Shown here piece by piece: positions 1 through 64,000 of a stretch of DNA of 64,000 nt (within the stretch, counting starts at the first letter, position 1; every line of letters begins with the position of its first letter). Both the position numbers and the translations under genes were made by a program. Source of the stretch: Candidatus Micrarchaeota archaeon (lineage in GTDB: Archaea > Micrarchaeota > Micrarchaeia > Norongarragalinales > UBA8480); the NCBI GenBank assembly GCA_043805855.1, contig JAZDHP010000005.1, positions 1,132 through 65,131 on the forward strand, written 5' to 3'. The notes beneath the pieces are model-generated. The model ran no database searches, was not told the origin of the DNA, and saw nothing but the letters and a program-made list of their open reading frames with translations.

Positions 1-3000
1 ATCTTGGTTTACCCATGCTACAGTCCAGTTCATCTGTGCGTTCATTCTACTAATGTCGAACATGCCGCCACTAGACGCATCTGGGTATCCAGATGAACCA
101 AATTGACCGTTGTACATACCTACGCTATTTTGACCATTCATACCATTCGCGCCATATGCATTTTGCTGCCCAAATGCTCCGTATTGATTTTGTGCAAATG
201 GATCAGTGCCAAGCGCAGCTGACCGCGGCACTCCAACTGCCCCGTATTGTCCAGGTGCCGCTGCATATTGCTGCACTGGATTACCGTATTGATCTGTTAA
301 GCCCATTCTCTGGTAAGTTTGCGCGTAGCCGCCCATTGGAGGGGATAAGTAAGAAGCTGCGTCGGGGAATCGCGGGTCGTACAAATTAGTTGGCTGGTAC
401 GAGCCATAAAACATGTTGGAAAACGTGTCAATTATCAAGCGCGGCGGTTGAAAAACATTTCCGTTAATGTAAATTATTCCATTTGCAGTTGTGTTTCCAT
501 TTGTTGAAGTTGAAGTGCAAGAGTTTTCAATTTGTATAGGCGCGTCTAAACTGCGCGTTCCAGTGCGCGGGTCAGTTGAGCTAATTTCAATTTGACATGA
601 CTCGCGCGAGTTTGGAATAAGCGTCAACACACGCGTACGCCCTGGCTTAAAGTTAGGCAAGCGGTATTCCAATGTTCCGTTTTGCCCACCTTGTGCGCTT
701 ACCTGCGTTAAGCCCGGCCCGTTTACAACAACGCACGCTGGGTCAACGTAAATATCTGCAGTTAGTTCAACGTCAAGATTATTTGTAACACGCAGTTGTG
801 TCGAATTGCAGGATAGAGAAATAAAATCAGGTTGGTCAAATTCAAAAAATAGTGAAACTTTGCTTGTAATTTCTTCAGTTACAGGAACAAACCTATCACG
901 CGAGGCAGTTACAACAAAAGTTCCAGGCGCAACTGTACGTATACGTTTCATTACGTAAATTCCATTTTCGCCGTTGTTAGTTGTACTATCGCCTGTGATT
1001 TGTGCGGGTACGTCGCCGTCAAACGGAGAACCACTCTCTTCTTCAAAAGAAAGCGTGGCATCTGTCACTGGAGAACCACTTGAAGTTTTAATTGTAATTT
1101 TTAAATCTTTTGCTTTTCCAACTTCAAATTCAGAAGGAGTTAACTGCGTTATTGAAAGCGCACCAGTTCCTTGTATAACTGCAAAAGAGCGAGAGTGAGT
1201 TGCAATTGCACCTCGTGCGTCGCCGAATTCAACTGTAAATGGAACAAAGTCAGCTGGAATTGCACCAACTGCGTTTATAGAACCAGTGTACAATTCTTTT
1301 GCCTCTACTAAAAGTACGCGGCTGCTTGTATCATCATCGTTGAACGTCGCCGTACCATCTCCACTGTAATCACTTAAAGTTGCAAGTGGAGTTGTAGATG
1401 AAATTTTTACATATGCGCTTGAACCTTCAACTGCACCAAAGCTACGCACTTCATAATTTAACGTAAATGGCCGGTTTATTGTTGAGATAAACGGAGAGCC
1501 AACTGGTTGCAGCTGCTGGCTAGAAGTAAAGTAAATTGTTATACACGCTGAACCGTCGTCGTTGCAAACGTTGCTTCCCTCTACAAGGCCAAATTCTTTG
1601 TCAATTGTAGTTGCGTAGCACTCGTCTTTTCCCTGGCTTCTACGTTCAAGTTTTAACTCTTCGTCAAAAGGAGCTCTTGCAAATTTACCATTTTGCACTG
1701 CAAATGCACGGTAGTGAAATGCTAATTTATCTTTCGATGGATCTGCAGTTGGCTTTACAAAAACCCTAGCCGTTAGTTCAACTACTCCACTTATTCCATT
1801 GTAGTCAACTTGAACCCATTTCTTCCCCTCACTGTTCACGTCGCTGTTTAGCAAATCATTTGTGCACTCGCTTCCAGCGTTGTAAGTTGTTGAGTGAGTT
1901 GCAACTGGGTTGCCAATTGCCGACGGCGTAAAGGAAAATGCCTTAATTACAATTGGGTCATTTGCAGTTGACTGTTCTTCGCCAACACGTAGGAAAATTC
2001 CCTGGCGGTTTGAACCATTTGCAAAACTCGCTGCGAATTTAGCAGTGTACATTCTGCCTTTTTCAATTGCCGGCGCGTTTAGAATGTCTCTACCTTTGTC
2101 GTCGACAAGTGAAACTAAATTAATTATAGTTTGGTCGCGAAACGCTTGCGCTAAGAGGAAAACGTTAAGTTGCTTAGTTTGATCTGGAGAAACGAAAACT
2201 TTGTCAGAAAGGTAAGATTCAAACCCGTCGCCAGATGCAACTAGGTAAATATCGCGGTTTGCCCAAACTCCTTCAAGTAAACATGAACCTTCACTGTTCG
2301 TAGTGCAGTTTGAAACCGCTTGGCCGCCTTGCGAGTCGACAAAAGCAGTTACGTGGCTGTTTGCAACTGGGTTTGAGTCGACTAAATCTTTTGCAAATAC
2401 CCTTATTGCACCAACTGGACGCGTTAATGTAAATGTAATTACGCGTTCTTCGTTTTCTGAAAATGCAACTTCAAAAACGTCGCTTTGTCCAGTTGCACTG
2501 TCAAGCGTTGCGAATAAACGTAGTGAAACGTCAGTGGGGATTCCTTCAAAAGTAGCTTTTCCATCTGGACCAGTTAATGCAAATATTCCATATAGCCTAC
2601 CAGCTGCGTCTTGTAATTCAATGTGTGCTCCGCTTGCTGGCGTTAAATCTGCGTTTAAAACTTCCGCATCGAATTTAACGTTGTTCCCAGCTGCAAATGC
2701 AACTAACATAAATGTAGAATCACGGTTTGCCACTGTTGAAATTAAAGGAAGAAACCCATCTGCGGTTATTGCAACGTAAATATCTTCAAGTGCAATGTTA
2801 GACGCGAGGTTTAACTCAACGCGACCGTTGTCGTCAGTTACACCACTTGCAATTTGGCGGTTAGAATCACTTGCGAATATCAAAACATTTGCAGCTGGAA
2901 TTTCCGCGCTTGCGTCGTTGTTAACTGTAATGGAAATTTTTTGGCCTGCACCAGCAGTTATTGAAAGTAGTTGAACTGAAAATTCTAACTCTTCATCGGC

Positions 3001-4008
3001 AGTTATTTCGCTGGAATTAGTAGTGTATTGAGAGAGATTATCACTTTGCGGAATTACCTTTACATAAACACTAGTTCCAATTGATGCAACTTCTGGAAAG
3101 CGAGCTACTCCGCTTTCAACTAAATCTTCGGCAAGTGGAGTTGACGTACCATCTTGGAATAACTCTACGCGAGCGTTCACTAAATTACCTTGGCTGTCTG
3201 TAACTCTAACAATTACAGTTCCTTTTATAGATTGGTCACCGCCATTATCGCGGTCGCCGTTCACTTCGGTTAATTGAATTGTAACTTGACCATCATTTGC
3301 CTGTACACTACGCTGTGCGTCTTCAAAATTTTCAGCTTGTACATTTAACGAAAGTACAGTGTCAAGAGAATCTAACTTAAGCACAGCTGTGCCGTCTGGC
3401 TGCGTTTCAACACTCCCCTGCACTCCAGTTGAAAGAGATTGAAAGTTTACAACTGCACCGCGCACTGGCGAATTCGTCGCTGCGCTTATAACCGTGACAA
3501 GAAAATCAACAGTTGTAGGCGTCAGTGAATTTAACCTAACATTTACACTCGTTGCTGCACCGCTAAAAGAAATTCGTTGGTTAACTGGAACAAAGCCATC
3601 TTTAGAAATTTTTACAACTGCTTGTTTGTTAGTTGGAACATTTTCAAAAGTAACAACGCCATTAACTGTATTTTTCGTTGCAAAATCAGTTCCGTCAACT
3701 ACAATTGTCACTGGAATAGTTGAATTTTCAGCTCCTGCAACATGCACAGTTACAGTTGCAGACGAGGGTATAAACGAAGACGAAGCAACGAAGAAAATGC
3801 CACCAAGCACAAGCAGGATAAGCGCAATTGCAACTGGAAATGAAGGAATTCCCCGACTTTCAATTGGCTCAACAAAATACTTGTAAAGGTCAACCCCTTT
3901 GTCGTGCAAATTATCTAGTAAAGCGTAGTACTTGTCTTCGACTTTATAGTAAAAAGCCTTTAATTTTCCAAGTAACCCAGTATCCTCTTCCTCTTGGTCG
4001 TACGGCAT
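1..4008 (-). CDS. Giant surface protein, 5' portion (gene continues beyond window start). N-terminal cytoplasmic tail plus TM anchor, repeated Ig/CARDB-like beta-rich domains, Q/Y/G/N-rich low-complexity tail. Paralogous in architecture to the 14660..21940 protein.
   Basis: Reverse-strand ATG at 4008-4006. Manual translation gives MPYDQEEEDTGLLGKLKAFYYKVEDKYYALLDNLHDKGVDLYKYFVEPIESRGIPSFPVAIALILLVLGGIFF... The frame checked open at 4008, 420, 360 and 60 with no stop. It is absent from the ORF track only because it runs off the edge. Only short plus-strand ORFs are listed in this 4 kb. Confidence 0.8.
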   Translation of the reverse strand, partial: MPYDQEEEDTGLLGKLKAFYYKVEDKYYALLDNLHDKGVDLYKYFVEPIESRGIPSFPVAIALILLVLGGIFFVASSSFIPSSATVTVHVAGAENSTIPVTIVVDGTDFATKNTVNGVVTFENVPTNKQAVVKISKDGFVPVNQRISFSGAATSVNVRLNSLTPTTVDFLVTVISAATNSPVRGAVVNFQSLSTGVQGSVETQPDGTAVLKLDSLDTVLSLNVQAENFEDAQRSVQANDGQVTIQLTEVNGDRDNGGDQSIKGTVIVRVTDSQGNLVNARVELFQDGTSTPLAEDLVESGVARFPEVASIGTSVYVKVIPQSDNLSQYTTNSSEITADEELEFSVQLLSITAGAGQKISITVNNDASAEIPAANVLIFASDSNRQIASGVTDDNGRVELNLASNIALEDIYVAITADGFLPLISTVANRDSTFMLVAFAAGNNVKFDAEVLNADLTPASGAHIELQDAAGRLYGIFALTGPDGKATFEGIPTDVSLRLFATLDSATGQSDVFEVAFSENEERVITFTLTRPVGAIRVFAKDLVDSNPVANSHVTAFVDSQGGQAVSNCTTNSEGSCLLEGVWANRDIYLVASGDGFESYLSDKVFVSPDQTKQLNVFLLAQAFRDQTIINLVSLVDDKGRDILNAPAIEKGRMYTAKFAASFANGSNRQGIFLRVGEEQSTANDPIVIKAFSFTPSAIGNPVATHSTTYNAGSECTNDLLNSDVNSEGKKWVQVDYNGISGVVELTARVFVKPTADPSKDKLAFHYRAFAVQNGKFARAPFDEELKLERRSQGKDECYATTIDKEFGLVEGSNVCNDDGSACITIYFTSSQQLQPVGSPFISTINRPFTLNYEVRSFGAVEGSSAYVKISSTTPLATLSDYSGDGTATFNDDDTSSRVLLVEAKELYTGSINAVGAIPADFVPFTVEFGDARGAIATHSRSFAVIQGTGALSITQLTPSEFEVGKAKDLKITIKTSSGSPVTDATLSFEEESGSPFDGDVPAQITGDSTTNNGENGIYVMKRIRTVAPGTFVVTASRDRFVPVTEEITSKVSLFFEFDQPDFISLSCNSTQLRVTNNLDVELTADIYVDPACVVVNGPGLTQVSAQGGQNGTLEYRLPNFKPGRTRVLTLIPNSRESCQIEISSTDPRTGTRSLDAPIQIENSCTSTSTNGNTTANGIIYINGNVFQPPRLIIDTFSNMFYGSYQPTNLYDPRFPDAASYLSPPMGGYAQTYQRMGLTDQYGNPVQQYAAAPGQYGAVGVPRSAALGTDPFAQNQYGAFGQQNAYGANGMNGQNSVGMYNGQFGSSGYPDASSGGMFDISRMNAQMNWTVAWVNQD

Positions 4009-4041
4009 GTTTTAAACGAGCCCCCCTCTACAAAAGATAGC

Positions 4042-4110
4042 GTTTATAACTATTTAAATGCCATCACCTCCCGAAAATAAGTAACGAGGTGCAGGCGTGG
4101 CCAAAAAGAA
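4042..4110. repeat. Direct repeat copy 1 (gtttataactatttaaatgccatcacc-tcccgaaaataagtaacgaggtgcaggcgtggccaaaaag)
   Basis: Near-identical to 4170..4246. Differences are a 14-C homopolymer in copy 2 versus CCTCCC here, plus a few substitutions. Confidence 0.85.
4051..4058 (-). promoter_or_regulatory. Archaeal TATA-box-like element (TTTAAATA on minus strand) about 43-50 nt upstream of the giant-protein start codon
   Basis: Minus-strand TTTAAATA sits inside the first copy of a duplicated ~70-bp element. Its position fits an archaeal TATA/BRE promoter with a short leader. Confidence 0.35.
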
Positions 4111-4169
4111 ACTATTAGCACTAAGCAATAATTTTGGCGACTCAAAGCACCTTTGTGAAAGGGGCTTTG

Positions 4170-4246
4170 GTTTATAACTATTTAAATGCCATCACCCCCC
4201 CCCCCCCCGAAAATAAGTAAAGAAGTGCAGGCATGGCCAAAGACAA
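4170..4246. repeat. Direct repeat copy 2, containing a C14 homopolymer tract (4195..4208)
   Basis: tttataactatttaaatgccatcacc + C14 + gaaaataagtaaagaagtgcaggcatggccaaagac. It lies between the divergent giant gene (-) and the 4406 gene (+). Confidence 0.85.
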
Positions 4247-4405
4247 AACACCTTAATTTCATTTCTTTTTGTCCACTTTTTACCCCCTTGTTATTAAAAA
4301 CCCAAAAATAGTTACGCTAATATGGTGTTAACGGCCAATACAGAAAACCTTAAATATGACTTCATCACTTTTAGTTATTAATTCGTAATCAGAAGTGATG
4401 TAAAC

Positions 4406-4678
4406 ATGTCTAAAAAAGTAAAAGGAATAAAAAGTGCACCAACGCTAAATACCGTCTTCATGGTGGAAAATGTCTTAAAAAAAATGAACAAAAGTGTTAT
4501 TAAAGTAGCGGAGTTGAAAAAAATGTTACCTCGGCAAGTTAATCACAACACGCTCATTACTATTTTAGAATACCTTGAAGAGAGTAACAAAATTGCCGTT
4601 TCCTTAAAAGGAATTTCTTGGATACATAACGCAAACAAAAATTTAAGGCGCGCCATTAGCCGGGGCTTAGAATTATGA
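4406..4678 (+). CDS. Small DNA-binding-like protein, putative antitoxin partner of the downstream RelE/ParE-like gene
   Basis: 90 aa. It overlaps the next ORF by 4 nt (ATGA). A TATA-like tttaaat sits about 30 nt upstream. Assignment is by operon position only. Confidence 0.35.
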   Translation: MSKKVKGIKSAPTLNTVFMVENVLKKMNKSVIKVAELKKMLPRQVNHNTLITILEYLEESNKIAVSLKGISWIHNANKNLRRAISRGLEL

Positions 4679-5031
4679 ACAAAATCGTCAGAGTAGTACT
4701 TTCTCCAGAAGCTGAAGAAACGTATAAAATCTTGAATAGCCGCGCTGCTAGTTCTAAACTTGACAGTAGTATTTTAAAAGCGATTAACAAAAAAGTGGAA
4801 TTAATAAAAGTAAACACTCATTATGGAAACCCAATTTCAAAAGATAAGATTCCAAAAGAGTATAAACAAAAATACGGTGTGACTAATTTATTTCGAGTTG
4901 AACTGCCTCAATTTTGGCGAATGCTATATTCATTAGTTGACGGCAACTCACAAGTGGAAATAATTGCATTTGTACTAGAAATAAGCAACCACGGCAAATA
5001 CAATAAACTATTCAGGTACCACAAAAAATGA
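4675..5031 (+). CDS. RelE/ParE-superfamily toxin-like protein
   Basis: 118 aa. The C-terminal segment NLFRVELPQFWRMLYSLVDGNSQVEIIAFVLEISNHGKY resembles the RelE/ParE core (LWELR..G.YRIIY.V.D...V.IL.IGHR..Y). Small, with overlapping operon partners. Confidence 0.45.
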   Translation: MNKIVRVVLSPEAEETYKILNSRAASSKLDSSILKAINKKVELIKVNTHYGNPISKDKIPKEYKQKYGVTNLFRVELPQFWRMLYSLVDGNSQVEIIAFVLEISNHGKYNKLFRYHKK

Positions 5032-5459
5032 ACCACGAAGGACACTGGATTGTTGGTTGTATTACTGCACTAATAGCAATGCTTTTACTTCACGTTTTTT
5101 CACTGGAGTTAGTAGCGTTAGCGCTACTTGCCTCTATTTTGCCAGACGTTGATTTACGACACAGCACTGCGAGTAAGATCGTTGTTCCAATTGCTGCAAT
5201 TGCATTGGCTGTTTTTATTCACAATTTTATGACAATTGAAAACTTATCGTTCATAGCATCGTGGCTAGTTGCGCTTATTCTAGCGATTGTTTTACTAGCT
5301 TTATTTTTATTGCCTTTGCGTAAAAAGCACCGCGGAATTACGCATTCTTGGAAAGCAGCTGTTGTTTTTGGAATTACTGGAGGGATTTTTCTCGGTTTTT
5401 CAGGAGGTGTAGTTGCTTTTGCGAGCTACGCTAGCCATTTAATTGTTGACAAACTATAG
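5028..5459 (+). CDS. Membrane-bound metal-dependent hydrolase-like protein (YdjM/DUF457-like)
   Basis: 143 aa, 4 predicted TM segments. HRGITHS motif and an early His/Asp pair (PDVDLRHS) are typical of the YdjM family. Confidence 0.4.
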   Translation: MNHEGHWIVGCITALIAMLLLHVFSLELVALALLASILPDVDLRHSTASKIVVPIAAIALAVFIHNFMTIENLSFIASWLVALILAIVLLALFLLPLRKKHRGITHSWKAAVVFGITGGIFLGFSGGVVAFASYASHLIVDKL

Positions 5460-5481
5460 CACAAGGTTACTGCATTTTATT

Positions 5482-6378
5482 TCACTTTCTTCTCGGGAAA
5501 CGCAGTTCAGTGAAAAGCACTTTTCCAACGCGAGTTTCTTTAAAGCGATTTAAATTAGTTCTTGCAGTTTGTTCAACTATTCTACGCGGTTTTGACTTTT
5601 TGAAATCTGCAAATGCCTGTTTATCTGCAGTGTGTTCCATCAAGTGAGAAAATGCCAGGTAAGGTCCTTGCTTTTGCACAACTTTTTCAGTGAGGGTGAA
5701 AAGTTCCCCCATTCGCGCTAGTATTTTTTTCTTTTGTGCTTCTGATTTTCCGCGAAGTAAGCTCGAGAACTGGCGCCCTAGGGCAACTAGTTCCGCGGGA
5801 TAAATTACCCCTTCAGCGTGTGCTTTGTGCAACGTAACGATTAAACCCGGATTTTTTCTAAGTAACCCCACATAAGTCATTCCCGTGCTTTGAAGCCCAA
5901 CAATGGATTGGTCAACATTTGCTTTAGCTGGAGATAAATCTAGTTGTGTTTTAGGAAGTTGAGTTGTTCCGCTAAATAATTTACTCATCGCCACGTAAAA
6001 TTTGCTTTTTGTAGCTAGGGCAAGGGCTTGTTGGCTAGCTGTGGCTGAAGTTAAAGTGTCAATAGCTTTCGCGTATCGTTTTGCACCTAGATGCTTTTGA
6101 GCATTTAAAAAAACCGCGTCAAGCTGTTGGAGCACTGCTGGTTTTTTCTCAGCTGGTAGACGCGCAAATAAGTTAGCAAAGTTTCTCCCAACCTCTAGCA
6201 ATTCCGCGTCAGTTACGTTGCCAGTTCGATGCGCATTGTGTAAACCAACTAAAAAACTAGGGTCGCGCCTCAGCAAGCCGTGATACGGCATTTTGATTCT
6301 TGCAAAATTTTCAACGGCACTTTTAACCTCGGCAGCAGTTGGTTTTTTCAATTGAACAATAGCCACTAGTGAAAACAC
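5482..6378 (-). CDS. Hypothetical protein with two internal copies of the 'HG(W/L)L' module
   Basis: 298 aa. Internal repeat MPYHGLLRRDPSFLVGLHNAHRTGNVTDAELLEVGRNFANLFARL versus MTYVGLLRKNPGLIVTLHKAHAEGVIYPAELVALGRQFSSLLRGK. Confidence 0.6.
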   Translation of the reverse strand: MFSLVAIVQLKKPTAAEVKSAVENFARIKMPYHGLLRRDPSFLVGLHNAHRTGNVTDAELLEVGRNFANLFARLPAEKKPAVLQQLDAVFLNAQKHLGAKRYAKAIDTLTSATASQQALALATKSKFYVAMSKLFSGTTQLPKTQLDLSPAKANVDQSIVGLQSTGMTYVGLLRKNPGLIVTLHKAHAEGVIYPAELVALGRQFSSLLRGKSEAQKKKILARMGELFTLTEKVVQKQGPYLAFSHLMEHTADKQAFADFKKSKPRRIVEQTARTNLNRFKETRVGKVLFTELRFPRRK

Positions 6379-6381
6379 CTT

Positions 6382-7080
6382 TTACCTTGTTCGCTTTGAC
6401 CTGCGTTCAACTGCATTTAACTGTTTTGCCACTCGCTTCGCTTCTCTTATTCTCACAGCTTCTTCAGCTTTTGCTTTTTTCTCAGCCGTAGTTCGCGAAC
6501 GCCAATCTGCTTTCGATGCAAGATAACCTCTCAAGGCAGCAATGTGTAACTTGTGTCCTTCGTTAGCAGTTGTTAAATTTATAACCGCTTGGTCGATCAA
6601 ACCACTATGCCGCTCGCGGTCAGGTCCTTGTAGTTTAGCCGGTGCAACAAAAGCAAGCAACGTATTTTCCGGAGAGTGCCGCATTCGTTCAACAATTGAC
6701 AAATATTTTGCAACAGTAAAGCCACCTACTGCACCAGAAATTAAGCCAACAGCTGCCGGGTCTATTTTTTTAGCCAAAACTAACCCAACGCCACCTAAAG
6801 CTATAGCCGCGCCAACTGCAGTTTCAATTTTATCTAACCTAGCAGCACGCTTAGTCCTACCAGCAGTCCAAGGAACTTGGCCATCAAGCAAGTTTTCCTT
6901 GTGACTTTTCAACAGTTGGCCTAATCGTAAATTGAAAGCCATTGAATCATTGTGCTGATCGATAAGTCGCTTGGCTCCCCAACCAGTAAAAGGTTCTTTA
7001 CCCAACGCTTTTCCATCAGGAGTAGCGAGCGTTTTTCGCCTAATCCACTTAGTTTTTGCTATTGCTTTTGCATCTGCCAT
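6382..7080 (-). CDS. Hypothetical membrane-associated protein (glycine-zipper hydrophobic segment, basic coiled C-terminus)
   Basis: 232 aa. AVGAAIALGGVGLVLAKKIDPAAVGLISGAVGGF. It sits 3 nt from the upstream gene, which implies an operon. Confidence 0.55.
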   Translation of the reverse strand: MADAKAIAKTKWIRRKTLATPDGKALGKEPFTGWGAKRLIDQHNDSMAFNLRLGQLLKSHKENLLDGQVPWTAGRTKRAARLDKIETAVGAAIALGGVGLVLAKKIDPAAVGLISGAVGGFTVAKYLSIVERMRHSPENTLLAFVAPAKLQGPDRERHSGLIDQAVINLTTANEGHKLHIAALRGYLASKADWRSRTTAEKKAKAEEAVRIREAKRVAKQLNAVERRSKRTR

Positions 7081-7108
7081 TTTTTACATCACCGTTTTGA
7101 ATTTTTAC

Positions 7109-8125
7109 TTAAGGTCTTTCTCTTTCTTTTACCGCCTCAATGGGCTTTTCTAATAAACGTAAATCACATGATTTATTGCGACCAATTACAAACCTTCTCT
7201 CTTTACGCGGGTCAAATGTAAACTCCATATTTGCTGTTGCCCCTATTATCCCTCCAACAAGTGTAACTTTTCTCGGAGAAGCGCGTTTAATTACAAATAT
7301 ATTATGCCCAACACCAAAAGCGTGCCCTTGAGCTAGTTGATACAACGCCCCAACCCAACCACGTCCTTGGCTAGGATCAGACGGAAAAGATTCTTCGACC
7401 GTTTGGCCATCCTTAGTGAGTTTAAAAGTTTCTACTTTTGAATTCCACTTAAATACTGGGGTAAACCCAATTGACGCCTCTAGCCTTTTAGGCTGGGGTT
7501 TAGTATGCAAGTCTCTTACAAAAATTGCGCCGTCTTTGAAAAATACTTCAGCGTGGCGTGGCGAAACAATTGCGTTATCAGCGTGGACAACCGTATTTTT
7601 TCTCATTTCTCGATTTTCACGATAAGCACTAACGGCGGAAAGTATTGCTCTTGAGCCTCTTACAATTGGAGAACGTCGGAATTCAATTAATTTCTTTGCT
7701 GAATGAAGAATTAGCGCTCTTGGCTGGCGTGGTGCGCTAGACACGGCTGTCACTATTGGCAGTTCATCTGTACCGCTAAACCATTCTTGTTCTAACACCT
7801 CTGGTCCAATAAGCTCCGCTGTTCTTTGCAGTAAACGAACAGTAACTTCTCCAATATCGTGAACTCCAACCATAGTTGTTGCATGTGAAAGTGTCTTGGC
7901 AAACGCTTGCTTAGCTTTTTGTCGCTGTACTTCTGGCAGTTTGTCAAGTGTTTCAAAGTAAGTACCTAAACGCAGCAAATTTAAATGAGATACTTGTTTA
8001 GCTTGAGCTGCTTTTGCAAGAGCAGTATATAGTACATCTCCTTTTCCACGTAGCCAGCCGTAGCGTTTCATTTTAAGCCGTTTATAAACCTCTTCAGCTT
8101 CGTGTGGAGAAAATGCTTCAGACAT
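7109..8125 (-). CDS. FHA-domain protein with N-terminal RHGWL-type module
   Basis: 338 aa. N-terminus MKRYGWLRGKGDVLYTAL...LLRLGTYFETLD matches the module of family B. The FHA-like core is IVRGSRAILSAV...NAIVSPRHAEVFFKDGAIFVRDLHTKP, and a second degenerate RFVIGRNKSCDLRL sits at the C-terminus. Confidence 0.55.
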   Translation of the reverse strand: MSEAFSPHEAEEVYKRLKMKRYGWLRGKGDVLYTALAKAAQAKQVSHLNLLRLGTYFETLDKLPEVQRQKAKQAFAKTLSHATTMVGVHDIGEVTVRLLQRTAELIGPEVLEQEWFSGTDELPIVTAVSSAPRQPRALILHSAKKLIEFRRSPIVRGSRAILSAVSAYRENREMRKNTVVHADNAIVSPRHAEVFFKDGAIFVRDLHTKPQPKRLEASIGFTPVFKWNSKVETFKLTKDGQTVEESFPSDPSQGRGWVGALYQLAQGHAFGVGHNIFVIKRASPRKVTLVGGIIGATANMEFTFDPRKERRFVIGRNKSCDLRLLEKPIEAVKERERP

Positions 8126-9265
8126 ACTAATAAAATAGATAAATTACTATTTAACAATATGCACACGGCGCAACGAGTTAGAGAAGTAATAGAACGCCAA
8201 CAGTACGATGATTTGCTATTTTGGAAAAACCCGCTTTTGTTGCGAGAAAAGGGCAGATTAGCAAAAGGCGCAGAAGTGCACGGCAGCGCGTTGTCAATTC
8301 ACAATAAAGGTATAATTATAAGTGGCAAATCTGAATCTGGAAAAACAACAACTTGGTTTAATCTATTGCGCCACGGCGGCAAAGCAATAAGTGAAGATTT
8401 AACAAACTTAGTTTTCACTCCAAGCGCTGCGTTATTGATCTCTCCTGGTACGCGCCATGCATTTAGAATACACGGCAAATATCACCGCAGGTACACGAGT
8501 CAACCTGCGTATGGCGAAGTTGGACAAATGAAAAGCGGCGGCATTATTCCAAAATATATAGAGGCGCCTATGGACCCAACTGCACAGCAAACTGGAAGAC
8601 CGTTACACGCAGTGTTCTATATTGAAAAACAGCGCCTGCACCCTCGCGCCTATCCTCGCGTCGTTTTAATGGACGAAAATAAACTAGTTCACCATTTTCA
8701 AAGTGAAGATACTTCAACTTTTCCCTCTTCGTTCGACTTACCGGAAACGCACACCCGCGAATCAATACGTAGATTAAGCTGGAAAAGAAAAGAAGAAATA
8801 GCGCAGCGTGTGGTGCAACAGTTAAGAAAAGTAGGCGTGAATTTCTTTCAAGTTTACGTTCCAGAAACTAAAGAAGCTAAAAAACAAGCGTTAACTGCAA
8901 CGGCAATATCTAAATTTGCTAGAGGTTTTGTAGGTGGCTTTAAACCTGGGCTAAATTTACTTGCAATTAGTCACGAACATTCAGGCAAAGTTTTTCCAAT
9001 ATCTCGTTCAACAGTTATTGGAACAGCTGGAGACATTCGCTTAAAAGAAGATAAAACAATTGCCAGTAGGCACACTGCGTTTGAAAAAATAAAAGGCAAA
9101 TGGACTGCACGCGATTTAGGTACAAAAGCGCACACGCACATATTGAAAAAAGAACGCGTTGAAGCAGGTAAAGTTGACTGGCGCCGCTTGAAAGGCACAA
9201 TGGAAATTCAAGATGGGGATTTACTTGCAATTGGACACACATTTGTTCAAGTTGTCATAAAATAA
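8102..9265 (+). CDS. HprK-fold P-loop kinase-like domain fused to a C-terminal FHA domain
   Basis: 387 aa. HGSALSIHNKGIIISGKSESGKTTTWFNLLRHGGKAISEDLTNLVF aligns to the HPr kinase C-terminal P-loop (LHG.L....G.GVLI.G.SG.GKS..A..L...G..LV.DD). The C-terminus IGTAGDIRLKEDKTIASRHTAFEKIKGKWTARDLGTKAHTHI...DGDLLAIGHTFVQV is FHA-like. The annotated start overlaps the divergent gene by 24 nt, so the real start may be the Met at 8159. Confidence 0.55.
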   Translation: MWRKCFRHTNKIDKLLFNNMHTAQRVREVIERQQYDDLLFWKNPLLLREKGRLAKGAEVHGSALSIHNKGIIISGKSESGKTTTWFNLLRHGGKAISEDLTNLVFTPSAALLISPGTRHAFRIHGKYHRRYTSQPAYGEVGQMKSGGIIPKYIEAPMDPTAQQTGRPLHAVFYIEKQRLHPRAYPRVVLMDENKLVHHFQSEDTSTFPSSFDLPETHTRESIRRLSWKRKEEIAQRVVQQLRKVGVNFFQVYVPETKEAKKQALTATAISKFARGFVGGFKPGLNLLAISHEHSGKVFPISRSTVIGTAGDIRLKEDKTIASRHTAFEKIKGKWTARDLGTKAHTHILKKERVEAGKVDWRRLKGTMEIQDGDLLAIGHTFVQVVIK

Positions 9266-9320
9266 CACTTAGAAACACAAAACAGTAATCAAAAAAGGAC
9301 AGTTATCGAGGCGAATAAAA

Positions 9321-10103
9321 ATGGCGGTAAAAAATCGAGAAGAAAAGAGAAGGGAACTTGCAGAGTCGCTTATAGCTGGACGAAAAGCAGAGCGTGACGG
9401 TGGTTATGAATTAAGCCGAGGAATAAGCTCGTACAATAAATGGCTCGGGGTTACAATTCAAACTGAAGCACGGAAACTTGCAAAGAAGCATAAAACTCCA
9501 ATTGTAGCGCTTGATGCCGGCGGGGGAATTGGATTCGCAATGGCGGATTTGAAAAGCCGAATGAGAAGCAAATTAAAAACTGCTTACGTAACTAGCTTAA
9601 CCCAACATTTTCCACTCATAGGGGTAACTGACATTGCAACTAGAAAAACAACTTATAGCCCGATGCCTAGACCGTATCCAGCTGAAATCGCTCCAACTAT
9701 GCTCGTGGCGCACACTGAAAAAATACGCCTTCCATCTAGTTCAGTACACTTAATTACATCAGTAAGGGGAGCAACTTGGTACACGCCGCGCACTGTGCAC
9801 CGTTCAATAAAGGAACTTGCGCGTTTGCTAGTGCCGGGTGGAAAGGCGTTCTTGCATTTAACTGAACCTAACAAAGATATGGAAGCTAAGCTAAAACAAA
9901 TATTCAAAGGAGAAAATATCAGAGCACATTACTTATATGGCGTTGTTGCAGCTAAGCGCGGAGAAGGGACAAACGTAGAAAATATACGGCACGTGGTTGA
10001 AACTCAAGCGGAACGGGACAGGCTAGCAGAAGAACTCCAGCGAGGAAAGTACGACTACGTTACTAAATATAGATCACTGCGTTTAGAAAAAAGAAACCCA
10101 TAA
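9321..10103 (+). CDS. Class I SAM-dependent methyltransferase-like protein
   Basis: 260 aa. ALDAGGGIGFAMADL is a motif-I-like GxGxG, and VPGGKAFL is LKPGG-like. Confidence 0.4.
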   Translation: MAVKNREEKRRELAESLIAGRKAERDGGYELSRGISSYNKWLGVTIQTEARKLAKKHKTPIVALDAGGGIGFAMADLKSRMRSKLKTAYVTSLTQHFPLIGVTDIATRKTTYSPMPRPYPAEIAPTMLVAHTEKIRLPSSSVHLITSVRGATWYTPRTVHRSIKELARLLVPGGKAFLHLTEPNKDMEAKLKQIFKGENIRAHYLYGVVAAKRGEGTNVENIRHVVETQAERDRLAEELQRGKYDYVTKYRSLRLEKRNP

Positions 10104-10112
10104 AAGAGGCAA

Positions 10113-11366
10113 TTAACTTTTTTCCATTATGCGCGCAATTGCTTCAGCTGCGGCAGCGCGGTTGTCAAATGGCGTTCCGTGGCGTACGTCGCGCGATGGC
10201 TTTACAACTGGAATTTCTTTCGGGTCTGGCGGAACACGTACACTATAGAACCTTACCCCTTTTTGCGCTAGTTTAGAAACAACTAATTGTGAAAGTGCAA
10301 GTCGCTGTTCTTCATTTAGTTTAGTTTTAAGTGGATAAGTTTGCGGATATCCAAAGACTGTTGGAACGCCAACATCGTCTCGCTTTGCAAGGTAACGTGC
10401 CACGTGTTCTGCATTAACTTCAACAACTGCAGTTGACGGTGCAGCGTGAGTTTCCATGAGAAAAACCGCGTTGAGACGTGCTGGATTTACATTATCATGC
10501 AGTGGCGCGTTTTTAACTGACGGCACTGGCTTTCCTTTGAATATAATTTCAGGGTCCGACCCGTGTTTCCAAAAAGTTTCCTTTACCTCGCGCGGAAAAT
10601 CAGGAGAATCTGGAGAACCAAAAACTCCTTGGTGAAACATCCGTCCTCTTGAATAATATTGACTTGCCGCGCGGAATCCATATTTTCTATAGGGCCCGAC
10701 GACGTTTGCCCCTTTGGTTGAAAAAAGTATATGTACTCGGTCATCAGCGATTATTGAGCACCCGTGTAGATAACTAAGCAGAAAAGATAACCTACCTTTG
10801 CCAATTCGGGGATCTCCAATTAAAGCAAAGGCGCCTTTTTTTCCACACAGTACGTTACCGTGCAGCTCTGCGCCGGTTCTTCCAACTACGTTTTCTTTTT
10901 TCAAAGTGTGCTCTGGATCTTTGTGATAGTGAGTACCGTAAGCTTCTGGGTCAAAAAATTGCTGCTTATTAATTAATCTAGTTAAAGCAGTTGAAACGGA
11001 GCCAAGGTTAGCTTCGGGAACGTCAGAAATTCCCTGCATGGCTATTGGCGTTGCACTTTTTTGTAAATGGTGAAGGTCATCTAGCAATAAACTAGCAGCT
11101 AGAGCTGGATTTTGTTCAACTACTCTAGCGTGAGTTGCGACAAGTGGCAAAACATGTTGACGTACAAAATGATCTCCACGTGCATGGTAAAGCCCTAGAA
11201 TAGCATCGTTTATTCCTTTTACTGTTTTTGCAGCGTCTTCATTTTTTGAACCAATATCTGCAAGGCGAATGGCCATTCGGTCTCCACCGTGGCGCAGTAA
11301 GCCATAGGCGCGGATTCCATTTTTTTCAAACCACATTTTTGCATGTTCCATTTTTTCTATTGTCAT
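10113..11366 (-). CDS. HprK-fold P-loop kinase-like protein with N-terminal HG(L)L module
   Basis: 417 aa. LHGNVLCGKKGAFALIGDPRIGKGRLSFLLSYLHGCSIIADDRVHI aligns position-by-position to the HprK C-domain (degenerate Walker A, GKG). The N-terminus RAYGLLRHGGDRMAIRLADIG resembles the repeats of the 5482 protein. Confidence 0.5.
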   Translation of the reverse strand: MTIEKMEHAKMWFEKNGIRAYGLLRHGGDRMAIRLADIGSKNEDAAKTVKGINDAILGLYHARGDHFVRQHVLPLVATHARVVEQNPALAASLLLDDLHHLQKSATPIAMQGISDVPEANLGSVSTALTRLINKQQFFDPEAYGTHYHKDPEHTLKKENVVGRTGAELHGNVLCGKKGAFALIGDPRIGKGRLSFLLSYLHGCSIIADDRVHILFSTKGANVVGPYRKYGFRAASQYYSRGRMFHQGVFGSPDSPDFPREVKETFWKHGSDPEIIFKGKPVPSVKNAPLHDNVNPARLNAVFLMETHAAPSTAVVEVNAEHVARYLAKRDDVGVPTVFGYPQTYPLKTKLNEEQRLALSQLVVSKLAQKGVRFYSVRVPPDPKEIPVVKPSRDVRHGTPFDNRAAAAEAIARIMEKS

Positions 11367-11384
11367 AAACTTTCACTAGTTAAA

Positions 11385-13070
11385 TTAAACATTTTTAACT
11401 GCAGCTAGCACTTGCGGCCAAGTTTCTATTAAACCGGCATATTCGTGTAAACTTTGATGCATTTTTTCTGGAGGAATTACTGCATCGTAAACTTCGTTTC
11501 TTTTACTTGAACCAAACAGCGCCAAATTCCTTGTCAATTGTAGTGTTGCTTTTCTTAACTTAGGGTCGCCGTGCCACCAACTGCGTTTATCTGCTAACAT
11601 TTGGCTAGAACTTTTCACTTGGCTGTCCCACTTTGCAAATTCAGACGAAACGAGCCTTCGTATTTTTGCATGTCCAACTCGAATTGCCTCTGGAGTTGCG
11701 TTTATTTTTATTTGGCGAGCTAAATGTGCTGGCGAATCAGAGCGAACTATTTGTTTTAATACATCGTAAACTGGAAGAAAACTAATGCTTTGGCCATACT
11801 CGCGAAAGATTCCTCGCGAACTAGCTTTATGATGAAGCACGGGCAAATTAATTCGGTAAACTCCACCGTCAAGTAAACGATGCATTAACATGGACCAAGT
11901 TGAATCTTCACCGCGTAAATTAGCAGTTGGGTAAGGCACACTACGCGCAAGTATATCAGCCCGTAGAGTAACGTTTGCGCCGCCTAGACTTGAAGTTTTT
12001 TCAATTTCAGTTAACACCGGCGCATTTGGATCATAGTAGCGAACTCCTAAATTAAACGCGCCTCTTCGATTTATCCCTTGAGAGTAAGCTGAAAGTAAAC
12101 GAAACGCTTGGTTATAGCGCAAGTGTCGTCCAACTTCAGGCACTTCAGTTAATTGAGACGCTAGCCCACCTACTAACTCAGTTGGTTTTTTACCGCGTGC
12201 AGTTTTAACAAAAAGTCCAACTTTTTCAAGGAAAAACGGTATAAGCCGCTGTGGTTCTTTGATATCTTTAGTTACTCGGCCGCTCACTAATTTCACTCTT
12301 GAATTTGAAAACACTGAGTCAAGTTGGCTAAAGAAATTAAACAAATGGCTACGCGTAGGAACTGTTACTCCATTTGTTTTAGTTAAATGTAAATTTTCAA
12401 GTGCAATGTCATCGTCGAAGAAAGTTACTAAATCAGTGGGAGCAGCGTGGCGCATTGCAACTAGTAGAGATAAGTTGCGTACGCCGCCAAACCCGTGTTT
12501 TAATCTGCTTTTGTCAGGAAAGAGAAAAGGATCTAAACTAACACCCGATTTGGCACCTAAGCGAGAAATAAATTGCGCTTGTTTAGCTTTGTCATAATGC
12601 ACAACTTCAGCTAAGTGCGGGTACTTTTTACCAAAGCGTTCGAGAACCCTGGCATTGGCTTTTTCAAAACGCGGTTCAGTTGAATCATCAACAACCACAA
12701 TTTTTATTTTACGACTGTAACCAAAGCGCCTCATGTTTTCAACGATACTCTCAACACATCGATTCAAAAACAAAGGCCTATTTTGAGTCGGTATAACTAC
12801 TACGTGGCCAAAATTACCACGAGCAGTAGACGTAAAAGTAGCTGCTGGCCGTTGAAGCTGTGATTCGACATGCGGTGGTCTGCCGGGCGTTCCACCAACT
12901 GGCCCAAATAATAGCTGCGCTTTATCTGCAATTGACACTGGCCGCCCAGGTGACAACTGCTCGCGTCTAGCAAGTGGGTTTTGAAGCCCTAACCCGGTTG
13001 CTACAGCTCTAGATTGCTGCTCACGCTCAAGTGGGTTTCGAAGCCCTAAACCCGTTTTTACAACTGCCAT
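11385..13070 (-). CDS. Family 2 glycosyltransferase-like protein with N-terminal tandem peptide repeat
   Basis: 561 aa. VVIPTQNRPLFLNRCVESIVEN...KIKIVVVDDSTEP is the canonical GT2 N-terminus. The N-terminus carries TGLGLRNPLEREQQS/TGLGLQNPLARREQLS, a ~48-bp DNA direct repeat at 12960..13060. Confidence 0.6.
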   Translation of the reverse strand: MAVVKTGLGLRNPLEREQQSRAVATGLGLQNPLARREQLSPGRPVSIADKAQLLFGPVGGTPGRPPHVESQLQRPAATFTSTARGNFGHVVVIPTQNRPLFLNRCVESIVENMRRFGYSRKIKIVVVDDSTEPRFEKANARVLERFGKKYPHLAEVVHYDKAKQAQFISRLGAKSGVSLDPFLFPDKSRLKHGFGGVRNLSLLVAMRHAAPTDLVTFFDDDIALENLHLTKTNGVTVPTRSHLFNFFSQLDSVFSNSRVKLVSGRVTKDIKEPQRLIPFFLEKVGLFVKTARGKKPTELVGGLASQLTEVPEVGRHLRYNQAFRLLSAYSQGINRRGAFNLGVRYYDPNAPVLTEIEKTSSLGGANVTLRADILARSVPYPTANLRGEDSTWSMLMHRLLDGGVYRINLPVLHHKASSRGIFREYGQSISFLPVYDVLKQIVRSDSPAHLARQIKINATPEAIRVGHAKIRRLVSSEFAKWDSQVKSSSQMLADKRSWWHGDPKLRKATLQLTRNLALFGSSKRNEVYDAVIPPEKMHQSLHEYAGLIETWPQVLAAVKNV

Positions 13071-13095
13071 TCAACCGCCAGACTTAATTTTATAT

Positions 13096-14643
13096 TTACT
13101 TGCGCAAAATGCTGCTCACTATGTGCAAACGCTGTTCAGGTGAAAGCGAGTTATTGTGCGCTTCTGCTAAGAAAGCTAAAGCCACCCTTGCTTTATCCTT
13201 TGCATCTACTTCTATTGGCGCAAGTTGAAGGTTGCTAAAGTTCCTTACATTAAGGTTGCGTAACCCGCGACTGTGATAAGCTAATGTTGCTAAACTTTCT
13301 CTTGGCAATTCATGAGGCGCACCTGCAACAGAAGCGCCAACTTTAGCTAGTTGAGCCGACGTGTGAAAGGCAACCATCTGCTTTTGCAAAGGCGTTAACT
13401 TAATCGCATCTTCAGCGGTTTTTCCTATTCTAAGTTCATCTAGATTGTCAACTGAAGGTTTAGCACCTCTTGGACCTATGAAAAACTTATGCCCTTCGGG
13501 AATTAACCGGCTAATTATTTTGCTATTACCCCCTTGTGCCATTATAACCGTCTTTAACCTACTTTGGAAGTTTCTAATACTAGACGTGTTTAAAGCTGCA
13601 TTTGCAAATGACCGCATGTGGTCTGCGTTTATACTAGAACCAAACCCAGCAGCACTGACCTTAGCGCTGAATTCATTTGCATGGTACAGTAACTCATTAA
13701 GAGCATCACTGCGCATTGGTTCTTCGTTGCCAGCAAAGAAATGACGTGAAGGTTTATGAAGTGCTAAACCCCGCATCATTAAAGAGTGTAAGTGTAAATC
13801 TCTATCAGCGTACACTTCTCCCAAAGTGGCTTTAAGTATTCCAGCGCCGCTAGTTGCTTCGCCGCTAACTGCTGCTGGGTCTTCGCCGCTAACTGCCACA
13901 GTTGCAGCTGCACCTGTGCCATCTGGTTCAGAAACGTCAACATGCGCTGCACCCCCATGATCGCCTGGTTCTGATACATCTGGAATGTCGCCACTATGCG
14001 GCGCAGCTTCACCTTCAGAAACATCAACTGGATCTGGGTCAGGATCGTGTTTGTTTGGCTTTAACCCTAGGTCTTCAATTGCAGACAATATACCAGAAGC
14101 GATTTCGTCGCGAGCCGTGCTTTTGCTAAATAGCTCTCTCAAGTTAAAGCCTTTTCTACCTTTTGCAGCTTTCATGTAAACCGCAGCTACGTTTTTGCCA
14201 AAGAATCTCCTTCCGGCCACGTCAACCTGCTCTACAACGTCCTTGTGAGTCAAAACCTTTTCTAAATAACTTTTCCCTTGACGTGCAACTAAACGGCTAA
14301 ACTCCTTCTTAGCTTCAGTTCTACCTTCTTCAGTTGAAAGACTTTCATCTGTAAGTTTATACTTTCTATTTAAATATCTTAACTCTCTCTCTGGCAGTGA
14401 AAGCATAAACGAATGTATAAACGATTCCCGTACAATGGGAGGTCTACTAGCTAGTATCTTACCAGTTTTAAGAATAGCATTTTCCTGCCGGCGAGTCATT
14501 TGACCCATCGTGCCTAAAACGTCTGCAGTGTCTCTAAAGTAGTCCAACCTACCGCCGCGACGAGCCGCAACGAAACCAGGACGCAACCGCCTAACCGTTG
14601 CCTCACTTAAATTTCCCCTAACTGCCTTTTTCCACAAACCCAT
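13096..14643 (-). CDS. Hypothetical protein with acidic low-complexity linker (DPDPDPVDVSEGE...)
   Basis: 515 aa. Co-directional with, and 25 nt from, the GT2 gene. Confidence 0.55.
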   Translation of the reverse strand: MGLWKKAVRGNLSEATVRRLRPGFVAARRGGRLDYFRDTADVLGTMGQMTRRQENAILKTGKILASRPPIVRESFIHSFMLSLPERELRYLNRKYKLTDESLSTEEGRTEAKKEFSRLVARQGKSYLEKVLTHKDVVEQVDVAGRRFFGKNVAAVYMKAAKGRKGFNLRELFSKSTARDEIASGILSAIEDLGLKPNKHDPDPDPVDVSEGEAAPHSGDIPDVSEPGDHGGAAHVDVSEPDGTGAAATVAVSGEDPAAVSGEATSGAGILKATLGEVYADRDLHLHSLMMRGLALHKPSRHFFAGNEEPMRSDALNELLYHANEFSAKVSAAGFGSSINADHMRSFANAALNTSSIRNFQSRLKTVIMAQGGNSKIISRLIPEGHKFFIGPRGAKPSVDNLDELRIGKTAEDAIKLTPLQKQMVAFHTSAQLAKVGASVAGAPHELPRESLATLAYHSRGLRNLNVRNFSNLQLAPIEVDAKDKARVALAFLAEAHNNSLSPEQRLHIVSSILRK

Positions 14644-14659
14644 AATTCAATTCACCTTT

Positions 14660-17600
14660 TCAATCATTATCTCCATTTTTAGCATTGTTACAATTAACGT
14701 CTGGTTTGAAATCTTTTCCTTCAAGCTCATCACTTACTCCATCGTTAGATATGACTGCACATACTTGTGGCAACGTCACTTTATTACCGCTGCGTAAATT
14801 ATACTCTCGCTCTGCGGTTTTTAAAACACGAACTGAAATTCCTGGGCTAAGGCCGCTAGCGGAACAAGATATCGTATCGTCAAGTTTAGCGGGTAAGAAG
14901 AATGGCCCGGGATTTGCAGCTTTCCATAAGTTTTCCACTGAAATTCCGCCAATGGCGCCAGCTAATCCAAGAATTATTGGACACCCAGCAATGTTTGTGC
15001 CCGGAGCAAAGCAAAGTAAACCAAGTGCAAAGCCAGTTAGTCCAATTGAATTGCCTCCACCGCAATTTCGCCCGATGGCTTTTTCATTATCGCGAACTTC
15101 AAACAAGTACTGGCCATTATTATTTCCTGTCCCTACAAACCGTAAGATAGCGGTAGTGCCACTTATCTTAAGCTTTGTAACATCATTTACACTAAAATTG
15201 TAAATTCCTTCGGTATTATCTGAGTCCGAAATTGCAAAATCCGCTAATTTCTTTATTGGTTTTCTAAATTTAACTTGGCGAATTAATTTATCCTCATCGC
15301 TATACACGTCAAAATTATAATGATAGTCTTCATTTAGCCACTTATCAAGTGGACCAAAAACAGAATAGAGTTCAACTTCAGCGACATCGACATCAACGCT
15401 ACCAACCCCCGTAAATGCCTTTGGTTTCTTTTTTAATTGTATAAACTTAGCTAATAAAAGAGGCGTTTCTACATTATCTATAGATTCTCCGCATATACGA
15501 GAATTGCCAACCCCAACACCTTCTCCAGATCGACCTAATACGTCTCCTAAACCTATCGGGTTGTCATAATGCAAATTACAGTCCATTTTATCACTGAATG
15601 CAGGGTCGTAAGCTGTAACAAACTTTATTTCTGGTTTTGATAAGTCAATTCCACCTAATCTAAAGTATTGCCCAGTAGCAAGTTGCACCGAATCACCGAT
15701 TTCTAACTGACATCTTAGCCAGTTTGGATTAGGCGCACTTATCTTTACACAATTTTTATCATAGTAAGCCGTATTATCAAGTCTAAAAGAAGCTTTAGCT
15801 TCACTAGTGTGGCAATCTTCATTTAAGTTTGGCCAATACTTACACATGTACCTTGTAGAGCTAGGCCTACTTTCTATTTCTGCTCTGAATGCAACTGGCT
15901 TTTTCACTTTGATGTGATTATTAGATATAACGTCAGCAGCAAGGAAAGAACTAGCGTCAAATGACACAGAACTGACCCCGTTATATATCTGCTTTGAACC
16001 TAAATCAATTAAACCAATTTGATCTATTTCGTTTTGATATTCAACGCGAAATTTAGCGGTCTCACCATCATATTTTGGATCAGTGCACAAACGTAAGATA
16101 AAACTATCTCCAGGAGCTATAGCATCGCCATCTTTCAAGTAACTAATTGTACCATCTACGTTGGTTTTTTGAAGTTCAATTGCGCTTGTAAGCGGTGCGC
16201 CTATTCTACCGCAAGCGTCGAAAGTTGCTTTGTTTAACTCAGTCGGCAAAGAAAACGGCGTTTCTGGGTAGTTTACAAACGATAACGGCGTAGCTTGCCC
16301 TTCTGCTTTTTGACCTGCCTGAGTCGTAACGATTGTTGGCCTAAAGCAATCAGCTGGATCACCATTCTTTTGCACACATTGATAGTATCGAGTTTCTAGA
16401 GTTGAAACGCCTCCTCCAACAGGCGCAGCTGTTTGTAGTTCTACTTTTATAGTATATTCATTTACCGCGTTTACTCCGACGTCACAACGGGAGAATTCAA
16501 GCGAATCAACTGCAGTTTCAGCAAGTGTTTTGTCAGCAACTTTGTAATTAGGCGCTTTTAGCGTGTACTTCTTTTGGTTTAGCTCGGTTACTTTTTGCGT
16601 TGTTTTATCTTTGCATGAATACTGAACCGCTATATACACGTCTTTTTTTCCTAGCGTTGCTAATCGTGTTTTGTCTAGTTCCACTTTAGTTGACACTTTA
16701 GTTAAACGATTCAAGTGTTCTGGAAAAGTTAGTCGAAAGATGTTAAACGTTGCTGGAGTTGCTGGTTTAAAGTAGCCGGGAGTTATTTTGTCAATTAGTA
16801 ATTGTCGGTCTGTTAAAGTAACTATACAATCATCTGAAACTTTTTGACCTGTTGGGTAAATTGCGCTTGCTTTGAAGCCAAATCTTTGACCCGTATCTCC
16901 TTTTACAGTATACTTTTGAGTATCGGCTTCTTTCGCACCGGTAAATGTTTGTTCATCAGTGAAAGAACCTCCAGTTTGTTGTTTTGTTACAATTACTTTA
17001 CGTTCATTTCCACCAGATGGAAAACTAGATTTTATTGTTAGTTCTTCACCAGACATGGCGTTACCATTGCAAACATCTTTTGTTCCGGCTAAAACTTGAA
17101 TTTTAGGTTGCTTGTTAGACGCACTTACTATTGGAGCCTCCACATGAGCCGGAGGTTCTGCTGGTTCAGCGGGGTTTAATTGTACTTGAGCCTCTGGTGC
17201 TTCTTTTGCTACTTTTGTTTGTTCGTAGGTAGCCATTATTTTAACTTCTACTTTTGCGTTTACATTTTGTGCTGAGGACACAAGTAGCTTTACAAATACT
17301 TTGCCGTCGTTTTCAAGTGCTTTTATTGCTCCTGCGTCGTCTTTAAAGTCGCAGTTTGTAATTAGCTCGTTGTCTTTTAGTTCAGCGTTGCAGCTAGCTT
17401 GTGATAGTTCACTGTTGTCTTTTGTTTGCACTGAAATTATCTTATACTTGTCAAATACAATTGGGCACGTTAGCTGCACTGTGACTGGGCTTGCGAATTT
17501 CCAAGCTGGCGTTACACTGACTTTCCTTGTTTCAGTTTCTCCGCATGCTGCGTCCCAAGTTTGTGCACCAAATGGAATTCCCGTTGGGCCGCCCATCATT

Positions 17601-20600
17601 GGACCTTGTGGTGCTGCAATTACATTTACGCGGATTGTCTTGCGCGCTCCATCTGGAAGTGTAACTTCGAGGTTTCCAGTTGCAGGGTAAGGTTGGCCAA
17701 CAAAGGAATAGTCGGCAGTTACTGTGATTGCGTCTTTTGTGCATTCGTCGATTTGTACAGCGTCTTTAACTGAATTTTGTGAAAACCCGTTGCCCATCTG
17801 GTATTGATTGTAGCCGTTTCCATTGTAATTATTGTAATTTGGCCCATATTGAGAGCCAGGTAATCCAACTGGATACGCACCTGGTCGATTGTACTGGTTT
17901 GCACCGTAGCCGTAATCTTGCCTTAGGATCCCGCCTGTTGAGCGGTCGTAGCTTACTTGTTGTTGCTGGTTGTAAGGTTGAAACGCTTGGTTGTACGGCG
18001 TTTGGTAGCCGTTGTAAGATAAAGGCGACATAAATGCTTGGGCTTGGTAAGCGCCTTGGCCAGTTTGGCACGCGCTGCAAGTTGCGCTAAGATGTACTGG
18101 CAATTGACTGCTTGTTGGTGCAGTTACTGGATTTGGAACGCATGCGCCGCACCCCCATTGCGAGGGAGTAACTTGCTGGCATTGGTTGCATTGCGATTGG
18201 CCGTTCATTGGCATTGTACACGCGGTGCACCACCATAAAACTGGAGTTGGCATTCCGCCTAGCACGCCACCTTGGTAAGTTTGACCGTAACCTTGACCAT
18301 ATCCTTGGCTATAACCTTGCTGGTATTGGCCAGCGTAGTTCATTCTCAAGCCAGATAAACGACAAGTTGGATCTGCTGATAAGCGTAGTGGAATTGAATA
18401 CGAGTCTTGCAAAAATGGCGGCATTGTAATTAATGTAATTGCGCCTGGCAATGGCGATGAATCGCTTCCAGTTGCAGCTGAGTTAATGCAACCTGGGCAT
18501 TCAACATCAACCATTAGAGGCAATTCTTCTGCTACTCTATACGTGCCAGCGCGTGCGGTAAACGTAGCAAGGCAGTTTGTGTTTGAAGTGACGTTGTTGA
18601 GAATTTTCAACGATAGCGTAGAGTCGCTGTTTGGCTCTATTGTTATAGATGTGGGAAATACTTTTAGTGGCACTGGATCGCCACCGCAATTAATTGACGT
18701 AGCAACGCGTATTGGTTCGTTCAATGCATTTGAAAGTGTAACTTGCTGTGCTTGTGGTTCAAGTGAAGACCCGGTAAATTCCATTGACTCGGGGTCAATT
18801 GCCAAGAAGTTTTTACCTTGCACAGTTACAGAGCATGTTTCAAGTGTCTTGAACCCTTCTGCTTCGACGCGGGCGCCGATTTCTCCAAGCCCAGTTGGGT
18901 TAACGTCAACTCGGTAGCGGCCAGTTAAACCATTGTTCTGCGAGCCGTCGCCTAGAAGTTGTTCTGGTTCGTTTCCAGAAAACGGCGAATTAGCACATTC
19001 GTATAAACCAACTGCTGCGGTTTCAACGTAGTTGTTGTTCTTGTCACGCACAACTATAGTTATTTTACTGTCTTGAAGTGCTGGCACTGTTGACGGCGCT
19101 ATTGTTGCTGTAAAGGCGTTTGTTCCAGATACAGTTAATTGCACTGGAATTTGAAATGTTTTACTTCCGCTGCGTAGTGTAAATGTCAACGGCGCGTCTT
19201 GGCTTACTTGCAACGGCGTTAAAGTCATTGACATTTTTGCTTTTTTGTTTGGAAGCGAAGTAAAGGGAAGGTTGAAAGTGCGGCCGCTTGTTGTTATTGC
19301 GCTAGCTGTAGTTGTAGCTGTTCCATCGTCTGCGAATGAAACTTTTTCTAAGCCGCTTAGAGTTTGGCGTGAGTTTTTCACGTTGAAGTGCTCAGTAGTT
19401 AAGCCAAGTGAATCAATTGAAACTGGCGAAAGTAATTCTAGTTCAAAGGTAAAGTCTTTTGCAATTTGCGGTTGGTATGTTGACGGGTTTCCCTGCGATG
19501 CACTATCAAAAAGGATTGCTTTCCAGCAAACGTCATCTTCAGTGCAAGTTAGTGTTTGTTGCGTTACTGGGATTGATTGAGTTACAACGCGCATTTGACA
19601 AGTGTCTTCTGGAGTTAAACGTAAACCTTCATCAATTTGTTGGCGTAGCGAGTCAAGTAGTTCAGTGTCGCTTGGGTAAATTAAAGGTAAGCCGTCTTTG
19701 AATGCAAATGCCTTGTAGTTTATTTTAATTTCAGCTCCTGCTTCTGCGGTTTTTGAAACTTTTACATTAACGACAAATTCTCTTGTGCCTGTAAAGCCAC
19801 GTGGGAACGAGAAGTAAACCCATTTCATTTCTTCACCAGCGTTGGTTTTGCCATTGTAACAAGATGAAGTTGAAGTGGCTGATGTTGACGTGGTTGAATT
19901 ATCTAACTCGCCGTTGTTTTCAGTGCTTTCCACGCTTTTTAATTCAGAGTCACTTTGAACATAAGGCGCGCCGTTGGAGTTGAATGAAGTTATAACCGCT
20001 GAACTCTCCGCAGTTGTTTGTTCGTCGCCAACTTGAACGTAAAACCCGGCGTTTTCGTCAACGTTTTGCGGCATGTTAACTGCGAATTTTGCACTGTACG
20101 TTTCTGCGTTGGCAACTTCTTTTGCTTTTACTCCCCGCGAGTCAAATAAACCAAGGAAGTTTACAGTTGCGCTTTGCGCGAGTGAAACTGGAAATAGTGT
20201 AACTGTTTCTTTTGCCTGTTCTGCTGGCGAAAATGTTTTTGTTGAAGTAACATAAGTTAAATATCCTGGCGCAGTTGCGCGTATTGTAAATTCTTTATTT
20301 GCAGCAACTGGCAAAACACAAGTACCGTTTAGCACGGTGCACGAAGAAACTGGAATTCCCTCTACAAGCGCTTCAATTGCACCGTTTGGGATTAGCTGGT
20401 CTGTTGCTAAATCTTTTAACGTAATTGAAACATTTGCAGGCATCGCAACTAAGTCAACCGTTAAAGATAACGGGGCGCTTGTTACGTCGACAACGTCACT
20501 TTGTCCACTTGCGGATTGTTTGGAAGCCTTTGCGTAAACTTTGTAAGCTGCACCTTCAACGGCTAATGGGATTGTCGCGTTTGCAATTCCTTCTCCGCCG

Positions 20601-21940
20601 GCAGTTAATGCTGGAATACCAAGGAAGTAGCCGCCGAATCTATATAAGGCAACTTCTGCGTTTGAAGCGGGAAACCCATCTTCGCGTACAACTACAGTAA
20701 CTGAAACTGAGTTTCCAGGAAGCACTTCTTCAAGGGCAATTGTTTTAACTGCGCCTGCTGCGATTCCAGCTAGGAAGCCAGGTAAGTAACCTTCACTATA
20801 AGCAGTTGCATATGCGTTTGTACTTTGCGAAACTGTAAATGTTGCTTCGCCGTTTGCGTTTGTATCTTGAGATTCAATTAAATTGTTAGACGCTGCGTCG
20901 AATAATTTTACAACGCCTTCAATTCCAGTTCTCTCGGCGTTTAGCAAAGTTATTGTAATTGTACTTTGCGGTGTTGAACGGCGAGCTAGTTGAATTGGTA
21001 ACTCGTTTGCGTTTGCAGTTGGAGTAAATTCCTGCGAGTAAGTTTCAAACTGCGGGTGCTTTACTTGAACTGTGAAAGCTTCGCCATATGAAACGTTTTC
21101 AAAAACTACACTGCCATCTTGATAAGTGCGTTCTTTTTTCTTTTCAACGCTAGTTGCAACGTCGATTAAAGTTACAACTGCATTTTGTACTCCGCTGCCC
21201 GCGGAAGAAACGTGAATTGTGAAATCTCCAACGCTAGTTGGATCCCGCTGCGTAAGCTGTACTGTTATTGTTATTGGCGTTGTGCTTTCAAGTTGTTCTA
21301 CTGTTACTGGCTGTTGAGTCGCTTGTACTCCAACAGCAGTTACAGAAATTGTTCCCTGCGATAGCATTGACTGCTCAACAGTTATTATCGCGTTGCCGCT
21401 TGCATCGGTTGTTGCCAACGGTGCGAAGTCACCGTTTGCAAATGTTAATTGCACTTGCGCACCTTGAACAGATTGACCTTGCGAGTCAACTACTCTAACA
21501 TTTACATCTTGAGTTTCTGGTTGCAGCGAGCGTAATGTAATCGAACCTGAAAGTGAAGAAACATCACGCGATGCTGGCGTAAATCCGTCTGCACTTACAC
21601 GTATAATTGCATTTACTGGAACGCCTTGTAGGCTAACAGTTCCATCTTGGCCTGCGCGTGTTTCTGAAATCGATTGGTTGTTTACTAGCACTTGTACAAC
21701 TGCTCCTGAAACTGACCTGCCGAGAGTGTCTTTAACTGTTAGTGAAACATTTTTCTTTTCTACAAACACCCCTGGCGCGAGGTAAAAAGCCGCAATTGCG
21801 AGTATTAATATTAAAACAAGCGGCACAATTAAATGTGGAAACGGCAATCCCTTTTCTGCTAGTTTTTCAACTAACTCTAGGTATTTTTCTTTTATATTTT
21901 GTAAAAAGTTTGGTTCAGCTTGTTCGGCCATTACACGCAC
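14660..21940 (-). CDS. Giant (2426 aa) cell-surface protein: N-terminal TM anchor, many Ig/CARDB/carboxypeptidase-regulatory-like beta domains, Cys-rich and Q/Y/G/N-rich low-complexity region
   Basis: Single uninterrupted 7.3-kb ORF. N-terminus ...PFPHLIVPLVLILILAIAAFYLAPGVF is a signal anchor. Motifs such as TVxDxxGxPVxGAxVxL recur. The low-complexity stretch is QYQQGYSQGYGQGYGQTYQGG...YNQAFQPYNQQQQ. Confidence 0.85.
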   Translation of the reverse strand: MRVMAEQAEPNFLQNIKEKYLELVEKLAEKGLPFPHLIVPLVLILILAIAAFYLAPGVFVEKKNVSLTVKDTLGRSVSGAVVQVLVNNQSISETRAGQDGTVSLQGVPVNAIIRVSADGFTPASRDVSSLSGSITLRSLQPETQDVNVRVVDSQGQSVQGAQVQLTFANGDFAPLATTDASGNAIITVEQSMLSQGTISVTAVGVQATQQPVTVEQLESTTPITITVQLTQRDPTSVGDFTIHVSSAGSGVQNAVVTLIDVATSVEKKKERTYQDGSVVFENVSYGEAFTVQVKHPQFETYSQEFTPTANANELPIQLARRSTPQSTITITLLNAERTGIEGVVKLFDAASNNLIESQDTNANGEATFTVSQSTNAYATAYSEGYLPGFLAGIAAGAVKTIALEEVLPGNSVSVTVVVREDGFPASNAEVALYRFGGYFLGIPALTAGGEGIANATIPLAVEGAAYKVYAKASKQSASGQSDVVDVTSAPLSLTVDLVAMPANVSITLKDLATDQLIPNGAIEALVEGIPVSSCTVLNGTCVLPVAANKEFTIRATAPGYLTYVTSTKTFSPAEQAKETVTLFPVSLAQSATVNFLGLFDSRGVKAKEVANAETYSAKFAVNMPQNVDENAGFYVQVGDEQTTAESSAVITSFNSNGAPYVQSDSELKSVESTENNGELDNSTTSTSATSTSSCYNGKTNAGEEMKWVYFSFPRGFTGTREFVVNVKVSKTAEAGAEIKINYKAFAFKDGLPLIYPSDTELLDSLRQQIDEGLRLTPEDTCQMRVVTQSIPVTQQTLTCTEDDVCWKAILFDSASQGNPSTYQPQIAKDFTFELELLSPVSIDSLGLTTEHFNVKNSRQTLSGLEKVSFADDGTATTTASAITTSGRTFNLPFTSLPNKKAKMSMTLTPLQVSQDAPLTFTLRSGSKTFQIPVQLTVSGTNAFTATIAPSTVPALQDSKITIVVRDKNNNYVETAAVGLYECANSPFSGNEPEQLLGDGSQNNGLTGRYRVDVNPTGLGEIGARVEAEGFKTLETCSVTVQGKNFLAIDPESMEFTGSSLEPQAQQVTLSNALNEPIRVATSINCGGDPVPLKVFPTSITIEPNSDSTLSLKILNNVTSNTNCLATFTARAGTYRVAEELPLMVDVECPGCINSAATGSDSSPLPGAITLITMPPFLQDSYSIPLRLSADPTCRLSGLRMNYAGQYQQGYSQGYGQGYGQTYQGGVLGGMPTPVLWWCTACTMPMNGQSQCNQCQQVTPSQWGCGACVPNPVTAPTSSQLPVHLSATCSACQTGQGAYQAQAFMSPLSYNGYQTPYNQAFQPYNQQQQVSYDRSTGGILRQDYGYGANQYNRPGAYPVGLPGSQYGPNYNNYNGNGYNQYQMGNGFSQNSVKDAVQIDECTKDAITVTADYSFVGQPYPATGNLEVTLPDGARKTIRVNVIAAPQGPMMGGPTGIPFGAQTWDAACGETETRKVSVTPAWKFASPVTVQLTCPIVFDKYKIISVQTKDNSELSQASCNAELKDNELITNCDFKDDAGAIKALENDGKVFVKLLVSSAQNVNAKVEVKIMATYEQTKVAKEAPEAQVQLNPAEPAEPPAHVEAPIVSASNKQPKIQVLAGTKDVCNGNAMSGEELTIKSSFPSGGNERKVIVTKQQTGGSFTDEQTFTGAKEADTQKYTVKGDTGQRFGFKASAIYPTGQKVSDDCIVTLTDRQLLIDKITPGYFKPATPATFNIFRLTFPEHLNRLTKVSTKVELDKTRLATLGKKDVYIAVQYSCKDKTTQKVTELNQKKYTLKAPNYKVADKTLAETAVDSLEFSRCDVGVNAVNEYTIKVELQTAAPVGGGVSTLETRYYQCVQKNGDPADCFRPTIVTTQAGQKAEGQATPLSFVNYPETPFSLPTELNKATFDACGRIGAPLTSAIELQKTNVDGTISYLKDGDAIAPGDSFILRLCTDPKYDGETAKFRVEYQNEIDQIGLIDLGSKQIYNGVSSVSFDASSFLAADVISNNHIKVKKPVAFRAEIESRPSSTRYMCKYWPNLNEDCHTSEAKASFRLDNTAYYDKNCVKISAPNPNWLRCQLEIGDSVQLATGQYFRLGGIDLSKPEIKFVTAYDPAFSDKMDCNLHYDNPIGLGDVLGRSGEGVGVGNSRICGESIDNVETPLLLAKFIQLKKKPKAFTGVGSVDVDVAEVELYSVFGPLDKWLNEDYHYNFDVYSDEDKLIRQVKFRKPIKKLADFAISDSDNTEGIYNFSVNDVTKLKISGTTAILRFVGTGNNNGQYLFEVRDNEKAIGRNCGGGNSIGLTGFALGLLCFAPGTNIAGCPIILGLAGAIGGISVENLWKAANPGPFFLPAKLDDTISCSASGLSPGISVRVLKTAEREYNLRSGNKVTLPQVCAVISNDGVSDELEGKDFKPDVNCNNAKNGDND

Positions 21941-22036
21941 CCACTTGCAGCTCTTAAAGCATTTAGTTTAAATTGTCTTTTTCTTAATTTAAAAAGCATC
22001 GTATAACCCACCCTTCCCATTACCGGCAATGGCTTA

Positions 22037-23524
22037 TTATTTAAACTTGAAAGTCATTGTGCTTTGCAAGGCGTTTGATTCATCTTCGTTTACTTTAAAA
22101 CTAGGATCGCCGTCGACAATTTTTACATTTAATTGCAAACTAGCACCTAAATAAGGACTATAACCTTGGCCATCTAGATTGAGAAACGCGTCGCTTTGGT
22201 CGTAAATTACTTTTTTAATCGCGTCTTCACCAGTGCAAGTTACTGCAGTTCCAACGTGCGTACATCGCCCAACTGGAATATTAGCTTGCATAAATTCAAC
22301 GAAAATTAAATCAGGCATTTTGCCAACCGCAGGTTTAACAACCTGTTCGAAAAACCTTTCCACAAGTTTTTCCCGCGCGCCTTCGCGAGTTGCGTCGGTT
22401 ATTGATCCGCTTGACTGTGTGAATCCAATGTCATTTGGTAACGCGTTGGACGCACAAACTGCGCCATGGCACACGCCATCGAGTATTCCTTCTCGATCCA
22501 TATCATTTACTCCAATTTGCGGACCGTATGCTAAAAGTGAATAGAACTTAAACGCTGCATCTTCGTATTTCATTAACGGAAAAGCAATTGGAAGGTAAAA
22601 ATCTGCAGAGTCAGACAACGCGCCGGTGCGTAGATAATTTCCCGCGTCGTCTTTCACTTGCAAGCGCGGTAAACTTGCATAAACTTGGGGATTATTTGGC
22701 GTAACTTTGACAAAGAAAATTCCAGAATCACAACCCGGGATAATATTATCACCTTCGCATATATCGCCCGGATTTAATGTATCACGCTTGCAGCACTGTA
22801 AATTCCCGCGGCTAAATGCAGCGCAGTCAATTGTAACTCCTTGCATTAAATTTTTACAATTTGTAATATAAGTCTGGTAGTCAAAATCAGCACCGTTTCG
22901 CGGGTCAAAAAACTCTTGGAATTTAACAGCATTGCTTGGTGAGAGCGTCATACCTTCAAATTCAAATTTTTGGTTTATATTGCTCAAGAAATTTTGCAAG
23001 CCATACTTGTGGTTATTCATACAAGATGGTTCAGTTGCACGGCAGTCTGCTCGATTTCCACAATTACGATCACATTCAGTATCGCCAAGCGAATCTCCAG
23101 TGCTTGAACAAACTACGCTGTACAAACTATCTCTAATTCTAGTGCAACGCGTAAAACGCTCGGTTTTCAACGCCTCTTCCTTTTCACTTAGCAAATAACT
23201 AGGGCTGTTTGTAACTTCAATTCCGAAAATATCCCAACCTACACTTGTTAACGCTTGTTCAGTAACTGTTTTCAAATCTTCTCTAAATAAAGAACCAGCA
23301 TCGCTGCGGTAAAGTTCAATAATTGCAGAAATTCTATTCTGGTAAGCAGACTGCGCTATTTGCGAAACGGCGTTACTCTCCGCTTTGCTAATGCTAACAA
23401 CAAACACAATCGCAGTTACAAAAATAATCGTGCCAATGAGTGGCGCAGCGATGAAAGCTTTCTTCATGGAAAAAACAACACAAGCGTAATATAAAAAGTA
23501 ACTTCGTAAAACAATTAATGGCAA
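22037..23524 (-). CDS. Cys-rich secreted/anchored protein, unknown function
   Basis: 495 aa. N-terminal TM/signal MKKAFIAAPLIGTIIFVTAIVFVVSISKA, with many Cys in the mature part. Lies immediately upstream of, and co-directional with, the giant gene. Confidence 0.65.
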   Translation of the reverse strand: MPLIVLRSYFLYYACVVFSMKKAFIAAPLIGTIIFVTAIVFVVSISKAESNAVSQIAQSAYQNRISAIIELYRSDAGSLFREDLKTVTEQALTSVGWDIFGIEVTNSPSYLLSEKEEALKTERFTRCTRIRDSLYSVVCSSTGDSLGDTECDRNCGNRADCRATEPSCMNNHKYGLQNFLSNINQKFEFEGMTLSPSNAVKFQEFFDPRNGADFDYQTYITNCKNLMQGVTIDCAAFSRGNLQCCKRDTLNPGDICEGDNIIPGCDSGIFFVKVTPNNPQVYASLPRLQVKDDAGNYLRTGALSDSADFYLPIAFPLMKYEDAAFKFYSLLAYGPQIGVNDMDREGILDGVCHGAVCASNALPNDIGFTQSSGSITDATREGAREKLVERFFEQVVKPAVGKMPDLIFVEFMQANIPVGRCTHVGTAVTCTGEDAIKKVIYDQSDAFLNLDGQGYSPYLGASLQLNVKIVDGDPSFKVNEDESNALQSTMTFKFK

Positions 23525-24228
23525 AAGTTGTTTTGGTTTGGAACGAGCACCCGACTGAAGTTGTTGCGGGTTTCCATGCGAGGAAAGTTGCCGAAATTCT
23601 GAAAAATAAATACGGACACGACGTTGTAATTGAAAAAATTCCAGTTGCCGAGACTAACTATGGCATAATTAGAAATGGAAAGGGAAACAAAGCAAATCAA
23701 TTGCTTGCGCTTAGAGATTCTATAGATTTTTTTCCAAAAGATCCAAGTGGCACAAAGTTTATGTTTAATTTCCACGCTGCACCCGCAGAAAGAATAGGAA
23801 AAAGCACACAAATGCCAGCTAGACTTTTCAAGGTGAGTCATAAAAGATGGCAAGATAATCTTGAAAGATTTGCAACTGAAATTACAATAATTAAAGGAAA
23901 AGGCCGCCAATATGCAATTGAAATGCCTGGATATTTCACTCGCATCCCGGGAAACGCTTATAGAAAAATGCTAGAACAAAAACGAGAATTTGAAACTAAA
24001 GAAAGATCAAAAATTGATAGAAAAATCAGCGCTGGAACATACACCGCTAGAGACATACTTAAGCTAATGGAATTTGCAACTGCAACGCAAAACACTTACA
24101 CTATACAAAGAACCGCACTTCATACTAAAAGACAAAAGAAATTTTTGTCAAGCGACGTTTCCAAAAAAATCGCAGCAGCGATTCACGAGAGAATCAACGC
24201 CAGTAATACCAAACCGCGTAGAACGTAA
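23518..24228 (+). CDS. Paralog family A member 1 (MAKVVLVWNEHPTEVVAGFHARKVA... / ...KIAAAIHERI). Putative metal-hydrolase-like N-terminal domain.
   Basis: 236 aa. One of four paralogs, with 28486, 52914 and 53627. Conserved HxxE (NEHPTE), FNFH, IE(M/L)PG and a C-terminal S.KIAAAIH. A TATA-like gtaatataaaaag lies ~30 nt upstream. Confidence 0.7.
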   Translation: MAKVVLVWNEHPTEVVAGFHARKVAEILKNKYGHDVVIEKIPVAETNYGIIRNGKGNKANQLLALRDSIDFFPKDPSGTKFMFNFHAAPAERIGKSTQMPARLFKVSHKRWQDNLERFATEITIIKGKGRQYAIEMPGYFTRIPGNAYRKMLEQKREFETKERSKIDRKISAGTYTARDILKLMEFATATQNTYTIQRTALHTKRQKKFLSSDVSKKIAAAIHERINASNTKPRRT

Positions 24229-24688
24229 CCAGTCCAATTATGAGCGTTAACCGAAAGAGCACGTCGTGCAGTGGGACAAAAGCAGCTGTACCAAAACTAT
24301 TAATTGTAAACGCGATGCGAGCAGCGTTGAACAGCAAAAAGAAAACCACGCCAACAACAATTCCTTTTATTCTATAGTTGACGCTCCTATCTGCGCTGGC
24401 AGAAATAAAGCCAATTAACAACGCTAGCTCTAAAGCGCCGGAGCACAAGTCGCTAATTTCAATATCTCCACCTGGAATGAGCAAATGAGGAAATAACGGA
24501 GAGCCGGTGAAAACTAGCGAAGCGGATTTTCCAAGGAGCGTGAGGAAGAATTGTGCACCGCGTGCGGCAATTTCGTGGAGGAAAGTTGTGAACGTGAACA
24601 AAAAGTAAAGCGGAACTGCTATTGCAGCGGTTGTCACGATGAATTTAACTGCTTTTTGCAAATCATTAATTGCCATAGCTCTAATCAT
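24194..24688 (-). CDS. Mini archaeosortase/exosortase-like membrane protein
   Basis: 164 aa, about 5 TM segments. A Cys-Ser-Gly motif (DLCSGAL, C82), an Asn-x-x-Arg (FNAARIAF, R124) with Cys-to-Arg spacing of 42 aa, about the 41 aa I recall between the catalytic Cys173 and Arg214 of Haloferax ArtA. The family call is weak. Confidence 0.4.
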   Translation of the reverse strand: MIRAMAINDLQKAVKFIVTTAAIAVPLYFLFTFTTFLHEIAARGAQFFLTLLGKSASLVFTGSPLFPHLLIPGGDIEISDLCSGALELALLIGFISASADRSVNYRIKGIVVGVVFFLLFNAARIAFTINSFGTAAFVPLHDVLFRLTLIIGLVTFYAVWYYWR

Positions 24689-24867
24689 TTTTTACATTAC
24701 TCTTTTTAATTAAATAACCACACACTTTCAGCTGGACACATCGTAATGGAAAAAAGTACATAAAAGTTTCCATTATAATATTACAAATTGAATAAAATTA
24801 ATTTATAGCGGTGTTTTTTAATTAAACAACTTCTTTTATCTATTCAACTTAAGGAGTTTTAGCTACA

Positions 24868-27747
24868 ATGGTTGACTTTACAAGTATAGAAAACAAATGG
24901 CAAAGCAAGTGGTACACTGAAAAGATATTTGAACCAAAAACTGAAAAAAATAAAGAGAAATTCCTTTTTACCGTGCCATACCCGTATGTTTCTGGCGCGT
25001 TGCACGTTGGCCACGGGCGAACCTACGTCAACGGAGATATCGCTGCGCGGTTCAAGCGCATGCTTGGTTACAACGTTATGTGGCCAATTGCGTTTCACAT
25101 AACCGGTACTCCAGTGCTCGCGGTTAGCTCAAAAATTGCAGCTGGCGACGAAGCTACGATTAAACTTTACAACGAATACGTTTCCATCTACGAAGAGGAC
25201 AAGAGCAAAGTTCCCGCGATTGTAAAAAGTTTCACTGAACCATGGAAATTGGTGAATTACTTTTCTAGCAAAATGATTCAGGATTTCAAGTCAATTGGTT
25301 TTTCACTAGATTTGTCGCGTCAATTTACAACTGGCGACAAGGAGTACAACGCGTTTGTCACGTGGCAGTTTCACAAGTACAAAGACGCTGGCTATTTGAA
25401 ACAAGCTAGCTACCCAATTCTATATTGCGTTAATTGCAAAAACGCAGTTGGGGAGGACGACATTCAAGACGCTGACACTGAACCAGTTGAAGTGCAGAAG
25501 TTCACCGCACCGAAATTTAAATTAAAAGGAGAAAAGGCGTTTCTCGTTACCGCCACTTTAAGGCCAGACACAATTTATGGCGTTACTAATCTTTTTGTTA
25601 AACCCGGCGTTACTTACGTTCGCGGCAAAGTGGAAATAAACGGAAACCCCGAAGAGTGGATATTATCACCGCAAGCTGCAGAAAAATTAGCGTTTCAGCA
25701 AATTAAATTTACAAAAATTGCAGAGATAAATGGAGATTCTTTAATTGGTAAAGAAGTTGAAACACCAACTGGTTCTATTGTACCAATTGTACCTGGAGAA
25801 TTTATAGAAGAAGAAACGGGAACTGGAATCGTTCACTCTGAACCTTCAGATGCTCCGTTTGACTTAGTTGCAATTGAAGAGTTGAAACGCGATGAAAAAA
25901 CACTTGCGCAATACCCCGGCTTGAAGGAAAAAGTAAACGCGATAAAATTCAAACAAGTAATTTCATGTTCAGGGTATTCAGAATGCCCCGCGTTGGATTT
26001 AGTGAAAAAGTACAACGTAAAAACTACAAAACAAGCAGATGTGCTTAACAAAATTACTAAACAACTTTACAAAGATGAGTTTTACGGCGGCAAAGTTGTA
26101 AACAGCGGCGAGTTCAATGGATTGCCAGTTGAACAAGCAAAGGAAAAGATGGCAGCTTGGCTTGAAAAAACCGAAAAAGCTCATCACATTTACGAAACTT
26201 CTCGGTTAGCAAAGTGCCGCTGCGGTGGAAAAGTTGTAACCGCTGTTATGAACGACCAGTGGTTTCTTGATTTCAATGCAAAGGGCTGGAAGGAAAAATC
26301 CCACGCTTGCCTAGCGCAGATGAAAATCTACCCGGAAAATTACCGAAAACAATTTGAAGATACATTCGCGTGGCTTGACAAACGTCCATGCGCGCGGCGA
26401 CGCGGGCTAGGAACGCAATTACCGTTTGCAAACGAGTGGATAATTGAATCTCTCTCTGACTCGACAATTTACCCAGCGCTTTACACTGTTATAAAAGAAA
26501 TTCGAGTGAAAAAATTAAAACCAGAACAACTTACGGTTGAATTTTTCGACTACGTTTTCCTCGGAAAAGGAAAACCTGAAGACGTCGCGAAGAAAATAAA
26601 GTGCAAAGCGAAAGATCTTGAAGATATACGCGCGGAGTTCGTTTACTGGTACCCGTGCGACCAGCGGCACACGGCAATTGCACACATTACAAACCATTTA
26701 TCGTTTTACGTTTTTGCCCACGCTGCGATTTTTGACAAAAAATTCTGGCCAAAAGCAATCACAGTAAACGAACTTCTCATCAGCGAAGGTACAAAGATGA
26801 GCAAGAGTAAAGGCAACGTCATAACGCTCGACGCTATTCGTAAAAATTACTCTGCTGACCTTTACCGCTTGTACTCAGTTGCAACTGCTGATTTTGCAAG
26901 CGTGCTTGACTTTCGCAAGGCGGATATTGAAAACTCGCGGAAAAGCTTAACGAGGCTTTACGGCGTGCTGGAAAACTTAATTGAACTTTCAAAGAAGAAA
27001 ACAAGCGCAAAAAGTGGAAAGAAAAAAGAATCAAATTTAACTGCGTGGATTTTAAGCAAATTCGAAAGCCGACTTGAGAAAAGCACAGCTGCAATTGAAG
27101 GGCTTGAATTGCGTTTATATGCACAATCCGCAATTTATGGCATTTTAAACGACTGGGAATATTTCGCGAAGCGCGCAAGCGAAGAAGAAAAAATAACCAC
27201 AGCAAAGCACATTGTCAAAAAATGGATTTTACTGCTAACGCCTTTGATTCCCCACTCGTGCGAGGAGTTGAACGAACAGCTTGGCGAAAAAACCTACGCT
27301 TCCCTATCACAATGGCCTAACGTTGAAAAGAAATTGATAAACCCTAACGTTGAACAGCGCGAGGAGTACGTAAAAAACATTTTTGAAGACGTTACAAAAA
27401 TTAAAGATGTAATCCAGCGCAAGAACAACAAACTGAAATTAACAAAGTGTACGTTAATCGTTGCAAGCGACGCGAAATGGGCTGAACTCTTCGCCGCGTT
27501 GAAGAAAGATTCGCTTGAAAAGGTGAAAACAACAAGCGAAGCAATGCAGAAACACATGGAAAAGCACTTTTACTCACTGCAAGAACAGCACGTTAAGCAA
27601 ATTGACGAAATGGAAGTTATTAACCAAGCTAAAACATTTCTAGAAAAGGAACTCACACTGACAATTGATGTTGAAAGCGAAGAGAAAAGCTCGCATGAAA
27701 AAGCAATTCGCGCAGTGCCGTTGAAACCAAGCATTGTGCTGGAATAA
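24868..27747 (+). CDS. leuS: Leucyl-tRNA synthetase (archaeal/eukaryal type)
   Basis: 959 aa. Class I HIGH motif (PYPYVSGALHVGHGRTY), KMSKS motif (KMSKSKGNV), CP1 editing-domain-sized insertion. GGAG-type RBS 8 nt upstream. Confidence 0.93.
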   Translation: MVDFTSIENKWQSKWYTEKIFEPKTEKNKEKFLFTVPYPYVSGALHVGHGRTYVNGDIAARFKRMLGYNVMWPIAFHITGTPVLAVSSKIAAGDEATIKLYNEYVSIYEEDKSKVPAIVKSFTEPWKLVNYFSSKMIQDFKSIGFSLDLSRQFTTGDKEYNAFVTWQFHKYKDAGYLKQASYPILYCVNCKNAVGEDDIQDADTEPVEVQKFTAPKFKLKGEKAFLVTATLRPDTIYGVTNLFVKPGVTYVRGKVEINGNPEEWILSPQAAEKLAFQQIKFTKIAEINGDSLIGKEVETPTGSIVPIVPGEFIEEETGTGIVHSEPSDAPFDLVAIEELKRDEKTLAQYPGLKEKVNAIKFKQVISCSGYSECPALDLVKKYNVKTTKQADVLNKITKQLYKDEFYGGKVVNSGEFNGLPVEQAKEKMAAWLEKTEKAHHIYETSRLAKCRCGGKVVTAVMNDQWFLDFNAKGWKEKSHACLAQMKIYPENYRKQFEDTFAWLDKRPCARRRGLGTQLPFANEWIIESLSDSTIYPALYTVIKEIRVKKLKPEQLTVEFFDYVFLGKGKPEDVAKKIKCKAKDLEDIRAEFVYWYPCDQRHTAIAHITNHLSFYVFAHAAIFDKKFWPKAITVNELLISEGTKMSKSKGNVITLDAIRKNYSADLYRLYSVATADFASVLDFRKADIENSRKSLTRLYGVLENLIELSKKKTSAKSGKKKESNLTAWILSKFESRLEKSTAAIEGLELRLYAQSAIYGILNDWEYFAKRASEEEKITTAKHIVKKWILLLTPLIPHSCEELNEQLGEKTYASLSQWPNVEKKLINPNVEQREEYVKNIFEDVTKIKDVIQRKNNKLKLTKCTLIVASDAKWAELFAALKKDSLEKVKTTSEAMQKHMEKHFYSLQEQHVKQIDEMEVINQAKTFLEKELTLTIDVESEEKSSHEKAIRAVPLKPSIVLE

Positions 27748-27814
27748 TAGCGAAAGACAAAAAAAACTTTAACGAAAGCCATTCGCTACAACCGCCGATC
27801 TACGAAAGTATGGT

Positions 27815-27838
27815 TTTCATAAAATCGATTTTATGAAA
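27815..27838. promoter_or_regulatory. Perfect 24-nt palindrome TTTCATAAAATCGATTTTATGAAA between leuS and the TA operon
   Basis: Exact inverted repeat, verified by hand. Lies 70 nt upstream of the antitoxin start and 68 nt after the leuS stop. Candidate antitoxin operator or terminator. Confidence 0.4.
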
Positions 27839-27908
27839 GCGACAATTTCACAAAATCTCAACTAAAAGCTTTTTAAATGTATTTTACCATTAATATAATG
27901 GTGATTTA

Positions 27909-28145
27909 ATGGTAATGTTAAGTGTTGAGGTGTACGGCGTCACTGAACAGGTTCTAAACGACTTGGTACTTGCAGGTTACGCTAAAACCAAAACAGAAGC
28001 AGTGAGACAGGCAATTATTCATCTAGGCCAGGAACTTAACTTATTACGCAGCAAAAAACGAACCGAAGATGAGGAATGGCAAGAATTTGCTGCAAGAGAA
28101 GCCTTAGGGGACTGGGACGATGCAAGAAAATTATTCAAGTTTTAA
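27909..28145 (+). CDS. Putative antitoxin of the MazF-type module
   Basis: 78 aa, acidic C-terminus (EDEEWQEFAAREALGDWDD). Overlaps the toxin gene start by 26 nt. Confidence 0.45.
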   Translation: MVMLSVEVYGVTEQVLNDLVLAGYAKTKTEAVRQAIIHLGQELNLLRSKKRTEDEEWQEFAAREALGDWDDARKLFKF

Positions 28146-28476
28146 ACAAGGCGATATTGTTATCATGAAAATGCAATTCTCTACTTTTGAAGAGGCAAAG
28201 ATAAGGCCCGCTCTCGTCATCAGCTCAAATACATATAACCAACACGGCGAAGACATAATACTATTGAAAATAACCTCGCATGGAAAAGATAGACCATATA
28301 GCGTGCCAATCGCACAAAACGATTTGGTCTCAGGTACACTTAACTTAGATAGCTTTGTAAAAGCCGATTTTCCAATTACTGTAAAAAAGGATAAATTATT
28401 CAAAACAATTGGCAAAGTAAGCCCAAAAATCGTGCAACAAACAAAAGAAAAGCTAAAACAAATATTAGAACTGTGA
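28120..28476 (+). CDS. MazF/PemK-family endoribonuclease toxin
   Basis: 118 aa. KQGDIVIMKMQFSTFEEAKIRPALVISS...EDIILLKITSH...SVPI...SFVKADFPITV matches the PemK/MazF signature (GDIV...K.RPALVIS...ITS...V.I). Confidence 0.7.
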   Translation: MQENYSSFKQGDIVIMKMQFSTFEEAKIRPALVISSNTYNQHGEDIILLKITSHGKDRPYSVPIAQNDLVSGTLNLDSFVKADFPITVKKDKLFKTIGKVSPKIVQQTKEKLKQILEL

Positions 28477-28485
28477 ACAAAAAAC

Positions 28486-29193
28486 ATGGCAAAGGTTGTT
28501 TTGGTGTGGAATGAACATCCAACTGAAGTTATTGCAGGACACCACTGCCGGCAAGTTGCAAAACTCTTACGTGAAATGGGACACGAAGTTATTGTAAAGA
28601 AGATAGCCGCTCGCGACACAATATACGGAACAGTACAACACGATAATTACGCAGCTGCTGGGAAAAAATTACTAAACACAAAGCCAACCGCAGAGATTAC
28701 TGAAGAGTTTGCAAAAAATTTTAATGCAATTACTTTTAATTTTCACGGCTATGCTGCAACTGCTTTACGGCGGTATCGAGCTAAAAAACCAGAAAGATTA
28801 AAGATAAAAGAAAAGTTAGGCAAAAGCTCCTTGATAATACGTGGCGATATATGCTTTTATAGAATTTCACCGCATGCGTTTGCAATTGAAATTCCAGGCA
28901 TTATGGAAAAATTGCCAAGAGAAAAAAGAGCGGTTCAAAAAGAACGATTAAACCAAGCGCTATACGGGGCAATCAAAGCAAAGGAAAGGGCAAACGTAGG
29001 CAAATCATTATTAAAACGAATCGGGGATCATTCAATGCAAATGGATCAAATACTAAACACGACTGACGCTAAGTATCACCTAAACCGCATGCCAATGAAT
29101 TTGCCAGCACAGCAGAATTTTAAATCTCCAGTTATTTCTGAAAAAATCGCAGCTGCTATACACGAGCGGCTTACTTCGCAACGCGTAAAGTGA
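28486..29193 (+). CDS. Paralog family A member 2
   Basis: 235 aa. MAKVVLVWNEHPTEVIAGHHCRQVA...FNFHGYA...FAIEIPG...SEKIAAAIHERL. Confidence 0.7.
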   Translation: MAKVVLVWNEHPTEVIAGHHCRQVAKLLREMGHEVIVKKIAARDTIYGTVQHDNYAAAGKKLLNTKPTAEITEEFAKNFNAITFNFHGYAATALRRYRAKKPERLKIKEKLGKSSLIIRGDICFYRISPHAFAIEIPGIMEKLPREKRAVQKERLNQALYGAIKAKERANVGKSLLKRIGDHSMQMDQILNTTDAKYHLNRMPMNLPAQQNFKSPVISEKIAAAIHERLTSQRVK

Positions 29194-29231
29194 AAACGCA
29201 GTCATTAATAGACAAGTTAGCGTAAAAATAA

Positions 29232-29639
29232 TTGGTAACTTTTCAAATGGCTGAAACAAAACGTAGACTCGCTAAACCCAAATTACCAAGAACATTGGCG
29301 CTAGACGAACCAAGCGAATTCGAAAAAGTATTAGACGCAGCTAGGTATTTTGAAAGACACCGTGTGTTTAGCCACAGCTTACTAACTACACATCCACAAT
29401 TAGCAGTTGCAATACACGAAGCAGCTATGCGTAAAAGAATCAAAACCGCGCATCTACTCGAACTTGGAAAACACTTTTTTGATTTATCCCAACACGAAGA
29501 ACAAATTCACGAAATTCTCGCAACAGCAGAAAACAAAATAGTACAAGGGAAAAAAACACCTGCAGTGTTTAAGGAGATGCGCGAAGCAATTAGCCAACTT
29601 CACAAAAAGCACAGCCATCCAGCTAGAACCTGGTGCTAA
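29232..29639 (+). CDS. Small protein carrying a degenerate RH...LxxLGxHF module
   Basis: 135 aa. RHRVFSHSLLTTHPQLAVAIHEAAM...LLELGKHFFDLSQHEEQ parallels RHGWLPGPLKKAI...LREIGNHFVTISDVQ. Confidence 0.45.
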   Translation: MVTFQMAETKRRLAKPKLPRTLALDEPSEFEKVLDAARYFERHRVFSHSLLTTHPQLAVAIHEAAMRKRIKTAHLLELGKHFFDLSQHEEQIHEILATAENKIVQGKKTPAVFKEMREAISQLHKKHSHPARTWC

Positions 29640-29835
29640 CAAAGAAGAAAAATTAAAAAAACTACGCTTGCTTTGAAGTGAAAAGCAAAAAACAGTACAA
29701 AAATAGCTATTATAGCAATTCTGAACAGCATTGTAAATAATTGACAGAATTGCTAGTTGCAATACGCGTTACATAAGCTAAAAAAACTCAGCGTATTGCT
29801 TTAATATATTGCCGCTGTTGTTTTTCTAGATTTTT

Positions 29836-32109
29836 ATGACTGGCGAGTTCGTTATCAAGCAAGAGGGCAGCAAGCGTTTACTAATTATTGACTATAAAGG
29901 CGCGAGCGTTGCCCCAGACATTGCACTTTACCCGCAGGTAATGCGCGACGTTATTGAAAAGTTACAAACAAACGACGCAGACGAAGTTGTACTAGCTGAA
30001 TATTATGAGAGAATTTACAACGCTGAACAAACGTCAATGCTACGCGGAATAGCAGATTTAATTACAAAGATGGAAACTGAAACAGTTTGGAGTCCATCGC
30101 ACTTAGGCGGGGAACACAGTGACAAGAAAACTATCGCAGCGCGGCACGATGCTGTACTCGCAATTGTTAACCAAACGTACGTTGACCCGTTCACTGCTTA
30201 TCTCGAGTTAATAAAATTAGTAAAAGAAGGCGCTGGCAGTTATGCAAAGGCGCAAAGTGCTGGCGATGAAAAGGCTCTTGAAGATTTCAAAATTTTCCTC
30301 GGCACACTGCAGTTCATGAAAAGTTTGTTCGACAACACGTCGTTGATAAAAAAGAGCAAGCAATACCTGGCACAAATTGGTAAGATGCCAGAAGGCCGAG
30401 CGATTTACCACTCAATGTTCGAAAGCGCAATCAAACCGTCATTCATCGGGAGTAGGATTTTCTTCACTGGCGCGGAAACATTAGAGTTAGTTGACCAGTA
30501 CGAAGTGCTCGGCTCAAAAGTTTACATCTATAAACATCCGGAAAAAATCGAGTACCTTTACTACATTAACCCGCCAGAGTACACACTTTCGCCGGATAAA
30601 TACTTCCTCCTCCAGAAGACAAAAGAAGTTGTCGCGGGACATCGGCCAACTAATGTTGGGTTCATGGATATGGGTCAAGCGCGTAAATACTTTAGAAAGA
30701 TTTACGTTGCAACAATTGCAGATATTGCTAACAAGAACGATATTAAATTAACAGTAGACGAAAAAGAAGAGTTGGCAACAATTGTCTCGCGGTATACAAT
30801 TGGCTACGGTATTTTGGAACTGCTACTTTCAGACCGGCAGCTTACTGACGTTTACATTGACTCTCCACTGGGAGACAAGCCAATTTATTTAGTGCACTCA
30901 AAGTACGGACAGTGCCAGACGAACATTATTTTCTCTGAAGAAGAGGCAAAGGCAACTGTTTCGCGTTTCAGAGCTTTGTCAGGACGGCCGTTTGACGAAG
31001 CGCACCCGATTCTTGATTTTGACTTGGCTGATTTGCAAACTCGTATTGCTGCTATTGGAAAGCCACTTGCAGTTGACGGCACAGCGTTTGCGTTGCGTTT
31101 ACACAAGGACACACCGTGGACATTATCGCAGTTCGTAGATTTCAAAATGATGCCAGCATTGGCAGCAGGGCTCCTATCTTACTTCGTAGATGCACAGGCA
31201 TCGATGTTAATAGTCGGCTCTCGTGGTTCTGGAAAGACATCTCTCCTCCAGGCAATGATGCAGGAAATCCCGCAAAACTTGAGGATTATTGTGCAGGAAG
31301 ACACCCAAGAATTACCAATCCCGCAGTTGAAGCAACTTGGCTTTAATGTACAGCGTCTAAAAACACGACCGCCGCTTGGAGCGCAAAGTGACGCTGAAGT
31401 AAGTGCAGAAGATGCGCTGCGTACTGCACTGCGTTTAGGAGATTCAGTGTTAATTGTCGGCGAAGTACGTTCAGGAGAAGCAAAGGCGCTCTATGAGGCC
31501 ATGCGTGTCGGCGCAGTTGGAAACGTCGTCATGGGAACAATCCACGGCGAAAGCGCATATTCAATTTGGGACCGAGTAGTAAACGACTTAGGGGTTCCAA
31601 CAACTTCGTTCAAGGCAACTGACATGGTCATAGTTACAGCACCTATACGATTCAAAGGCTCTCTCAAGAGACAACGTCGTTTAGTTGAAGTTACTGAAGT
31701 TAAAAAAGAATGGACTGAAGACCCAGGAAAGGAAAATGGTTTCTTAAACTGGATGTTGTTCGACGCACACAAGGATAACATGGAGTTGTTCAGAGACGAC
31801 ATTAAGCAAAGCGAATGGATAAAGAAAGTCATGCGCAACCGCGGTATAAATTACGAAGACATCTGGAGCGAAATTGTAACCCGCGCTGCAAGCAAACAAC
31901 ATTTAGTCGACGTGAAGAACAAGCACAATATTCCAAAAATCCTCGAGGCAGAGAACAGTATACGCGCACACACGAAGTTAATGATGCTAGGCGAACGCCA
32001 GCGCGAGGAAAACGGCAAAGTTGACCACAAAGAGTTATTGTCAGAGTGGCAAAAGTGGGTCGACACCGTACTCGCGAAGGAAGTAATTGGATTAAAAACA
32101 CTGGGTTAA
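29836..32109 (+). CDS. Type IV pilus/archaellum-type secretion ATPase (FlaI/TadA/GspE superfamily)
   Basis: 757 aa. Walker A VGSRGSGKTSLLQAMM, Walker B/Asp box DSVLIVGEVRSGE, His box TIHGES. First gene of the pilus-like locus. Confidence 0.85.
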   Translation: MTGEFVIKQEGSKRLLIIDYKGASVAPDIALYPQVMRDVIEKLQTNDADEVVLAEYYERIYNAEQTSMLRGIADLITKMETETVWSPSHLGGEHSDKKTIAARHDAVLAIVNQTYVDPFTAYLELIKLVKEGAGSYAKAQSAGDEKALEDFKIFLGTLQFMKSLFDNTSLIKKSKQYLAQIGKMPEGRAIYHSMFESAIKPSFIGSRIFFTGAETLELVDQYEVLGSKVYIYKHPEKIEYLYYINPPEYTLSPDKYFLLQKTKEVVAGHRPTNVGFMDMGQARKYFRKIYVATIADIANKNDIKLTVDEKEELATIVSRYTIGYGILELLLSDRQLTDVYIDSPLGDKPIYLVHSKYGQCQTNIIFSEEEAKATVSRFRALSGRPFDEAHPILDFDLADLQTRIAAIGKPLAVDGTAFALRLHKDTPWTLSQFVDFKMMPALAAGLLSYFVDAQASMLIVGSRGSGKTSLLQAMMQEIPQNLRIIVQEDTQELPIPQLKQLGFNVQRLKTRPPLGAQSDAEVSAEDALRTALRLGDSVLIVGEVRSGEAKALYEAMRVGAVGNVVMGTIHGESAYSIWDRVVNDLGVPTTSFKATDMVIVTAPIRFKGSLKRQRRLVEVTEVKKEWTEDPGKENGFLNWMLFDAHKDNMELFRDDIKQSEWIKKVMRNRGINYEDIWSEIVTRAASKQHLVDVKNKHNIPKILEAENSIRAHTKLMMLGERQREENGKVDHKELLSEWQKWVDTVLAKEVIGLKTLG

Positions 32110-32161
32110 AACAACTTATTTAAAAACTCGTTTACAGTAAACTACTTTAGGTGAAAACTTT

Positions 32162-32719
32162 ATGCCGCAACGAAGACTGAAGAGAAACGAATTAAGCTCT
32201 GGAGAAATTAGACACTTGTTAACTACTACGAGACACCCGGTTGGACTAGCTGATACAATAGCTAAAGAACGGGGGCCAAAAGCAGCGAGTAAGTTATTGT
32301 TAATAGCTGAACAACAGACAAAAGCACCTTGGTTAAAAGCGCATACAAATTACTGGCCACGCGTAGGCGGTGCGGCTTTTCACACTAGTAATTATTTTGA
32401 GCGCGCTGGGCAGCATAAAGAAGGAGCTGCACTTTTATCTACATTTGGACAACATGTTGTAGCTGCAAGACTACTTGAAAAAGGTGGACACACTGAGCTA
32501 GCTGCAAAAGCGCATGAAAAAGCTGCTCGCGTTTGGCTAAAAGAAAGAAAATATTACCAAGCCGCTCACGCTTTTGAAAAAGCTGGAAAGCTTTTAGATG
32601 CCATGACCGCGTATAAAAGAGACGCTGCAAATGCAAAAAACCCAATAGACCAAGAGGAGTCACTTAACGAGGCAGCTAGACTTGCAAAAGTAACAAAAAG
32701 CCGATGGCAAAGAAAATAG
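32162..32719 (+). CDS. TPR-like helical repeat protein
   Basis: 185 aa. Repeated A/K/E-rich helical hairpins (ELAAKAHEKAARVWLKERKYYQAAHAFEKAGKLLDAMTAYK). Shares a PW(H)LKA motif with the next two genes. Confidence 0.45.
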   Translation: MPQRRLKRNELSSGEIRHLLTTTRHPVGLADTIAKERGPKAASKLLLIAEQQTKAPWLKAHTNYWPRVGGAAFHTSNYFERAGQHKEGAALLSTFGQHVVAARLLEKGGHTELAAKAHEKAARVWLKERKYYQAAHAFEKAGKLLDAMTAYKRDAANAKNPIDQEESLNEAARLAKVTKSRWQRK

Positions 32720-33123
32720 CTAAGTTGAGCACAATGGCCGAACAACTTGAAAAGCCGTGGCACTTGAAAGCTGCAGAAAGTTTAGGCCGCAGCGTAACGC
32801 CTCTATTTTCTGGAAAAGGCAAGTTAAAAGGACATGTAGCTACGTCGCCGGCGTTTGCGCCCTATTCAATTAGTTTTGTTGTGGATAGCAGACATCCTAA
32901 AGCGCAAGTGGTTAAAATAATCAACGGACGCAGCAAACGCGCGTATGTTTCAATTTATCCTGATGGCAGATTTGGTTCTTTAGCGCAGGGCACTCTTGGA
33001 ATAAGAACTTTAGCTGAATTTACAAGAGCAGCGCCTAAATCAAAGTTACTTAGGGACGTCCCGCAGTTAATCGCAGCTGCGAGAGCGGCGAACAAAGCTT
33101 TAAAGCAACACGCGCCCAAATAA
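32704..33123 (+). CDS. Small conserved hypothetical, tandem paralog 1 (PWHLKAA...ALKQHAPK)
   Basis: 139 aa. Aligns end-to-end with 33128..33511. Confidence 0.55.
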   Translation: MAKKIAKLSTMAEQLEKPWHLKAAESLGRSVTPLFSGKGKLKGHVATSPAFAPYSISFVVDSRHPKAQVVKIINGRSKRAYVSIYPDGRFGSLAQGTLGIRTLAEFTRAAPKSKLLRDVPQLIAAARAANKALKQHAPK

Positions 33124-33127
33124 AATT

Positions 33128-33511
33128 ATGGCTGAAGAACCTTGGCATTTGAAAGCTGCTAGAAGTTTAAACGGTGCAGTGAAGCCGTTGCTTATACAAG
33201 ACCGCCGAGTTTATGGTCACAGTGTAGCATTATCTGAACAACCAGTGTACACTGTTAATTTTGCTGATGGAAAAACTAACGGAGTAGAAGGTGCAAAAAT
33301 TCAAAAAGTACACTTAGGGGTATCCAAACGGCTATTAACAGTTACAAGAAATGGCAAGATAAACTGTCGCGTACCGAAATTAACTGGAATAAAGACATTA
33401 GCTGCGTTGAAAAAAGTTGACCCTAGAAAAACTAGTTTGCATGACTTGCCTATTTTAATTAAAATTGCAACTGCAGCGCACGAAGCGTTGAAAGCACATC
33501 AGCCAAAGTGA
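33128..33511 (+). CDS. Small conserved hypothetical, tandem paralog 2
   Basis: 127 aa. EEPWHLKAARSL...LIKIATAAHEALKAHQPK. Confidence 0.55.
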   Translation: MAEEPWHLKAARSLNGAVKPLLIQDRRVYGHSVALSEQPVYTVNFADGKTNGVEGAKIQKVHLGVSKRLLTVTRNGKINCRVPKLTGIKTLAALKKVDPRKTSLHDLPILIKIATAAHEALKAHQPK

Positions 33512-33957
33512 AAAAAATGAACATTCCGGGACTTGAACGACATTTGGGAAGCGTTGAGCTGAACCAACTTTCAAGTACATTGCGGCGTTTAGCAAGTCGA
33601 TTACAAATGGAACAAGTTGACCTTACTCGACAGAATAGAGACTTGGCAACTAGAACACGTGGCGGGGCGTATTACGGCCCAGAAGAAAGAAGGCTAATTG
33701 TCCAAGCAAAAGAGCGTTTAAAAAAAGTAGAAACTGCATTTAGAGCTAGATTTACTCATCGTGGCGAACACCGCACAAAAGTATTTCGTCCATTTGTTGA
33801 AAAAGGTGCGACACACGCTGCTCTAGATATATCTAGCGAAAAAGTTCACTTTTACAAATTGCCAAAAGCACATGCAGGCAGAGTTTACGCGCCAATTGCC
33901 GGTAGCCAAAGATTGCCACTTTTCAAGGAAGTGAAGAAAAAGAGGGAATCAAAATGA
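33508..33957 (+). CDS. Small hypothetical, member of second tandem pair (IPGLE...HFY...P.AHAG)
   Basis: 149 aa. Shares N-terminal IPGLE and C-terminal (K)HFY..LP(K/E)(A/K)H(A/S)G..(Y/F).PI.G with the next ORF. Overlapping start and stop. Confidence 0.5.
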   Translation: MKKMNIPGLERHLGSVELNQLSSTLRRLASRLQMEQVDLTRQNRDLATRTRGGAYYGPEERRLIVQAKERLKKVETAFRARFTHRGEHRTKVFRPFVEKGATHAALDISSEKVHFYKLPKAHAGRVYAPIAGSQRLPLFKEVKKKRESK

Positions 33958-34283
33958 TCCCGGGACTTGAAAAGAAAATTGCAGTTGTGAAAAGAGCTAG
34001 TTTACCGGCTCGTGTTTTTGACGAATTAGTAGTTTTACAACAAACTCAAGCAATGCCAAGCAGAACAATGCGTTATAAAAGAATATTAGAAAGAGACTGC
34101 GCTAATTTAAAAAAAGCAGTTAGAGCAAGTAAAAAACACGCAGAAATTGCACCTGCTATTGCGCGAGGTTCAACTCACTTTTACCACACGCGAAACGGTT
34201 TGGTTTTTGTTAGACTTCCTGAAAAACATTCAGGCAAGGAATTCAAGCCAATAATTGGAAGAACTCGTTTTGCAATAGACTAG
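33954..34283 (+). CDS. Small hypothetical, second member of tandem pair
   Basis: 109 aa. Overlaps the previous gene by 4 nt. Confidence 0.5.
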   Translation: MIPGLEKKIAVVKRASLPARVFDELVVLQQTQAMPSRTMRYKRILERDCANLKKAVRASKKHAEIAPAIARGSTHFYHTRNGLVFVRLPEKHSGKEFKPIIGRTRFAID

Positions 34284-34335
34284 CTCCCCGACGTTACAAC
34301 TAACATATTTATACTTAGTTTGAATTGTTATTGTC

Positions 34336-36423
34336 ATGCCAGTGAAGAAGGAAGTTAAGGGGCTTTACAGCGGAGACAAGCCAACAAAGCAGTACGCTGA
34401 AAAACCGCGCGTCGACTGGTTTGTTAAGTTCGTCAACTTTTCCAACAAATATTTCGACAGTCTTGGAAAAGGCGCGAAGTTAACTAAAGAACAGCGGGAA
34501 GTTTTTGAATTTCTAAACTATAGAATTACTGGCGAGCAGTTCCGCGCAGCTGAAATCGCCGCAATGTTTTTGGGTTTATTCGTAACTATTTTTGCAGTTC
34601 TCGTACTTGCAATTATTTTCGGAACAGGCAGCCCGCTCTTCTTGATAGGTTCGTTGCTGTGCTTTATGGCGCCATTAGCGGCGTTTATGCTAGTTGCATT
34701 TCACCCGCAGCAAGAGGCAAAACGCGAGCAAACAATGGCGCTTGGTTACCTTTCAGAAATTGTTAACTACATGGTTGCTAGTATGCGACTTACTCCCAAC
34801 TTGGAAAAGGCCGTTGAGTTCACTGCATCGCATGGCCGCGGTAAAATCGCGGAGGACATGAAAAAGTTAATTTGGGACGTGCAAATTGGAAAATATTTAT
34901 CAGTTGAAGAGGGGCTTGACGACTTAGCGTACCGCTGGGGAAAGTACAACGAGGATTTCAAGCAAGCGCTGATGTTAATTCGCTCGAGTTTACTTGAGTC
35001 CGACGACGCAAAGCGCGAAATACTCCTAGAAAAAGCATCGGCCGATGTTCTTGAAGGCAGTAAGGAAAAGATGGACCAGTTCGCTCGCGCGCTATCGCAG
35101 CCAACTGTATATTTGTATTACTTTGGCGTGTTGCTACCGCTAATGCTCGCAATTGTGCTGCCAATTGGCGGAACGCTTTCAGGCGGCGATTTTCCACTAG
35201 CTCGTCCAGAGATACTTGCTTTGATTTACATTGTTGCGCTGCCAATTGGAATTTACTTCCTTGGGATTAACATCTTGGGCAACAGGCCGCCGACGTACAT
35301 TGCGCCTGACATTAAAGAAGATTACCCCGGGCTTCCAGCAAAAGGAACAATGAGAATTCTCGGCGCCGAACTTCCAGTTTTGCCAATTGCGTTGCTCGTA
35401 CTAATAGCTGTACTTGGCGCTGGTTTTTACCTAGATCAAATAATTACAGTTGCACCGCTAGAGCTTTACGAAAAAGCTGAAGCGCTAGCTGCGATGCCAC
35501 ACATTGAACTTTTTGGGGTACCGCCATCTGAACTATTTCTAGGACTATTTTCGCTATTAGGAGTAGTTGTTGGGCTCGGTTTTGCAATTTCAATTTACTT
35601 GTACGGCACTTACATCGCTAGGAAGAAAGTGCAAGATGAAATCCGCGCAATGGAGCGGGAGTTTAAAGACGCGATTTACGTTCTGGCAAGTCGACTTGGT
35701 GAGAACCGTCCGCTTGAAGACGCGTTGAAGTATGCAGTTGCGTTTCTTCCAAACAGTAAAGTTGCAAGTAAAGTTTTTAGAAAGATTCTCGACAATGTAA
35801 CAACAATGGGAATGACAATAGACGAAGCTGTGTTTAACCCGCAGTTTGGAGCGTTGAAAAACTTACCGTCAAAAACAATTCAAAGCGGAATGCGAATTAC
35901 AATTGACTCAATTGGACTCGGGGTAAACGTTGCGGCAAAGTCGCTCATTGGCTTAGCTTTACAGTTGAGAAACAGTGAAAAAATTGACTTACTTTTGAAC
36001 AACTTACTATCAAGCGTTACTCAGATGTTAAAAACAATGGGCACTTTCATCGCGCCAATCGTGCTGGGAGTAGTGACGAGTTTACAAGGAGTAATTGTAA
36101 AGGCAATGTCTTCAAACTGCGCTGACACACCAGCAACTTCAACTTCACCTGGCGTTTCGGGTTTTGGTGGCGCGAGTAATTTAAGTTCAATGTTCTGCAG
36201 TAAAACCGGCGAAGCAAATAGTTCAACTGACCCCGCTACGTTTACATTCATAATGGGAATATACGTACTTGAAGTCGTGATTCTACTTACTTATTTCAAC
36301 TCGCAAGTTGAAGACTCAAATAACAAGTTACACACGTACATTGAAATTGCAAAGGCGCTTCCAATCGCTACACTTATATTTGCCGCAGTGGCGTATTTTG
36401 CAGGGACAAGCATAGGCGTATAA
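34336..36423 (+). CDS. Polytopic membrane platform protein, TadC/FlaJ (T2SS-F)-like
   Basis: 695 aa with at least 8 hydrophobic helices in two blocks separated by soluble helical domains. Sits directly downstream of the ATPase and upstream of the pilin genes. Assignment is by architecture and context, with no diagnostic motif. Confidence 0.6.
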   Translation: MPVKKEVKGLYSGDKPTKQYAEKPRVDWFVKFVNFSNKYFDSLGKGAKLTKEQREVFEFLNYRITGEQFRAAEIAAMFLGLFVTIFAVLVLAIIFGTGSPLFLIGSLLCFMAPLAAFMLVAFHPQQEAKREQTMALGYLSEIVNYMVASMRLTPNLEKAVEFTASHGRGKIAEDMKKLIWDVQIGKYLSVEEGLDDLAYRWGKYNEDFKQALMLIRSSLLESDDAKREILLEKASADVLEGSKEKMDQFARALSQPTVYLYYFGVLLPLMLAIVLPIGGTLSGGDFPLARPEILALIYIVALPIGIYFLGINILGNRPPTYIAPDIKEDYPGLPAKGTMRILGAELPVLPIALLVLIAVLGAGFYLDQIITVAPLELYEKAEALAAMPHIELFGVPPSELFLGLFSLLGVVVGLGFAISIYLYGTYIARKKVQDEIRAMEREFKDAIYVLASRLGENRPLEDALKYAVAFLPNSKVASKVFRKILDNVTTMGMTIDEAVFNPQFGALKNLPSKTIQSGMRITIDSIGLGVNVAAKSLIGLALQLRNSEKIDLLLNNLLSSVTQMLKTMGTFIAPIVLGVVTSLQGVIVKAMSSNCADTPATSTSPGVSGFGGASNLSSMFCSKTGEANSSTDPATFTFIMGIYVLEVVILLTYFNSQVEDSNNKLHTYIEIAKALPIATLIFAAVAYFAGTSIGV

Positions 36424-36502
36424 TACACAGCTAAAGTGACATTATACCAATCAATAGCTACTTGGAAACGCTTTTATAAAACCGCTGCTAATTGTAGTAC
36501 AG

Positions 36503-36985
36503 GTGATATTTGTGCAGTTTAGGAAAAGACGCGGTCAAGCTTTCGAGACGATGATGTTAGTTATCAGTGTAATCGTAGCGCTTGCAATTTTAGGTGTGCT
36601 TCTAGGTATTTTAAACACGTTTAGTTTTAGCGGGAGTGACGCGGAGCAAGTGTTTAAAGAAGAGTTGAAAAAAGTCGGGGGAAGTTATTCTCCAGGTTCA
36701 ACACCTAGAGATGCAACTATGAAAGCGGGAAAAATAATCAACGCTCGCGTAGTAACTGAAGACACGACAATTTTAGAAGAGTCAGTTAAATTTGTAGTAG
36801 CAAATGAATTAGAGAGCTCAATAGCCACTGTCGAGGGAGGAGTAAGAGCTACAAAAGACGTTACAGTTACTTTTTCAGTGTGTGGCGACCCAACACTTGG
36901 AAATTCAGGCACTTACGTAATTAGCATTGCTCCGGTAACGCGAGGTACAATTGCAATAGATGCTTGTTTAGCCGCTCTTGGTTAA
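36503..36985 (+). CDS. Pilin-like protein with class III (type IV prepilin-like) signal peptide
   Basis: 160 aa. MIFVQFRKRRGQ|AFETMMLVISVIVALAILGVLLGI: basic n-region, [KR]G[QA] cleavage-like site, then a hydrophobic stretch. Confidence 0.6.
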   Translation: MIFVQFRKRRGQAFETMMLVISVIVALAILGVLLGILNTFSFSGSDAEQVFKEELKKVGGSYSPGSTPRDATMKAGKIINARVVTEDTTILEESVKFVVANELESSIATVEGGVRATKDVTVTFSVCGDPTLGNSGTYVISIAPVTRGTIAIDACLAALG

Positions 36986-37010
36986 ACCTGAAAGTTAAAG
37001 GAATTGAAAT

Positions 37011-37229
37011 ATGAAACTTTTTTCTTTTTTTAAAAACCGAAAGGGCGCTAGTGACTGGTCTTCAATCTACTTGCTGATTGTTGTTATCATTGGCGTCATT
37101 TTGTTGGTTACTCTTATAAAACCAACTTTGAAAGCAGCCGGTCAATCTGCAGTTGCAGGCGGTCAAGAAGCAAAGACAATCGCGGGCATTGGAACTTACT
37201 TCTTGTCAAAGGCACGGCGTCCAAAATAA
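37011..37229 (+). CDS. Minor pilin-like small protein (class III signal peptide)
   Basis: 72 aa. MKLFSFFKNRKGA|SDWSSIYLLIVVIIGVILLV. Confidence 0.5.
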   Translation: MKLFSFFKNRKGASDWSSIYLLIVVIIGVILLVTLIKPTLKAAGQSAVAGGQEAKTIAGIGTYFLSKARRPK

Positions 37230-37366
37230 GGCAAACCACATGAACAAACTGCTATTAGTTGGAATGGCGCTCTGACTACGTGTGGTCAAAAGCGCAGAAA
37301 GCTGTTGTTGAACAGTTTTGACAAAACACTGGAAAAAGCGGTGAGAATAAAAGCAATAAATAGCTA

Positions 37367-38056
37367 ATGGTAACCATGTATAGACGTGGCCAAGCTAGTG
37401 GACCAATTGAACTTGTCGTTGCAGTTATTATTCTAGTTGCGAGCATGAGCTTGGCGTTTATCGTTATGCAAAGCACTAGCGACGCCCAGTGTATTGACAA
37501 GCTGAAGAGTCAAATGCGTGACTTGAACAGCGTAATGATTGACGTTTCTCTAGGTTCTCCTTCTACGTCGCGCGAAGCTAATGTTGAACTCGCTAGTTGC
37601 GGCGGGCAGAGCATTGAAGGAGTTAGAATTGTTTATTTTGAAAACGCACTTTATTGTGGCGCTTGCGGTGCAACTGAAAAAGGTTGCTGGATGATACAGC
37701 CGATAACTTACGATAAAACTGCAAACATATATGGAATTTCTCTACACGCTTCGACTTGCATAAACATGCCGGGCGGCATTGTACTAGAGCAAGATTTAAA
37801 TTGCGACGACGATATTTTAACACCTGGCGAAGTTAGTGCTACAGCTTGTCCATCAAACATTGGAGCGCGAAGTACAAACGATCAAAACTGCGGGTTACCT
37901 CCAGATATAGCAACTTCAAGCACAACTAAATTATTAACAATGTCAAAAGAACCTGGCGAAACCCAGTACAAAGTTAGAATTACAAAAGGGTTTTCAACCG
38001 CAGCTAATGAACCAATGCTTAACGTGTGCTTTTTAAAAAAGGGGCGTAGTTCATGA
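37367..38056 (+). CDS. Pilin-like protein (class III signal peptide), Cys-rich globular domain
   Basis: 229 aa. MVTMYRRGQA|SGPIELVVAVIILVASMSLAFIV. Confidence 0.6.
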   Translation: MVTMYRRGQASGPIELVVAVIILVASMSLAFIVMQSTSDAQCIDKLKSQMRDLNSVMIDVSLGSPSTSREANVELASCGGQSIEGVRIVYFENALYCGACGATEKGCWMIQPITYDKTANIYGISLHASTCINMPGGIVLEQDLNCDDDILTPGEVSATACPSNIGARSTNDQNCGLPPDIATSSTTKLLTMSKEPGETQYKVRITKGFSTAANEPMLNVCFLKKGRSS

Positions 38057-38673
38057 AATCCGCACAAATTGAACTATTTATGCTGACGAAAATGGCAATG
38101 CTATTTTTTATCATTTCACTAGCGTTCATCGCGTTGAACATAAGTAACATGGAAAAAGAAGCTCTATGCGGAGAGCAGGCGCTGTCAACTGCAAAGATAA
38201 TTTCCTCTAACATTAACCAAGCTCTCAACGCGGCAGTTGAAGATAGTAGAACTGTTTACAAATTCGAACCTACAATTTCAACTAGCCGTGAACGATATTC
38301 TCGCTATGTGATTTGGCTAGCTGAACGGGAAACACCAGGAAATGACCGAGTTCAGTTAAGCGTAGTTGTAAAGCCAGAAAGTGAACCCAACTGCATGCGC
38401 AGGGTAAGCGTAGTTTATGACAAAAATAAAATTAAAACAAATTTCGCACAAGATACTAACCCAAAATCACTAGATCCCACTATTAGCCCTGGCGAACAAG
38501 TGTTTGTAATTGAACCAACCAACCGCGAAACTCCATCTAAATTTTTAGTTATTGTAAAATGCAGGGATAAACTTCTACCTCAACAAAGTTACCTCTTTTT
38601 TGACGATTGTAAAAGCAGCAACCCAAGTTCATGCAGCACACTTGAGCCACCAGCATATGATGCGTGTAAATGA
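38053..38673 (+). CDS. Pilin-like protein (class III-like signal)
   Basis: 206 aa. MKSAQ|IELFMLTKMAMLFFIISLAFIAL. Overlaps neighbours by 4 nt. Confidence 0.5.
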   Translation: MKSAQIELFMLTKMAMLFFIISLAFIALNISNMEKEALCGEQALSTAKIISSNINQALNAAVEDSRTVYKFEPTISTSRERYSRYVIWLAERETPGNDRVQLSVVVKPESEPNCMRRVSVVYDKNKIKTNFAQDTNPKSLDPTISPGEQVFVIEPTNRETPSKFLVIVKCRDKLLPQQSYLFFDDCKSSNPSSCSTLEPPAYDACK

Positions 38674-39245
38674 AAATGATGAAAAAACGTGGTTTTATTG
38701 GCCCGCTTGGCGATGACATTCCAAGCATCTTTCCAATAGTTGCCGGCATGTTACTTTTCATCAGCACTATACTTTACGTAAACGCACAAGTTGACACTAG
38801 AAATTTAGACTTGCGTCAAAAAGAAGCAACTCAAAAACTCGCTTACCTCGCAACGCAAAAAGCTTCTTTTCAAATCGGAGAGTTCGACAGCTTGTGCGAA
38901 AATGCACTGCAGCCATTTGCCGAGAATAACGGTTTGAAATTCGCAATTGTAATAAAACGGTTCTGCAACCAAGGCTGTCTAACGTGCACTAAAGGCATAG
39001 ATTTACAAAATTCAAACGCTTTTAACGAGGATGAAATGATAACCAACTCCAATGACTTCAATAAAAATTACGTTTGTACAAATGAAAAGCCAGAAGTTGC
39101 TCTAGAATACGCCGCAGCGAGAGCTAGTAAAGCCGCTGCTCCGAAGAACACAATTACTTTAATTTATCCATTTACCGTACCGTGTCCAGATTATGATTCG
39201 TCTAACAATGGCTTGGCAACGTTGAATGTATTAGTGTGGAAATAA
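38670..39245 (+). CDS. Pilin-like protein (class III signal peptide)
   Basis: 191 aa. MKMMKKRGF|IGPLGDDIPSIFPIVAGMLLFISTILYV. Confidence 0.55.
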   Translation: MKMMKKRGFIGPLGDDIPSIFPIVAGMLLFISTILYVNAQVDTRNLDLRQKEATQKLAYLATQKASFQIGEFDSLCENALQPFAENNGLKFAIVIKRFCNQGCLTCTKGIDLQNSNAFNEDEMITNSNDFNKNYVCTNEKPEVALEYAAARASKAAAPKNTITLIYPFTVPCPDYDSSNNGLATLNVLVWK

Positions 39246-39266
39246 AGTAGAAGAGAAAAATAAAAA

Positions 39267-39989
39267 ATGAAAAAAGCACAGGCAGCAGTGTTTGACGGCA
39301 TCATGTTTCTACTTTTAGTTAGCTTTTCAGTTACGCTTATGTTTTCTTTTCTCTCAGATTATGGCAACGCCCAGGCTAAAACTTTGCAAAGTAGTCACAC
39401 TTTAAACTACGTACAAGGAATTGGTAAAGCGCTTTACACTTTGGATGTTTCAATGTTACAGAGCACGGACTTGGACACGCTGGGCAACTCATGGAACTAC
39501 GAAAATTGCGATACACTTGAAAAGTTTAAATCCAACGCAGTTTCTGATTTAATCAAGCGAGATATAAGCGATGGTTTTTTTAACAATAAGTTTGGCGATA
39601 GCGATGACATAAGCAACGCGCCTGGCAAACTTGCACTGCGCTGTGCTTTGTTTGAGTTAATGAAACCAGTTACAGGTAGTGGTTACGACTATTTAGCAGA
39701 GGTGCTAGATGGAGATAGAAGTCCAAGATTTGCGCCGTTTCCAATAATAAATTCTCCTCAAAATCGCGTTGATTTGGAGCCAGTGTTGGTGACAAATTTA
39801 CCTACGAGCGATTCAATTTACTTCGCTGCTGAAGAAAGCGGGTGCGATAGCGTTTCCCGTACGCTAAAAGGAAAGCAACTAATGGCTGTAGCGACGCCGT
39901 TTCGTGTTTTCGACAAAGACGGAGGGGCGCATGACCACCAGCTACGTATATGCATGTGGCCAAGCGAAAGAATCAACAACAACCCCTAA
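39267..39989 (+). CDS. Pilin-like protein (class III signal peptide)
   Basis: 240 aa. MKKAQA|AVFDGIMFLLLVSFSVTLMF. Confidence 0.55.
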   Translation: MKKAQAAVFDGIMFLLLVSFSVTLMFSFLSDYGNAQAKTLQSSHTLNYVQGIGKALYTLDVSMLQSTDLDTLGNSWNYENCDTLEKFKSNAVSDLIKRDISDGFFNNKFGDSDDISNAPGKLALRCALFELMKPVTGSGYDYLAEVLDGDRSPRFAPFPIINSPQNRVDLEPVLVTNLPTSDSIYFAAEESGCDSVSRTLKGKQLMAVATPFRVFDKDGGAHDHQLRICMWPSERINNNP

Positions 39990-40025
39990 TAGGTTTTTTA
40001 ATCAAAAAACACAAATGTAATCGTT

Positions 40026-41099
40026 ATGGCTAAAGAAGAATTGGAAAAGGCAAGGAAAGCACTAGAAAAAATGCCTAGACACGGCTGGCTGCCTGTACCT
40101 TTGAAAATAGCGCTTTGCAAAAGTCACCTGGATGGCGAAATAACTTCAGCTGAATTAAATTCACTCGGGGAACACTTTGTCACTATTGAAGACCCAAAAG
40201 ACGCGCAAGACATGTTGAAAAGCGCAACTGAACAATTACAAACCACTAACGCCAGAGTTGTGTTTTTAAATTTACATAGAGAAGCTGAAAAACTTGCCCT
40301 TCAAGTTAAAGCAATTAAAAACGCACCAGCTAATGATAGACTTTTCGTTGAAACAGTTGACCGCGATTCAAGACAAAAGTTAGAAATTCTCCCGCTAGAT
40401 TTACTTAATGAACTTAAAGCTGGGTTTGCTGAAAAAAAGCTAGATAAACTCGAGCTTGAAAACGCACGCTACGCGACTAACTTTTTCATTACCTTAGCAA
40501 GGGTAATTCCAAGCCCCTCAACCGCCGCGAAAATCCCCCCCACTTGGAGAAACGCAGTAACCGCAATTGCAAATAAAACAATGGAAATTCCCGAAGTTGA
40601 AGGTAAAGCTAGATACTTACACCGCGCGTTAACTTACATTGCCTATTGCGAAAAAGATTTACCTTTTTGGCACCGGCCTTTGACTCCTCAAGATGCAGTA
40701 CATATTGAAAACTTTGCAAAAGCACAAACCGCGCGGCTTGGAACACGGCACATTTCACCAACTACTTTAAGTGAATTACTTTACGTAAAAGGAATTAAAC
40801 CAAGGGACAAATATGGCCGCACAATTAAACTAAATGGTAGAATGACTTTGAAACATGCAGATATATTTAAACGAGAAATTGAACGTAGGCTTGACCCAAT
40901 TCACTTTAAAGTGCGAGTTGCACAAACTACATTAGAACCAAAGGCAAAAAGAAACATAGAAGTAACCGCACTTAGCTCAGAAGGCGACGATTTCTTAAGT
41001 GAAATAAAAACCCCAATATATCGAAGAAGGGTGGCTTTAACATTTAAAAAAATTACTAGACCTTTGTGGCCAAGGGCAAAAAGAGCAGAATTTAATTAA
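40026..41099 (+). CDS. Paralog family B member 1 (RHGWL module at N-terminus)
   Basis: 357 aa. KMPRHGWLPVPLKIAL...LNSLGEHFVTIEDPKDAQ, and C-terminal LDPIHF. Confidence 0.65.
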   Translation: MAKEELEKARKALEKMPRHGWLPVPLKIALCKSHLDGEITSAELNSLGEHFVTIEDPKDAQDMLKSATEQLQTTNARVVFLNLHREAEKLALQVKAIKNAPANDRLFVETVDRDSRQKLEILPLDLLNELKAGFAEKKLDKLELENARYATNFFITLARVIPSPSTAAKIPPTWRNAVTAIANKTMEIPEVEGKARYLHRALTYIAYCEKDLPFWHRPLTPQDAVHIENFAKAQTARLGTRHISPTTLSELLYVKGIKPRDKYGRTIKLNGRMTLKHADIFKREIERRLDPIHFKVRVAQTTLEPKAKRNIEVTALSSEGDDFLSEIKTPIYRRRVALTFKKITRPLWPRAKRAEFN

Positions 41100-41130
41100 T
41101 AAAAAGCAACAAATAAACTGGTGAAAAACA

Positions 41131-42468
41131 ATGGCAGAAAAAGCAACACCCCTTGAAGAATATTTCGGGTCGATGTCGCGTCATGGTTGGCTTCCTGGCC
41201 CGTTGAAAAAGGCTATTTTCCGCGATTTAGCTGGCAGGCCAGGAACGGCAAAAACGCTACGCGAAATTGGCAACCACTTTGTAACAATAAGCGACGTACA
41301 ACGCGCTCAACCAACAATCACACGAGCAACCCAAATGCTAGCAACACACGGCGCACAAAAAGCGCTACAACACCTGCTAACCGAAACAAAAAAACTAGCG
41401 GCAACTATTCCTTCCCCATTGCCAACTGCAGCTTCAACTGTCAACGCAACAGCAACACGTGCTGCAGCAGCTAAAATTCCACGGCCAAGCGAAAGTCCAA
41501 CTGAACCAACAACAGCTAGAATTCCTAGACCTGGAAATAACCCGCCAGAGTCAAAATCTCTTGTTGGCGGGGTTTCAGTTGTGGAGCTTGAAAAAATAAA
41601 ACCAGTTAGACGTGAAATTCCAATTACAACAGTAGCATATCAAGTTGTACCGTTTGGACAAGAACCTTGGTTCTTGCATGAAACTGAAGCACCAAAGCCA
41701 AAGCTATTACACCAAGCACAACCTTATGCACATGCACTATACCTGCGAGACACGCGCCCAGAAGCACAAGCAACTTTAGAACAATATTTACCAGCACCGC
41801 TATTAGATGAAATTAAAACAGCATATGCCCGCGGTTTGCTTGATAGAAAACTACACGAACCAGGCGATGAATACCACGAAAACGTTTTTCACGAAATAGC
41901 TGACTACTTAGATTATGGCAGTCATAACTCAAACACTTCAAACCATAAACCGCAATGGACTGCCTTATTGCACGCCGTTCTACAGCGAGTTGATAGACAA
42001 AGAAGCACGCGGCACAAAGTAGATTATCTACTTAGCGCATTGAACCGCACGGCTGCAACTGCCAACTTAGAAAACCCATTTGAACTTGGCCTTATAGAAG
42101 CTTTAACAAAAGCGCATGAAAAAGAACTAGGCGTTAGAGGCAAACACATTTCGTCATACGATTTACGCTACTTACTCTACGACGAAGGGTATGCCGTAGC
42201 ACCCCGCAGTGAAGCAGCTAGCATTTCAATCAAACATCCACTAAACACAAAAACTAACCGAATAACAGCGGCGCAATTACAAACTCATCTAGACCCAGTA
42301 CATTTTAGCATACAACGAAATGGGAGAAATGAAGTTTCAATACACGCCAACACAATGGAAGGCGTCGCGTTTATAGATCGAATGGAACTACTGAGAGGAA
42401 AAAGCTTAAGTTTAAGACGCCGCGTAGCTCGCTTGGGCAAAATGGCAAGTCTAAAATTCGGCAAGTAA
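41131..42468 (+). CDS. Paralog family B member 2
   Basis: 445 aa. MSRHGWLPGPLKKAIFRDL...TLREIGNHFVTISDVQRAQP...THGAQKALQHLL, then a Pro-rich linker. The first ~250 nt are near-identical to 49767..50951. Confidence 0.7.
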   Translation: MAEKATPLEEYFGSMSRHGWLPGPLKKAIFRDLAGRPGTAKTLREIGNHFVTISDVQRAQPTITRATQMLATHGAQKALQHLLTETKKLAATIPSPLPTAASTVNATATRAAAAKIPRPSESPTEPTTARIPRPGNNPPESKSLVGGVSVVELEKIKPVRREIPITTVAYQVVPFGQEPWFLHETEAPKPKLLHQAQPYAHALYLRDTRPEAQATLEQYLPAPLLDEIKTAYARGLLDRKLHEPGDEYHENVFHEIADYLDYGSHNSNTSNHKPQWTALLHAVLQRVDRQRSTRHKVDYLLSALNRTAATANLENPFELGLIEALTKAHEKELGVRGKHISSYDLRYLLYDEGYAVAPRSEAASISIKHPLNTKTNRITAAQLQTHLDPVHFSIQRNGRNEVSIHANTMEGVAFIDRMELLRGKSLSLRRRVARLGKMASLKFGK

Positions 42469-42481
42469 AAAACTTAGCTAG

Positions 42482-44509
42482 CTACCCGGCTTTTTTCTTT
42501 ACGTTTACATCTTCGCTGCACTTGGGGCAAGTGTAGACAAAGCTATTTTCAAGTGGTTTAATTGACGGAGAGCAGTTCGCGCACATTCCCGTACCACAAT
42601 ACGGGCAGAAAATTATCCTGCCAGTTTTAGAATGACAAGTTGGACAGCCGGTTGTCTTATCCGCTTGCATTTGTACAAAAGAAACGTCAGACCTTTGCGA
42701 TTCAGGCGCTGCCCGTACAGGAGATTCAGTTGCCTGGGATAACCTTGCAAAAATATCGTTGCCGCCGCTTGAACTTTCAGAGGAAGAAACTGAAGCAGAT
42801 GACATAGCAGCTGAAGTATTTGCAAACAAATCATTACCACCAGTACTGGACGCTGATTCTTGCTTTGGCGCTGGAGAAGAAGCGAATAAATCATTTCCAA
42901 GAATATCTGACACTGACAACCCAACTTCTGGTTTTGTTTGCTGTGCAGCAGCGGCGCTTGCTACCGACGCAGCTGTCCTTACATGCGCGACAGATGCGAC
43001 TGCAGTTGCAACTGGAACTTTCGGCGCGTTCACATTTACAACGTCGCTTGGCTTAACTGCCGGCGTTTTTATTTGCGAGTAAACATCTTGCACCATCAAC
43101 CCGAATTCTTCAGTTTGTGCAACATCTTTATTTGCAATTACATTCACTTCATCACTTAGCAAATAGCGACGGTGAACCGGCCCACTAGTAGTTTGCGCTT
43201 TTATTTGATCTTCTTTTGTAACTGAACTGACTAACTCTTGAATTTCACTTTCTTCTTTTTTCTTAGTTTCAAGCGCCTTACGCTGCGCTTCAAGTTTCTT
43301 GCGCTCAGCTTCCTTTATACCGCGCCACGTCGCAAAACTCGGCGGCTCGTTTGGGTTAACTTTAGCGGGAACCGCTACTACTTTCTTAGTAGGAACAACC
43401 ACGCCCACTTTAGCCGGAACAACCGCCACTTTAACAGGAGTCTGTTTTTTGTTTCCGCCGAATAAAAATCCAAAAAATCCACCGCCACTACTACCTTGCT
43501 TTTTAGGAACTGCTGCAACCGGCACCGGTTTAACTTCAAGTGATTTTTTATCAATAGACGGTTTTAACTGCGAAGCTATTGCAGCTTTACCAACAGCGGG
43601 TTTTGTAACTACTTCACTAGAAACTACAGGATTAACTTCTAGAACCGAAGGTGGGAAAAGCGTTGACGGAGAAGCAATCGCAACTGGCGGCTGTGAAGTA
43701 ATTTGAAATTTTACCTCAACTGGCTTTTCAATTGTTTGTCTTTTCAAGTGTTCAAGCTGCGCTTCGTCTTTTACTTCTCTTGGCTTTTCAATTACAATAG
43801 GCGCAATTTCGACAGGCGCAACGTTGGGCTTTTCAACTTTTGCACTTTTCGCTTCAACTTTTTTAGTTTCAGGCTTTTTAGCATCTACTTTTCTAGTTTC
43901 TATTTTTTTCACTTCAACTTTTTTCGTTTCTGCTTTTTTTATTTCAACAACCCGTTGTTGAACTTTTTCAACATAAGTTTGCGTTTCGCCAATCGAAGTC
44001 ATTAGCCTTTCTTTTCTCGCTTCATTTTTCTTAACTTCTTTATCTTCAACTTTTTTAATTTCTGCAAGTGCAACTTTACTTGCTTTTAACGTGACTTTTT
44101 GCGCTTTTCCAGAGGCACTAGAGGCAGCTACATGTACAGCCGTTGGAATTGGAGCAATTGGAATTCCAACTGTTACAAATTTACGCGAAGTTGCGCCAAA
44201 TAGGAAAAACACACGCATTACTAAGAAATAGAATAGCATAACAATGAACAATAGCGGCATTGCAAATGAATCTAGTTTAAACGCGCGTTGTCCAGATATG
44301 CCAAAGTCAAGCAGAAACGCAGTAAACGCAATTGCAAGCGAAACCACTATAACCGTGACTAATTTTTTCTTACTGTCAAAAGTTCTTATCTCAGGATATA
44401 CAAAACGCAGGACAAGATAACCTATTGAAAAAGCGCCTGCTAGATAAAATAAAATAAACACAGCGGCAATTGCTTCTTCTAACATAGATAAAAAAACACA
44501 GAGGCGCAA
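42482..44509 (-). CDS. Membrane protein with K/E/V/P-rich repetitive linker, three GGND(L/I)FA repeats and a C-terminal double zinc ribbon
   Basis: 675 aa. Four N-terminal TM helices. C-terminus CPTCHSKTGRIIFCPYCGTGMCANC...YTCPKCSEDV. Confidence 0.6.
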   Translation of the reverse strand: MRLCVFLSMLEEAIAAVFILFYLAGAFSIGYLVLRFVYPEIRTFDSKKKLVTVIVVSLAIAFTAFLLDFGISGQRAFKLDSFAMPLLFIVMLFYFLVMRVFFLFGATSRKFVTVGIPIAPIPTAVHVAASSASGKAQKVTLKASKVALAEIKKVEDKEVKKNEARKERLMTSIGETQTYVEKVQQRVVEIKKAETKKVEVKKIETRKVDAKKPETKKVEAKSAKVEKPNVAPVEIAPIVIEKPREVKDEAQLEHLKRQTIEKPVEVKFQITSQPPVAIASPSTLFPPSVLEVNPVVSSEVVTKPAVGKAAIASQLKPSIDKKSLEVKPVPVAAVPKKQGSSGGGFFGFLFGGNKKQTPVKVAVVPAKVGVVVPTKKVVAVPAKVNPNEPPSFATWRGIKEAERKKLEAQRKALETKKKEESEIQELVSSVTKEDQIKAQTTSGPVHRRYLLSDEVNVIANKDVAQTEEFGLMVQDVYSQIKTPAVKPSDVVNVNAPKVPVATAVASVAHVRTAASVASAAAAQQTKPEVGLSVSDILGNDLFASSPAPKQESASSTGGNDLFANTSAAMSSASVSSSESSSGGNDIFARLSQATESPVRAAPESQRSDVSFVQMQADKTTGCPTCHSKTGRIIFCPYCGTGMCANCSPSIKPLENSFVYTCPKCSEDVNVKKKAG

Positions 44510-44587
44510 TAAAAACTTGCACTTTTACATGGCAAAGGAGTTTAAAGCCGAAAATCGTAACAAGAATAGCAAAAAAAGTGGTTTTGT

Positions 44588-44839
44588 ATGATTGACTTCA
44601 GTGCATTGCTTTCCCAAAGTTGGTTCATTTTACTATTATCTCTACTATTAACGCTCATTACCTTGCCATTTGTGCTAGTATTTTCATTTGTTTATGACTA
44701 TCTAATAAAGCACCATTCTAAAACGCCGAAAATCCTAGTTATGTTAATTTGTACGTTTCTAGCAGTTCTAATCGCGGTTATAATAATTGAAATTTATCTA
44801 GGGTACACCCTACCCCAGCTATTTACCGCTACGAGCTAA
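44588..44839 (+). CDS. Small two-TM membrane protein
   Basis: 83 aa, entirely hydrophobic. May be a leader/ORF-like small protein. Low confidence. Confidence 0.3.
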   Translation: MIDFSALLSQSWFILLLSLLLTLITLPFVLVFSFVYDYLIKHHSKTPKILVMLICTFLAVLIAVIIIEIYLGYTLPQLFTATS

Positions 44840-44893
44840 CTGCCCAAGAGGTATTTAAAGTAAAAACTCCTTTGTATTTACTGAAACACTCCC

Positions 44894-47800
44894 ATGAATT
44901 TAAAAGGCAATTTAAGCGCATTTTTCATAATTATATTTACTCTTGAAATCTTCTCTCCATTAGCGTTCGCTTATACTCCGCTTCCACTTGGTTCGCCAGC
45001 AACAACAATACCAACTACAATTGGCTCGCGTTACAACGTTCCTGGCCAGTGTGAAGTTAATGAAATGACTCCCGAACAAGTGCAACTATTCTGGATACAA
45101 ACGCAGAACTTCCGCGGCGACCAAATTAACTCAAAAACAGACGAGGCGTTAATGACTACAAAACCATCTGGAACTACGATTAATTTAAACGTCAATAATT
45201 TTCCAGCTGACTCTGGCGAAAAAGTCCATCCATTTGTAGATATTGCACGGTTATTAGGCCTAGATGAAAAAAAGAGAAAAGAAGCAGCGCAGTTTCTTGG
45301 AAAAAGAGAAACAGATCGGATAAGCAACAAAGAAGCGCATCAACTTGCAAAGAAATATGAAAAAAACGAAGGTGAGTTCGGCACTTTGTTAGATGCTTTC
45401 CGCGGAACTGCAAGTGAAGAGAGTCCTGCTTATGAAAGCTATAAGTTGAAAACTAATGGCGGCGGCGAAATTCCTTCAACTGCATTGCAAGGCAAGACGC
45501 CAATTGACGAGTGTATAATTAACAACGCGCACGTGCAAGGCAAAGCTTCTTACGTTGTGTCAACTTCCAAAGACGTTGCAATTGCAGCTGACAGTTCCCA
45601 AACTCAAAGCGAAAAAGTAAACTTTTTACATTCAACTAACACGCTTGGCAGTTTAGACTTGCAAGGCGCAAGCACGTTGATAATACCAAAGCACTATAAG
45701 GAACTTGTAACTAGATTAAAAAAATGGCTAGCAGCTGACTTATTAGCTTCAATTGGGCAAACTACTGTTTTCTTTGGTGAAAAAAATGCACTTAGCAAAA
45801 GCCAAGAGAAGCTAAAGGAAATTGTAGAACGCAAAAGAGACTTTGGTTTAGACCAAATCGCTTTTAGCCGCATTCAAGACAGCCCACTGAAACTGGAAGT
45901 TTATGGACTCGGGAGTAGGCTAAGCGTTACAAAAAGCGAGCTACAACAGTCTGTTGAAAAAATGCAACTTAATTTCATACGAATGCATGCGGGAAACGTA
46001 GAAATCACAGACGACGTCATTGCGCGGTTAAACACAGACCCGCAGTTTGCAACGCGTTATAATTCATTGCAAAAAATTCAAAATGAACTTGAAAGTGCTA
46101 CGTCACTTAAACCAACTGACCCTGCAGATGATATTTATCAAAAGTATAAAAATGACCTTCACGGAGTAGCAGGAATAAATGACGCCGATCAAATTGAAAT
46201 TCAAAATGCGCAAGAACGATTAAGGACAAATCAAGATTATGTTAAAACACTTAATGATTTAAATGGAAAAACTTACAAAGCTGATCTAGAAAAGGTTAAA
46301 AGAAAACTGGCAGGTAGAACTGGGGAGTCTTGGTTTCGTTTAGCAATGGGAATGGCGTGGCTTGGACCTGGCCGCTTTGTGTTTGAATTAGCTGATGGCG
46401 TTGACTTTGTTCCAATTTCAAACAAGGCATTTGCAGAAAACTACGTTACAATAATGGCAGATAATACCGACTTAGCGGGAGAATTCAGGCGAGCAACAAA
46501 CTGGGTGTTATCTGGAACAGTTACTGACATGCTTTCAGATGCAACTGGCGAAGGCATTCCAACTGCAGCGTACCGCGTTGGGAATTTAATTATAGTTAAC
46601 AACCCAGTTGAAGATCAGACGGTAACCGGCACTTCAGTTACTAGCTTACAAAACAACGGCGGCAAATGGAACATAGGCACAGAATGGAAAGGAAAGTCAG
46701 ATGCATTAGTTGCAGAACAGCTAACAACTGAAAATGAATACGCTCGCTTGCCAATGGAAGTAAAAGGACAAGCTTGGAATTTGAAAATAAGGGCAAGGCA
46801 AGAATTTTCTACTTTTTATGACACAATGATATACCTAGCGCCGCTACTAAGTTGGCGAATACTAGGCGCAACAGATTATGCTGTAACAATTTTTAGAGTA
46901 GCAGTTTATGACTTTTACGTTACAGATTTTGTTAACCCTGCCGCGTTTAAGAAAGACGAAGTTTGCTCAGATGAAGAAATTGACAAATATGTAAATTGGT
47001 ATATGGGAGCAACTTTGGTAAACCAAGGCTTAGGTTGGGCGCCAATCTTAACCCCCTGGTTTAAAGGACTCAGTACAGTTACAAAAGTAAGCGCTGCTCT
47101 AAACAGCAAGACGAAGATTTTTACAGGGCCATTTATTGATAAATACGTAAAGTCAATAGGAAAGGTGCTTGACCCAGTTACCTTAGCACAGATGTACATT
47201 GCAGGTGAAGCATTGGACTACGCTTCAAATTGCAAGGACGACCAGTATACTATTTTAGCATACCAGCAGTTAAAGAAAAAGAGCGCAGCTACAATTTCAG
47301 ACAGATTACAGTCAATTGGAGGTAGTGATTTCTTAAGCAAGTTAAACGTCGGACAAGCAGTAAAGGGAGTTGGCCAGCAAGTTGACACAGCTACAATGTC
47401 TGAATACGTTAACTTCCGAGCTGTTTTGGAAAACCAAGTTTCTTCAATAACTGCAGATGAAATTTACTTCCTGCACTTTAAAGGCGATTCAATAGAATGG
47501 ATTAACAACATAAAAACAAACACGGCACAACCAGAAATGTGCCAACGCGAGTGCCTTGACAGTAAAACTAAAGTTTGCTGTAGAGATGCAACTGGAACCG
47601 AATGCACAGATAAAGCAACCGGCGTAAAAACACAAATAGCCGGCAAAGAAAGAAGTTTAATGGCAAAAAGATTTACCAACTTAGCGTTGGTTTTAACTCC
47701 AAACAAGTACATTTCAACTTCGCTTGGCGGCTGCCCCGGAAATATTTTACAAATTGACAGTAGTAAAAACATTCAATTAACAAGCGGTACAACTTGCACC

Positions 47801-48958
47801 GGCGGAACGTGCATCTTGAATCAATTACAGTATTTAACCGGCAGGCAAGTGAACAGTGACTTGACAAGCGTGCTTGGAAAAGTTACTGGAATTTACACTA
47901 CTAGCGGTTCAGTTCAAATTTCAGATGGAGCAATTAGGTTCAACCCGAGCGAAGCAATTAATGACCAAATGGAAATAAGAAGCCCAGGCGCAGGCGTAAT
48001 ACAAACCGCAAGTTCAAGCGAAGAGTTGGCTTACAAACAAGCAGCGATGCTTGCAATTGACAACAACGGCGGCGTTACACTCAGCGGTTACATTACTTCT
48101 AAATCACCTGAACAAGTGCCAGCCGGCGAACTTATAACAATAATGACCGAACGCGGTCGCATAAACTATATGGGCGGCGGGAGAGTACAAATATTCTTAC
48201 ACACACTAGCACAGGGAGACGCTGGTTTGATAAATGGATTTACAACAATGCCAGTTCAATACAACCAATGCCCCGGCTACAACGCACCTGGAATAAAAAT
48301 ATCTAATTTACAGGGATACGCTGGCCCCGGCGACCAAGTTGCCGCACAGTTAAACGCAGCTTTACAACAAATTCAAGGCTGTAACGGAATGCAAGTGCTT
48401 GAAACAAAAGATAAGAAAATAATGTTCGGAACAAACGCAAACGGAGAACCAGTTTTGAGAATTATTGACAAAAACACAGGAGAAGTTACCGAAGCGCGTA
48501 TAAATGGTCCAATTCGCCGAGAGGGTAACGAAATTATAGTTCCAACTGACAAGGGAGAATTTAGGTTCAATATAGGAATGGGCGAAAACGGCCAGCCAAT
48601 GCTTTCACTAACAGGACCAAACGGGTTACAAGAAAATGGCCCATTGTTAAGAGCAAATGGACTTGGCGGCATGTTAGTTTTTGACCCGGCAACAGGACAA
48701 TGGCATGTGTTAAACGGCCAAGATTTGGCAATGAACGACAACTTTGCAAAGTACGGCACATCATACGGCCGCGATACAAAAGGAAACTTCGTCGGCTCAC
48801 CTGGAGCAGACTTCCTGTCACCTTCATCTAAAAGAGTTTCAACAAGCGGCAACTCACTCGCTTCGCTACCTTCATGGCCAGAGGAATCGCCAATTTTGCT
48901 AGTAGTTATTGTACTTACGTTGTTAGCCGTTGCGTTTGTACGCTGGAGAAAAGTTTAA
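44894..48958 (+). CDS. Large secreted protein (1354 aa) with N-terminal signal peptide and C-terminal motif-TM-basic tail (sortase-type sorting-signal architecture)
   Basis: N-terminus MNLKGNLSAFFIIIFTLEIFSPLAFAYTP. C-terminus ...SLASLPSWPEESPILLVVIVLTLLAVAFVRWRKV-stop. Confidence 0.75.
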   Translation: MNLKGNLSAFFIIIFTLEIFSPLAFAYTPLPLGSPATTIPTTIGSRYNVPGQCEVNEMTPEQVQLFWIQTQNFRGDQINSKTDEALMTTKPSGTTINLNVNNFPADSGEKVHPFVDIARLLGLDEKKRKEAAQFLGKRETDRISNKEAHQLAKKYEKNEGEFGTLLDAFRGTASEESPAYESYKLKTNGGGEIPSTALQGKTPIDECIINNAHVQGKASYVVSTSKDVAIAADSSQTQSEKVNFLHSTNTLGSLDLQGASTLIIPKHYKELVTRLKKWLAADLLASIGQTTVFFGEKNALSKSQEKLKEIVERKRDFGLDQIAFSRIQDSPLKLEVYGLGSRLSVTKSELQQSVEKMQLNFIRMHAGNVEITDDVIARLNTDPQFATRYNSLQKIQNELESATSLKPTDPADDIYQKYKNDLHGVAGINDADQIEIQNAQERLRTNQDYVKTLNDLNGKTYKADLEKVKRKLAGRTGESWFRLAMGMAWLGPGRFVFELADGVDFVPISNKAFAENYVTIMADNTDLAGEFRRATNWVLSGTVTDMLSDATGEGIPTAAYRVGNLIIVNNPVEDQTVTGTSVTSLQNNGGKWNIGTEWKGKSDALVAEQLTTENEYARLPMEVKGQAWNLKIRARQEFSTFYDTMIYLAPLLSWRILGATDYAVTIFRVAVYDFYVTDFVNPAAFKKDEVCSDEEIDKYVNWYMGATLVNQGLGWAPILTPWFKGLSTVTKVSAALNSKTKIFTGPFIDKYVKSIGKVLDPVTLAQMYIAGEALDYASNCKDDQYTILAYQQLKKKSAATISDRLQSIGGSDFLSKLNVGQAVKGVGQQVDTATMSEYVNFRAVLENQVSSITADEIYFLHFKGDSIEWINNIKTNTAQPEMCQRECLDSKTKVCCRDATGTECTDKATGVKTQIAGKERSLMAKRFTNLALVLTPNKYISTSLGGCPGNILQIDSSKNIQLTSGTTCTGGTCILNQLQYLTGRQVNSDLTSVLGKVTGIYTTSGSVQISDGAIRFNPSEAINDQMEIRSPGAGVIQTASSSEELAYKQAAMLAIDNNGGVTLSGYITSKSPEQVPAGELITIMTERGRINYMGGGRVQIFLHTLAQGDAGLINGFTTMPVQYNQCPGYNAPGIKISNLQGYAGPGDQVAAQLNAALQQIQGCNGMQVLETKDKKIMFGTNANGEPVLRIIDKNTGEVTEARINGPIRREGNEIIVPTDKGEFRFNIGMGENGQPMLSLTGPNGLQENGPLLRANGLGGMLVFDPATGQWHVLNGQDLAMNDNFAKYGTSYGRDTKGNFVGSPGADFLSPSSKRVSTSGNSLASLPSWPEESPILLVVIVLTLLAVAFVRWRKV

Positions 48959-49011
48959 AACCTCCTTGCAAGTAATATTTACGAAATTAGCAATCACCCA
49001 CCGTGAATTAA

Positions 49012-49719
49012 ATGGAAGAAGAAACCCAATTGCAAATCACCCAAGAGAATCTAAACTTAGAAACGCTAGTCCTGGAACCAACTTGGCGCGAAATTTTACT
49101 CGAATTAGTTCGCACTAACCAAATGAACCCATGGGACCTTGACCTTGTTCTAATCGCTGACAGTTATTTACAAAAAGTACGCGAAATAGCTTCAATTGAC
49201 TTACGCCTACCGGCAAATGTTATACTTGCAACTTCCCTACTCCTACGTTTCAAGGCAGACGCGCTTTCACTAGAGGAAACAGTGCAAGATGAATTGTTCG
49301 TCGAGGAAACTACACCGCGGGAATTAATCCAAGAAGAGATACCGCAACTAATCTTACGCACGAACAACGCACGTAGCCGCAAAGTAACTCTCTCTGAATT
49401 GCTAAGCGCAGTTGAAGAAGTAATCAACAGTACAAACACAACGCAACTAATGTTGCCTGTCCCAAAGATACTTGAACTTGAATTGCCAAAAGAAGACTTA
49501 CACGAGTTAATTAAAAAAATATACGCGCTGGCAAACGAGTTGAAAGACGAAAATGGAACAACTTTATTTTCTTCACTGCTTGACCCAATTCTATTACAAC
49601 GAAACAAAGGCCACCACGTTGCAAGCCGGCTAATTCCCCTCCTCCATTTAGTGCAAGAGAGAAAGGCAGACGTGTGGCAAGAACAAATGTTCGGCGAAAT
49701 TAAGATTAAAGTACTGTAG
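49012..49719 (+). CDS. scpA: Segregation and condensation protein A (kleisin ScpA)-like
   Basis: 235 aa. The N-terminus EPTWREILLELVRTNQMNPWDLDLVLIADSYLQKVREIASIDLRLPANVILATSLLLRFKADAL matches the ScpA N-domain pattern (PLDLLL.LI....LDI..I.I..I.DQYL.Y........L..A..YLVMAA.L..IKS..L). Confidence 0.65.
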   Translation: MEEETQLQITQENLNLETLVLEPTWREILLELVRTNQMNPWDLDLVLIADSYLQKVREIASIDLRLPANVILATSLLLRFKADALSLEETVQDELFVEETTPRELIQEEIPQLILRTNNARSRKVTLSELLSAVEEVINSTNTTQLMLPVPKILELELPKEDLHELIKKIYALANELKDENGTTLFSSLLDPILLQRNKGHHVASRLIPLLHLVQERKADVWQEQMFGEIKIKVL

Positions 49720-49766
49720 AAAAAGCCACAAAGCATTTTTATAAACTGCTCCTCTTATTTTAAAGT

Positions 49767-50951
49767 ATGGCAACTGTTGAAACTCCTGAAAGTAGATTTT
49801 TTGCGCCGATGTCTAGGCATGGTTGGCTTCCTGGCGCGTTTAAAACCGCGATTCATCGCGATCTTGGCAAAAAGCCGGAAACGGCACAAACGCTACGCGA
49901 AATTGGCAACCACTTTGTAACAATAAGCAACGTACAACTCGCCAAACCAGCAATTGAACAAGCAACCCAAACGCTCAAAACACACGGCGCACAAAAAGCA
50001 CTACAACACTTATTGAGAGAAGCTAAGCGTATTGCAACTGAATCACAACCTGTTGCTCCGAAAAGAGTTCTGCGTCCTCCAAAACCCCCGGCTTCTTCAA
50101 GCGCAACTGGAGAAAGATTATCACAAGACCCTGCGGTACCAATAGCCGAAAGCGACATAGTTGAAGCTACTTCTATTCCAATTCCACGCGGTCCACCTAG
50201 ACCTGGAGAAAAACCGCCCGCGCCTGACCGCGCTTTAAAAGTACCGCAACGCGCTTTTGACGAACGCTTACTTTCGTTCAGAATTTCTGCAATTGACCAC
50301 CAAACTCTTCAAGGCGCATTGCCAAAGCAGTTACTTGAAGAAATTATAAAAGAGGATATAACAGGTTTTAGATTAAAGAACATCGCAGACAATGTACGCA
50401 GGGCAACAACCGCCACTCCTTTAATTGAACGTAGCTTTAGAACCACACTAGGCGCAGTTGTTTTGCGAACAGAAACTTTAAAGACACCTGCAGAAAAGCT
50501 TACGCACTTAAAACAACAAATTGAAACTCTAGCAACTTGGGCACAGCACTATGCAGATAACAGAAAAATTCACCCGTACGCACTTGATGCGCTCACACAA
50601 GCACATGGAAAGAGACTCGGCTCAAAAACACACGTTACGCCAGAAACACTTGCAAGTGACTTACAAGCAGATGGACTGAAATACAACTGCGTTTCAGAAC
50701 CAGGCACTGAAAGTATCTTAATCTCACCAAACTCAATCAAAGCCAGACGGAACAAAACTTCTCTAATCGCTGCAGTTGTAGGCGAATTTGACCCAACGCA
50801 CTTTAATGCAACTCCGTATATGCTTAATTCAGACAAACTAATAGTTCTCCCAAGAACAGAACAAGCTAGAAAATTCTTAAGAGCAATTCCAAGACAGCCA
50901 ACCTGGAGAGAAAAACTAGCAAAAATCTTTACACGCAAAAAGAAAAAGTGA
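49767..50951 (+). CDS. Paralog family B member 3
   Basis: 394 aa. MSRHGWLPGAFKTAIHRDL...TLREIGNHFVTISNVQLAKP...THGAQKALQHLL, Pro-rich linker, C-terminal FDPTHF. Confidence 0.7.
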   Translation: MATVETPESRFFAPMSRHGWLPGAFKTAIHRDLGKKPETAQTLREIGNHFVTISNVQLAKPAIEQATQTLKTHGAQKALQHLLREAKRIATESQPVAPKRVLRPPKPPASSSATGERLSQDPAVPIAESDIVEATSIPIPRGPPRPGEKPPAPDRALKVPQRAFDERLLSFRISAIDHQTLQGALPKQLLEEIIKEDITGFRLKNIADNVRRATTATPLIERSFRTTLGAVVLRTETLKTPAEKLTHLKQQIETLATWAQHYADNRKIHPYALDALTQAHGKRLGSKTHVTPETLASDLQADGLKYNCVSEPGTESILISPNSIKARRNKTSLIAAVVGEFDPTHFNATPYMLNSDKLIVLPRTEQARKFLRAIPRQPTWREKLAKIFTRKKKK

Positions 50952-50969
50952 ATTTACAAACGATTTAAT

Positions 50970-51509
50970 ATGCCAAAAATATTATCTGAGAAGACAACCC
51001 ACGTCGGTAAACTTTTCCACGTGAAGCAAGTTAAGCTGCGATTTCCTAGTGGCGAGTACCTCCATGAGTATACTGATTCCAACACGAGAAAAAGCGCCAT
51101 GATAGTTCCCGTTGATGACAATGGAAAAATAATTTTAATAGAAACTTATTGCACCGCGATGAAAAAGCGAGAGTTAATGTGTCCAGTTGGACTAATTGAA
51201 AAAAGCGAAACTGCGGCTCAAGCCGCGCGGCGCGAGTGTCAAGAAGAAATTGGCTTTCTACCGCGAACATTGCAACACATCGGCGCAGTTGAAACTTCTC
51301 CTAGTTACATTGTGCACACGAGCGAGTTGTTCATTGGAACACAATTAGTTCCTAGCAAGCTAGAGGGAGACGAGCCTGAAGAAATGAAAATCGTGCGCGT
51401 TTCGTGGAAGCAAATTGCACAGTTGATAAAGAAAAAGAAAATCCAATACGCAACAACAATAGCAGCGCTGCTAATGGCGGAAAAAATATTAAAGCGAAAT
51501 ACAAAATGA
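50970..51509 (+). CDS. NUDIX hydrolase
   Basis: 179 aa. Nudix box GLIEKSETAAQAARRECQEEIGF (Gx5Ex7REuxEExGu). Confidence 0.75.
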   Translation: MPKILSEKTTHVGKLFHVKQVKLRFPSGEYLHEYTDSNTRKSAMIVPVDDNGKIILIETYCTAMKKRELMCPVGLIEKSETAAQAARRECQEEIGFLPRTLQHIGAVETSPSYIVHTSELFIGTQLVPSKLEGDEPEEMKIVRVSWKQIAQLIKKKKIQYATTIAALLMAEKILKRNTK

Positions 51510-51524
51510 GGTGACTAAGCTTGT

Positions 51525-51806
51525 ATGAAACTATATAAAATTAGAATTATTAAGCAGGACGAAAGAGGAATAATTTATGATTGTGGCAAGTCGCGTTTTA
51601 TTTCTCGAAAGAAAAATACAGTTAGCGCCAATCATAAACACAAAGATTCTGAAATCGGGTATCTAGTTAAAGGAGAAGTGGAATTAACAATTGGCAATGA
51701 GACAAAAATTATCAAAGCGCCAATAAGGTTCAAAATGGGCGCCAATATTTACCATAAACTAGTTGCGCTAAGCGATATAGAGATCGTTATTGAACGGAAC
51801 TACTGA
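51525..51806 (+). CDS. Small beta-rich (cupin-like?) protein
   Basis: 93 aa. No diagnostic motif. Call is by size and composition only. Confidence 0.25.
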   Translation: MKLYKIRIIKQDERGIIYDCGKSRFISRKKNTVSANHKHKDSEIGYLVKGEVELTIGNETKIIKAPIRFKMGANIYHKLVALSDIEIVIERNY

Positions 51807-51971
51807 GTTTTCAGAAAAAATTAGCTAAACAGCTATCTATACCTGGATGAGCAAGCAAAAGCTCACACTGACTAATTTTTAAAAATAATTCGAAAAAAGT
51901 TTTTAAGGCACAAAACCTAGTGCCTACGTTTAACCACTATATTTAAATATAAGTAGGCACCATGTTTAGCT

Positions 51972-52892
51972 ATGGCATTTGTTCGGAGAAAGAAAAAGGG
52001 GAACACTTTCTTTTATGAATTAGTTGAAAATACGTGGGAAAAGGGAAAAACAAAACAAAAGGTAGTACAATATTTCCCTACACTGGAAGCGGCTAATCTT
52101 TATTGCGAGCAAAGGGGAATACACAAACTAGAAACAAAGCTACTAATTTCACCACACTTAGAAAAACAATTAAACGAAAATTTAGATATCCTAAACAAAG
52201 CGAGGCCGTTGCCAGAAAGTACCCTTAAGAACTTGAAGGACATTTTTGAAATCGAAATAACATATAACTCCAATGCAATCGAGGGAAATAGGTTAACGCT
52301 TCGAGAAACTTGGCTCGTTATTAGAAAGGGAATGACAATCGGCGGTAAAACTGTTGAAGAACACCTGGAAGCAAAAAATCACGCTGAAGCACTTGAATTT
52401 TTGTACGAATTAGTTGACAAGGGAAGAGAAATTAAAGAAAATGACGTTTTACAGTTGCATAAGCTAGTGCTTGACAAAATTAGTTCAGAGTACGCTGGAA
52501 AATACCGAGACAGGCAAGTTTTCATTTCAGGCGCAACGCATATTCCCCCTGCGGCTTCTGAAGTTCCTAAGCTAATGAAACAAGTTATTATTGAACTGAA
52601 CAATCGCGACAAAAAAACAAAGGCAGTTATTTCAGCATCTAAAGTACATTACTTAACAACTAAAATTCACCCGTTTATTGATGGCAACGGGAGAGTAGCG
52701 AGGCTGTTGCTAAACTTGCGCTTAATGCGCGCAGGGTTTCCGCCAGTTGTATTACACAAAACTGAGAGAAGGAGTTACTACTCTGCACTTGAAAAAGCCG
52801 ACGATGGCGACTTATACCCAATAACAACCTTAATAGCAAAGAACATAGAAAAATCACTAGAAACTTACCTAAGTGCACTGGAAAAAAAGTAA
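51972..52892 (+). CDS. Fic/Doc family protein (AMPylation-type Fido domain)
   Basis: 306 aa. Canonical Fic motif HPFIDGNGRVARLLLNL (HPFx[DE]GNGR). Confidence 0.8.
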   Translation: MAFVRRKKKGNTFFYELVENTWEKGKTKQKVVQYFPTLEAANLYCEQRGIHKLETKLLISPHLEKQLNENLDILNKARPLPESTLKNLKDIFEIEITYNSNAIEGNRLTLRETWLVIRKGMTIGGKTVEEHLEAKNHAEALEFLYELVDKGREIKENDVLQLHKLVLDKISSEYAGKYRDRQVFISGATHIPPAASEVPKLMKQVIIELNNRDKKTKAVISASKVHYLTTKIHPFIDGNGRVARLLLNLRLMRAGFPPVVLHKTERRSYYSALEKADDGDLYPITTLIAKNIEKSLETYLSALEKK

Positions 52893-52913
52893 AATAAAGT
52901 GAAAAAATAAAAA

Positions 52914-53621
52914 ATGGCAAAAGTTGTACTTGTTTGGAACGAGCACCCGACAGAAGTAGTTGCGGGTTTCCACGCGAGGAAAGTTGCTGAAATTCTGCGC
53001 GAAAAATATGGACACGAAGTTATACTAGAAAAGATTCCAGTAAGCGAAACGAATTATGGAATAATCCGAGACGAACCTAGTCCAAAAGTTGCAGCAGAGC
53101 GTCTAGCAAAACTTAAAGGCTCAAGTTTAATTGCAGAGGACTACGCTAGAAAATACGGCGCGCCTGCATTTAACTTTCATGCATCACCCACTATGGCTCA
53201 AGGACAATCTGGCAGAAAACCGGCGTGGCGGTTTAAAGTGGGCAAAACAGACCCAACTAAAAGAACCTGGACTCAACATGAAATTGACTTTTTACCTTGG
53301 AAACAAGGAACTGTAATCGAATTACCTGGAGAGTTATACGCCTCAGGCGCGGGCTCCCTTGGAAGAATGGAAGTAAAACGAACAAGAGTTGAAGATGAAG
53401 CGAAAAAACTTCAAGGAGATGCTAAGATAGTTGCAGAAATGGCAAGTCAAATTAACTACGTTAGTTTGTCAATGCCGTTGCATGAAGAAACGCAAAAGAA
53501 GTATTTATCGCCAATAATTTCCCGCAAAATAGCGGCGGCCATTCATAAACAAGTTACCGGGGAGAAATGGTTCCACATTGGGAGAAAATTGAAAAGAGTT
53601 ATAAACCGTAATCGAGTCTGA
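52914..53621 (+). CDS. Paralog family A member 3
   Basis: 235 aa. The first ~150 nt are about 95% identical to member 4, 5 nt downstream. The middle is unrelated. C-terminal KKYLSPIISRKIAAAIHKQV. Confidence 0.7.
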   Translation: MAKVVLVWNEHPTEVVAGFHARKVAEILREKYGHEVILEKIPVSETNYGIIRDEPSPKVAAERLAKLKGSSLIAEDYARKYGAPAFNFHASPTMAQGQSGRKPAWRFKVGKTDPTKRTWTQHEIDFLPWKQGTVIELPGELYASGAGSLGRMEVKRTRVEDEAKKLQGDAKIVAEMASQINYVSLSMPLHEETQKKYLSPIISRKIAAAIHKQVTGEKWFHIGRKLKRVINRNRV

Positions 53622-53626
53622 AAAAC

Positions 53627-54319
53627 ATGGCAAAAGTAGTACTTGTTTGGAACGAGCACCCGACAGAAGTAGTTGCGGGTTTCCACGCGAGGAAAGTTGC
53701 TGCGATTCTGCGCGAAAAATATGGACACGAAGTTGTATTAGAAAAAATCCCAGTAAAAGAAACTAACTATGGAATTGCTACAGCTTTAGATTCCGGAACA
53801 TCAGCACTAAATATAGCTGCTAAAATAGATAAATTAAAACCATCCATACAAAGGGCTCGAGAACTTGCAGAAAAGCACAGTGCAGTTGTATTCAATTTTC
53901 ACGCAGCTGAATCTGCTAGAATGGCAGACGCAGATAAGAAAGAACCAAAAGAATTTCGCGTTATGAATATTAAAGATAGCGAAGAACATTATCCCGCAGA
54001 AATCACAATACAAGCCAAAGATAGAGAACAAAAACACCACGTAATCGAATTACCAGGAATACAAATAAATTTGCCAACTAAAAAAAGAGAAAAGGCACTT
54101 GAACGAATTAGAAAAATTCTAGAAGCTGCAAAACACTTAAAAAGATCAGACCCCGTAGAGAAATACATTACACAAGTAAGGCTTAATGTCGAACTACACG
54201 AATACTATCACGCGCAAAGAATGGCAGTAACCGATTCAGCACAAAAAAAATACCTTTCGCCAGCAATTTCTGAAAAAATCGCAGCCGCAATCCACGAACG
54301 AATAACAAGACAGCGCTAG
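53627..54319 (+). CDS. Paralog family A member 4
   Basis: 230 aa. Tandem with member 3. C-terminal KKYLSPAISEKIAAAIHERI. Confidence 0.7.
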   Translation: MAKVVLVWNEHPTEVVAGFHARKVAAILREKYGHEVVLEKIPVKETNYGIATALDSGTSALNIAAKIDKLKPSIQRARELAEKHSAVVFNFHAAESARMADADKKEPKEFRVMNIKDSEEHYPAEITIQAKDREQKHHVIELPGIQINLPTKKREKALERIRKILEAAKHLKRSDPVEKYITQVRLNVELHEYYHAQRMAVTDSAQKKYLSPAISEKIAAAIHERITRQR

Positions 54320-54705
54320 CGCTAATCTAATTCTAAATTAAAATAAAAAGTTTCGAAAAAAGTTTTTAAGGCTGATATTTAACGAGCTGTTAAGCAGGAT
54401 TAGAGGGAAGAGAAAAGCCAGTATTAATAATAATTTTGGCAATGGCAGTGTAGATATTACTATGTTTTTTGTATTGACCTTTAGTGACCGTTAGCTCGCC
54501 ACTCGCCCTTACGGGCTCGCGGTTTACACTTCGATTCTATCAAACCCATCTGCTATGGGCGGTCTAAGCTGGCTCGTTTTAGGATTGACTTCGTCCTTAG
54601 ATGCTTTCAGGACTTATCCAAATAGCGCGTGGCTACGCTGCGTGCCGTTTAAATCCAATTGACAACAGCTTAACTAGCGGCGCCGATTCCCCGTTCCTCT
54701 CGTAC

Positions 54706-55404
54706 TTAGGGAGTCTTACCCTCAGCCAGCAATGCACTTCTAGGAGATGCCACCGAACTGTCTTTGTCGCCTTTCTTAACAGCTTTCAACAATTCAAAAC
54801 GTAAAATCTTGTCATTATGACAAGAACCAACAAAATTATAGAATTTCAAAACTTCAGCACTTCCATGAATAATCAAGGCATACATCTTTACAGAAGTGCC
54901 TTTTTTCACGTAAGGGCCGCATACGCGGCCACACTTGATTCCAAAATTCAATATTATTTTTCTTATTTCTTCAAGAACACCTTTATTGGCCTGAGCGAGG
55001 TAAATTCGAATGTTTGCTTCAGGAACTATTCCCATTTTTTCAAAAGAGTTTATACTTCCTTCAGCGTCGAAAAAACCTTTAACATAAGCTGCTTTTACTT
55101 CTTGCGAACCACAATAAATCCAACTTGGAGTTAACCAAGTAGCTTGATCGCCCGTAAATTCAGCTAATTTTGAAAGTTTTTGAAAAACTTCCTTTGATGT
55201 TATACTCAAGCACCAGACACCATGTCTCTTGTCAAGATAAAAACTTGGTTTTTTGTTAAAATTATTTATTATAATTCTAGAAAGAACCTCAAGCCATTCT
55301 TTATTTTTTTGATAAAGCCGAATGCGATAAATTCCTTCTTTAGGAACGATGGAAAAACTTCCATCTCGCAGTGTCCCAATCAAATAAGCTACTTCTTTAT
55401 TCAT
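54706..55404 (-). CDS. LAGLIDADG homing endonuclease (intron-encoded, double-motif)
   Basis: 232 aa. YLIGTLRDGS and KGFFDAEGSI motifs. C-terminus reads into the downstream exon. Confidence 0.75.
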   Translation of the reverse strand: MNKEVAYLIGTLRDGSFSIVPKEGIYRIRLYQKNKEWLEVLSRIIINNFNKKPSFYLDKRHGVWCLSITSKEVFQKLSKLAEFTGDQATWLTPSWIYCGSQEVKAAYVKGFFDAEGSINSFEKMGIVPEANIRIYLAQANKGVLEEIRKIILNFGIKCGRVCGPYVKKGTSVKMYALIIHGSAEVLKFYNFVGSCHNDKILRFELLKAVKKGDKDSSVASPRSALLAEGKTP

Positions 55405-55493
55405 AGCTTGAGAACGGATTTTTAGTTTTTAAATCTTAAGCGACACGTGCTTGCCGGTGTTCCAGTGAATTGTTTACTTTTTGCTAAGAGAGG
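54768..55493 (-). mobile_element. 23S intron 1 (rRNA 3'-proximal) carrying a LAGLIDADG homing endonuclease ORF
   Basis: Conserved block GGGTTCAGAACGTCGCGA is interrupted (E. coli ~2595 region) and resumes at GACAGTTCGGTG. Boundaries +/-10 nt. Confidence 0.6.
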
Positions 55494-55651
55494 TCGCGAC
55501 GTTCTGAACCCAACTAACGTGACTTTTTAATGGATGAACAACCCAACCCTTGGTGGCTCCTGCACCACCAGGATAAGTCGAGCCGATAGCGATGTACCAA
55601 ACCGCGCCGTCGATATATTCAATCGAAAACACCTTTGCAGATGTTTTATCA

Positions 55652-56600
55652 AAACCGCAGAAGAAAAATAAATTCACTTCCGGATTCTGAAACGAACAAA
55701 CGGAGCCTACGAGTCGTATGGTTCAAATGTTCTTGCGTTTCTCCCTTTTTTACAAAGTTAACACTGATCTGAAAAAGCCACTAACAATTAAATTAATTCC
55801 TAGTTGCAATTCTATCTAGTGCAACTTTGCCAAGGAAAAACGAAGACTTTGAATAAACTCGTTGGTTCTATTGCCGAATGTTCATGAAAAATGAACTCTC
55901 GGGCGCGACGAGCCTGTATAGAGTTTTCGATTTCAATTCATCACTAGCAAATTAAAATAATTTGTTTAAAGCATTTAGCTTTTCTGGATGCTCGATGCCA
56001 ATACAATCGCGAAAACGTGCAATGTTCTGCACGCCGCGTATGTTTAGCTGCCCAATGTCTCTGGAATTAGTTATCTTGTTAGAAACTATTCCAAAACTTT
56101 CAAGCATCTGCGCTATAAGCGCAAGTTTCAACGTGTCTTTTTGGTATATTTCAATTCTATAAGACGTTCCAGGTTTTCTTTTTGGAACGCTCCCCTCTGC
56201 GTCGAAAAATCCCCTTATGAAATGTGCTTTCACTTGAAGATCTTCATCCAACAGAGAAGGTAGATTTTGCATTGCGTTTTTTATTTCAAAAAACGCTTGC
56301 TTTGAATATATCCTTACTCGATAAAGTTCGCCTTTTGCCTCGCGTTTTCTAACTTTTGTATATTTGCCATAGACTTTTTCAAATCTAGGTAAAATAGAAT
56401 TAGCGAGCCAAGCGGCTACTTTCTGCTCATACTCAATACAATATTCCCCTCTTGCCTTGCATTGATACAAACAACCATCACCAAAAGCGCCTAGTAAATA
56501 GGCGAAATCTTGATTCATATTGATTGCAAGGAAATGTTGAATTTAAAGCTTGAGCTACACGTCGTTGCCAGTGATTTTGCGAATTGAAAACGAAATTACC
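55652..56600 (-). mobile_element. 23S intron 2 carrying a LAGLIDADG ORF. Inserted after GCTACCCTGGGGGTAA (the I-CreI/I-DmoI-type region of domain V).
   Basis: The exon sequence GGGGAUAACAGG is broken after GGGGGTAA at ~56600 and homology resumes near 55650 (..ATATCGACGGCGCGGTTTGGTACATCGCTATCGGCTC). Boundaries +/-25 nt. Confidence 0.55.
55952..56518 (-). CDS. LAGLIDADG homing endonuclease (intron-encoded)
   Basis: 188 aa. YLLGAFGDGC and RGFFDAEGSV motifs. Confidence 0.75.
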   Translation of the reverse strand: MNQDFAYLLGAFGDGCLYQCKARGEYCIEYEQKVAAWLANSILPRFEKVYGKYTKVRKREAKGELYRVRIYSKQAFFEIKNAMQNLPSLLDEDLQVKAHFIRGFFDAEGSVPKRKPGTSYRIEIYQKDTLKLALIAQMLESFGIVSNKITNSRDIGQLNIRGVQNIARFRDCIGIEHPEKLNALNKLF

Positions 56601-56811
56601 CCCAGGGTAGCTTGTCTGTCAGAAAGGACTCCCATTAACGGAGATGCCTTTGTTCGTTAAGCCCCACTTTCGTGTCTGCGTTCCATTTTGTTAAGAACAC
56701 AGTCAGGCCAGCATTTGTCTTTAACCCTCTACAGCGGATTTCTAACCCGCTTGAGCTGACCATTAGGCGCCTTTGTTATTTTTTCGAAGGCGTACCGCTT
56801 ACTGGCTTTCC

Positions 56812-57590
56812 ATAGCAAGCAAAAGTCCATAAAAAATATTTTACTTAACGAAGCAAATGCTTCGTTAAGGCCTTACACCTTTTAAGGTGTAAGTTAACCG
56901 GCACGGAGGTGTCGGTTAAAGTTTAAAAGCAACTAACTTCATCTCTTTGGTCGATGGATGAAAATTTAGCTACGCTTATTGGCATGTTATTGTCAGATGG
57001 ATCTGTATATTTCGACAAATCCAAGGGAACCTATTGTATTCAGTTCACTAACAAAAACAGCCAAATGCTTGAGTATTTCAAATTTTTAGTTCTCCAATGT
57101 TTTGGACGGCGCAATTTTCACATTAATAAATGTAAAAACGCGGTTTCTGTTCGCTTCTTCTCTAAAGGAATTGCTGAATTTCTTTTTACATTTTCTCCAT
57201 CTTTCAGAACCTTGCGGTTTAAAAATGGAACGTATCCAGAAACTAGAATTCCAAAAGAAGTGTTTGCTGAACAAAAATTCGCCGTTGCATTTCTACGCGC
57301 TTATGCGTCTTGCGATGGATGTATTTATTCCAACGAAAGTCACAACGCAGTTATAGAAATTGCATGCGTTCATCCTAAATTGAAACAGCAACTTTTTGAG
57401 TTACTTGAAACTCTCGGAATCGAAAGTTTAGTAACTGCAAAAGGAATTCGAATTTATCGTAGAAGCGAAGTTGAAAAATTCGCAACTACAATTCGTTTCC
57501 TTCCAGAAAGTACCGTTGTTCAATCTAGTTCTCCTAACTTAGGAAAACTAAAGAATGAAATTTTGGACTCTTGTTTATCTTGCCACAAGA
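56812..57590 (-). mobile_element. 23S intron 3. Its homing endonuclease ORF is on the plus strand, antisense to the rRNA.
   Basis: Exon homology (GGTGGATAGTTTGACTGGG, ~E. coli 2235-2255) stops near 57590 and resumes near 56810 (GAAAGCCAGTAAGCGGTACGCC). The rRNA-3' side of the intron carries the 60-nt element shared with the 16S ORF-less intron. Confidence 0.5.
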
Positions 57591-57619
57591 AAACACCCAG
57601 TCAAACTATCCACCTGTAG
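56954..57619 (+). CDS. LAGLIDADG homing endonuclease encoded antisense to the 23S rRNA
   Basis: 221 aa. LIGMLLSDGSVYF and LRAYASCDGCIY motifs. Last ~10 codons overlap the exon. Confidence 0.65.
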   Translation: MDENLATLIGMLLSDGSVYFDKSKGTYCIQFTNKNSQMLEYFKFLVLQCFGRRNFHINKCKNAVSVRFFSKGIAEFLFTFSPSFRTLRFKNGTYPETRIPKEVFAEQKFAVAFLRAYASCDGCIYSNESHNAVIEIACVHPKLKQQLFELLETLGIESLVTAKGIRIYRRSEVEKFATTIRFLPESTVVQSSSPNLGKLKNEILDSCLSCHKKTPSQTIHL

Positions 57620-57908
57620 CTGTTCCACTTCTTACATGAAGTGGTGAGATTCGCAGTCAAAGCAGAGCAGTGTTACACTTTCGCCTATTCGCACCCCGGA
57701 AGGTGCGACATAGCGGCTCCTGCTTACGCTGTGCAGTTTCAACCGTGAATCAACCACAGGCTATAGTTAAGCTCCATGGGGTCTTCGTTTCCCCCTAGAA
57801 GTTCCTGGCATGTTCACCAGGTAGTAAGTTCACCAGGTCCAAAGCAGGGACAGTGGGAGGCTCGTTACGCCATTCATGCGAGCCGCCAATTAAGCGGCGA
57901 GGTATTAC

Positions 57909-58628
57909 GCTCATGTCTGTTACACGCGTTTAAAAAATACGCGGGGTCAACCATTTCTGTTGACCTCTGCATATCGCTATGCAGATCGGACTATATCTTC
58001 ACCATTTCTGGCGTTTAGCGTATAGTCTCTGAGGATTCTAAATAAAACGGAATCGTCTTTCTGTTCATTGTGGAAATTATTCCAGCTATTTTGTCAAGTC
58101 CTTCCTTTGTTAAGTGTTGCTTTGCTTCCATGATTGAAAGAATTTCTGCAAATTTTTCCAAGTTCTTTTGTTTGGAAGTTTGCAATTTGTACCGTTTGAA
58201 GAATTCTACTATTAATTTCAAATTCTTTAAACCGCGTACGCGAAATTCTTTTCGATCACCGTGGTTTACAGTTACTTCTCCAAAACCAAAATATTCTTTG
58301 ATTCGGTAAAGCACTTGTTCATCACGTTGATGCTGCACAACTCTAAATTCTGGAAGAACCGTCCAGCCGGCGGACATTTTCTCTAGCTTGTTTATAGCTA
58401 CATGAAAACATCCTTCTCCGTCAACGAACCCAACGATCCAGTTTGGATTTAGTCTTTCCTGCTGATTGTCTGCACTCATAACATTGTCATTACAGCTCAC
58501 GTGTTTTTGATTTAAATTTAAATCGCAACACGTCATTGCCGGTAATAGTTTGAGATACCCCAGAGTTTCCAGCATATAGCTAAATTTTGTTAAGGCAAAT
58601 GTAATCTTACCTTAAGAGACTCAGAGTT
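57909..58628 (-). mobile_element. 23S intron 4 carrying a LAGLIDADG ORF. Inserted after ..CTTAAGGTA (E. coli ~1917 region, a known archaeal LSU intron site).
   Basis: CCUAAGGUA|GCGAAAUUCC is interrupted. The exon resumes at GCGTAATACCTCGCCGCTTAATTGGCGGCTCGCATGAATGGCGTAACGA (~57905). Confidence 0.55.
58015..58575 (-). CDS. LAGLIDADG homing endonuclease (intron-encoded)
   Basis: 186 aa. WIVGFVDGEGCFHV motif. Confidence 0.7.
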   Translation of the reverse strand: MLETLGYLKLLPAMTCCDLNLNQKHVSCNDNVMSADNQQERLNPNWIVGFVDGEGCFHVAINKLEKMSAGWTVLPEFRVVQHQRDEQVLYRIKEYFGFGEVTVNHGDRKEFRVRGLKNLKLIVEFFKRYKLQTSKQKNLEKFAEILSIMEAKQHLTKEGLDKIAGIISTMNRKTIPFYLESSETIR

Positions 58629-59227
58629 TAGACTGTCAGAGTTCCGTAGAACGCTGAATTAGTCCCGCTCTTTAGCAGTCCTTCATTGGGTTGAAACCCA
58701 ACTTCAGATACTACCAGTGAGCAGGCGTCACCCTCCGTACAAAACGTTTCCATCTTGCGGAGAGCTGTGTTTTTGATAAACAGTCGACCTCCCCTAGTTA
58801 TTGCAACCTACAGGTCCATACTTGATGTAATCTCGTACAAAAGTGTAGGCACCCCTTTTCCCGAAGTTACGGGGCTGACTTGCCGAGTTCCCTTGCTTTG
58901 GTTCTCCTGCCACGTCTTGGCTTTCTCTGCCAGGGGCACCTGTACTGGTTCTAGGTACGATCTCACGACTCGCTTCTTGCACTGTTTTCAGGGGCTCATG
59001 GATTCGGTTTGTATTTCCTAGCTTGAACAAGTGCTCTTCACAACGAAACTTCCTTGTTCTATTCTAGTTAAACGCTCAAGGAAATGAGCGCCAAACTTAT
59101 CCACAAGCGTCTAATGCAAGCTTGTGTTACCACGAGCTGTCGCGAGGCACACGAATATTAACGTGTTTCCCTTTCCGCTTTAATCACCGTTACGTGTAGC
59201 GTTAGGATCGGCTTACTCTTGGTCGAC

Positions 59228-59330
59228 TCGCTGAACCTTTTCTTTCTCAAAGAAATAAAACGTTCACGAAAAGAAAGATTTTAATTTTCTTTTCCGTAGA
59301 CGCTTTTCTTTTCCCAAAAGAAAAGGGTCT
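59228..59330. repeat. Cluster of three short A/T hairpins (CTTTTCTTT-N-AAAGAAAAG type) forming an expansion segment inside 23S
   Basis: ccttttctttctcaaagaaataaaacg / cgaaaagaaagattttaattttcttttccg / cgcttttcttttcccaaaagaaaaggg. Same hairpin family as in the ITS and tRNA introns. Confidence 0.6.
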
Positions 59331-60961
59331 CTAGCGTTGCCAAGAAACCCGTGCCCTTCCGACGTTGGAGTTTCTCACTCCAAATTGATGCTACTAATAC
59401 CAAGATATTCATTACTATTTAGTCCACACGTCCTCACGAACGTGCTTCGACCCAAACAGTACGCCCTCCTACCAAATCTACGCTTGTCTGCGTAGTTTTA
59501 CAGTATCGGTGACTGACTTTAGTCCCGATAGTTTGCAGCGCTTCGATTCTTGATGGATCCGCTGTTACGCGTTGTTTAAAGGATGGCTGCTTCTGAGCCT
59601 ACCTCTCCACTGTCTGAGAATCAAAACGCCTTTTGTTTACACTTAGCCAGTACTTTGGGACCTTAACTACAATAGGGGTCGTTCCCCTTCAGGAGTACGC
59701 GCTTACCTCGTACATCCCAACTCCCACCTTCTAAGGCAATACTAGCTTCGGAGTTCGACAAGAAAGTGAGGATTTTACTCCCCGCTCTTTCTGATCGGTC
59801 GCTCTACCTAGTATTCGCCTCCAGCGAGGCTGTCCTGCGGGACACTTCGGAGGGAACCTGCTAATGCCCAGCTCGAATGAACTTTCATCCCTAAACCCGA
59901 GTCACCCGATCGGATAAACCAGAAACGGTTGCAGGCCTCCACCAACCTGTAGGTCGGCTTCGCCTTACTCGGGCATAGATCGCATGGGCTTCAGGTTTCA
60001 CAATAGTGACTTATGGCCAGTTACGACCACTCTCCTGGCGTCTTGCGACGTTGCGAGAATTTTGGTTTCCCTGTGCATATTGCTCGCCACTCTCGTGAAC
60101 TCCTTGGCTCTTGCTTCGAGAAGTATGACGCAACGCTGGTCCCCCTTGCGGAGGTCCTTTCACGCCGCGCCTTCTTGTTACCATTTAGTTTCAGGCACTT
60201 TGAACTCCCCTTTCGGGGTTCTTTTCAGTTTTCCCTCTCGGTACTTAATTCACTATCGGTCTTGAGTTATATTTAGCGTTGCAAGTTAATACTCGCGCGT
60301 TCACATTCCCAAATCGGGGAACGCTACTCTGGACACTCGCACACCTTGAACTTCAGCGCTTACAGGGCTATCACCTTGTTGCGCGAAACTTTCCAGTTCT
60401 CTTCAGCTAAGAAATTCAAGTGTTAAAAGCGAGGCCAAACACCACATGTACGCCTCCTTGCGGGGCGAATTCGGTTTGCACTATTCTGCGTTCGTTCGCA
60501 CTAATAACAGAATCTCGAGTTTGATTTCTTTTCCTCTCCCTACTAAGATATTTCAATTCAGGAGGTTCGCAATCCTTTCGGATCAATTAAGACACCCACG
60601 GTTCAATGCCTGCATGCGGCTACCCGTGGCTTTTCGCAGCTTGCCGCGTCCTTCATCGCTACTCAAGCCTAACCATCCACTAAACGGTTTTAAAAGCAAG
60701 TAACATCTATTCTACCATTGCCAAAACGTATTTGAAACTTATACTTCTAAGTTTAAAATTGTTTTAACGTGGCTTTTTCTTCCCTCTAATTTTTGCCTAC
60801 TTAACAGCTTCACGTCTACAGCGGCTCGGAGCCACTGCATTATCAGCCTTATTCAGATTTAGCAAAGCCCGCATAAGAGGAACGGGTTTATATTTTGCAA
60901 ACCTACATTTTTTCGAACAACAAAACGCGCCATTTAAACGCATTCTATTTAGAAACTTGAA

Positions 60962-61225
60962 TGGACTCGACGGGATTTCCTTCACCCGTTTTCTTTTAAG
61001 GCAAAAGGCCTTTCATTCCAAAAGAAAAAAAATCAAAACAGTTTTTATGAAAACTATTTTTTCTTTTGGGGGTGACGGACCTTTTCTTTGTAAAAGAAAA
61101 GGGATGTCTTTGAACCCGCGACCTCCTGCTTTTCTGAGAAAAGAAATTTTCTTTTCGTCGACGTTTTCTTTTTGAAAAGAAAAGGTCGCTGCAAAGCAGG
61201 CGCGCTACCACTGCGCTACGAGCCC
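60962..61225 (-). tRNA. tRNA-Ala (anticodon UGC) with two introns: canonical 37/38 (59 nt, 61131..61189) and T-loop 59/60 (133 nt, 60976..61108). No encoded CCA.
   Basis: Hand-folded. Exon 1 GGGCUCGUAGCGCAGUGGUAGCGCGCCUGCUUUGCA (61225..61190). Exon 2 AGCAGGAGGUCGCGGGUUCAAA (61130..61109). Exon 3 UCCCGUCGAGUCCA (60975..60962). Gives a 7-bp acceptor with the G3:U70 Ala identity pair, 4-bp D stem, 5-bp anticodon stem (CCUGC/GCAGG), and T stem GCGGG/CCCGU. Lies in the 16S-23S spacer, as in typical archaeal rRNA operons. Confidence 0.7.
60976..61190. repeat. ITS / tRNA-intron hairpin repeats (CTTTTCTTTT-N4-8-AAAAGAAAAG family)
   Basis: ccttttctttgtaaaagaaaaggg (61080-61103), cgttttctttttgaaaagaaaagg (61161-61185), ttttcttttaaggcaaaaggcc / ccaaaagaaaaaaaatc (60988-61035). 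Both tRNA introns are built largely from these hairpins. Confidence 0.6.
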
Positions 61226-61929
61226 ATTTATTGTAAATAGAGTTTTTTGAAATTGTTTTTGGAAAGAAATGGCGTTTGAAAATTTAGGGACTAGATCTAG
61301 TCTGTATTCTATCGATTGCACAAAAAATGTTTGGAGGTGATCTAACCGCAGGTTCCCCTACGGTTACCTTGTTACGACTTAACCCTCCTCACGAACTAAT
61401 AGCTTGAATCAATCCGTTGGACTGAGCCTCACTAAAAGCTCGCTTGGGTGGCTTGACGGGCGGTGTGTGCAAGGAGCGGGGACATATTCACCGCGCGATG
61501 ATGACACGCGATTACTAGTCATTCCAGCTTCACGAGGATGAGTTTCAACCCTCGATCCGAACTTAGGTAAAGTTTTGGGGATTGCCTTCGCCTTTCGGCG
61601 TCGGAACTCATTGTCTTTACCATTGTATGCCACGTGTGGCCCAGGAAATTCAGGCCATACTGACCTAGCGTCGCCTTCTCCTTCCTCCCACTTAACGTAG
61701 GCAGTCTTCACAGAGTGCCCCTTACATTACTGTAAAGGTAGCAACTGTAAACGAAGATCTCGCTCGTTGCAGGACTTAACCTGACACCTCACGGCACGAG
61801 CTGACGCTGGCCATGCAACACTTCTCAGCTTGTCGGCCAAGATCTTTAGTCTGGGCTTCATTCTGCTGTCTTTCCTGGTGAGTTTCCCGGCGTTGAGTCC
61901 AATTGAACCGCAGCTTATGGAGCTAAGAG

Positions 61930-62242
61930 AAACACGGAAAATAATTATTAAATTTTCCCAACTAAGTTTATAAAAAAAGCTAAATGCTAATTTTTATTTT
62001 TTTAAAAATAGATATTAGTGGCTACAGGTTATTTAGTAAAAAAGTTAACTTACACCTTTTAAGGTGTAAGGCCTTAACGAAGCGAAAGCTTCGTTAAGTA
62101 AACTGGAAATTTTTGCGATCAATTGGCATATTGAGCTCGCTGAATTTTGTTGGTAACTTTACGTGTGGTAAATTTACCTTACAGTTTTCTTTTTAATTTA
62201 CGAAATAAAATGTAGCAGTGTATTCTCGAAGCTTATCCACGA
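61930..62242 (-). mobile_element. 16S intron B (~310 nt, no ORF), inserted after GCACCACAAG (E. coli ~920 region)
   Basis: The exon continues canonically to CACAAG at 62243. Homology resumes at ..CTCCATAAGCTGCGGTTCAATTGGACTCAACGCCGG (~61925). The intron contains the palindromic 60-nt element shared with 23S intron 3. Lower boundary +/-10 nt. Confidence 0.55.
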
Positions 62243-62278
<36 letters not shown>

Positions 62279-62384
62279 ATCTTGCGACCGTACTCCCCAA
62301 GTGGCAGACTAAACGGCTTCCCTACGGCACTGCATTCGCTCGAAGCAAATGCAACGCCAAGTCTGCATAATTTACTGCTAGGAC

Positions 62385-63011
62385 TTTCCGGCACTAGCTA
62401 GCTATATAAAAAGTTAAACCTATTCACGTTCAACGCGCCTGTGATGTCTATTCTAAAGCCACCATCAGAGCATCGACTGAGCGAACAGGCAATTTTATCT
62501 GCTTTTAACACTTTCACTATTTTCGTTATCGCTTTCTCGTTGTATATCTCAAAAGCGATACGTGGTTTGTTTCTCCACAGATAGCTATAAGCTTCTGCAT
62601 CGAATAAACCTTTTGTAAAAGCGCGGAAAAACTTTTTATTACTAAAATTTGGAATCACAAAAGTTTTACTTTTGTTTCTACCTTGGCAATGTAATAATTT
62701 TCTCAATTCAGCTTCAATTTTTACTGAATAAATTGAAATTAAATACATTTCGTGACCGTCGGAATATTTTCTCTTTTTTACTATTGGTTTTTTGCCAAAA
62801 ACTCTTTGCATTAGTTCAGCAATTTCAACTGACCTTTGTAAATATTTTGTACCAATAGAAATTCCGCGGCTTTGAAACCACCCATCTCCGGCAAATAATC
62901 CAAGTAAATAACAAAAATCCTTTGAATACATAGATTAGTTATTTGTATTGAATTATTAAGCTCATCGAGACAGGTCGTTGCCGGTGATTCCGGCTAATTA
63001 GCTAACTAGTG
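62385..63011 (-). mobile_element. 16S intron A (~627 nt) with LAGLIDADG ORF, inserted between GGATTAGATACCCGGGTA and GTCCTAGC (E. coli ~800 region)
   Basis: Exon homology breaks at 63011 and resumes at 62384 (GTCCTAGCAGTAAATTATGC). Confidence 0.6.
62398..62931 (-). CDS. LAGLIDADG homing endonuclease (16S intron-encoded)
   Basis: 177 aa. YLLGLFAGDGW and KGLFDAEAYS motifs. Confidence 0.75.
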   Translation of the reverse strand: MYSKDFCYLLGLFAGDGWFQSRGISIGTKYLQRSVEIAELMQRVFGKKPIVKKRKYSDGHEMYLISIYSVKIEAELRKLLHCQGRNKSKTFVIPNFSNKKFFRAFTKGLFDAEAYSYLWRNKPRIAFEIYNEKAITKIVKVLKADKIACSLSRCSDGGFRIDITGALNVNRFNFLYS

Positions 63012-64000
63012 TACCCGGGTATCTAATCCGGTTTGCTCCCCTAGCCTTCGCCCCTCACCGTCGGACGTGTCTTGGTACGACGCTTTCGCCACTGGTGGTC
63101 CTGCAAGGATTACAACATTTTACCGTTCCCCCTGCAGTACCTCGTACCTCCTCCACTCCCTAGTCTGGTAGTGTTCCCTGCTCGCCTCTAAGTTAAGCTT
63201 AGAGATTTGACAGGAAATTTTCCAAACCGGCTACGGGCGCTTTAGACTCAATATTCGTGGACACCACTCGTGCTACCTGTATTACCGCGGCGGCTGGCAC
63301 AGGATTTACCCACCACTTATTCTCCAAGCTATTCAAGCTTAGTAAAAGAATCCCTTTCGGGAATCACTCGGATTACCCCCGTCACGCTTTCGCGCATTGC
63401 GGAATTTTCGCGCCTGCTGCACCCCGGAGGGCTTGGGCCCTTGTCTCAGTGCCCATCTGGGGGCCATCACTCCCATGACCCCTACTGATTATAGGTTTGG
63501 GGGTCCGTTACACCTCCAACAGCCTAATCAGCCGCAGTCCCATCCTAGAGCGAAACCATTCCAATTCATGGCTCTTTTTACTCTTTCACCATTCCAGGTT
63601 GAAAGAGCTATGCAGTATTAGCGACACTTTCGCGTCGTTATTCCACTCTCTAGGGTAGGTTGACTACGTGTTATTCAGCCGTACGCCAAGACTCGAAGTC
63701 GAGTCTTTAGACTTGCATGGCTTAATCGCAATCCGATAGCGGTGTCCTCCAGCAGGATCAACTGGTGTTGAAGAACCGGTTTACCCGGTTCTCTGCTTGA
63801 GTCGCAATTTCAAGTAGGAATTGACTTTCTCTACTCCGCTAAATTTTTTTCTCACCCATTTCTTTCGAAATTTCAAAAAACCCTACGTCAAACCCAAGAC
63901 GAATGACTACGCGGTAGTTTGACTCGTTTAATTGAGTTTCCATAAAAAACTAGCACAGCTCGTAAACGTTTACTCGCCGAAGGAGAAACCTAAAGGTTCC

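Follow-up and report, generated by a model that had tools for sequence, protein, structure and literature searches.

The intergenic region upstream of a giant surface-protein gene in a “Candidatus Micrarchaeota” genome contains two direct repeats, and comparison with related loci supports the repeated unit as the promoter module of that gene. At the level of sequence, this comparison confirmed that the promoter duplication is real and lineage specific, with a single copy in all relatives, including a ∼92%-identical sister lineage. We regard, with moderate confidence, a tandem module duplication with a proximal working promoter and a slippage-grown homopolymer tract as the best explanation of the locus. 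Throughout, “the window” denotes the whole analyzed stretch of 64,000 nucleotides (64 kb), and positions are counted from its first base.

The repeats lie between two divergent genes, as had been predicted. To the left is the 5′ part of the giant gene (positions 1 to 4008, minus strand; ATG at 4008), of which 1,336 codons are present before the gene runs off the window. The start is MPYDQEEEDTGLLGKLKAFYYK, and the predicted product carries an N-terminal membrane anchor and matches the Pfam domains CarboxypepD_reg, bMG3 (Ig-like), and PEGA. Its N terminus aligns to those of orthologs from residue 1, and the orthologs reach up to 2,910 amino acids (aa). To the right is a 90-aa gene (4406 to 4678, plus strand), the first of an overlapping pair encoding 90- and 118-aa proteins. 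This gene has its own TATA-like box, CTTAAATA, at 4349 to 4356 (plus strand; −57), which is conserved in the sister lineage.

The overlapping pair (4406 to 5031, plus strand) is very strongly conserved across DPANN archaea. We found 1,664 homologs of the 118-aa protein at an E value of ≤1e-5, typically with 65 to 77% identity and in genomes labelled Micrarchaeota or Diapherotrites. The protein has no Pfam match, and a few of its homologs were named RelE by JGI. In other lineages, the pair occurs in different gene neighborhoods.

Each repeat is built of two segments, and the repeat as a whole exceeds chance expectation. The first segment spans 4042 to 4072 and 4170 to 4200, with a start-to-start spacing of 128 bp, and includes GTTTATAACTATTTAAATGCCATCACC, which is identical at 27 of 27 positions between 4042 to 4068 and 4170 to 4196. 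The second segment (4067 to 4111 and 4203 to 4247) is 45 nt long and 87% identical, with six substitutions and a spacing of 136 bp. The original prediction had located the two direct repeats correctly and had placed them 127 bp apart, a value that we correct to 128 and 136 bp for the two segments. Within the window, neither repeat half recurs elsewhere at up to three mismatches, and 0 of 100 shuffled sequences matched either half.

The 8-nt register shift between the segments corresponds to the tract, which, as predicted, reads CCTCCC in copy 1 (4067 to 4072, plus strand) and is an uninterrupted run of 14 C's in copy 2 (4195 to 4208, plus strand). The interrupted form is also present in the sister lineage and is taken as the ancestral state. 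On the strand of the giant gene the long tract is G14. It lies upstream of the copy 2 TATA box, from which 8 nt separate it, in the order G14-TGATGGCA-TTTAAATA, just beyond the position of the transcription factor B recognition element (BRE). Apart from C14, no run of C or G in the window exceeds 7 nt, and 2e-5 C runs of at least 14 are expected; the only other C run above 6 nt is C7 at 40535 to 40541. No C or G run of ≥7 occurs in 76 kb of related loci. One long run in the window and none in relatives would fit a single local expansion better than a genome-wide strategy.

Copy 1, the proximal promoter module (4042 to 4111, minus strand; 70 nt), consists of the direct repeat with a left flank orthologous to that of the sister lineage. 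Copy 2, the distal module (4170 to 4247, minus strand; 78 nt), has a right half and a right flank that are orthologous to the sister sequence. Between them lies a unique 58-nt spacer (4112 to 4169) that is absent from the sister lineage and contains an 11-bp imperfect hairpin at 4143 to 4169. Searches of the window and of all the related loci collected found nothing homologous to it. A 12-nt match to the spacer, TATAACTATTTA, upstream of the 90-aa gene in one related locus (L013) was rejected as a spacer source, being a chance AT-rich match.

On the giant-gene strand, each copy reads ATGGCA-TTTAAATA. The predicted minus-strand motif was thus recovered at 4058 to 4051 in copy 1 and at 4186 to 4179 in copy 2, which places an exact TTTAAATA, matching the TATA box pattern TTTAWATA, 50 nt (−50) and 178 nt (−178) before the ATG. 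The copy 1 box (4051 to 4058, minus strand) is invariant in the orthologs; the copy 2 box occupies 4179 to 4186 (minus strand). Directly upstream of the TATA box, the block TGGC[AT] sits where a BRE would be; in copy 1, the full block is at 4059 to 4064 (minus strand), with TGGC invariant and A or T as the sixth base in eight aligned promoters. The BRE consensus of model archaea is purine rich, and ATGGCA does not resemble it.

The near-palindromic TATA core has this block on one side only, the giant-gene side. This one-sidedness points to transcription toward the giant gene and would fit a BRE-like polarity element. The module end of copy 1 is joined to the start codon by 4009 to 4041 (minus strand), which includes an initiator-region block, CGCTATCTTTT, the predicted start, and the leader. 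Applying the usual archaeal TATA-to-start distance, transcription from copy 1 is predicted to start near 4028 and to produce a leader of ∼20 nt, which carries GAGGGGGG and a G6 Shine-Dalgarno-like run at 4021 to 4026. The TATA-like boxes of other genes in the window fall into two classes, those at −28 to −35 (leaderless) and those farther upstream with GGTG-type leaders, and the giant gene, with its box at −50 and its G-rich leader, fits the leadered class. A scan for bacterial-type promoters and terminators, which is not relevant for an archaeon, returned nothing above shuffle level, and the minus strand did not fold better than shuffled versions (z = −1.3).

Since the TATA core (TATTTAAATA) is palindromic, it could also fire toward the plus strand, in which case the T-run at 4262 to 4281 would end a short RNA or a micro-ORF (GTG/ATG-GCC-AAA...). 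On this reading, the repeat would be a duplicated small gene, with the C tract between its TATA box and its start. A 26-codon ORF does open at the GTG at 4097 behind GAGGTG, copy 2 and the sister lineage have a 7-codon ORF (MAKDKTP and MAKEKTP), the high conservation between the window and the sister lineage stops close to the T-run, and the plus strand gives a marginal fold (z = −2.5), pairing 4097 to 4111 with 4262 to 4276. However, neither the length nor the sequence of the ORF is conserved between the copies or in distant orthologs, the BRE-position block flanks the TATA box solely toward the giant gene, and the 5-nt spacing from GGTG to the start codon falls short of the 7 to 11 nt at leadered genes of the window. 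There was also no Rfam match; the best hit, to a C/D-box model, scored 18 bits against a threshold of 44 bits (E = 0.41). We regard a plus-strand product as very improbable.

Several other candidate features were tried and rejected. Small ORFs in the repeat (26 and 7 codons on the plus strand; 31 and 22 codons, ending in VMAFK, on the minus strand) lack conservation between copies and in orthologs, have poor Shine-Dalgarno spacing, and were rejected as genes. An Rfam scan of the whole window at gathering thresholds found only rRNA, and a permissive scan of 3950 to 4450 gave one subthreshold C/D-box match; GTGATGG is similar to a C box but has no D box after it. The 6-bp dyad CACCTC/GAGGTG of copy 1 is weakened in the sister lineage and in copy 2, which argues against a conserved structure. 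A replication origin (ORB plus G-string) was dismissed given that the unit is the conserved gene-proximal promoter and occurs once in all relatives, and an att site or mobile-element ends were dismissed given that the copies are 58 nt apart and enclose nothing. A terminator reading of the repeat was rejected on context.

A search with a profile built on the conserved giant-protein N terminus retrieved orthologs (52 to 57% protein identity) from six distinct Micrarchaeota loci (L003, L004, L005, L009, L010/L011, and L012/L013) and further assemblies of the L012 type (L017 to L019). All six distinct loci have one copy of ATGGC[AT]-TTTAAATA in gene orientation. In five of these loci, 36 to 51 nt separate the TATA box from the ATG; in the sixth, L012/L013, the distance is 171 nt. 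When the two window copies were aligned with the promoters of L003, L004, L005, L009, L010, and L012, TGGC[AT]-TTTAAATA was the only invariant block across the eight sequences, and the sister lineage carries this block too. The invariance of the block, its promoter distance from the start codon, and its single-copy state in orthologs uphold the prediction of a duplicated promoter-like element. Comparison with orthologous intergenic regions had been put forward as a check on that prediction; when run, it found the promoter block in single copy in every relative.

A semiconserved C-TAT-T/C-T block ∼10 nt after the TATA box is common to the orthologs. In the window, this block follows copy 1 only, as the duplication ends 9 nt past the TATA box. 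Farther from the gene, one stretch of the module's upstream half, GTTTCTTT..TTG.CACGCCTG, is recognizable in L010/L011 at a nearly equal distance from the TATA box, and both CACGCCTG and the T-rich block of 4209 to 4272 can be recognized there. The distance from this conserved upstream block to the TATA box is 33 nt in copy 1, 32 nt in L010, and 41 nt in copy 2.

Some orthologous loci have rearrangements of their own. L012/L013 and L017 to L019 contain an insert of ∼140 nt, with four consecutive hairpins, between the TATA box and the start codon, which explains the 171-nt distance in L012/L013. In these same loci, a VapBC-like (PIN) pair is inserted so that it separates the giant gene from the 90-aa gene. 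Structural change thus seems to affect the promoter region of this gene family readily. We also noted that codon 11 of the L009 ortholog is an in-frame TAG (MPKLDEEVDF*; L009 positions 3001 to 3033) and that the L013 ortholog (positions 1932 to 2984) was called as 350 aa and loses similarity after approximately residue 245, whereas its counterpart in L018/L019 has 2,910 aa. These anomalies could be pseudogenes, recoding, or assembly errors.

The closest comparison came from the sister lineage (L016), a 6.7-kb contig from run SRR22387754 with ∼92% nucleotide identity to the window. Among 15 billion proteins, this lineage, with its CCTCCC, was the only close relative, and a tract-length-tolerant scan of metagenome and genome contig collections for the exact element gave no match. 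The gene order is the same as in the window, with blastn blocks of 93.7% and 90.9% identity and a small-gene block of 82.5%. The intergenic region is 262 bp in the sister lineage versus 397 bp in the window and contains a single module copy. Its left flank and TATA half match copy 1, whereas copy 2 is the counterpart of its upstream half and right flank, from which it follows that the window has a net insertion of 136 bp. The inserted sequence is made up of the copy 1 upstream half, the 58-nt filler, the copy 2 TATA half, and extra C's.

When the insertion is set aside by building a composite of the window sequence, 125 of the 130 nt (96.2%) upstream of the sister start codon match it. The background identity of the two lineages is 77.9% at 367 four-fold sites (P ∼ 1e-5 to 6e-9), and the next 132 nt upstream are 79.5% identical. 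The excess of 96.2% over 77.9% indicates that ∼130 nt upstream of the giant gene are under purifying selection. The segment from the copy 1 TATA box to the ATG is identical to that of the sister lineage, and the one difference in the 64 nt compared falls beyond the TATA box. Attached to copy 2 is the ancestral upstream control DNA (4209 to 4272, minus strand), the conserved far half of the 130-nt region, in which 62 of 66 aligned positions are identical to the sister sequence. The insertion falls in the middle of the constrained region, at the CCTCCC site. In the alignment, the tract coincides exactly with one possible insertion junction, and the order of duplication and tract growth is therefore not fixed.

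The window derives from a metagenome-assembled genome, and the duplication and tract occur in one assembly only, the sole close relative having neither; moreover, homopolymers of ∼14 nt are error prone on several sequencing platforms. On these grounds, the real genome could lack the duplication or have a C run of another length. Against this, the unique 58-nt spacer physically joins the two units, which requires a real tandem arrangement, and the copies differ at 6 positions, which does not fit a collapsed or duplicated-read product. On either side of the tract, the sequence keeps register with the CCTCCC flanks of copy 1 and the sister lineage, whereas poly-G dark-cycle errors continue to the end of a read and would not return to the correct register. 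We thus consider an assembly or sequencing artefact quite unlikely overall. The original prediction had called an artefact equally possible; for the duplication it is unlikely, but the exact length of the C run may be affected.

We propose that the module comprises the TATA box TTTAAATA, the ATGGCA block at the BRE position, and ∼45 nt of upstream control DNA and that it was probably duplicated in tandem after the split from the closest known relative, with the 58-nt filler placed between the copies. Compared with tandem (P1/P2) promoters, in which two complete promoters in series each have a start region, the two copies share a BRE-position block and a TATA box, and the conserved block after the TATA box is in the proximal copy only. 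Copy 1 alone is followed by the initiator block, leader, and ATG, identical to those of the sister lineage, and for this reason it is the best candidate for the working promoter, having probably kept the ancestral TATA-initiator-leader-ATG geometry. Copy 2 would have kept the ancestral far-upstream DNA and acquired foreign sequence where transcription would start. It may be a weak second promoter, with a start near 4156 and a leader of ∼150 nt, or a decaying duplicate.

The TATA half of copy 2 is identical to that of copy 1 at 27 of 27 positions, versus 6 differences in 45 positions between the upstream halves (P ∼ 0.05, one-sided, hypergeometric), a weak hint that the distal TATA box could also be constrained or recently converted. 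The C14 tract probably originated in copy 2, where the T of the ancestral CCTCCC would have changed to C, giving C6, before replication slippage extended the run to C14. In line with this, archaeal replicative polymerases slip on repeats in vitro, according to one report (PMC4134008). The tract adds 8 bp between the distal BRE/TATA and the conserved upstream DNA and would at most tune the distal copy. We infer the start sites and the slippage origin of the tract and, from distances, the copy that fires.

Elsewhere in the window, the rRNA operon (55952 to 63768, minus strand) is unusually long, with a 23S rRNA gene spanning 4,253 nt versus a 2,987-nt model and a 16S rRNA gene spanning 2,437 nt versus a 1,478-nt model. 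Four ORFs for LAGLIDADG homing endonucleases (55952 to 56518, 56954 to 57619, 58015 to 58575, and 62398 to 62931) lie in or beside the long insertions, suggesting that these are probably rRNA introns. The 16S-23S spacer (approximately 60965 to 61225, minus strand) contains tRNA-Ala-like pieces, GGGCTCGTAGCGCAGTGGTAGCGCGCCTGCTTTGCA ... GGTCGCGGGTTCAAA ... AATCCCGTCGAGTCCA, that are apparently interrupted by two long insertions and that may constitute a multi-intron tRNA; ARAGORN called no tRNA in the whole window. The 3′ end of the 16S rRNA reads ...GATCACCTCCA. A perfect 9-nt complement of this end (GATCACCTCC) is present in copy 1 at 4063 to 4071 (minus strand) as GGAGGTGAT, just upstream of the TATA box and overlapped by an ATG. 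The site reads GGAGGTAAT in the sister lineage and GGGGGTGAT in copy 2, and the copy 1 version would be transcribed only from the distal promoter, if that promoter fired.

The original prediction had likened the repeats and tract to the classic arrangement for phase-variable expression of surface proteins. Its core, a duplicated promoter, was borne out by comparative conservation, whereas phase-variable expression was not supported by the geometry or by the lone tract. The classic arrangement is not supported here: the tract lies outside the BRE-TATA-start interval, copy 1 provides an intact proximal promoter, and the 64 kb contain no other long tract. With 8 nt between G14 and the distal TATA box downstream of it, changes in tract length would leave core-promoter spacing unchanged, and with an intact proximal promoter the tract would not be able to switch the giant gene on or off. 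A modulatory role of the tract is possible.

Such a role could take the form of homopolymer-driven phase or “volume” variation, in which frequent length changes by slippage would shift the conserved upstream control DNA (4209 to 4272) in spacing or helical phase relative to the distal BRE/TATA and thereby raise or lower transcription of the giant gene from the distal promoter, much like the Bordetella fim C-stretch. C14 is a long, uninterrupted mononucleotide tract in a promoter region, long enough for hypermutability and a strong outlier, and the regulatory DNA around it is under constraint and belongs to a surface-protein gene. It separates a conserved upstream block from the distal TATA box, and the distance between these two elements is 41 nt in copy 2 versus 33 nt in copy 1 and 32 nt in L010. 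Also compatible with variation are the perfectly preserved distal TATA half and the T-interrupted tract of the sister lineage at the same site, a pattern also seen among Bordetella fim promoters (PMC1891110). However, the tract is outside the BRE-TATA-start interval on the gene strand, and the proximal promoter is identical to that of the sister lineage from TATA to ATG, which means that the gene is expected to be expressed at any tract length. In addition, copy 2 lacks the conserved initiator-region block, and there is one long tract in 64 kb, while organisms using such a strategy usually have many. On balance, we think phase or volume variation unlikely.

Other surface-protein genes gave no parallel. 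No further long C or G tract occurs at surface-protein genes in the 64-kb window, including a second giant gene at 14660 to 21940 (minus strand), or in the 76 kb of relatives. The second giant gene encodes 2,426 aa with CarboxypepD_reg and Big_1 domains, and another long gene, at 44894 to 48958 (plus strand), encodes 1,354 aa with no Pfam match. Neither the ATGGCATTTAAATA block nor a homopolymer is present upstream of either gene.

A more specific version holds that G14 is an archaeal contingency element that varies the distance between an upstream site and the second BRE/TATA and causes cells to differ stochastically in the amount of the protein or of a long-leader mRNA. We consider this distinctly unlikely; if true, it would be a case of SSR control of a TATA/BRE promoter, of which we found no characterized archaeal example in the literature. 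A 2025 review of phase variation treats a survey of archaea for phase-variable loci as future work (PMC11868660), and a 2025 preprint mentions archaeal contingency loci only generically. On present evidence, the locus is an ordinary, lineage-specific promoter rearrangement in a DPANN archaeon, with a homopolymer that probably grew by slippage.

DPANN archaea depend on touching their host cells, a contact in which giant surface proteins are believed to be the mediators. The locus described here provides a defined, conserved promoter for one giant surface-protein family, with ∼130 nt of constrained upstream DNA, as well as a natural structural variant of that promoter (two copies versus one) and a long homopolymer at a defined promoter position. 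Length variation of the tract among reads, if it were seen, would make the locus a concrete and testable archaeal candidate for variation of expression mediated by a repeat.

Among known systems, the tract most resembles the C-stretch of the Bordetella pertussis fim2, fim3, and fimX promoters (Willems et al. 1990), in which length changes alter transcription, as summarized in a later report (PMC1891110). According to that report, some Bordetella species have C13 or C22 in fim promoters versus C6TC3 in another. The likeness lies in an uninterrupted stretch of ∼10 to 18 C's between an upstream regulatory site and the core promoter of a surface-structure gene, and the T-interrupted forms of sister species (C6TC3 and C9TC8) parallel the CCTCCC of copy 1 and L016. 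In Bordetella, length variation and its effect on transcription have been demonstrated, whereas the tract described here is known from the sequence of one assembly. The promoter here is also of the archaeal TATA/BRE type, and the distal copy, whose BRE the tract precedes, is redundant, since an intact proximal promoter exists.

The duplication itself is similar to tandem duplications with templated or untemplated filler DNA at the junction, which are products of template switching or end joining. The shared features are the succession of unit, 58-nt unrelated insert, and unit and the single unit at the same site in a sister lineage. Here, the available sequence contains no filler donor, and such a mechanism is suggested by structure alone. 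As a promoter, each unit resembles archaeal BRE/TATA core promoters, among them those of leaderless and short-leader genes, in having an exact TTTAAATA at the usual distance from the gene and a one-sided conserved block upstream of the TATA box, in a geometry like that of other genes in the window. It differs from those of model archaea in having ATGGCA in place of a purine-rich consensus and in the arrangement of two modules in series, 128 bp apart.

Follow-up and report, generated by a model that had tools for sequence, protein, structure and literature searches.

Genes of the locus and their conservation

The window analysed here, a stretch of 64,000 nucleotides (64 kb), comes from a Candidatus Micrarchaeota MAG and contains archaeal rRNA genes, so that the source organism, which the sequence-only reading had taken only conditionally for a DPANN archaeon, is indeed one. 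The eight ORFs delineated in that reading (p1 to p8) were all found again at the same coordinates, and genes for giant surface proteins do lie on both sides of the block, one at 14660..21940 and the other being the minus-strand ORF from 4011. The features are as follows.

1..4011, minus strand: giant surface-protein gene, 5' part; inter-stop ORF of at least 1337 aa running past the window start
5028..5459, plus strand: u3, YdjM-family polytopic membrane protein (putative metal-dependent hydrolase)
5482..6378, minus strand: p1, putative adaptor-only protein with two N-modules (around nt 6028-6336 and 5617-5922; HMM E-values 1.6e-28 and 2.6e-27)
6382..7080, minus strand: p2, small membrane protein with a hydrophobic region at about residues 84-127 (hydropathy)
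7109..8125, minus strand: p3, N-module (around nt 7817-8113) and degenerate FHA-like region (Pfam FHA match at nt 7502-7600)
8159..9265, plus strand (alternative GTG start at 8102): p4, kinase domain and probable C-terminal FHA-fold domain
9321..10103, plus strand: p5, putative class I SAM-dependent methyltransferase with motif I LDAGGGIG
10113..11366, minus strand: p6, N-module, helical linker and HprK/PEPCK-fold domain
11385..13070, minus strand: p7, putative GT-A (GT2-like) glycosyltransferase, soluble, carrying a DDD motif and extended at its C-terminus by a helical part of about 140 aa
13096..14643, minus strand: p8, conserved protein whose gene always separates the giant gene from the GT2 gene
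14660..21940, minus strand: giant surface protein of 2426 aa

In the giant protein at 1..4011 a TM anchor comes after a short cytoplasmic N-terminus (the N-terminus reads MPYDQEEEDTGLLGKLKAFYYKVEDKYY...IPSFPVAIALILLVLGG), and counterparts occupy the same position in two related loci (L002 and L007). The giant at 14660..21940 has a TM anchor at its N-terminus and a hydrophobic segment close to its C-terminus; its gene runs in the same direction as p8, p7 and p6, with 16-25 nt between genes, in an apparent operon whose arrangement is also found in L002, L006, L013 and the ERZ27297570 contig. The border of the cassette is marked in variants A and B by u3 (Pfam YdjM, 39.5 bits against a GA cut-off of 29; five hydrophobic segments), which has an orthologue with 53% identity in L002 and a homologue at the same position in L007. 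The small membrane protein p2 gave a weak match to CyanoTRADDas_TM (22.7 bits, GA 24.3) and had no orthologue in the related loci compared. TM segments and signal peptides are absent from all cassette proteins but p2 and the YdjM protein. The giants are mostly extracellular and the cassette enzymes cytoplasmic, an observation that runs against the explanation preferred below.

Conservation in relatives was something on which the sequence-only reading had made the standing of the cluster depend. The block is syntenic in relatives and physically linked there to giant surface-protein genes. The recurring order, giant, p8, GT2, kinase, methyltransferase, (kinase-FHA), N-module/FHA proteins, YdjM, giant, was seen in L002-L004, the ERZ27297570 contig, L005, L006/L007 (where every cassette gene runs in the direction of the giant gene) and L013, and a rearranged form in L009-L012 and L015/L016. 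We take the block for a cassette whose distribution is lineage-restricted, to Micrarchaeota and their relatives among the archaea.

HprK/PEPCK-fold and FHA-like domains

A P-loop domain of the HPr kinase/phosphorylase type had been proposed for p4 and p6, and the profile comparisons uphold this at the level of fold. The top five PDB matches of the family profile were all HprK/P (E-values 2.7e-9 to 8e-5), with an alignment spanning HG...GvlliGdsgvGKs...L...Gh.aiadDrv; HprK/P was the sole match type of the p4-family profile on its own, and p6 and p4 are paralogues that share 24% identity over 222 aa (E-value 5e-12 in a small database). The catalytic domain has the PEPCK-like alpha/beta fold, the evidence for it coming from p6, not from p4, for which an AF2 model built with three sequences had a pLDDT of 35.8 (about 25 in the C-terminal region). 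In p4, which the NCBI annotation starts at ATG 8159 (368 aa), the P-loop kinase domain occupies about nt 8186-8863 and the FHA-fold domain about nt 8948-9262; in p6, the HprK/PEPCK-fold domain lies at about nt 10227-10889 and the N-module at about nt 11055-11360.

The two Walker A motifs had been correctly read as intact in one protein and degenerate in the other. In the 387-aa numbering of p4 (from GTG 8102), HG is found at 60-61, the Walker A GKSESGKT at 75-82 and ISED at 96-99, and HG, GKSESGKT and SED are invariant across three orthologues. With its Walker A intact and both HG and the acidic ED pair in place, p4 is probably an HprK/PEPCK-fold kinase that is active and ATP-dependent. The Walker A of p6 is GDPRIGKG (residues 184-191), with HG (169-170) and IADD (206-209) kept. 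All four orthologues read GKG, with Gly where the motif should end in Ser or Thr. Catalysis by p6 is probably impaired, and the protein is likely to be a pseudokinase with a regulatory or scaffolding role.

The fold does not extend to membership in the known families, for which the sequence-only reading had suggested searches with HprK_C and the TIGRFAM HprK-related kinase A/B models. p4 matched Pfam Hpr_kinase_C (PF07475) with 26.2 bits (E-value 6.4e-6, GA 33.3) over model positions 2-53 of 171 only, the first third, and TIGR00679 with 26.6 bits (E-value 3.3e-6), 10-fold lower than the equivalog cut-off of 240; p6 alone had no match in Pfam and none to TIGR00679. A distant relative, P0008, does pass the Hpr_kinase_C cut-off (40.0 bits against 33.3), with 38.9 bits against 240 for NCBIfam TIGR00679. 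The best scores for HprK-related kinase A/B (TIGR04352/TIGR04355) were 20.4 for P0002 (B) and 18.8 for P0008 (A), the cut-off being 200. Scores of 15-39 bits against cut-offs of 200-240 indicate no family membership, and we rejected p4 and p6 both as HprK/P (TIGR00679 and PF07475 scores below the curated cut-offs) and as HprK-related kinases A/B (scores far under 200). Their architecture differs as well. HprK/P has a MurE-like N-terminal domain and about 310 aa in total, whereas p4 and p6 lack this domain, p4 having about 30 residues ahead of the kinase domain and the FHA domain behind it, and p6 the helical N-module. Also unlike HprK/P, p6 has GKG for GKS/T and p4 has ED for DD, the host is an archaeon, surface-protein genes adjoin, and no PTS genes were found among the proteins scanned in the 64-kb window.

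Divergent stand-alone HprK-fold kinases are likewise known among the lasso-peptide kinases (paeninodin, pseudomycoidin), the HprK-related kinases A/B and ScmC, the latter from peptide-modification cassettes. Kinases of this kind, homologous to HprK, phosphorylate a Ser of a co-encoded peptide; the product can then be glycosylated, and methylation is a parallel tailoring step in related clusters (PMC8498205). The profile likeness to this group is weak (HprK_rel_B 15-20 bits, HprK_rel_A 17-19 bits, cut-offs 200), and PF27840 'ScmC' is weakly flagged by precomputed Pfam on P0008 and P0010. RiPP recognition elements, moreover, have a fusion pattern like that of the N-module. Nevertheless, a RiPP-like natural-product cluster, in which the kinase would tailor a small ribosomal peptide in the manner of phosphorylated lasso peptides or ScmC cassettes, seems to us extremely improbable: p1-p8 and the flanking ORFs contain no lasso cyclase/protease, radical-SAM, PqqD-like protein or exporter gene in the Pfam/NCBIfam scans, no short precursor ORF is conserved in the orthologous loci, and the cassette genes always stand beside giant-protein genes. 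The candidate substrates are large and, in contrast to the lasso and ScmC clusters, FHA domains and the N-module are present.

The C-terminal domain of p4 had been described as an FHA-like phospho-Thr reader. An FHA fold is the probable reading: Pfam FHA (PF00498) scored 19.9 bits in p4 (GA 20.7, model positions 9-67 of 67) and 22.7, 22.3 and 19.4 in the orthologues, with two of the four above GA and all four covering nearly the whole model (3/9 to 65/67), and the four best PDB matches of its profile were FHA domains, with marginal E-values. The pThr-reading part of the claim is doubtful, because the canonical residues (GR, SxxH, NG) are reduced in the family to an invariant Gly and His; the Arg position is T/T/K/R, the Ser position S/A/D/A, and the Asn-Gly position Ala-His in all four. 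A pThr reader would also fit poorly with this kinase, since HprK-type kinases phosphorylate Ser. We propose that the domain docks a protein or peptide and does not read pThr in the canonical way; an exhaustive search found the kinase-FHA fusion in this family only.

For p3, in which an FHA-like core had been suggested, the FHA match does exceed the Pfam cut-off (23.3 bits, GA 20.7), but over 33 residues only (model positions 8-40). An isolated FHA beta1-beta2-like motif, RFVIGRNKSCDLRLL, is found at the C-terminus. The orthologue, with 26-37% identity, has this C-terminal motif too, and Pfam found no FHA in it; a two-sequence p3 profile likewise gave none, and p3 had no PDB match. The call is therefore marginal.

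Putative transferases, candidate substrate and the helical N-module

The methyltransferase-like and GT2 genes reported in the block are both recovered above GA. p5 matches Methyltransf_11 (PF08241; 23.5 bits, GA 21.2, model positions 1-94 of 95), has the GxGxG of motif I and is 49-53% identical to its orthologues. p7 matches Glycos_transf_2 (PF00535; 27.0 bits, GA 23.3) over model positions 2-46 of 168, within its N-terminal 50 residues, and has the DDD motif. Its orthologues are 35-58% identical, and IPTxNRP, VDDS, FxDDD and GGANV..RA are invariant, VDDS and FxDDD in three orthologues; hydropathy revealed no TM segment and sequence comparison no PDB relative. Being weak partial profile matches, both assignments should be taken as putative. 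p8 had no match in Pfam or PDB. Its central acidic linker (nt 13846-14043) carries the tandem Ser motifs VSEG, VSEP, VSEP, VSGE and VSGE, and its orthologues have different Ser-acidic repeats. p8 is a candidate substrate, although the repeats could be merely a disordered linker.

GT2, methyltransferase and kinases form a typical glycan-tailoring set, and the substrate of the kinases may be a sugar or lipid, since their fold is common to PEPCK, a small-molecule kinase, and the APH family, of which variant L009 encodes an enzyme (64 bits), consists mostly of small-molecule kinases too. P-loop and APH-type kinases would then phosphorylate a sugar or lipid, and a phospho-methyl-glycan made with the GT2 and the methyltransferase would decorate the giants. 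We regard such a pathway as quite unlikely. The Pfam/NCBIfam scans of the cluster found no flippase, oligosaccharyltransferase, polyprenyl-phosphate transferase or nucleotide-sugar genes, every enzyme is soluble, the sequence motifs fit HprK specifically and not PEPCK, and FHA domains and adaptor-only proteins are difficult to place in metabolism.

The recurring N-terminal module was recognised by HMM with domain E-values of 1e-24 to 1e-28 in p1 (twice), p3 (9.6e-25) and p6. It is a small, all-alpha, non-enzymatic domain of about 100 residues without sequence match to Pfam or PDB families, a helical domain that had no earlier description and that links the cassette. The sequence-only reading was right about its existence and treated it as a side remark, while across lineages the module is fused to every cassette enzyme type and is the organising principle of the system. 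It is joined to HprK-like kinases (p6, P0008, P0010, P0012), to the APH-type kinase of L009 (395 aa), to GT2 in L016 (720 aa; divergent copies, hhalign probability 89%), to the L002 orthologue of p5 (352 aa, E-value 4e-18), p5 itself being without it, and in L007 to an FHA-TM protein (569 aa, Yop-YscD_cpl 48.7 bits, above GA); elsewhere the equivalent of p3 is a membrane-anchored N-module-FHA-FHA-TM protein. Cassette enzymes without the module occur in other lineages, and L002 has a p1 orthologue of 304 aa and a one-module ORF of 142 aa. Further copies lie elsewhere in the window, as follows.

29232..29639, plus strand: stand-alone N-module protein of 135 aa (HMM E-value 2.2e-10, outside the seed)
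40026..42468, plus strand: two N-module proteins of 357 aa and 445 aa (HMM E-values 2.2e-9 and 5.9e-9, outside the seed)
49767..50951, plus strand: N-module protein of 394 aa

The first is directly upstream of a T2SSE-type ATPase gene in a type IV pilus-like locus, and the pair at 40026..42468, which has uncharacterised C-terminal domains and gave no Pfam match, is directly downstream of pilin-like genes. Over their first 90 residues the protein at 49767..50951 and the 41131 protein share 67% identity, the remainder being unrelated. At least eight N-module proteins are encoded in the 64 kb, and as they also adjoin the type IV pilus-like locus and other places, the module is not cassette-specific.

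A constant N-terminus with unrelated C-termini, in at least eight proteins all close to surface or pilus genes, is what might be expected if the N-module were a targeting or secretion domain and polymorphic enzymes were delivered to the host archaeon through contact by the giants or through pili. A Fic gene lies at 51972, and Fic-type enzymes, like kinases and glycosyltransferases, have chemistries well known from effectors. However, the enzyme set is orthologous and conserved between genomes, not polymorphic, a translocation ATPase is absent from the cassette, and the presence of the module on a membrane-anchored FHA protein and on adaptor-only proteins fits intracellular coupling better; translocated effectors are accordingly highly improbable here.

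A possible role at the cell surface

FHA-dependent envelope modules include T6SS PpkA/Fha1, mycobacterial FhaA/FhaB and Sulfolobus ArnA/ArnB, and FHA-like domains are also found in YscD of T3SS and EssC of T7SS. The cassette resembles them in combining a kinase with FHA-fold proteins, some membrane-anchored and YscD-type, and in its linkage to surface and secretion genes; it differs in that the kinase is HprK-fold, not Hanks, and that the pThr-contact residues are largely gone. This likeness raises the alternative of a pure phospho-switch, with HprK-like kinases and FHA proteins as a reversible Ser/Thr-phosphorylation checkpoint through which the assembly of an envelope machine (the giant adhesins or a type IV pilus-like filament), or its secretion, is gated, and with the GT2 and methyltransferase as mere neighbours. 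HprK/P is a reversible kinase/phosphorylase, and N-module genes stand on both sides of the T2SSE/T2SSF/pilin locus. Yet we consider it unlikely: the canonical pThr-binding residues are not kept, the Pfam scan found neither a Hanks kinase nor a PP2C phosphatase in the cluster, and the GT2 and methyltransferase, its best-conserved members (53-58% identity), have N-module fusions of their own in certain lineages, which makes them part of the system.

The way in which the N-module is fused has a parallel in the effector-associated domains (EADs), which serve prokaryotic conflict systems as coupling adaptors and whose signature is a small non-enzymatic domain on varied enzymes of adjacent genes, the enzymes also occurring without it (Kaur et al. 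2020, PMC7159879). The N-module shares with them the terminal fusion to different enzymatic and signalling domains of adjacent genes, the extra copies elsewhere in the genome and the occurrence of the same enzymes without it. The cassette departs from the EAD systems in lacking a vWA-MoxR, STAND or GTPase core, in that the module has kinases, a glycosyltransferase, a methyltransferase and FHA proteins as partners in place of death-type effectors, and in belonging to an archaeal episymbiont; PADLOC gave no match.

Our tentative preference, held with less than even confidence, is for an adaptor-linked cytoplasmic cassette of protein-modifying and protein-binding components, brought together at the membrane by the N-module and co-expressed with the giant surface proteins. 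p1, with its two N-modules, and p3, with N-module and FHA-like region, would be adaptors. p4 would act as the ATP-dependent kinase, predicted to be active, with its FHA-fold domain docking a protein or peptide, p6 would be a regulatory or scaffolding pseudokinase supplying the N-module absent from p4, and p7 and p5 would be additional tailoring enzymes. The most likely substrate would be co-encoded, either the Ser-acidic repeats of p8, the cytoplasmic tails of the giants, or both. Phosphorylation would possibly be followed by glycosylation and methylation, as in the phosphoglycosylated, methylated lasso peptides, and the modification may govern how the surface proteins mature or are deployed. 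If this is true, the cassette would encode an enzyme complex through which a tiny symbiotic archaeon modifies or controls its cell surface.

Organization and conservation of the cassette

The cassette comprises eight open reading frames (p1 to p8) between positions 5482 and 14643. ORF calls confirmed that they form one block with genes for giant surface proteins on either side, as a sequence-only reading had described, and they fall into three apparent transcription units.

Layout of the cassette and its borders
21940-14660, minus strand: giant surface-protein gene; p8 (no known domain), p7 (GT2 glycosyltransferase) and p6 (HprK-like) follow on the same strand at gaps of 16-25 nt (apparent transcription unit 1)
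Plus strand: p4 (HprK-like) and p5 (methyltransferase) (apparent transcription unit 2)
Minus strand: p3 (7109-8125, N-module/FHA-like), p2 (6382-7080, small membrane protein) and p1 (two N-modules) (apparent transcription unit 3)
Between p1 and the second giant gene: two small ORFs and a YdjM-family membrane protein
From 4011, minus strand: second giant gene, extending past the window edge

Among the cassette proteins, transmembrane segments or signal peptides were found only in p2 and the YdjM protein. p2 also gave a sub-threshold match (22.7 bits; Pfam gathering score [GA], 24.3) to a cyanobacterial TRADD-N-associated 2-TM domain. Genes of the toxin-antitoxin type border the surface-gene islands, namely a PemK/MazF toxin in the window (28120-28476, plus strand, 70 bits) and, at the related locus L002, a PIN-domain gene with a 77-aa partner beside YdjM (16481-17129). 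A 164-aa ORF (24194-24688, minus strand) matched exosortase EpsH below threshold (21.6 bits against 25.7) and may encode an archaeosortase-like protein relevant to surface-protein processing. Another gene (42482-44509, minus strand) encodes a 675-aa protein that has no Pfam match, with N-terminal transmembrane segments, a long Lys/Glu/Val-rich region of KKVE-type repeats and a C-terminal Cys-rich, zinc-ribbon-like motif, CPTCHSK...CPYCGTGMCANCS...CPKC.

Both p4 and p6 are identical to NCBI proteins (V1722_00245 and V1722_00255) from a 75.5-kb contig of a Candidatus Micrarchaeota MAG, and the window also contains archaeal 23S and 16S rRNA genes with large insertions. The 23S gene (56452-60704, minus strand) measures 4253 nt against 2987 nt for the Rfam model, and the 16S gene (61332-63768, minus strand) 2437 nt against 1478 nt. 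This excess length, together with LAGLIDADG homing-endonuclease ORFs within or adjoining the genes (58015-58575, 62398-62931, 56954-57619, 55952-56518 and 54706-55404), indicates that they carry multiple introns.

Conserved synteny, which the sequence-only reading had proposed as a check, was found in several relatives. A gene order of giant, p8, GT2, kinase, methyltransferase, kinase-FHA, N-module/FHA proteins, YdjM and giant is shared by GCA_053535675.1 (L002), two Logan contigs, a 51.6-kb ENA contig, locus L005, Micrarchaeota nzgw34 (L013) and the much more diverged lineage of L006/L007 (20-35% identity), where every gene is co-directional. Rearranged forms occur in L015/L016 and in the groundwater contigs L009-L012, the latter with a giant gene, two p8-like proteins, two kinases, an N-module-APH kinase and a GT2 fragment. 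A scan of genome contigs with a GT2 alignment found one locus, and a metagenome scan found two new loci. Identity between orthologues is 51-58% for p4-p7 and 26-37% for p1, p3 and p8.

HprK-like, FHA-like and putative tailoring proteins

The HprK-like P-loop domain ascribed to p4 and p6 stands. Alone, p4 matched Pfam Hpr_kinase_C below threshold but specifically (26.2 bits; GA, 33.3; E = 6.4e-6), over model positions 2-53 only, and TIGR00679 with an E-value of 3.3e-6. On its own, p6 gave no match in Pfam and NCBIfam profile scans, yet its paralogy with p4 is clear (24% identity across 222 residues). Searched against the PDB, a p4-only profile matched HprK/P exclusively, and the five best chains for a 12-sequence family profile were all HprK/P (E = 2.7e-9 to 8e-5), in an alignment that spans HG, GdsgvGKs and iadDrv. 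An AF2 model of p4 from a three-sequence alignment had a pLDDT of 35.8. The HprK-related kinase A and B models, also proposed as a check, did not support membership, as no family member reached the NCBIfam cut-offs for HprK/P (240) or for HprK-related kinases A (200) and B (200), the best scores being 15-39 bits. The MurE-like N-domain that HprK/P possesses is absent too. The p4/p6 family makes up a branch of its own within the HprK/PEPCK-fold superfamily.

Members of the family are extremely scarce. For p4, word-indexed searches turned up two relatives, and for p6 three. When a joint profile was run exhaustively with HMMER over 1.84 billion representatives, 74 matches reached E <=1e-3, and only 8 of them fell below 1e-10. 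The weak tail consists of ~300-residue proteins with similarity confined to the P-loop region; all eight non-family proteins scanned had sub-threshold matches to Hpr_kinase_C, and a closer relative (P0008) exceeds its gathering score at 40.0 bits. A homologue search with the 12-sequence profile added, among the 8000 candidates it covered, only P0010.

The catalytic motifs were as first read, with a proper GKT Walker A in p4 and a degenerate GKG in p6. The HG, GKSESGKT and acidic ED pair of p4 are invariant across three orthologues, whereas p6 retains HG, the Walker Lys and ADD, and the Walker A Ser/Thr, which normally ligates Mg2+, is Gly in all four of its orthologues. From this difference we infer that p4 is probably the active enzyme of the pair and p6 a conserved regulatory or scaffolding paralogue. 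In the distant variant L009-L012, the two adjacent paralogues both have canonical P-loops, which argues that the pairing predates the degeneration of p6.

The C terminus of p4 had been read as an FHA-like phospho-Thr reader; sequence profiles favour the fold, and the ligand is doubtful. Its last ~105 residues matched nearly the whole Pfam FHA model in four orthologues (19.9, 19.4, 22.7 and 22.3 bits; GA, 20.7) and also the related Yop-YscD_cpl model, and FHA domains ranked first when a four-sequence profile was searched against the PDB, with marginal E-values (1uht, 0.021). However, the p4 family keeps just Gly and His unchanged among the canonical pThr-contact residues, the Arg, Ser and Asn-Gly positions being variable or replaced, so this putative FHA-fold domain possibly binds a ligand other than pThr.

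The FHA-like core proposed for p3 fared less well: it matched the Pfam model at 23.3 bits, but over only 33 residues, and neither the orthologue nor a two-sequence p3 profile gave an FHA match. A degenerate FHA is nevertheless plausible, since in the corresponding part of more distant cassettes there is a clear N-module-FHA-FHA-TM protein at a comparable position in the gene order (Yop-YscD_cpl, 48.7 bits; GA, 33.2). BLASTP found no link between p3 and the L007 version of this protein, and the idea that p3 and p2 are its split form was rejected, as the similarity was not significant. After the FHA-like core, the C termini of p3 (7109-7160, RFVIGRNKSCDLRLL) and its orthologue (L002 14580-14660, PFLIGRHPSYDLRLL) show an isolated FHA beta1-beta2-like motif, which could represent either a second FHA cut short or a circular permutant.

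The GT2 and SAM-methyltransferase assignments both hold. p7 passes the GT2 threshold (27.0 bits; GA, 23.3) over its N-terminal region only and has invariant IPTxNRP, VDDS and FxDDD motifs, and p5 passes that of Methyltransf_11 (23.5 bits; GA, 21.2) with motif I present. A cassette devoted to a glycan or small-molecule pathway is quite unlikely in our view.

Profile searches found no known domain in p8, whose gene invariably has the giant gene on one side and the GT2 gene on the other. An acidic linker in the middle of p8 carries short tandem Ser motifs (VSEG/VSEP/VSEP/VSGE/VSGE), and orthologues have other Ser-acidic repeats in the equivalent place (three or four copies of DVSEP, two of VSASEEPYTSGAHEE, or three of SPYSGxxEE). 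The p8-like proteins of distant variants (L009 4015-8625 and L016 33-506; 581 and 932 aa) are mostly low complexity, rich in Pro/His/Ala/Gly/Tyr, and share with p8 the motif SxxARxxxGRxLDxLxxxGHxP.

The N-module and its distribution

The recurring N-terminal module noticed by the sequence-only reading is real and extends beyond the cluster. An HMM built on 18 instances placed two modules in p1, a single one in p3 and another in p6 (E = 1e-24 to 1e-28), and it picked up four non-seed window proteins, at 29232 (135 aa), 40026 (357 aa), 41131 (445 aa) and 49767 (394 aa), with E-values of 7e-12 to 6e-9. In the model of p6 it is predicted with high confidence to be a five-helix bundle (residues 6-103), and sequence searches found no Pfam or PDB relative. 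Besides standing alone or in tandem, the N-module has kinases as fusion partners, both the HprK-like one and one of APH type (L009; APH, 64 bits), and it is also joined to the methyltransferase (L002), the GT2 (L016, where both module copies are divergent; hhalign probability 89%, E = 2e-6), an FHA-FHA-TM protein (L007), a TM protein (L016) whose FHA-like stretch is seen by eye only, with no Pfam match, and several unknown domains. The modules at 41131-41400 and 49767-50036 share 67% identity over 90 residues and have unrelated C-terminal remainders, which suggests that N-module genes have recently recombined or exchanged domains with one another. The N-modules of one genome are not always mutually closest, as kinase-type modules (HG[YW]LP..[LF]K) group across genomes.

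This fusion pattern is the one that defines the effector-associated coupling adaptors of bacterial conflict systems, which are proposed to work by homotypic interaction (PMC7159879). Unlike those systems, the cassette has no NTPase core. PADLOC gave no match either, which makes a known defence system unlikely.

Three of the additional N-module genes (29232, 40026 and 41131) flank a type IV pilus/archaellum-like locus.

The pilus-like locus (29836-39989)
29836, plus strand: T2SSE-type ATPase, 757 aa, of which ~400 make up an unusually long N-terminal region
Next, plus strand: four small ORFs
34336, plus strand: T2SSF-like polytopic protein, 695 aa
36503 to 39989, plus strand: five pilin-like ORFs with class III signal-peptide-like N termini, e.g. 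RGQAFETMMLVISVIVALAILG

Given this bracketing, the N-module seems to link cytoplasmic proteins with envelope machinery generally. Adjoining the locus is one (28486-29193) of three paralogous ~235-aa proteins, all on the plus strand, 33-43% identical and with no Pfam match; the other two (52914-53621 and 53627-54319) lie in tandem behind a Fic-domain gene (51972-52892).

A possible protein-modification complex

Our tentative preference is for an adaptor-coupled protein-modification complex. N-modules would gather p6, p3 and p1, with p4 joining via its paralogue p6, and in other lineages would recruit the GT2 and the methyltransferase directly. Located at the membrane, the complex would phosphorylate, and probably also glycosylate and methylate, a co-encoded protein; the repeats in p8 and the giant proteins' cytoplasmic tails are candidates. 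A direct precedent comes from HprK homologues that are peptide Ser kinases, whose phosphoserine is then glycosylated, with methylation as a parallel tailoring step (PMC8498205). A RiPP cluster is very improbable here. A purely regulatory FHA/kinase switch governing assembly of the surface machine, which overlaps the modification complex, seems unlikely.

The catalytic folds of the cassette are all already known. For the HprK-fold/FHA fusion and the N-module, profile libraries (Pfam, NCBIfam, PDB and PADLOC) gave no family assignment, and literature searches on DPANN plus HPr kinase and on SynChlorMet found no paper; we came across no account in these sources of the fusion, of the kinase/pseudokinase pair, of the N-module or of the cassette's link to giant surface-protein genes.

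DPANN archaea need physical contact with host cells, and their giant surface proteins are prime suspects for that contact; to our knowledge, almost nothing has been established about their production, modification or regulation. Delivery of N-module-tagged effectors into the host is improbable. With modest probability, the N-module system is of a more fundamental kind. We give little weight to its being a new DPANN-specific targeting/coupling domain that marks diversifying enzymes for the cell-contact apparatus, at least some of them acting on or entering the host archaeon. The marked enzymes would, on this long shot, be the HprK-like and APH-like kinases, glycosyltransferase, methyltransferase, FHA proteins and several unknown domains, and the apparatus, just as speculatively, the giant surface proteins and type IV pilus-like filaments. 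If true, archaeal episymbionts would have their first recognisable system for effector recruitment.

Conserved beside the giant genes, the cassette offers clonable candidates, namely a predicted, probably active non-Hanks kinase, its pseudokinase partner, a glycosyltransferase and a methyltransferase, together with a candidate repeat-bearing substrate (p8) and an adaptor domain whose binding is testable. Its kinase-FHA architecture is new and would take the superfamily of HprK/PEPCK-fold kinases into archaea, and the N-module, a helical coupling domain that the searched sources do not describe, could reveal more members of the network in DPANN genomes.

Follow-up and report, generated by a model that had tools for sequence, protein, structure and literature searches.

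Genes and features at the locus

The window studied here is a 64,000-nt stretch of a Micrarchaeota contig, and its features are collected in Table 1. Two genes for giant proteins were found in it, one complete and one interrupted by the window edge. The translated ORF of the complete gene (hereafter the giant) has a 100% match to an NCBI record (P0001, 'MAG: carboxypeptidase-like regulatory domain-containing protein [Candidatus Micrarchaeota archaeon]'), in which the start is placed 3 codons (9 nt) downstream, at an ATG, resulting in 2423 aa. The full record of the interrupted gene product (P0012) has 1713 aa and is still partial. Residues 19-1018 of the giant and 12-1009 of this second protein are 25% identical (E 2e-48), which makes them true paralogues, and both are very probably surface proteins. 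Attachment to other archaea is the way of life of DPANN archaea, Micrarchaeota included, and little is known of the molecules involved. In Micrarchaeota, several very large surface proteins have been proposed to act in host contact (PMC5498576).

Another MAG shows synteny with this locus, which also contains genes for a type IV pilus-like ATPase and membrane protein, for glycosyltransferases and for an archaeosortase-family protein, besides a second giant gene. Two or three giant paralogues occur in this conserved cell-surface gene neighbourhood. A neighbouring ORF of 959 aa was considered as a candidate S-layer protein and discarded, being leucyl-tRNA synthetase-like instead.

Table 1. Features of the two giant-protein genes and their surroundings in the window (aa, residues of the corresponding protein)
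Feature	Position (nt)	Strand	Basis
Paralogous giant gene, 1336 aa inside the window, C-terminus cut by window edge	1..4008	-	BLASTP, Pfam CarboxypepD_reg E 7.7e-23
Paralogue low-complexity tract, aa 1204-1320, without cysteines	49..399	-	translation
Giant protein gene, 2426 aa from GTG	14660..21940	-	ORF and translation
C-terminal Gly-rich hydrophobic segment with Cys-x9-Cys-Pro hairpin, aa 2293-2335	14936..15064	-	hydropathy
Whole low-complexity module, Cys1193 (motif C-R-L-S-G-L) to Cys1400 (motif E-C-T-K-D-A-I-T-V-T-A-D-Y)	17741..18364	-	family anchors, AF2
Tract 3, YGYGANQYNRPGAYPVGLPGSQYGPNYNNYNGNGYNQYQMGNGF, aa 1343-1386	17783..17914	-	translation
Tract 2, YNGYQTPYNQAFQPYNQQQQVSYD, aa 1309-1332	17945..18016	-	translation
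Invariant cysteine core, aa 1238-1291, WWCTAC-x9-CNQCQQ ... CGAC-x20-CSAC	18068..18229	-	orthologue alignment
Tract 1, GQYQQGYSQGYGQGYGQTYQGG, aa 1204-1225	18266..18331	-	translation
Stalk of beta-sandwich (CarboxypepD_reg / Ig-like / PapD-like) domains, aa 56-1192	18365..21775	-	Pfam, orthologue identity, AF2
N-terminal hydrophobic anchor, aa 37-55, LIVPLVLILILAIAAFYLA	21776..21832	-	Kyte-Doolittle 19-residue mean 2.96
Archaeosortase-family gene near the giant	24194..24688

Architecture and topology of the giant protein

In the giant, the only Pfam matches are CarboxypepD_reg (E 1.2e-18) and, weakly, Big_1, in the N-terminal part. The anchor is preceded by an amphipathic segment (KEKYL..V..L.EKG.P.PH) kept in the orthologue alignment, and a single N-terminal hydrophobic helix, located at aa 57-75 in the paralogue, is common to all family members according to hydropathy. 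The charge distribution around this helix is ambiguous for topology, with a conserved EK[KR] directly after it; the domain types and the 46 cysteines lead us to infer that the bulk of the protein is extracellular. Identity of the stalk to orthologues is ~45-70% per 50-aa bin and ~55% overall (~1150 aa). An AF2 run on aa 1040-1480, with an alignment of 7 sequences and an overall pLDDT of 41.5, modelled only the flanking beta-sandwiches, with strands in aa 1040-1200 at pLDDT 60-80. Foldseek comparison of this model with the PDB returned only MSP/PapD-like/ASH Ig folds (E ~2e-4), a match that comes without query coordinates and presumably falls in the stalk domain preceding the insert described below.

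The C-terminal 1000 aa evolve fast, with orthologue identity of 0.14-0.35 (mostly 0.2-0.3, ~25%). Within them, the hydrophobic segment retains the pattern C..P[GA].N[IV]..CP in 5 of 6 orthologues, P0007 ending upstream of this region. We rejected the giant as an archaeosortase substrate, since the tripartite signal of such substrates (motif, TM helix, basic tail) lies at the extreme C-terminus and this segment does not: ~90 residues follow before the stop, without a basic tail. We also rejected it as an S-layer protein, since neither giant matches PF05123 at E <= 0.1. The S-layer protein SLP_Mh (PF05123, ~101 kDa; bioRxiv 10.1101/2021.04.28.441871) is likewise from Micrarchaeota, located at the cell surface and provided with an N-terminal hydrophobic segment, but it is a different protein, the giants lacking its domain and being 2.5 times larger. 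They would need to span or adjoin an S-layer of this type.

The low-complexity insert and its cysteines

Between beta-sandwich domains, where the conserved N-terminal stalk meets the fast-evolving C-terminal half, the giant contains an insert of ~200 aa. An earlier, sequence-only reading of the window had described three Q/Y/G/N-rich tracts at 17780-18340, where all of them indeed lie, and an analogous tract in the partial giant at nt ~60-420, close to the limits given by translation. The tracts of both proteins begin at aa 1204. Their compositional bias far exceeds what chance gives, since the best 80-aa window holds 52 (giant) and 43 (paralogue) Q/N/Y/G residues, against means of 28.5 and 27.0, respectively, and a maximum of 36 in both, in 2000 shuffles per protein. 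The giant insert is also rich in Y/F/W (14% vs 7% in the remaining protein) and poor in K/R/D/E (4% vs 20%).

In the pure low-complexity parts, aromatic residues are evenly spaced. Their gaps have a coefficient of variation of 0.48 at aa ~1292-1398 of the giant vs 0.84 in shuffles (fraction at or below the observed value, 0.004), and 0.56 vs 0.85 in the paralogue tract (fraction 0.019). Over the whole inserts, including the Cys knots, even spacing is not significant (z +1.2 to -1.4). The composition, spacing and predicted disorder of sticker-and-spacer domains of the FUS/hnRNPA1 type are thus found in the pure low-complexity parts, and not when the Cys core is included. Structure prediction, one of the checks proposed in the earlier reading, gave an AF2 pLDDT of ~24 across aa ~1200-1392 with flanks of 60-80, which is weak evidence of disorder because of the 7-sequence alignment.

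Self-BLAST of the 200-aa insert revealed no internal repeats, only two micro-repeats, 12 nt x 3.2 (18281-18319, in tract 1, encoding GYGQ) and 9 nt x 2 (17822-17839). In the orthologue alignment, tract 1 is an expansion of 10 residues that is private to this genome, with only a partial counterpart in P0003. Tract 2 has as orthologous counterpart Y/F-G-Y-x-P-F-N-P-A-Y, and tract 3 has a conserved skeleton (D.GYG..Y..R.G..P..LPGS...Y.N) with a private 8-residue insert, NGNGYNQY, beside the 9-nt repeat. As these private repeats indicate, replication slippage has recently generated part of the Q/N richness of this genome. The paralogue tract is similarly composed of an N-terminal part (YGSYQ.PNL.D.RFPDAASY.S.P.GG...YQR) kept in P0013 and P0014, and a C-terminal Q/N/G-rich part (QNQYGAFGQQNAYGANGMNGQN...) that is an expansion private to the genome. 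BLASTP matches between the tracts of the two giants disappear under composition-based statistics, and profile-profile comparison of the tract regions (hhalign) was not significant (probability 0.28, E 0.21). Since there is no alignable tract sequence, the conservation between paralogues claimed in the earlier reading holds for position and composition only.

The giant insert also includes a core between the tracts with 8 cysteines arranged as 4 CxxC pairs, all invariant in 7 sequences, together with an invariant TAPTSS.LP and an invariant W ahead of the first Cys. This core and the flanking cysteines were absent from the sequence-only reading. Identity in the corresponding bin (aa 1251-1300) is 0.58. 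Searches of Pfam, NCBIfam and PDB sequences with the insert and the core found nothing significant; the best Pfam hit of the core was Zn_ribbon_6, below threshold (E 0.064, 13.7 bits vs a cut-off of 25). Despite the low pLDDT, this core is probably structured. Both flanking cysteines were observed by eye in the giant group, P0008, P0020, P0021, P0022, P0024, P0027, P0028 and P0040, while a regular expression confirmed the pair of anchors in a smaller set (the giant group, P0008, P0020, P0021 and P0028); visual inspection of the paralogue group found neither cysteine. Their co-occurrence suggests that they may form a disulfide staple. Module Cys totals are even (10 or 12) in most members and odd in P0008 (5) and P0028 (9), as well as in P0027 (9) and P0040 (7) by hand count, and these odd totals leave room for metal binding or free thiols. 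As the paralogue tract has no cysteines, the two paralogues may not work identically.

Family, distribution and conservation

From 1.84 billion representatives searched, 27 matches were obtained at E <= 1e-3, of which ~15 are family members, while several of the others cover only a repeated Ig-like domain. Members have the N-terminal amphipathic segment followed by one TM helix, a ~1000-aa beta-sandwich stalk and an aromatic-rich insert after C.[LIV].G[FL], and profile matches fall at equal coordinates in distant members. In total, about 20 members have a similar insert at the equal position. All named members are Micrarchaeota, a range taken from the protein searches; a back-translated pattern search of genome contigs recovered 3 close relatives, so few because such patterns are narrow. 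The family of these giant, anchored surface proteins is therefore rare and, as far as sampled, confined to one phylum. Literature searches returned no description of the family or the module, which appears to be undescribed so far.

Six full-length orthologues (42-46% identity) contain a charge-poor tract rich in aromatic residues and Gly at the corresponding place, which shows that the tract, whose presence in orthologues the earlier reading had proposed to check, is no accident of one genome. It is kept also in orthologues of the paralogue (58%) and in distant members with less than 30% identity. The inserts measure 148-258 aa between the anchors C.[LIV].G[FL] and [ED]C[TS]..[IL].V.A.Y, usually with 8 internal cysteines, and lengths down to 115 aa also occur. 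Aromatic residues reach 11-19% (7-9% in the remaining protein), K/R/D/E fall to 3-12% (from 17-22%) and I/L/V are depleted. What is conserved is the position, the aromatic and Gly enrichment, the charged and aliphatic depletion and the cysteines, not the sequence or the length. Conservation per residue class inside the insert is 100% for Cys, 87% for charged residues, 72% for Pro, 60% for aromatic residues and only 33% for Q/N, the lowest class. The Q/N fraction of the genome studied here is the highest in the family (0.24 vs 0.12-0.18), and in other members Q/N are replaced by G/Y, P/Y/A or S/T/Y/G flavours, with P0024 showing a long (GYGT/GYGG)n run. Orthologue identity of the insert (0.41-0.58) is above that of the C-terminal 1000 aa, which indicates that the insert is under constraint.

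Some members depart from this arrangement. In P0026, P0032 and P0034, the best aromatic/Gly-rich window is at about the same coordinate and, when read by eye, one loop on, in the following domain; given this displacement, we take the tracts to behave as loop insertions. In the distant member P0017 a PT-rich linker takes the place of the tract, as does a Cys-rich segment in P0016, and an analogous C-x5-C-xxPxx-C-x2-C pair is found in distant members. The most distinctive conserved feature of the family is this Tyr/Gly-rich loop, predicted to be disordered, with embedded cysteine knots.

Prion-likeness and comparison with known systems

The earlier reading had called the tracts prion-like, which is supported for the overall composition and is at its weakest for Q/N. 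The Michelitsch-Weissman criterion for a Q/N-rich prion domain is at least 30 Q+N in 80 residues, and the maximum found was 26 in the giant (window from aa 1310) and 19 in the paralogue. Our re-implementation of a PAPA-type test, with the propensity table of the published script and a cut-off of >= 0.05 in a window with FoldIndex < 0, resulted in a borderline 0.043 at aa 1316 of the giant and -0.078 in the paralogue. On the other hand, Jensen-Shannon divergence of giant aa 1302-1392 is 0.065 to Sup35-N vs 0.188 to the rest of the giant. In a crude PrLD log-odds scan, with Sup35-N and FUS-LC as models, the best 60-aa window was positive in only 2 of the 35 ORFs of the window, the two giants (40.6 and 24.0 bits). 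A PLAAC match (HMM core of >= 60 residues, positive log-likelihood ratio relative to the proteome background) is likely. The imperfect ~20-residue strand-loop-strand repeats of curli/Fap-type functional amyloid, with their conserved Q/N/G ladders, were not found. The statement that such tracts are unusual in archaeal surface proteins was too strong, since a PLAAC survey assigned such candidate domains to ~0.1% of the proteins of archaea, with enrichment in cell-wall/adhesion categories; some of these domains form amyloid, and the sole adhesin-like archaeal candidate tested was negative (bioRxiv 10.1101/2020.07.20.212902).

Yeast-type prion domains (Sup35-N; archaeal candidates of Zajkowski et al.) share with the insert the strong Q/N/Y/G enrichment, the almost complete lack of charged or aliphatic residues and the GYGQ/QGY-type oligopeptide repeats from slippage, and Sup35-N is close to it in composition. 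The giant differs in being just under the Q/N-count and PAPA-type cut-offs, in not conserving Q/N, and in that its insert is presumably extracellular, rich in conserved Pro and interrupted by the invariant 8-Cys core, whereas Sup35-N is cytoplasmic. With the FUS/hnRNPA1 domains and FG-nucleoporins, the insert has in common [G/S/Q]Y[G/S/Q] motifs, evenly spaced aromatics in polar uncharged spacers, no predicted structure, and a composition class that is kept when the sequence is not. However, those are intracellular eukaryotic domains, while here a 150-260-aa loop of an archaeal surface protein is apparently stapled by Cys and contains Cys knots.

At the level of the whole protein, giant Ig-domain adhesins (Embp, the Mobiluncus 51-Ig adhesin, nanohaloarchaeal SPEARE and the Mia14 PKD/CARDB proteins) are similar in exceeding 2000 aa, with a long beta-sandwich stalk and a distal part that evolves fast, in occurring as several paralogues within a small genome and in their proposed role in cell-cell contact (PMC5498576). 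They have no detectable sequence relationship to the giants, in which the anchor is an N-terminal helix after a conserved, presumably cytoplasmic segment, and not a sortase, PGF-CTERM or LPXTG signal, and the aromatic low-complexity/Cys module in mid-protein is peculiar to the family. Gly/Tyr-rich structural proteins (plant glycine-rich wall proteins, resilin, suckerins, mussel foot proteins and high-Gly/Tyr keratin-associated proteins) are extracellular and have G/Y repeats, as in P0024. Cys and Tyr co-occur in mfp-6, as in the insert of the giant. These proteins are eukaryotic and mostly of low complexity along the whole chain, in contrast to a single loop of a multidomain protein whose locus has no evident cross-linking enzymes nearby.

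Possible roles of the insert

We tentatively favour, at a little short of an even chance, that the protein is a giant adhesin in which the insert, located where stalk and head join, works as a disordered loop of multivalent aromatic 'stickers', and not as a templating prion. With the bulk of the giant outside the cell, held by the single N-terminal membrane anchor, bonding of the flanking cysteines would staple the insert into a flexible loop that is displayed laterally and does not serve as a load-bearing linker. The evenly spaced Tyr/Phe could then act as multivalent weak 'stickers' and the polar residues as 'spacers', and the stickers could establish reversible cohesive contacts, between neighbouring giants or with a glycosylated host envelope. 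Adhesion to the host is plausible as a putative function.

Several other explanations have to be weighed against this one. The insert could be a passive hinge or spacer, a tolerated slippage-prone disordered loop giving at most flexibility, with a composition that is simply what escapes aggregation, proteolysis and glycosylation in the extracellular space. The variable length, the poorly conserved low-complexity sequence, the private tandem-repeat expansions, and the displacement or replacement of the tract in P0026, P0032, P0034, P0017 and P0016 would fit it. We find it rather doubtful, since the unusual aromatic-rich, charge-poor composition is kept across members with less than 30% identity, the aromatic residues show 60% conservation and even spacing, and conservation of the insert exceeds that of the entire C-terminal half. 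Prokaryotic linkers are typically rich in P/T/S/E/K, and a loop with bonded flanking cysteines, if so, cannot act as an inter-domain hinge. A genuine prion-like or amyloid domain, whose tracts would form cross-beta fibrils gluing cells or a self-templating surface state, seems very unlikely and less likely than the sticker loop, despite the compositional closeness to Sup35-N, the log-odds scan singling out the two giants and the amyloid formed by some archaeal PLAAC-positive domains. Against it are the Q/N and PAPA-type values below their cut-offs, the latter negative in the paralogue, the weak conservation of Q/N, which other members swap and which arises partly from the private 12-nt and 9-nt repeats, and the frequent (7-15%) and conserved Pro, which disfavours amyloid. 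The lack of curli-like internal repeats in the insert, the Cys-knot core breaking up the pure low-complexity stretches and the negative result of the only adhesin-like archaeal candidate tested (bioRxiv 10.1101/2020.07.20.212902) argue in the same direction.

The cysteines raise two further alternatives. Two four-Cys knots, zinc-ribbon-like or disulfide-bonded, could scaffold aromatic arms that fold on binding, in a structured ligand-binding mini-domain with, for example, Tyr/Trp stacking on host S-layer glycans or a metal-/redox-active CxxC site. The eight invariant Cys in CxxC pairs, the invariant W and TAPTSS.LP, the analogous pair in distant members, the weak Zn_ribbon_6 resemblance and the glycosyltransferase genes at the locus point to it. 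We nevertheless regard it as quite unlikely, considering that Pfam and PDB similarity is not significant, that AF2 gives no confident fold even for the Cys core, that the tract of the paralogue group has no cysteines and that the Cys arrangement varies by subfamily. The loops could also be a covalent cross-linking substrate, oxidatively joined through dityrosine or Tyr-Cys bonds and hardening a surface meshwork. An exposed loop with 10-19% aromatic residues, mostly Tyr, plus Gly and 8 Cys would suit this role, and resilin, plant Gly/Tyr-rich wall proteins and mussel foot proteins are cross-linked analogues. This is highly improbable here, since the scan of neighbouring genes turned up no peroxidase, laccase or tyrosinase, the groundwater Micrarchaeota, as their MAG names indicate, may inhabit low-oxygen settings, and we know of no archaeal precedent for covalent cross-linking of Tyr-rich loops.

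The sticker loop allows an extension that we consider a long shot. Many giant copies would show their loops just outside the S-layer and create a cohesive FG-nucleoporin- or hydrogel-like contact zone, keeping the Micrarchaeon on its host and perhaps gating passage from cell to cell, with the fast-evolving distal half and the aa 2293-2335 hairpin engaging the host membrane or inserting into it. If true, it would be the first extracellular low-complexity-domain condensation serving archaeal cell-cell attachment. If the loop is merely a tolerated hinge, it is an ordinary compositional curiosity. If it does mediate cohesive contacts, 'sticker-and-spacer' biology would extend from eukaryotic cell interiors to the archaeal exterior, and a 200-aa fragment with defined Tyr and Cys residues and natural G/Y, P/Y and S/T/Y variants would offer a testable handle on symbiont attachment.

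Tracts in the two giant proteins

The window is archaeal, since its 16S-23S rRNA operon matches archaeal Rfam models and the product of the giant ORF has a 100% match among the annotated proteins of a Candidatus Micrarchaeota MAG. Q/Y/G/N-rich tracts had been described from the sequence in this 2426-aa protein (the giant) and in a second, partial ORF. The three strings quoted for the giant are indeed found in its translation and an analogous tract lies in the second protein. The two proteins are paralogues (25% identity over the first ~1000 residues, E 2e-48), and residue 1204 is the first tract residue in both. The Q/N/Y/G bias of both tracts exceeds chance: the best 80-residue window contains 52 such residues in the giant and 43 in the paralogue, against means of 28.5 and 27.0 and a maximum of 36 for both in 2000 shuffles per protein. 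In a crude prion-like log-odds scan, illustrative only, 2 of the 35 ORFs in the window had a positive best 60-residue window, namely both giants (40.6 and 24.0 bits).

Features of the window (amino acid positions of tracts are from translation)
Feature	Position (nt)	Strand	Remarks
Second giant ORF (paralogue)	1-4008	-	1336 aa visible, cut by the left window edge
Paralogue tract	49-399	-	aa 1204-1320
Soluble ORFs sharing an N-terminal motif	5482-6378, 7109-8125, 10113-11366	-	
Soluble ORFs sharing the same motif	40026-41099, 41131-42468	+	
Giant gene	14660-21940	-	2426 aa
Gly-rich hydrophobic segment with Cys-x9-Cys-Pro hairpin	14936-15064	-	aa 2293-2335 of the giant, LLCFAPGTNIAGCPIILGLAGAIGG
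Tract 3 of the giant	17783-17914	-	aa 1343-1386
Tract 2 of the giant	17945-18016	-	aa 1309-1332
Tract 1 of the giant	18266-18331	-	aa 1204-1225
Tandem repeat, 12 nt x 3.2	18281-18319		GYGQ
Exosortase/archaeosortase-family protein	24194-24688	-	164 aa, ~5 hydrophobic segments
T2SSE-family ATPase	29836-32109	+	pilus-like locus
T2SSF-like membrane protein	34336-36423	+	pilus-like locus, weak match
Four ~190-240-aa ORFs	37367-39989	+	one N-terminal hydrophobic segment each
1354-aa ORF	44894-48958	+	
Fic/DOC-family protein	51972-52892	+	E 1.4e-19
23S rRNA gene	56452-60704	-	4253 nt (model 2987 nt)
16S rRNA gene	61332-63768	-	2437 nt (model 1478)
LAGLIDADG homing-endonuclease ORF	56954-57619	+	
LAGLIDADG homing-endonuclease ORFs	55952-56518, 58015-58575, 62398-62931	-	

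Anatomy and conservation of the insert

The tracts of the giant are parts of one larger module, with both borders conserved (Cys1193 in C-R-L-S-G-L and Cys1400 in E-C-T-K-D-A-I-T-V-T-A-D-Y) and a cysteine core between tracts 1 and 2 (WWCTAC-x9-CNQCQQ-x7-WGCGAC-x20-CSAC). When the giant is aligned with six full-length orthologues (42-46% identity), all eight core cysteines, GVLGG.P.P..W, TAPTSS.LP and the tract 3 skeleton D.GYG..Y..R.G..P..LPGS...Y.N are invariant. No other genome in the alignment shares the full 10-residue expansion that makes up tract 1 and coincides with the 12-nt tandem repeat, and a private 8-residue insert in tract 3 adjoins a 9-nt x 2 repeat. Within the insert, conservation reaches 100% for Cys, 87% for charged residues, 72% for Pro, 70% for aliphatic residues, 60% for aromatic ones, 51% for Gly and 33% for Q/N. 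Identity to the orthologues is 0.41-0.58 in the insert, ~0.55-0.7 in the N-terminal stalk and 0.14-0.35, mostly 0.2-0.3, in the C-terminal 1000 residues. We are confident of this anatomy and its conservation as described.

The AlphaFold2 model of aa 1040-1480 places beta-strands on either side of the insert (pLDDT 60-80), with pLDDT of ~24 from about aa 1200 to 1392. This is weak evidence for disorder, since the input alignment was shallow (7 sequences), and metal or disulfides probably give order to the invariant Cys core. Foldseek retrieved MSP/PapD-like/ASH Ig folds from the PDB for the same model (E ~2e-4, the matched part of the model not being given), a match that we would attribute to the confidently modelled domain preceding the insert. 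Searches of the insert against Pfam, NCBIfam and PDB gave no significant match, the sole Pfam hint being Zn_ribbon_6 (13.7 bits, cut-off 25).

Family and distribution

From 1.84 billion representative proteins, only 27 matched a profile of aa 1040-1480 at E <= 1e-3. About 15 of them, proteins of 1500-3050 aa, align over the same region (~aa 1000-1400), and several of the remaining ones cover only a repeated Ig-like domain, as seen in the two inspected (P0038 and P0039). All named members are Candidatus Micrarchaeota, order Norongarragalinales included; two related MAGs have isolate names with 'nzgw', which hints at a possible groundwater origin.

The sequence-only reading held the tracts to be conserved between the two giants. 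In nearly all family members the homologous site holds an insert, of 148-258 aa. Aromatic residues make up 11-19% of the family inserts versus 7-9% of the rest of the protein, K/R/D/E 3-12% versus 17-22%, and I/L/V are depleted. The internal cysteines are usually eight, that is, two four-Cys units with the layout CxxC...CxxCQ or C-x5-C-xxPxx-C-x2-C. The flavor of the insert varies, being Q/N/Y/G in this genome, a long (GYGT/GYGG)n run in P0024, P/Y/A/N/G in P0008, M/G/Y/F in P0020 and S/T/Y/G in P0040; the Q/N fraction is the highest here (0.24 vs 0.12-0.18). By eye, the tract of P0026, P0032 and P0034 is apparently one loop further on, within the next domain. More distant relatives have no tract, with a Cys-rich segment (P0016) or a PT linker (P0017) at the site. 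The orthologues of the paralogue, P0013 and P0014 (58% identity), retain the N-terminal half of the tract (YGSYQ.PNL.D.RFPDAASY), and the Q/N/G-rich second half is a private expansion. P0014, encoded outside the window, carries the locus-tag prefix of the window's MAG (V1722), so this genome probably has a third paralogue (at least 3 family members), unless the bin is a mixture of strains.

Low-complexity tracts of prion-like or aromatic type are already known, as are giant Ig-stalk adhesins. A phylum-restricted family with a conserved Cys-bracketed, Cys-knotted aromatic loop appears to be undescribed: we found no model for it in Pfam or NCBIfam, and our literature search returned no description of the family or the loop.

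Architecture and proposed role

The giant starts with a conserved amphipathic segment, cytoplasmic by the inferred topology, and one transmembrane helix. Beta-sandwich domains take up the next ~1150 aa and lead to the low-complexity module, after which comes a fast-evolving region of ~900 aa. Assuming ~4 nm per domain (our own estimate), the stalk, if extended, would exceed the 20-25 nm pseudoperiplasm reported for a cultivated Micrarchaeon (bioRxiv 10.1101/2021.04.28.441871), and the module would then lie close to the S-layer or outside it. By sequence inspection, the two flanking cysteines are both present in all Cys-containing subfamilies and both absent in the paralogue group, which suggests that they may form a disulfide stapling the loop base; the stapled loop would be displayed sideways and would not carry load. 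The module has an odd number of cysteines in P0008 and P0028 and, by hand count, also in P0027 and P0040.

The spacing of aromatic residues within the pure low-complexity parts is more even than in shuffled sequences (fractions 0.004 and 0.019), and is not significant with the Cys knots included. Even spacing of aromatics is the pattern reported for sticker-and-spacer low-complexity domains, which these parts resemble. Because of this spacing and the putative staple, we tentatively propose that the insert may be a flexible, multivalent aromatic sticker loop, which would give weak, reversible cohesion between neighboring giants or adhesion to a host envelope. This mechanism is our leading reading, though we rate it below an even chance; anatomy, conservation and mechanism taken jointly stand somewhat better, just short of an even chance.

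The tracts had also been called prion-like, and a true templating prion or amyloid would be a different explanation. The composition of aa 1302-1392 is close to Sup35-N, with a JSD of 0.065 versus 0.188 to the rest of the giant, and PLAAC would probably flag the tract. However, the best 80-residue window of the giant has 26 Q+N (threshold 30), and our PAPA re-implementation gave 0.043 for the giant and a negative value for the paralogue (threshold 0.05). Such candidates made up ~0.1% of archaeal proteins in a published PLAAC survey, which noted an enrichment of cell-wall/adhesion functions among them; the sole adhesin-like archaeal candidate tested there was negative (bioRxiv 10.1101/2020.07.20.212902). 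Given also that no curli-like internal repeats were found in the insert, where proline is frequent and conserved, we consider templating or amyloid formation improbable.

The giant group shares a conserved hairpin, C..PG.N[IV]..CP, hydrophobic and rich in Gly. The segment containing it is present in 5 of the 6 orthologues (P0007 ends upstream of the region) and comes after a conserved motif, FEVRRRD.P.IQDC. Being about 90 aa from the C-terminus, it is too distant for a sortase signal; a speculative analogy would be with internal fusion or membrane-insertion loops bracketed by a disulfide.

Genomic neighborhood

Synteny with L001, a locus of another Micrarchaeota MAG, comprises the giant gene, a ~490-aa protein upstream of it that has hydrophobic segments at the N-terminus, a glycosyltransferase and further downstream proteins that match no family, an archaeosortase-family gene, LeuRS, a type IV pilus-like ATPase with a membrane protein, and a second giant gene. 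This gene content is consistent with a cell-surface island. The other giant gene of L001 (26862-26927 onward, 2818 aa), which lies downstream of the operon of the giant, extends past the end of the locus. It is probably orthologous to the truncated paralogue, whose true length it suggests.

The archaeosortase-family protein matches TIGR04178 (35.6 bits, cut-off 23) and is closest to ArtD. The 1354-aa ORF encodes a candidate substrate, since a signal-like segment lies at its N-terminus and a hydrophobic one begins at aa 1331, ~24 aa from the C-terminus. A type IV pilus-like locus occupies 29836-42468(+), and its four ~190-240-aa ORFs may be pilin-like. The soluble ORFs sharing the motif (K/R)(H/Y)GWL(P/R) ... 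L..(L/I)G..F had no convincing family match, with one weak FHA match, and appear to be a family of paralogues dispersed around the pilus locus and the giant genes. A Fic/DOC-family gene is also present. Finally, both rRNA genes are strongly expanded relative to their models and LAGLIDADG ORFs lie within them or overlap their ends, which suggests multiple rRNA introns.
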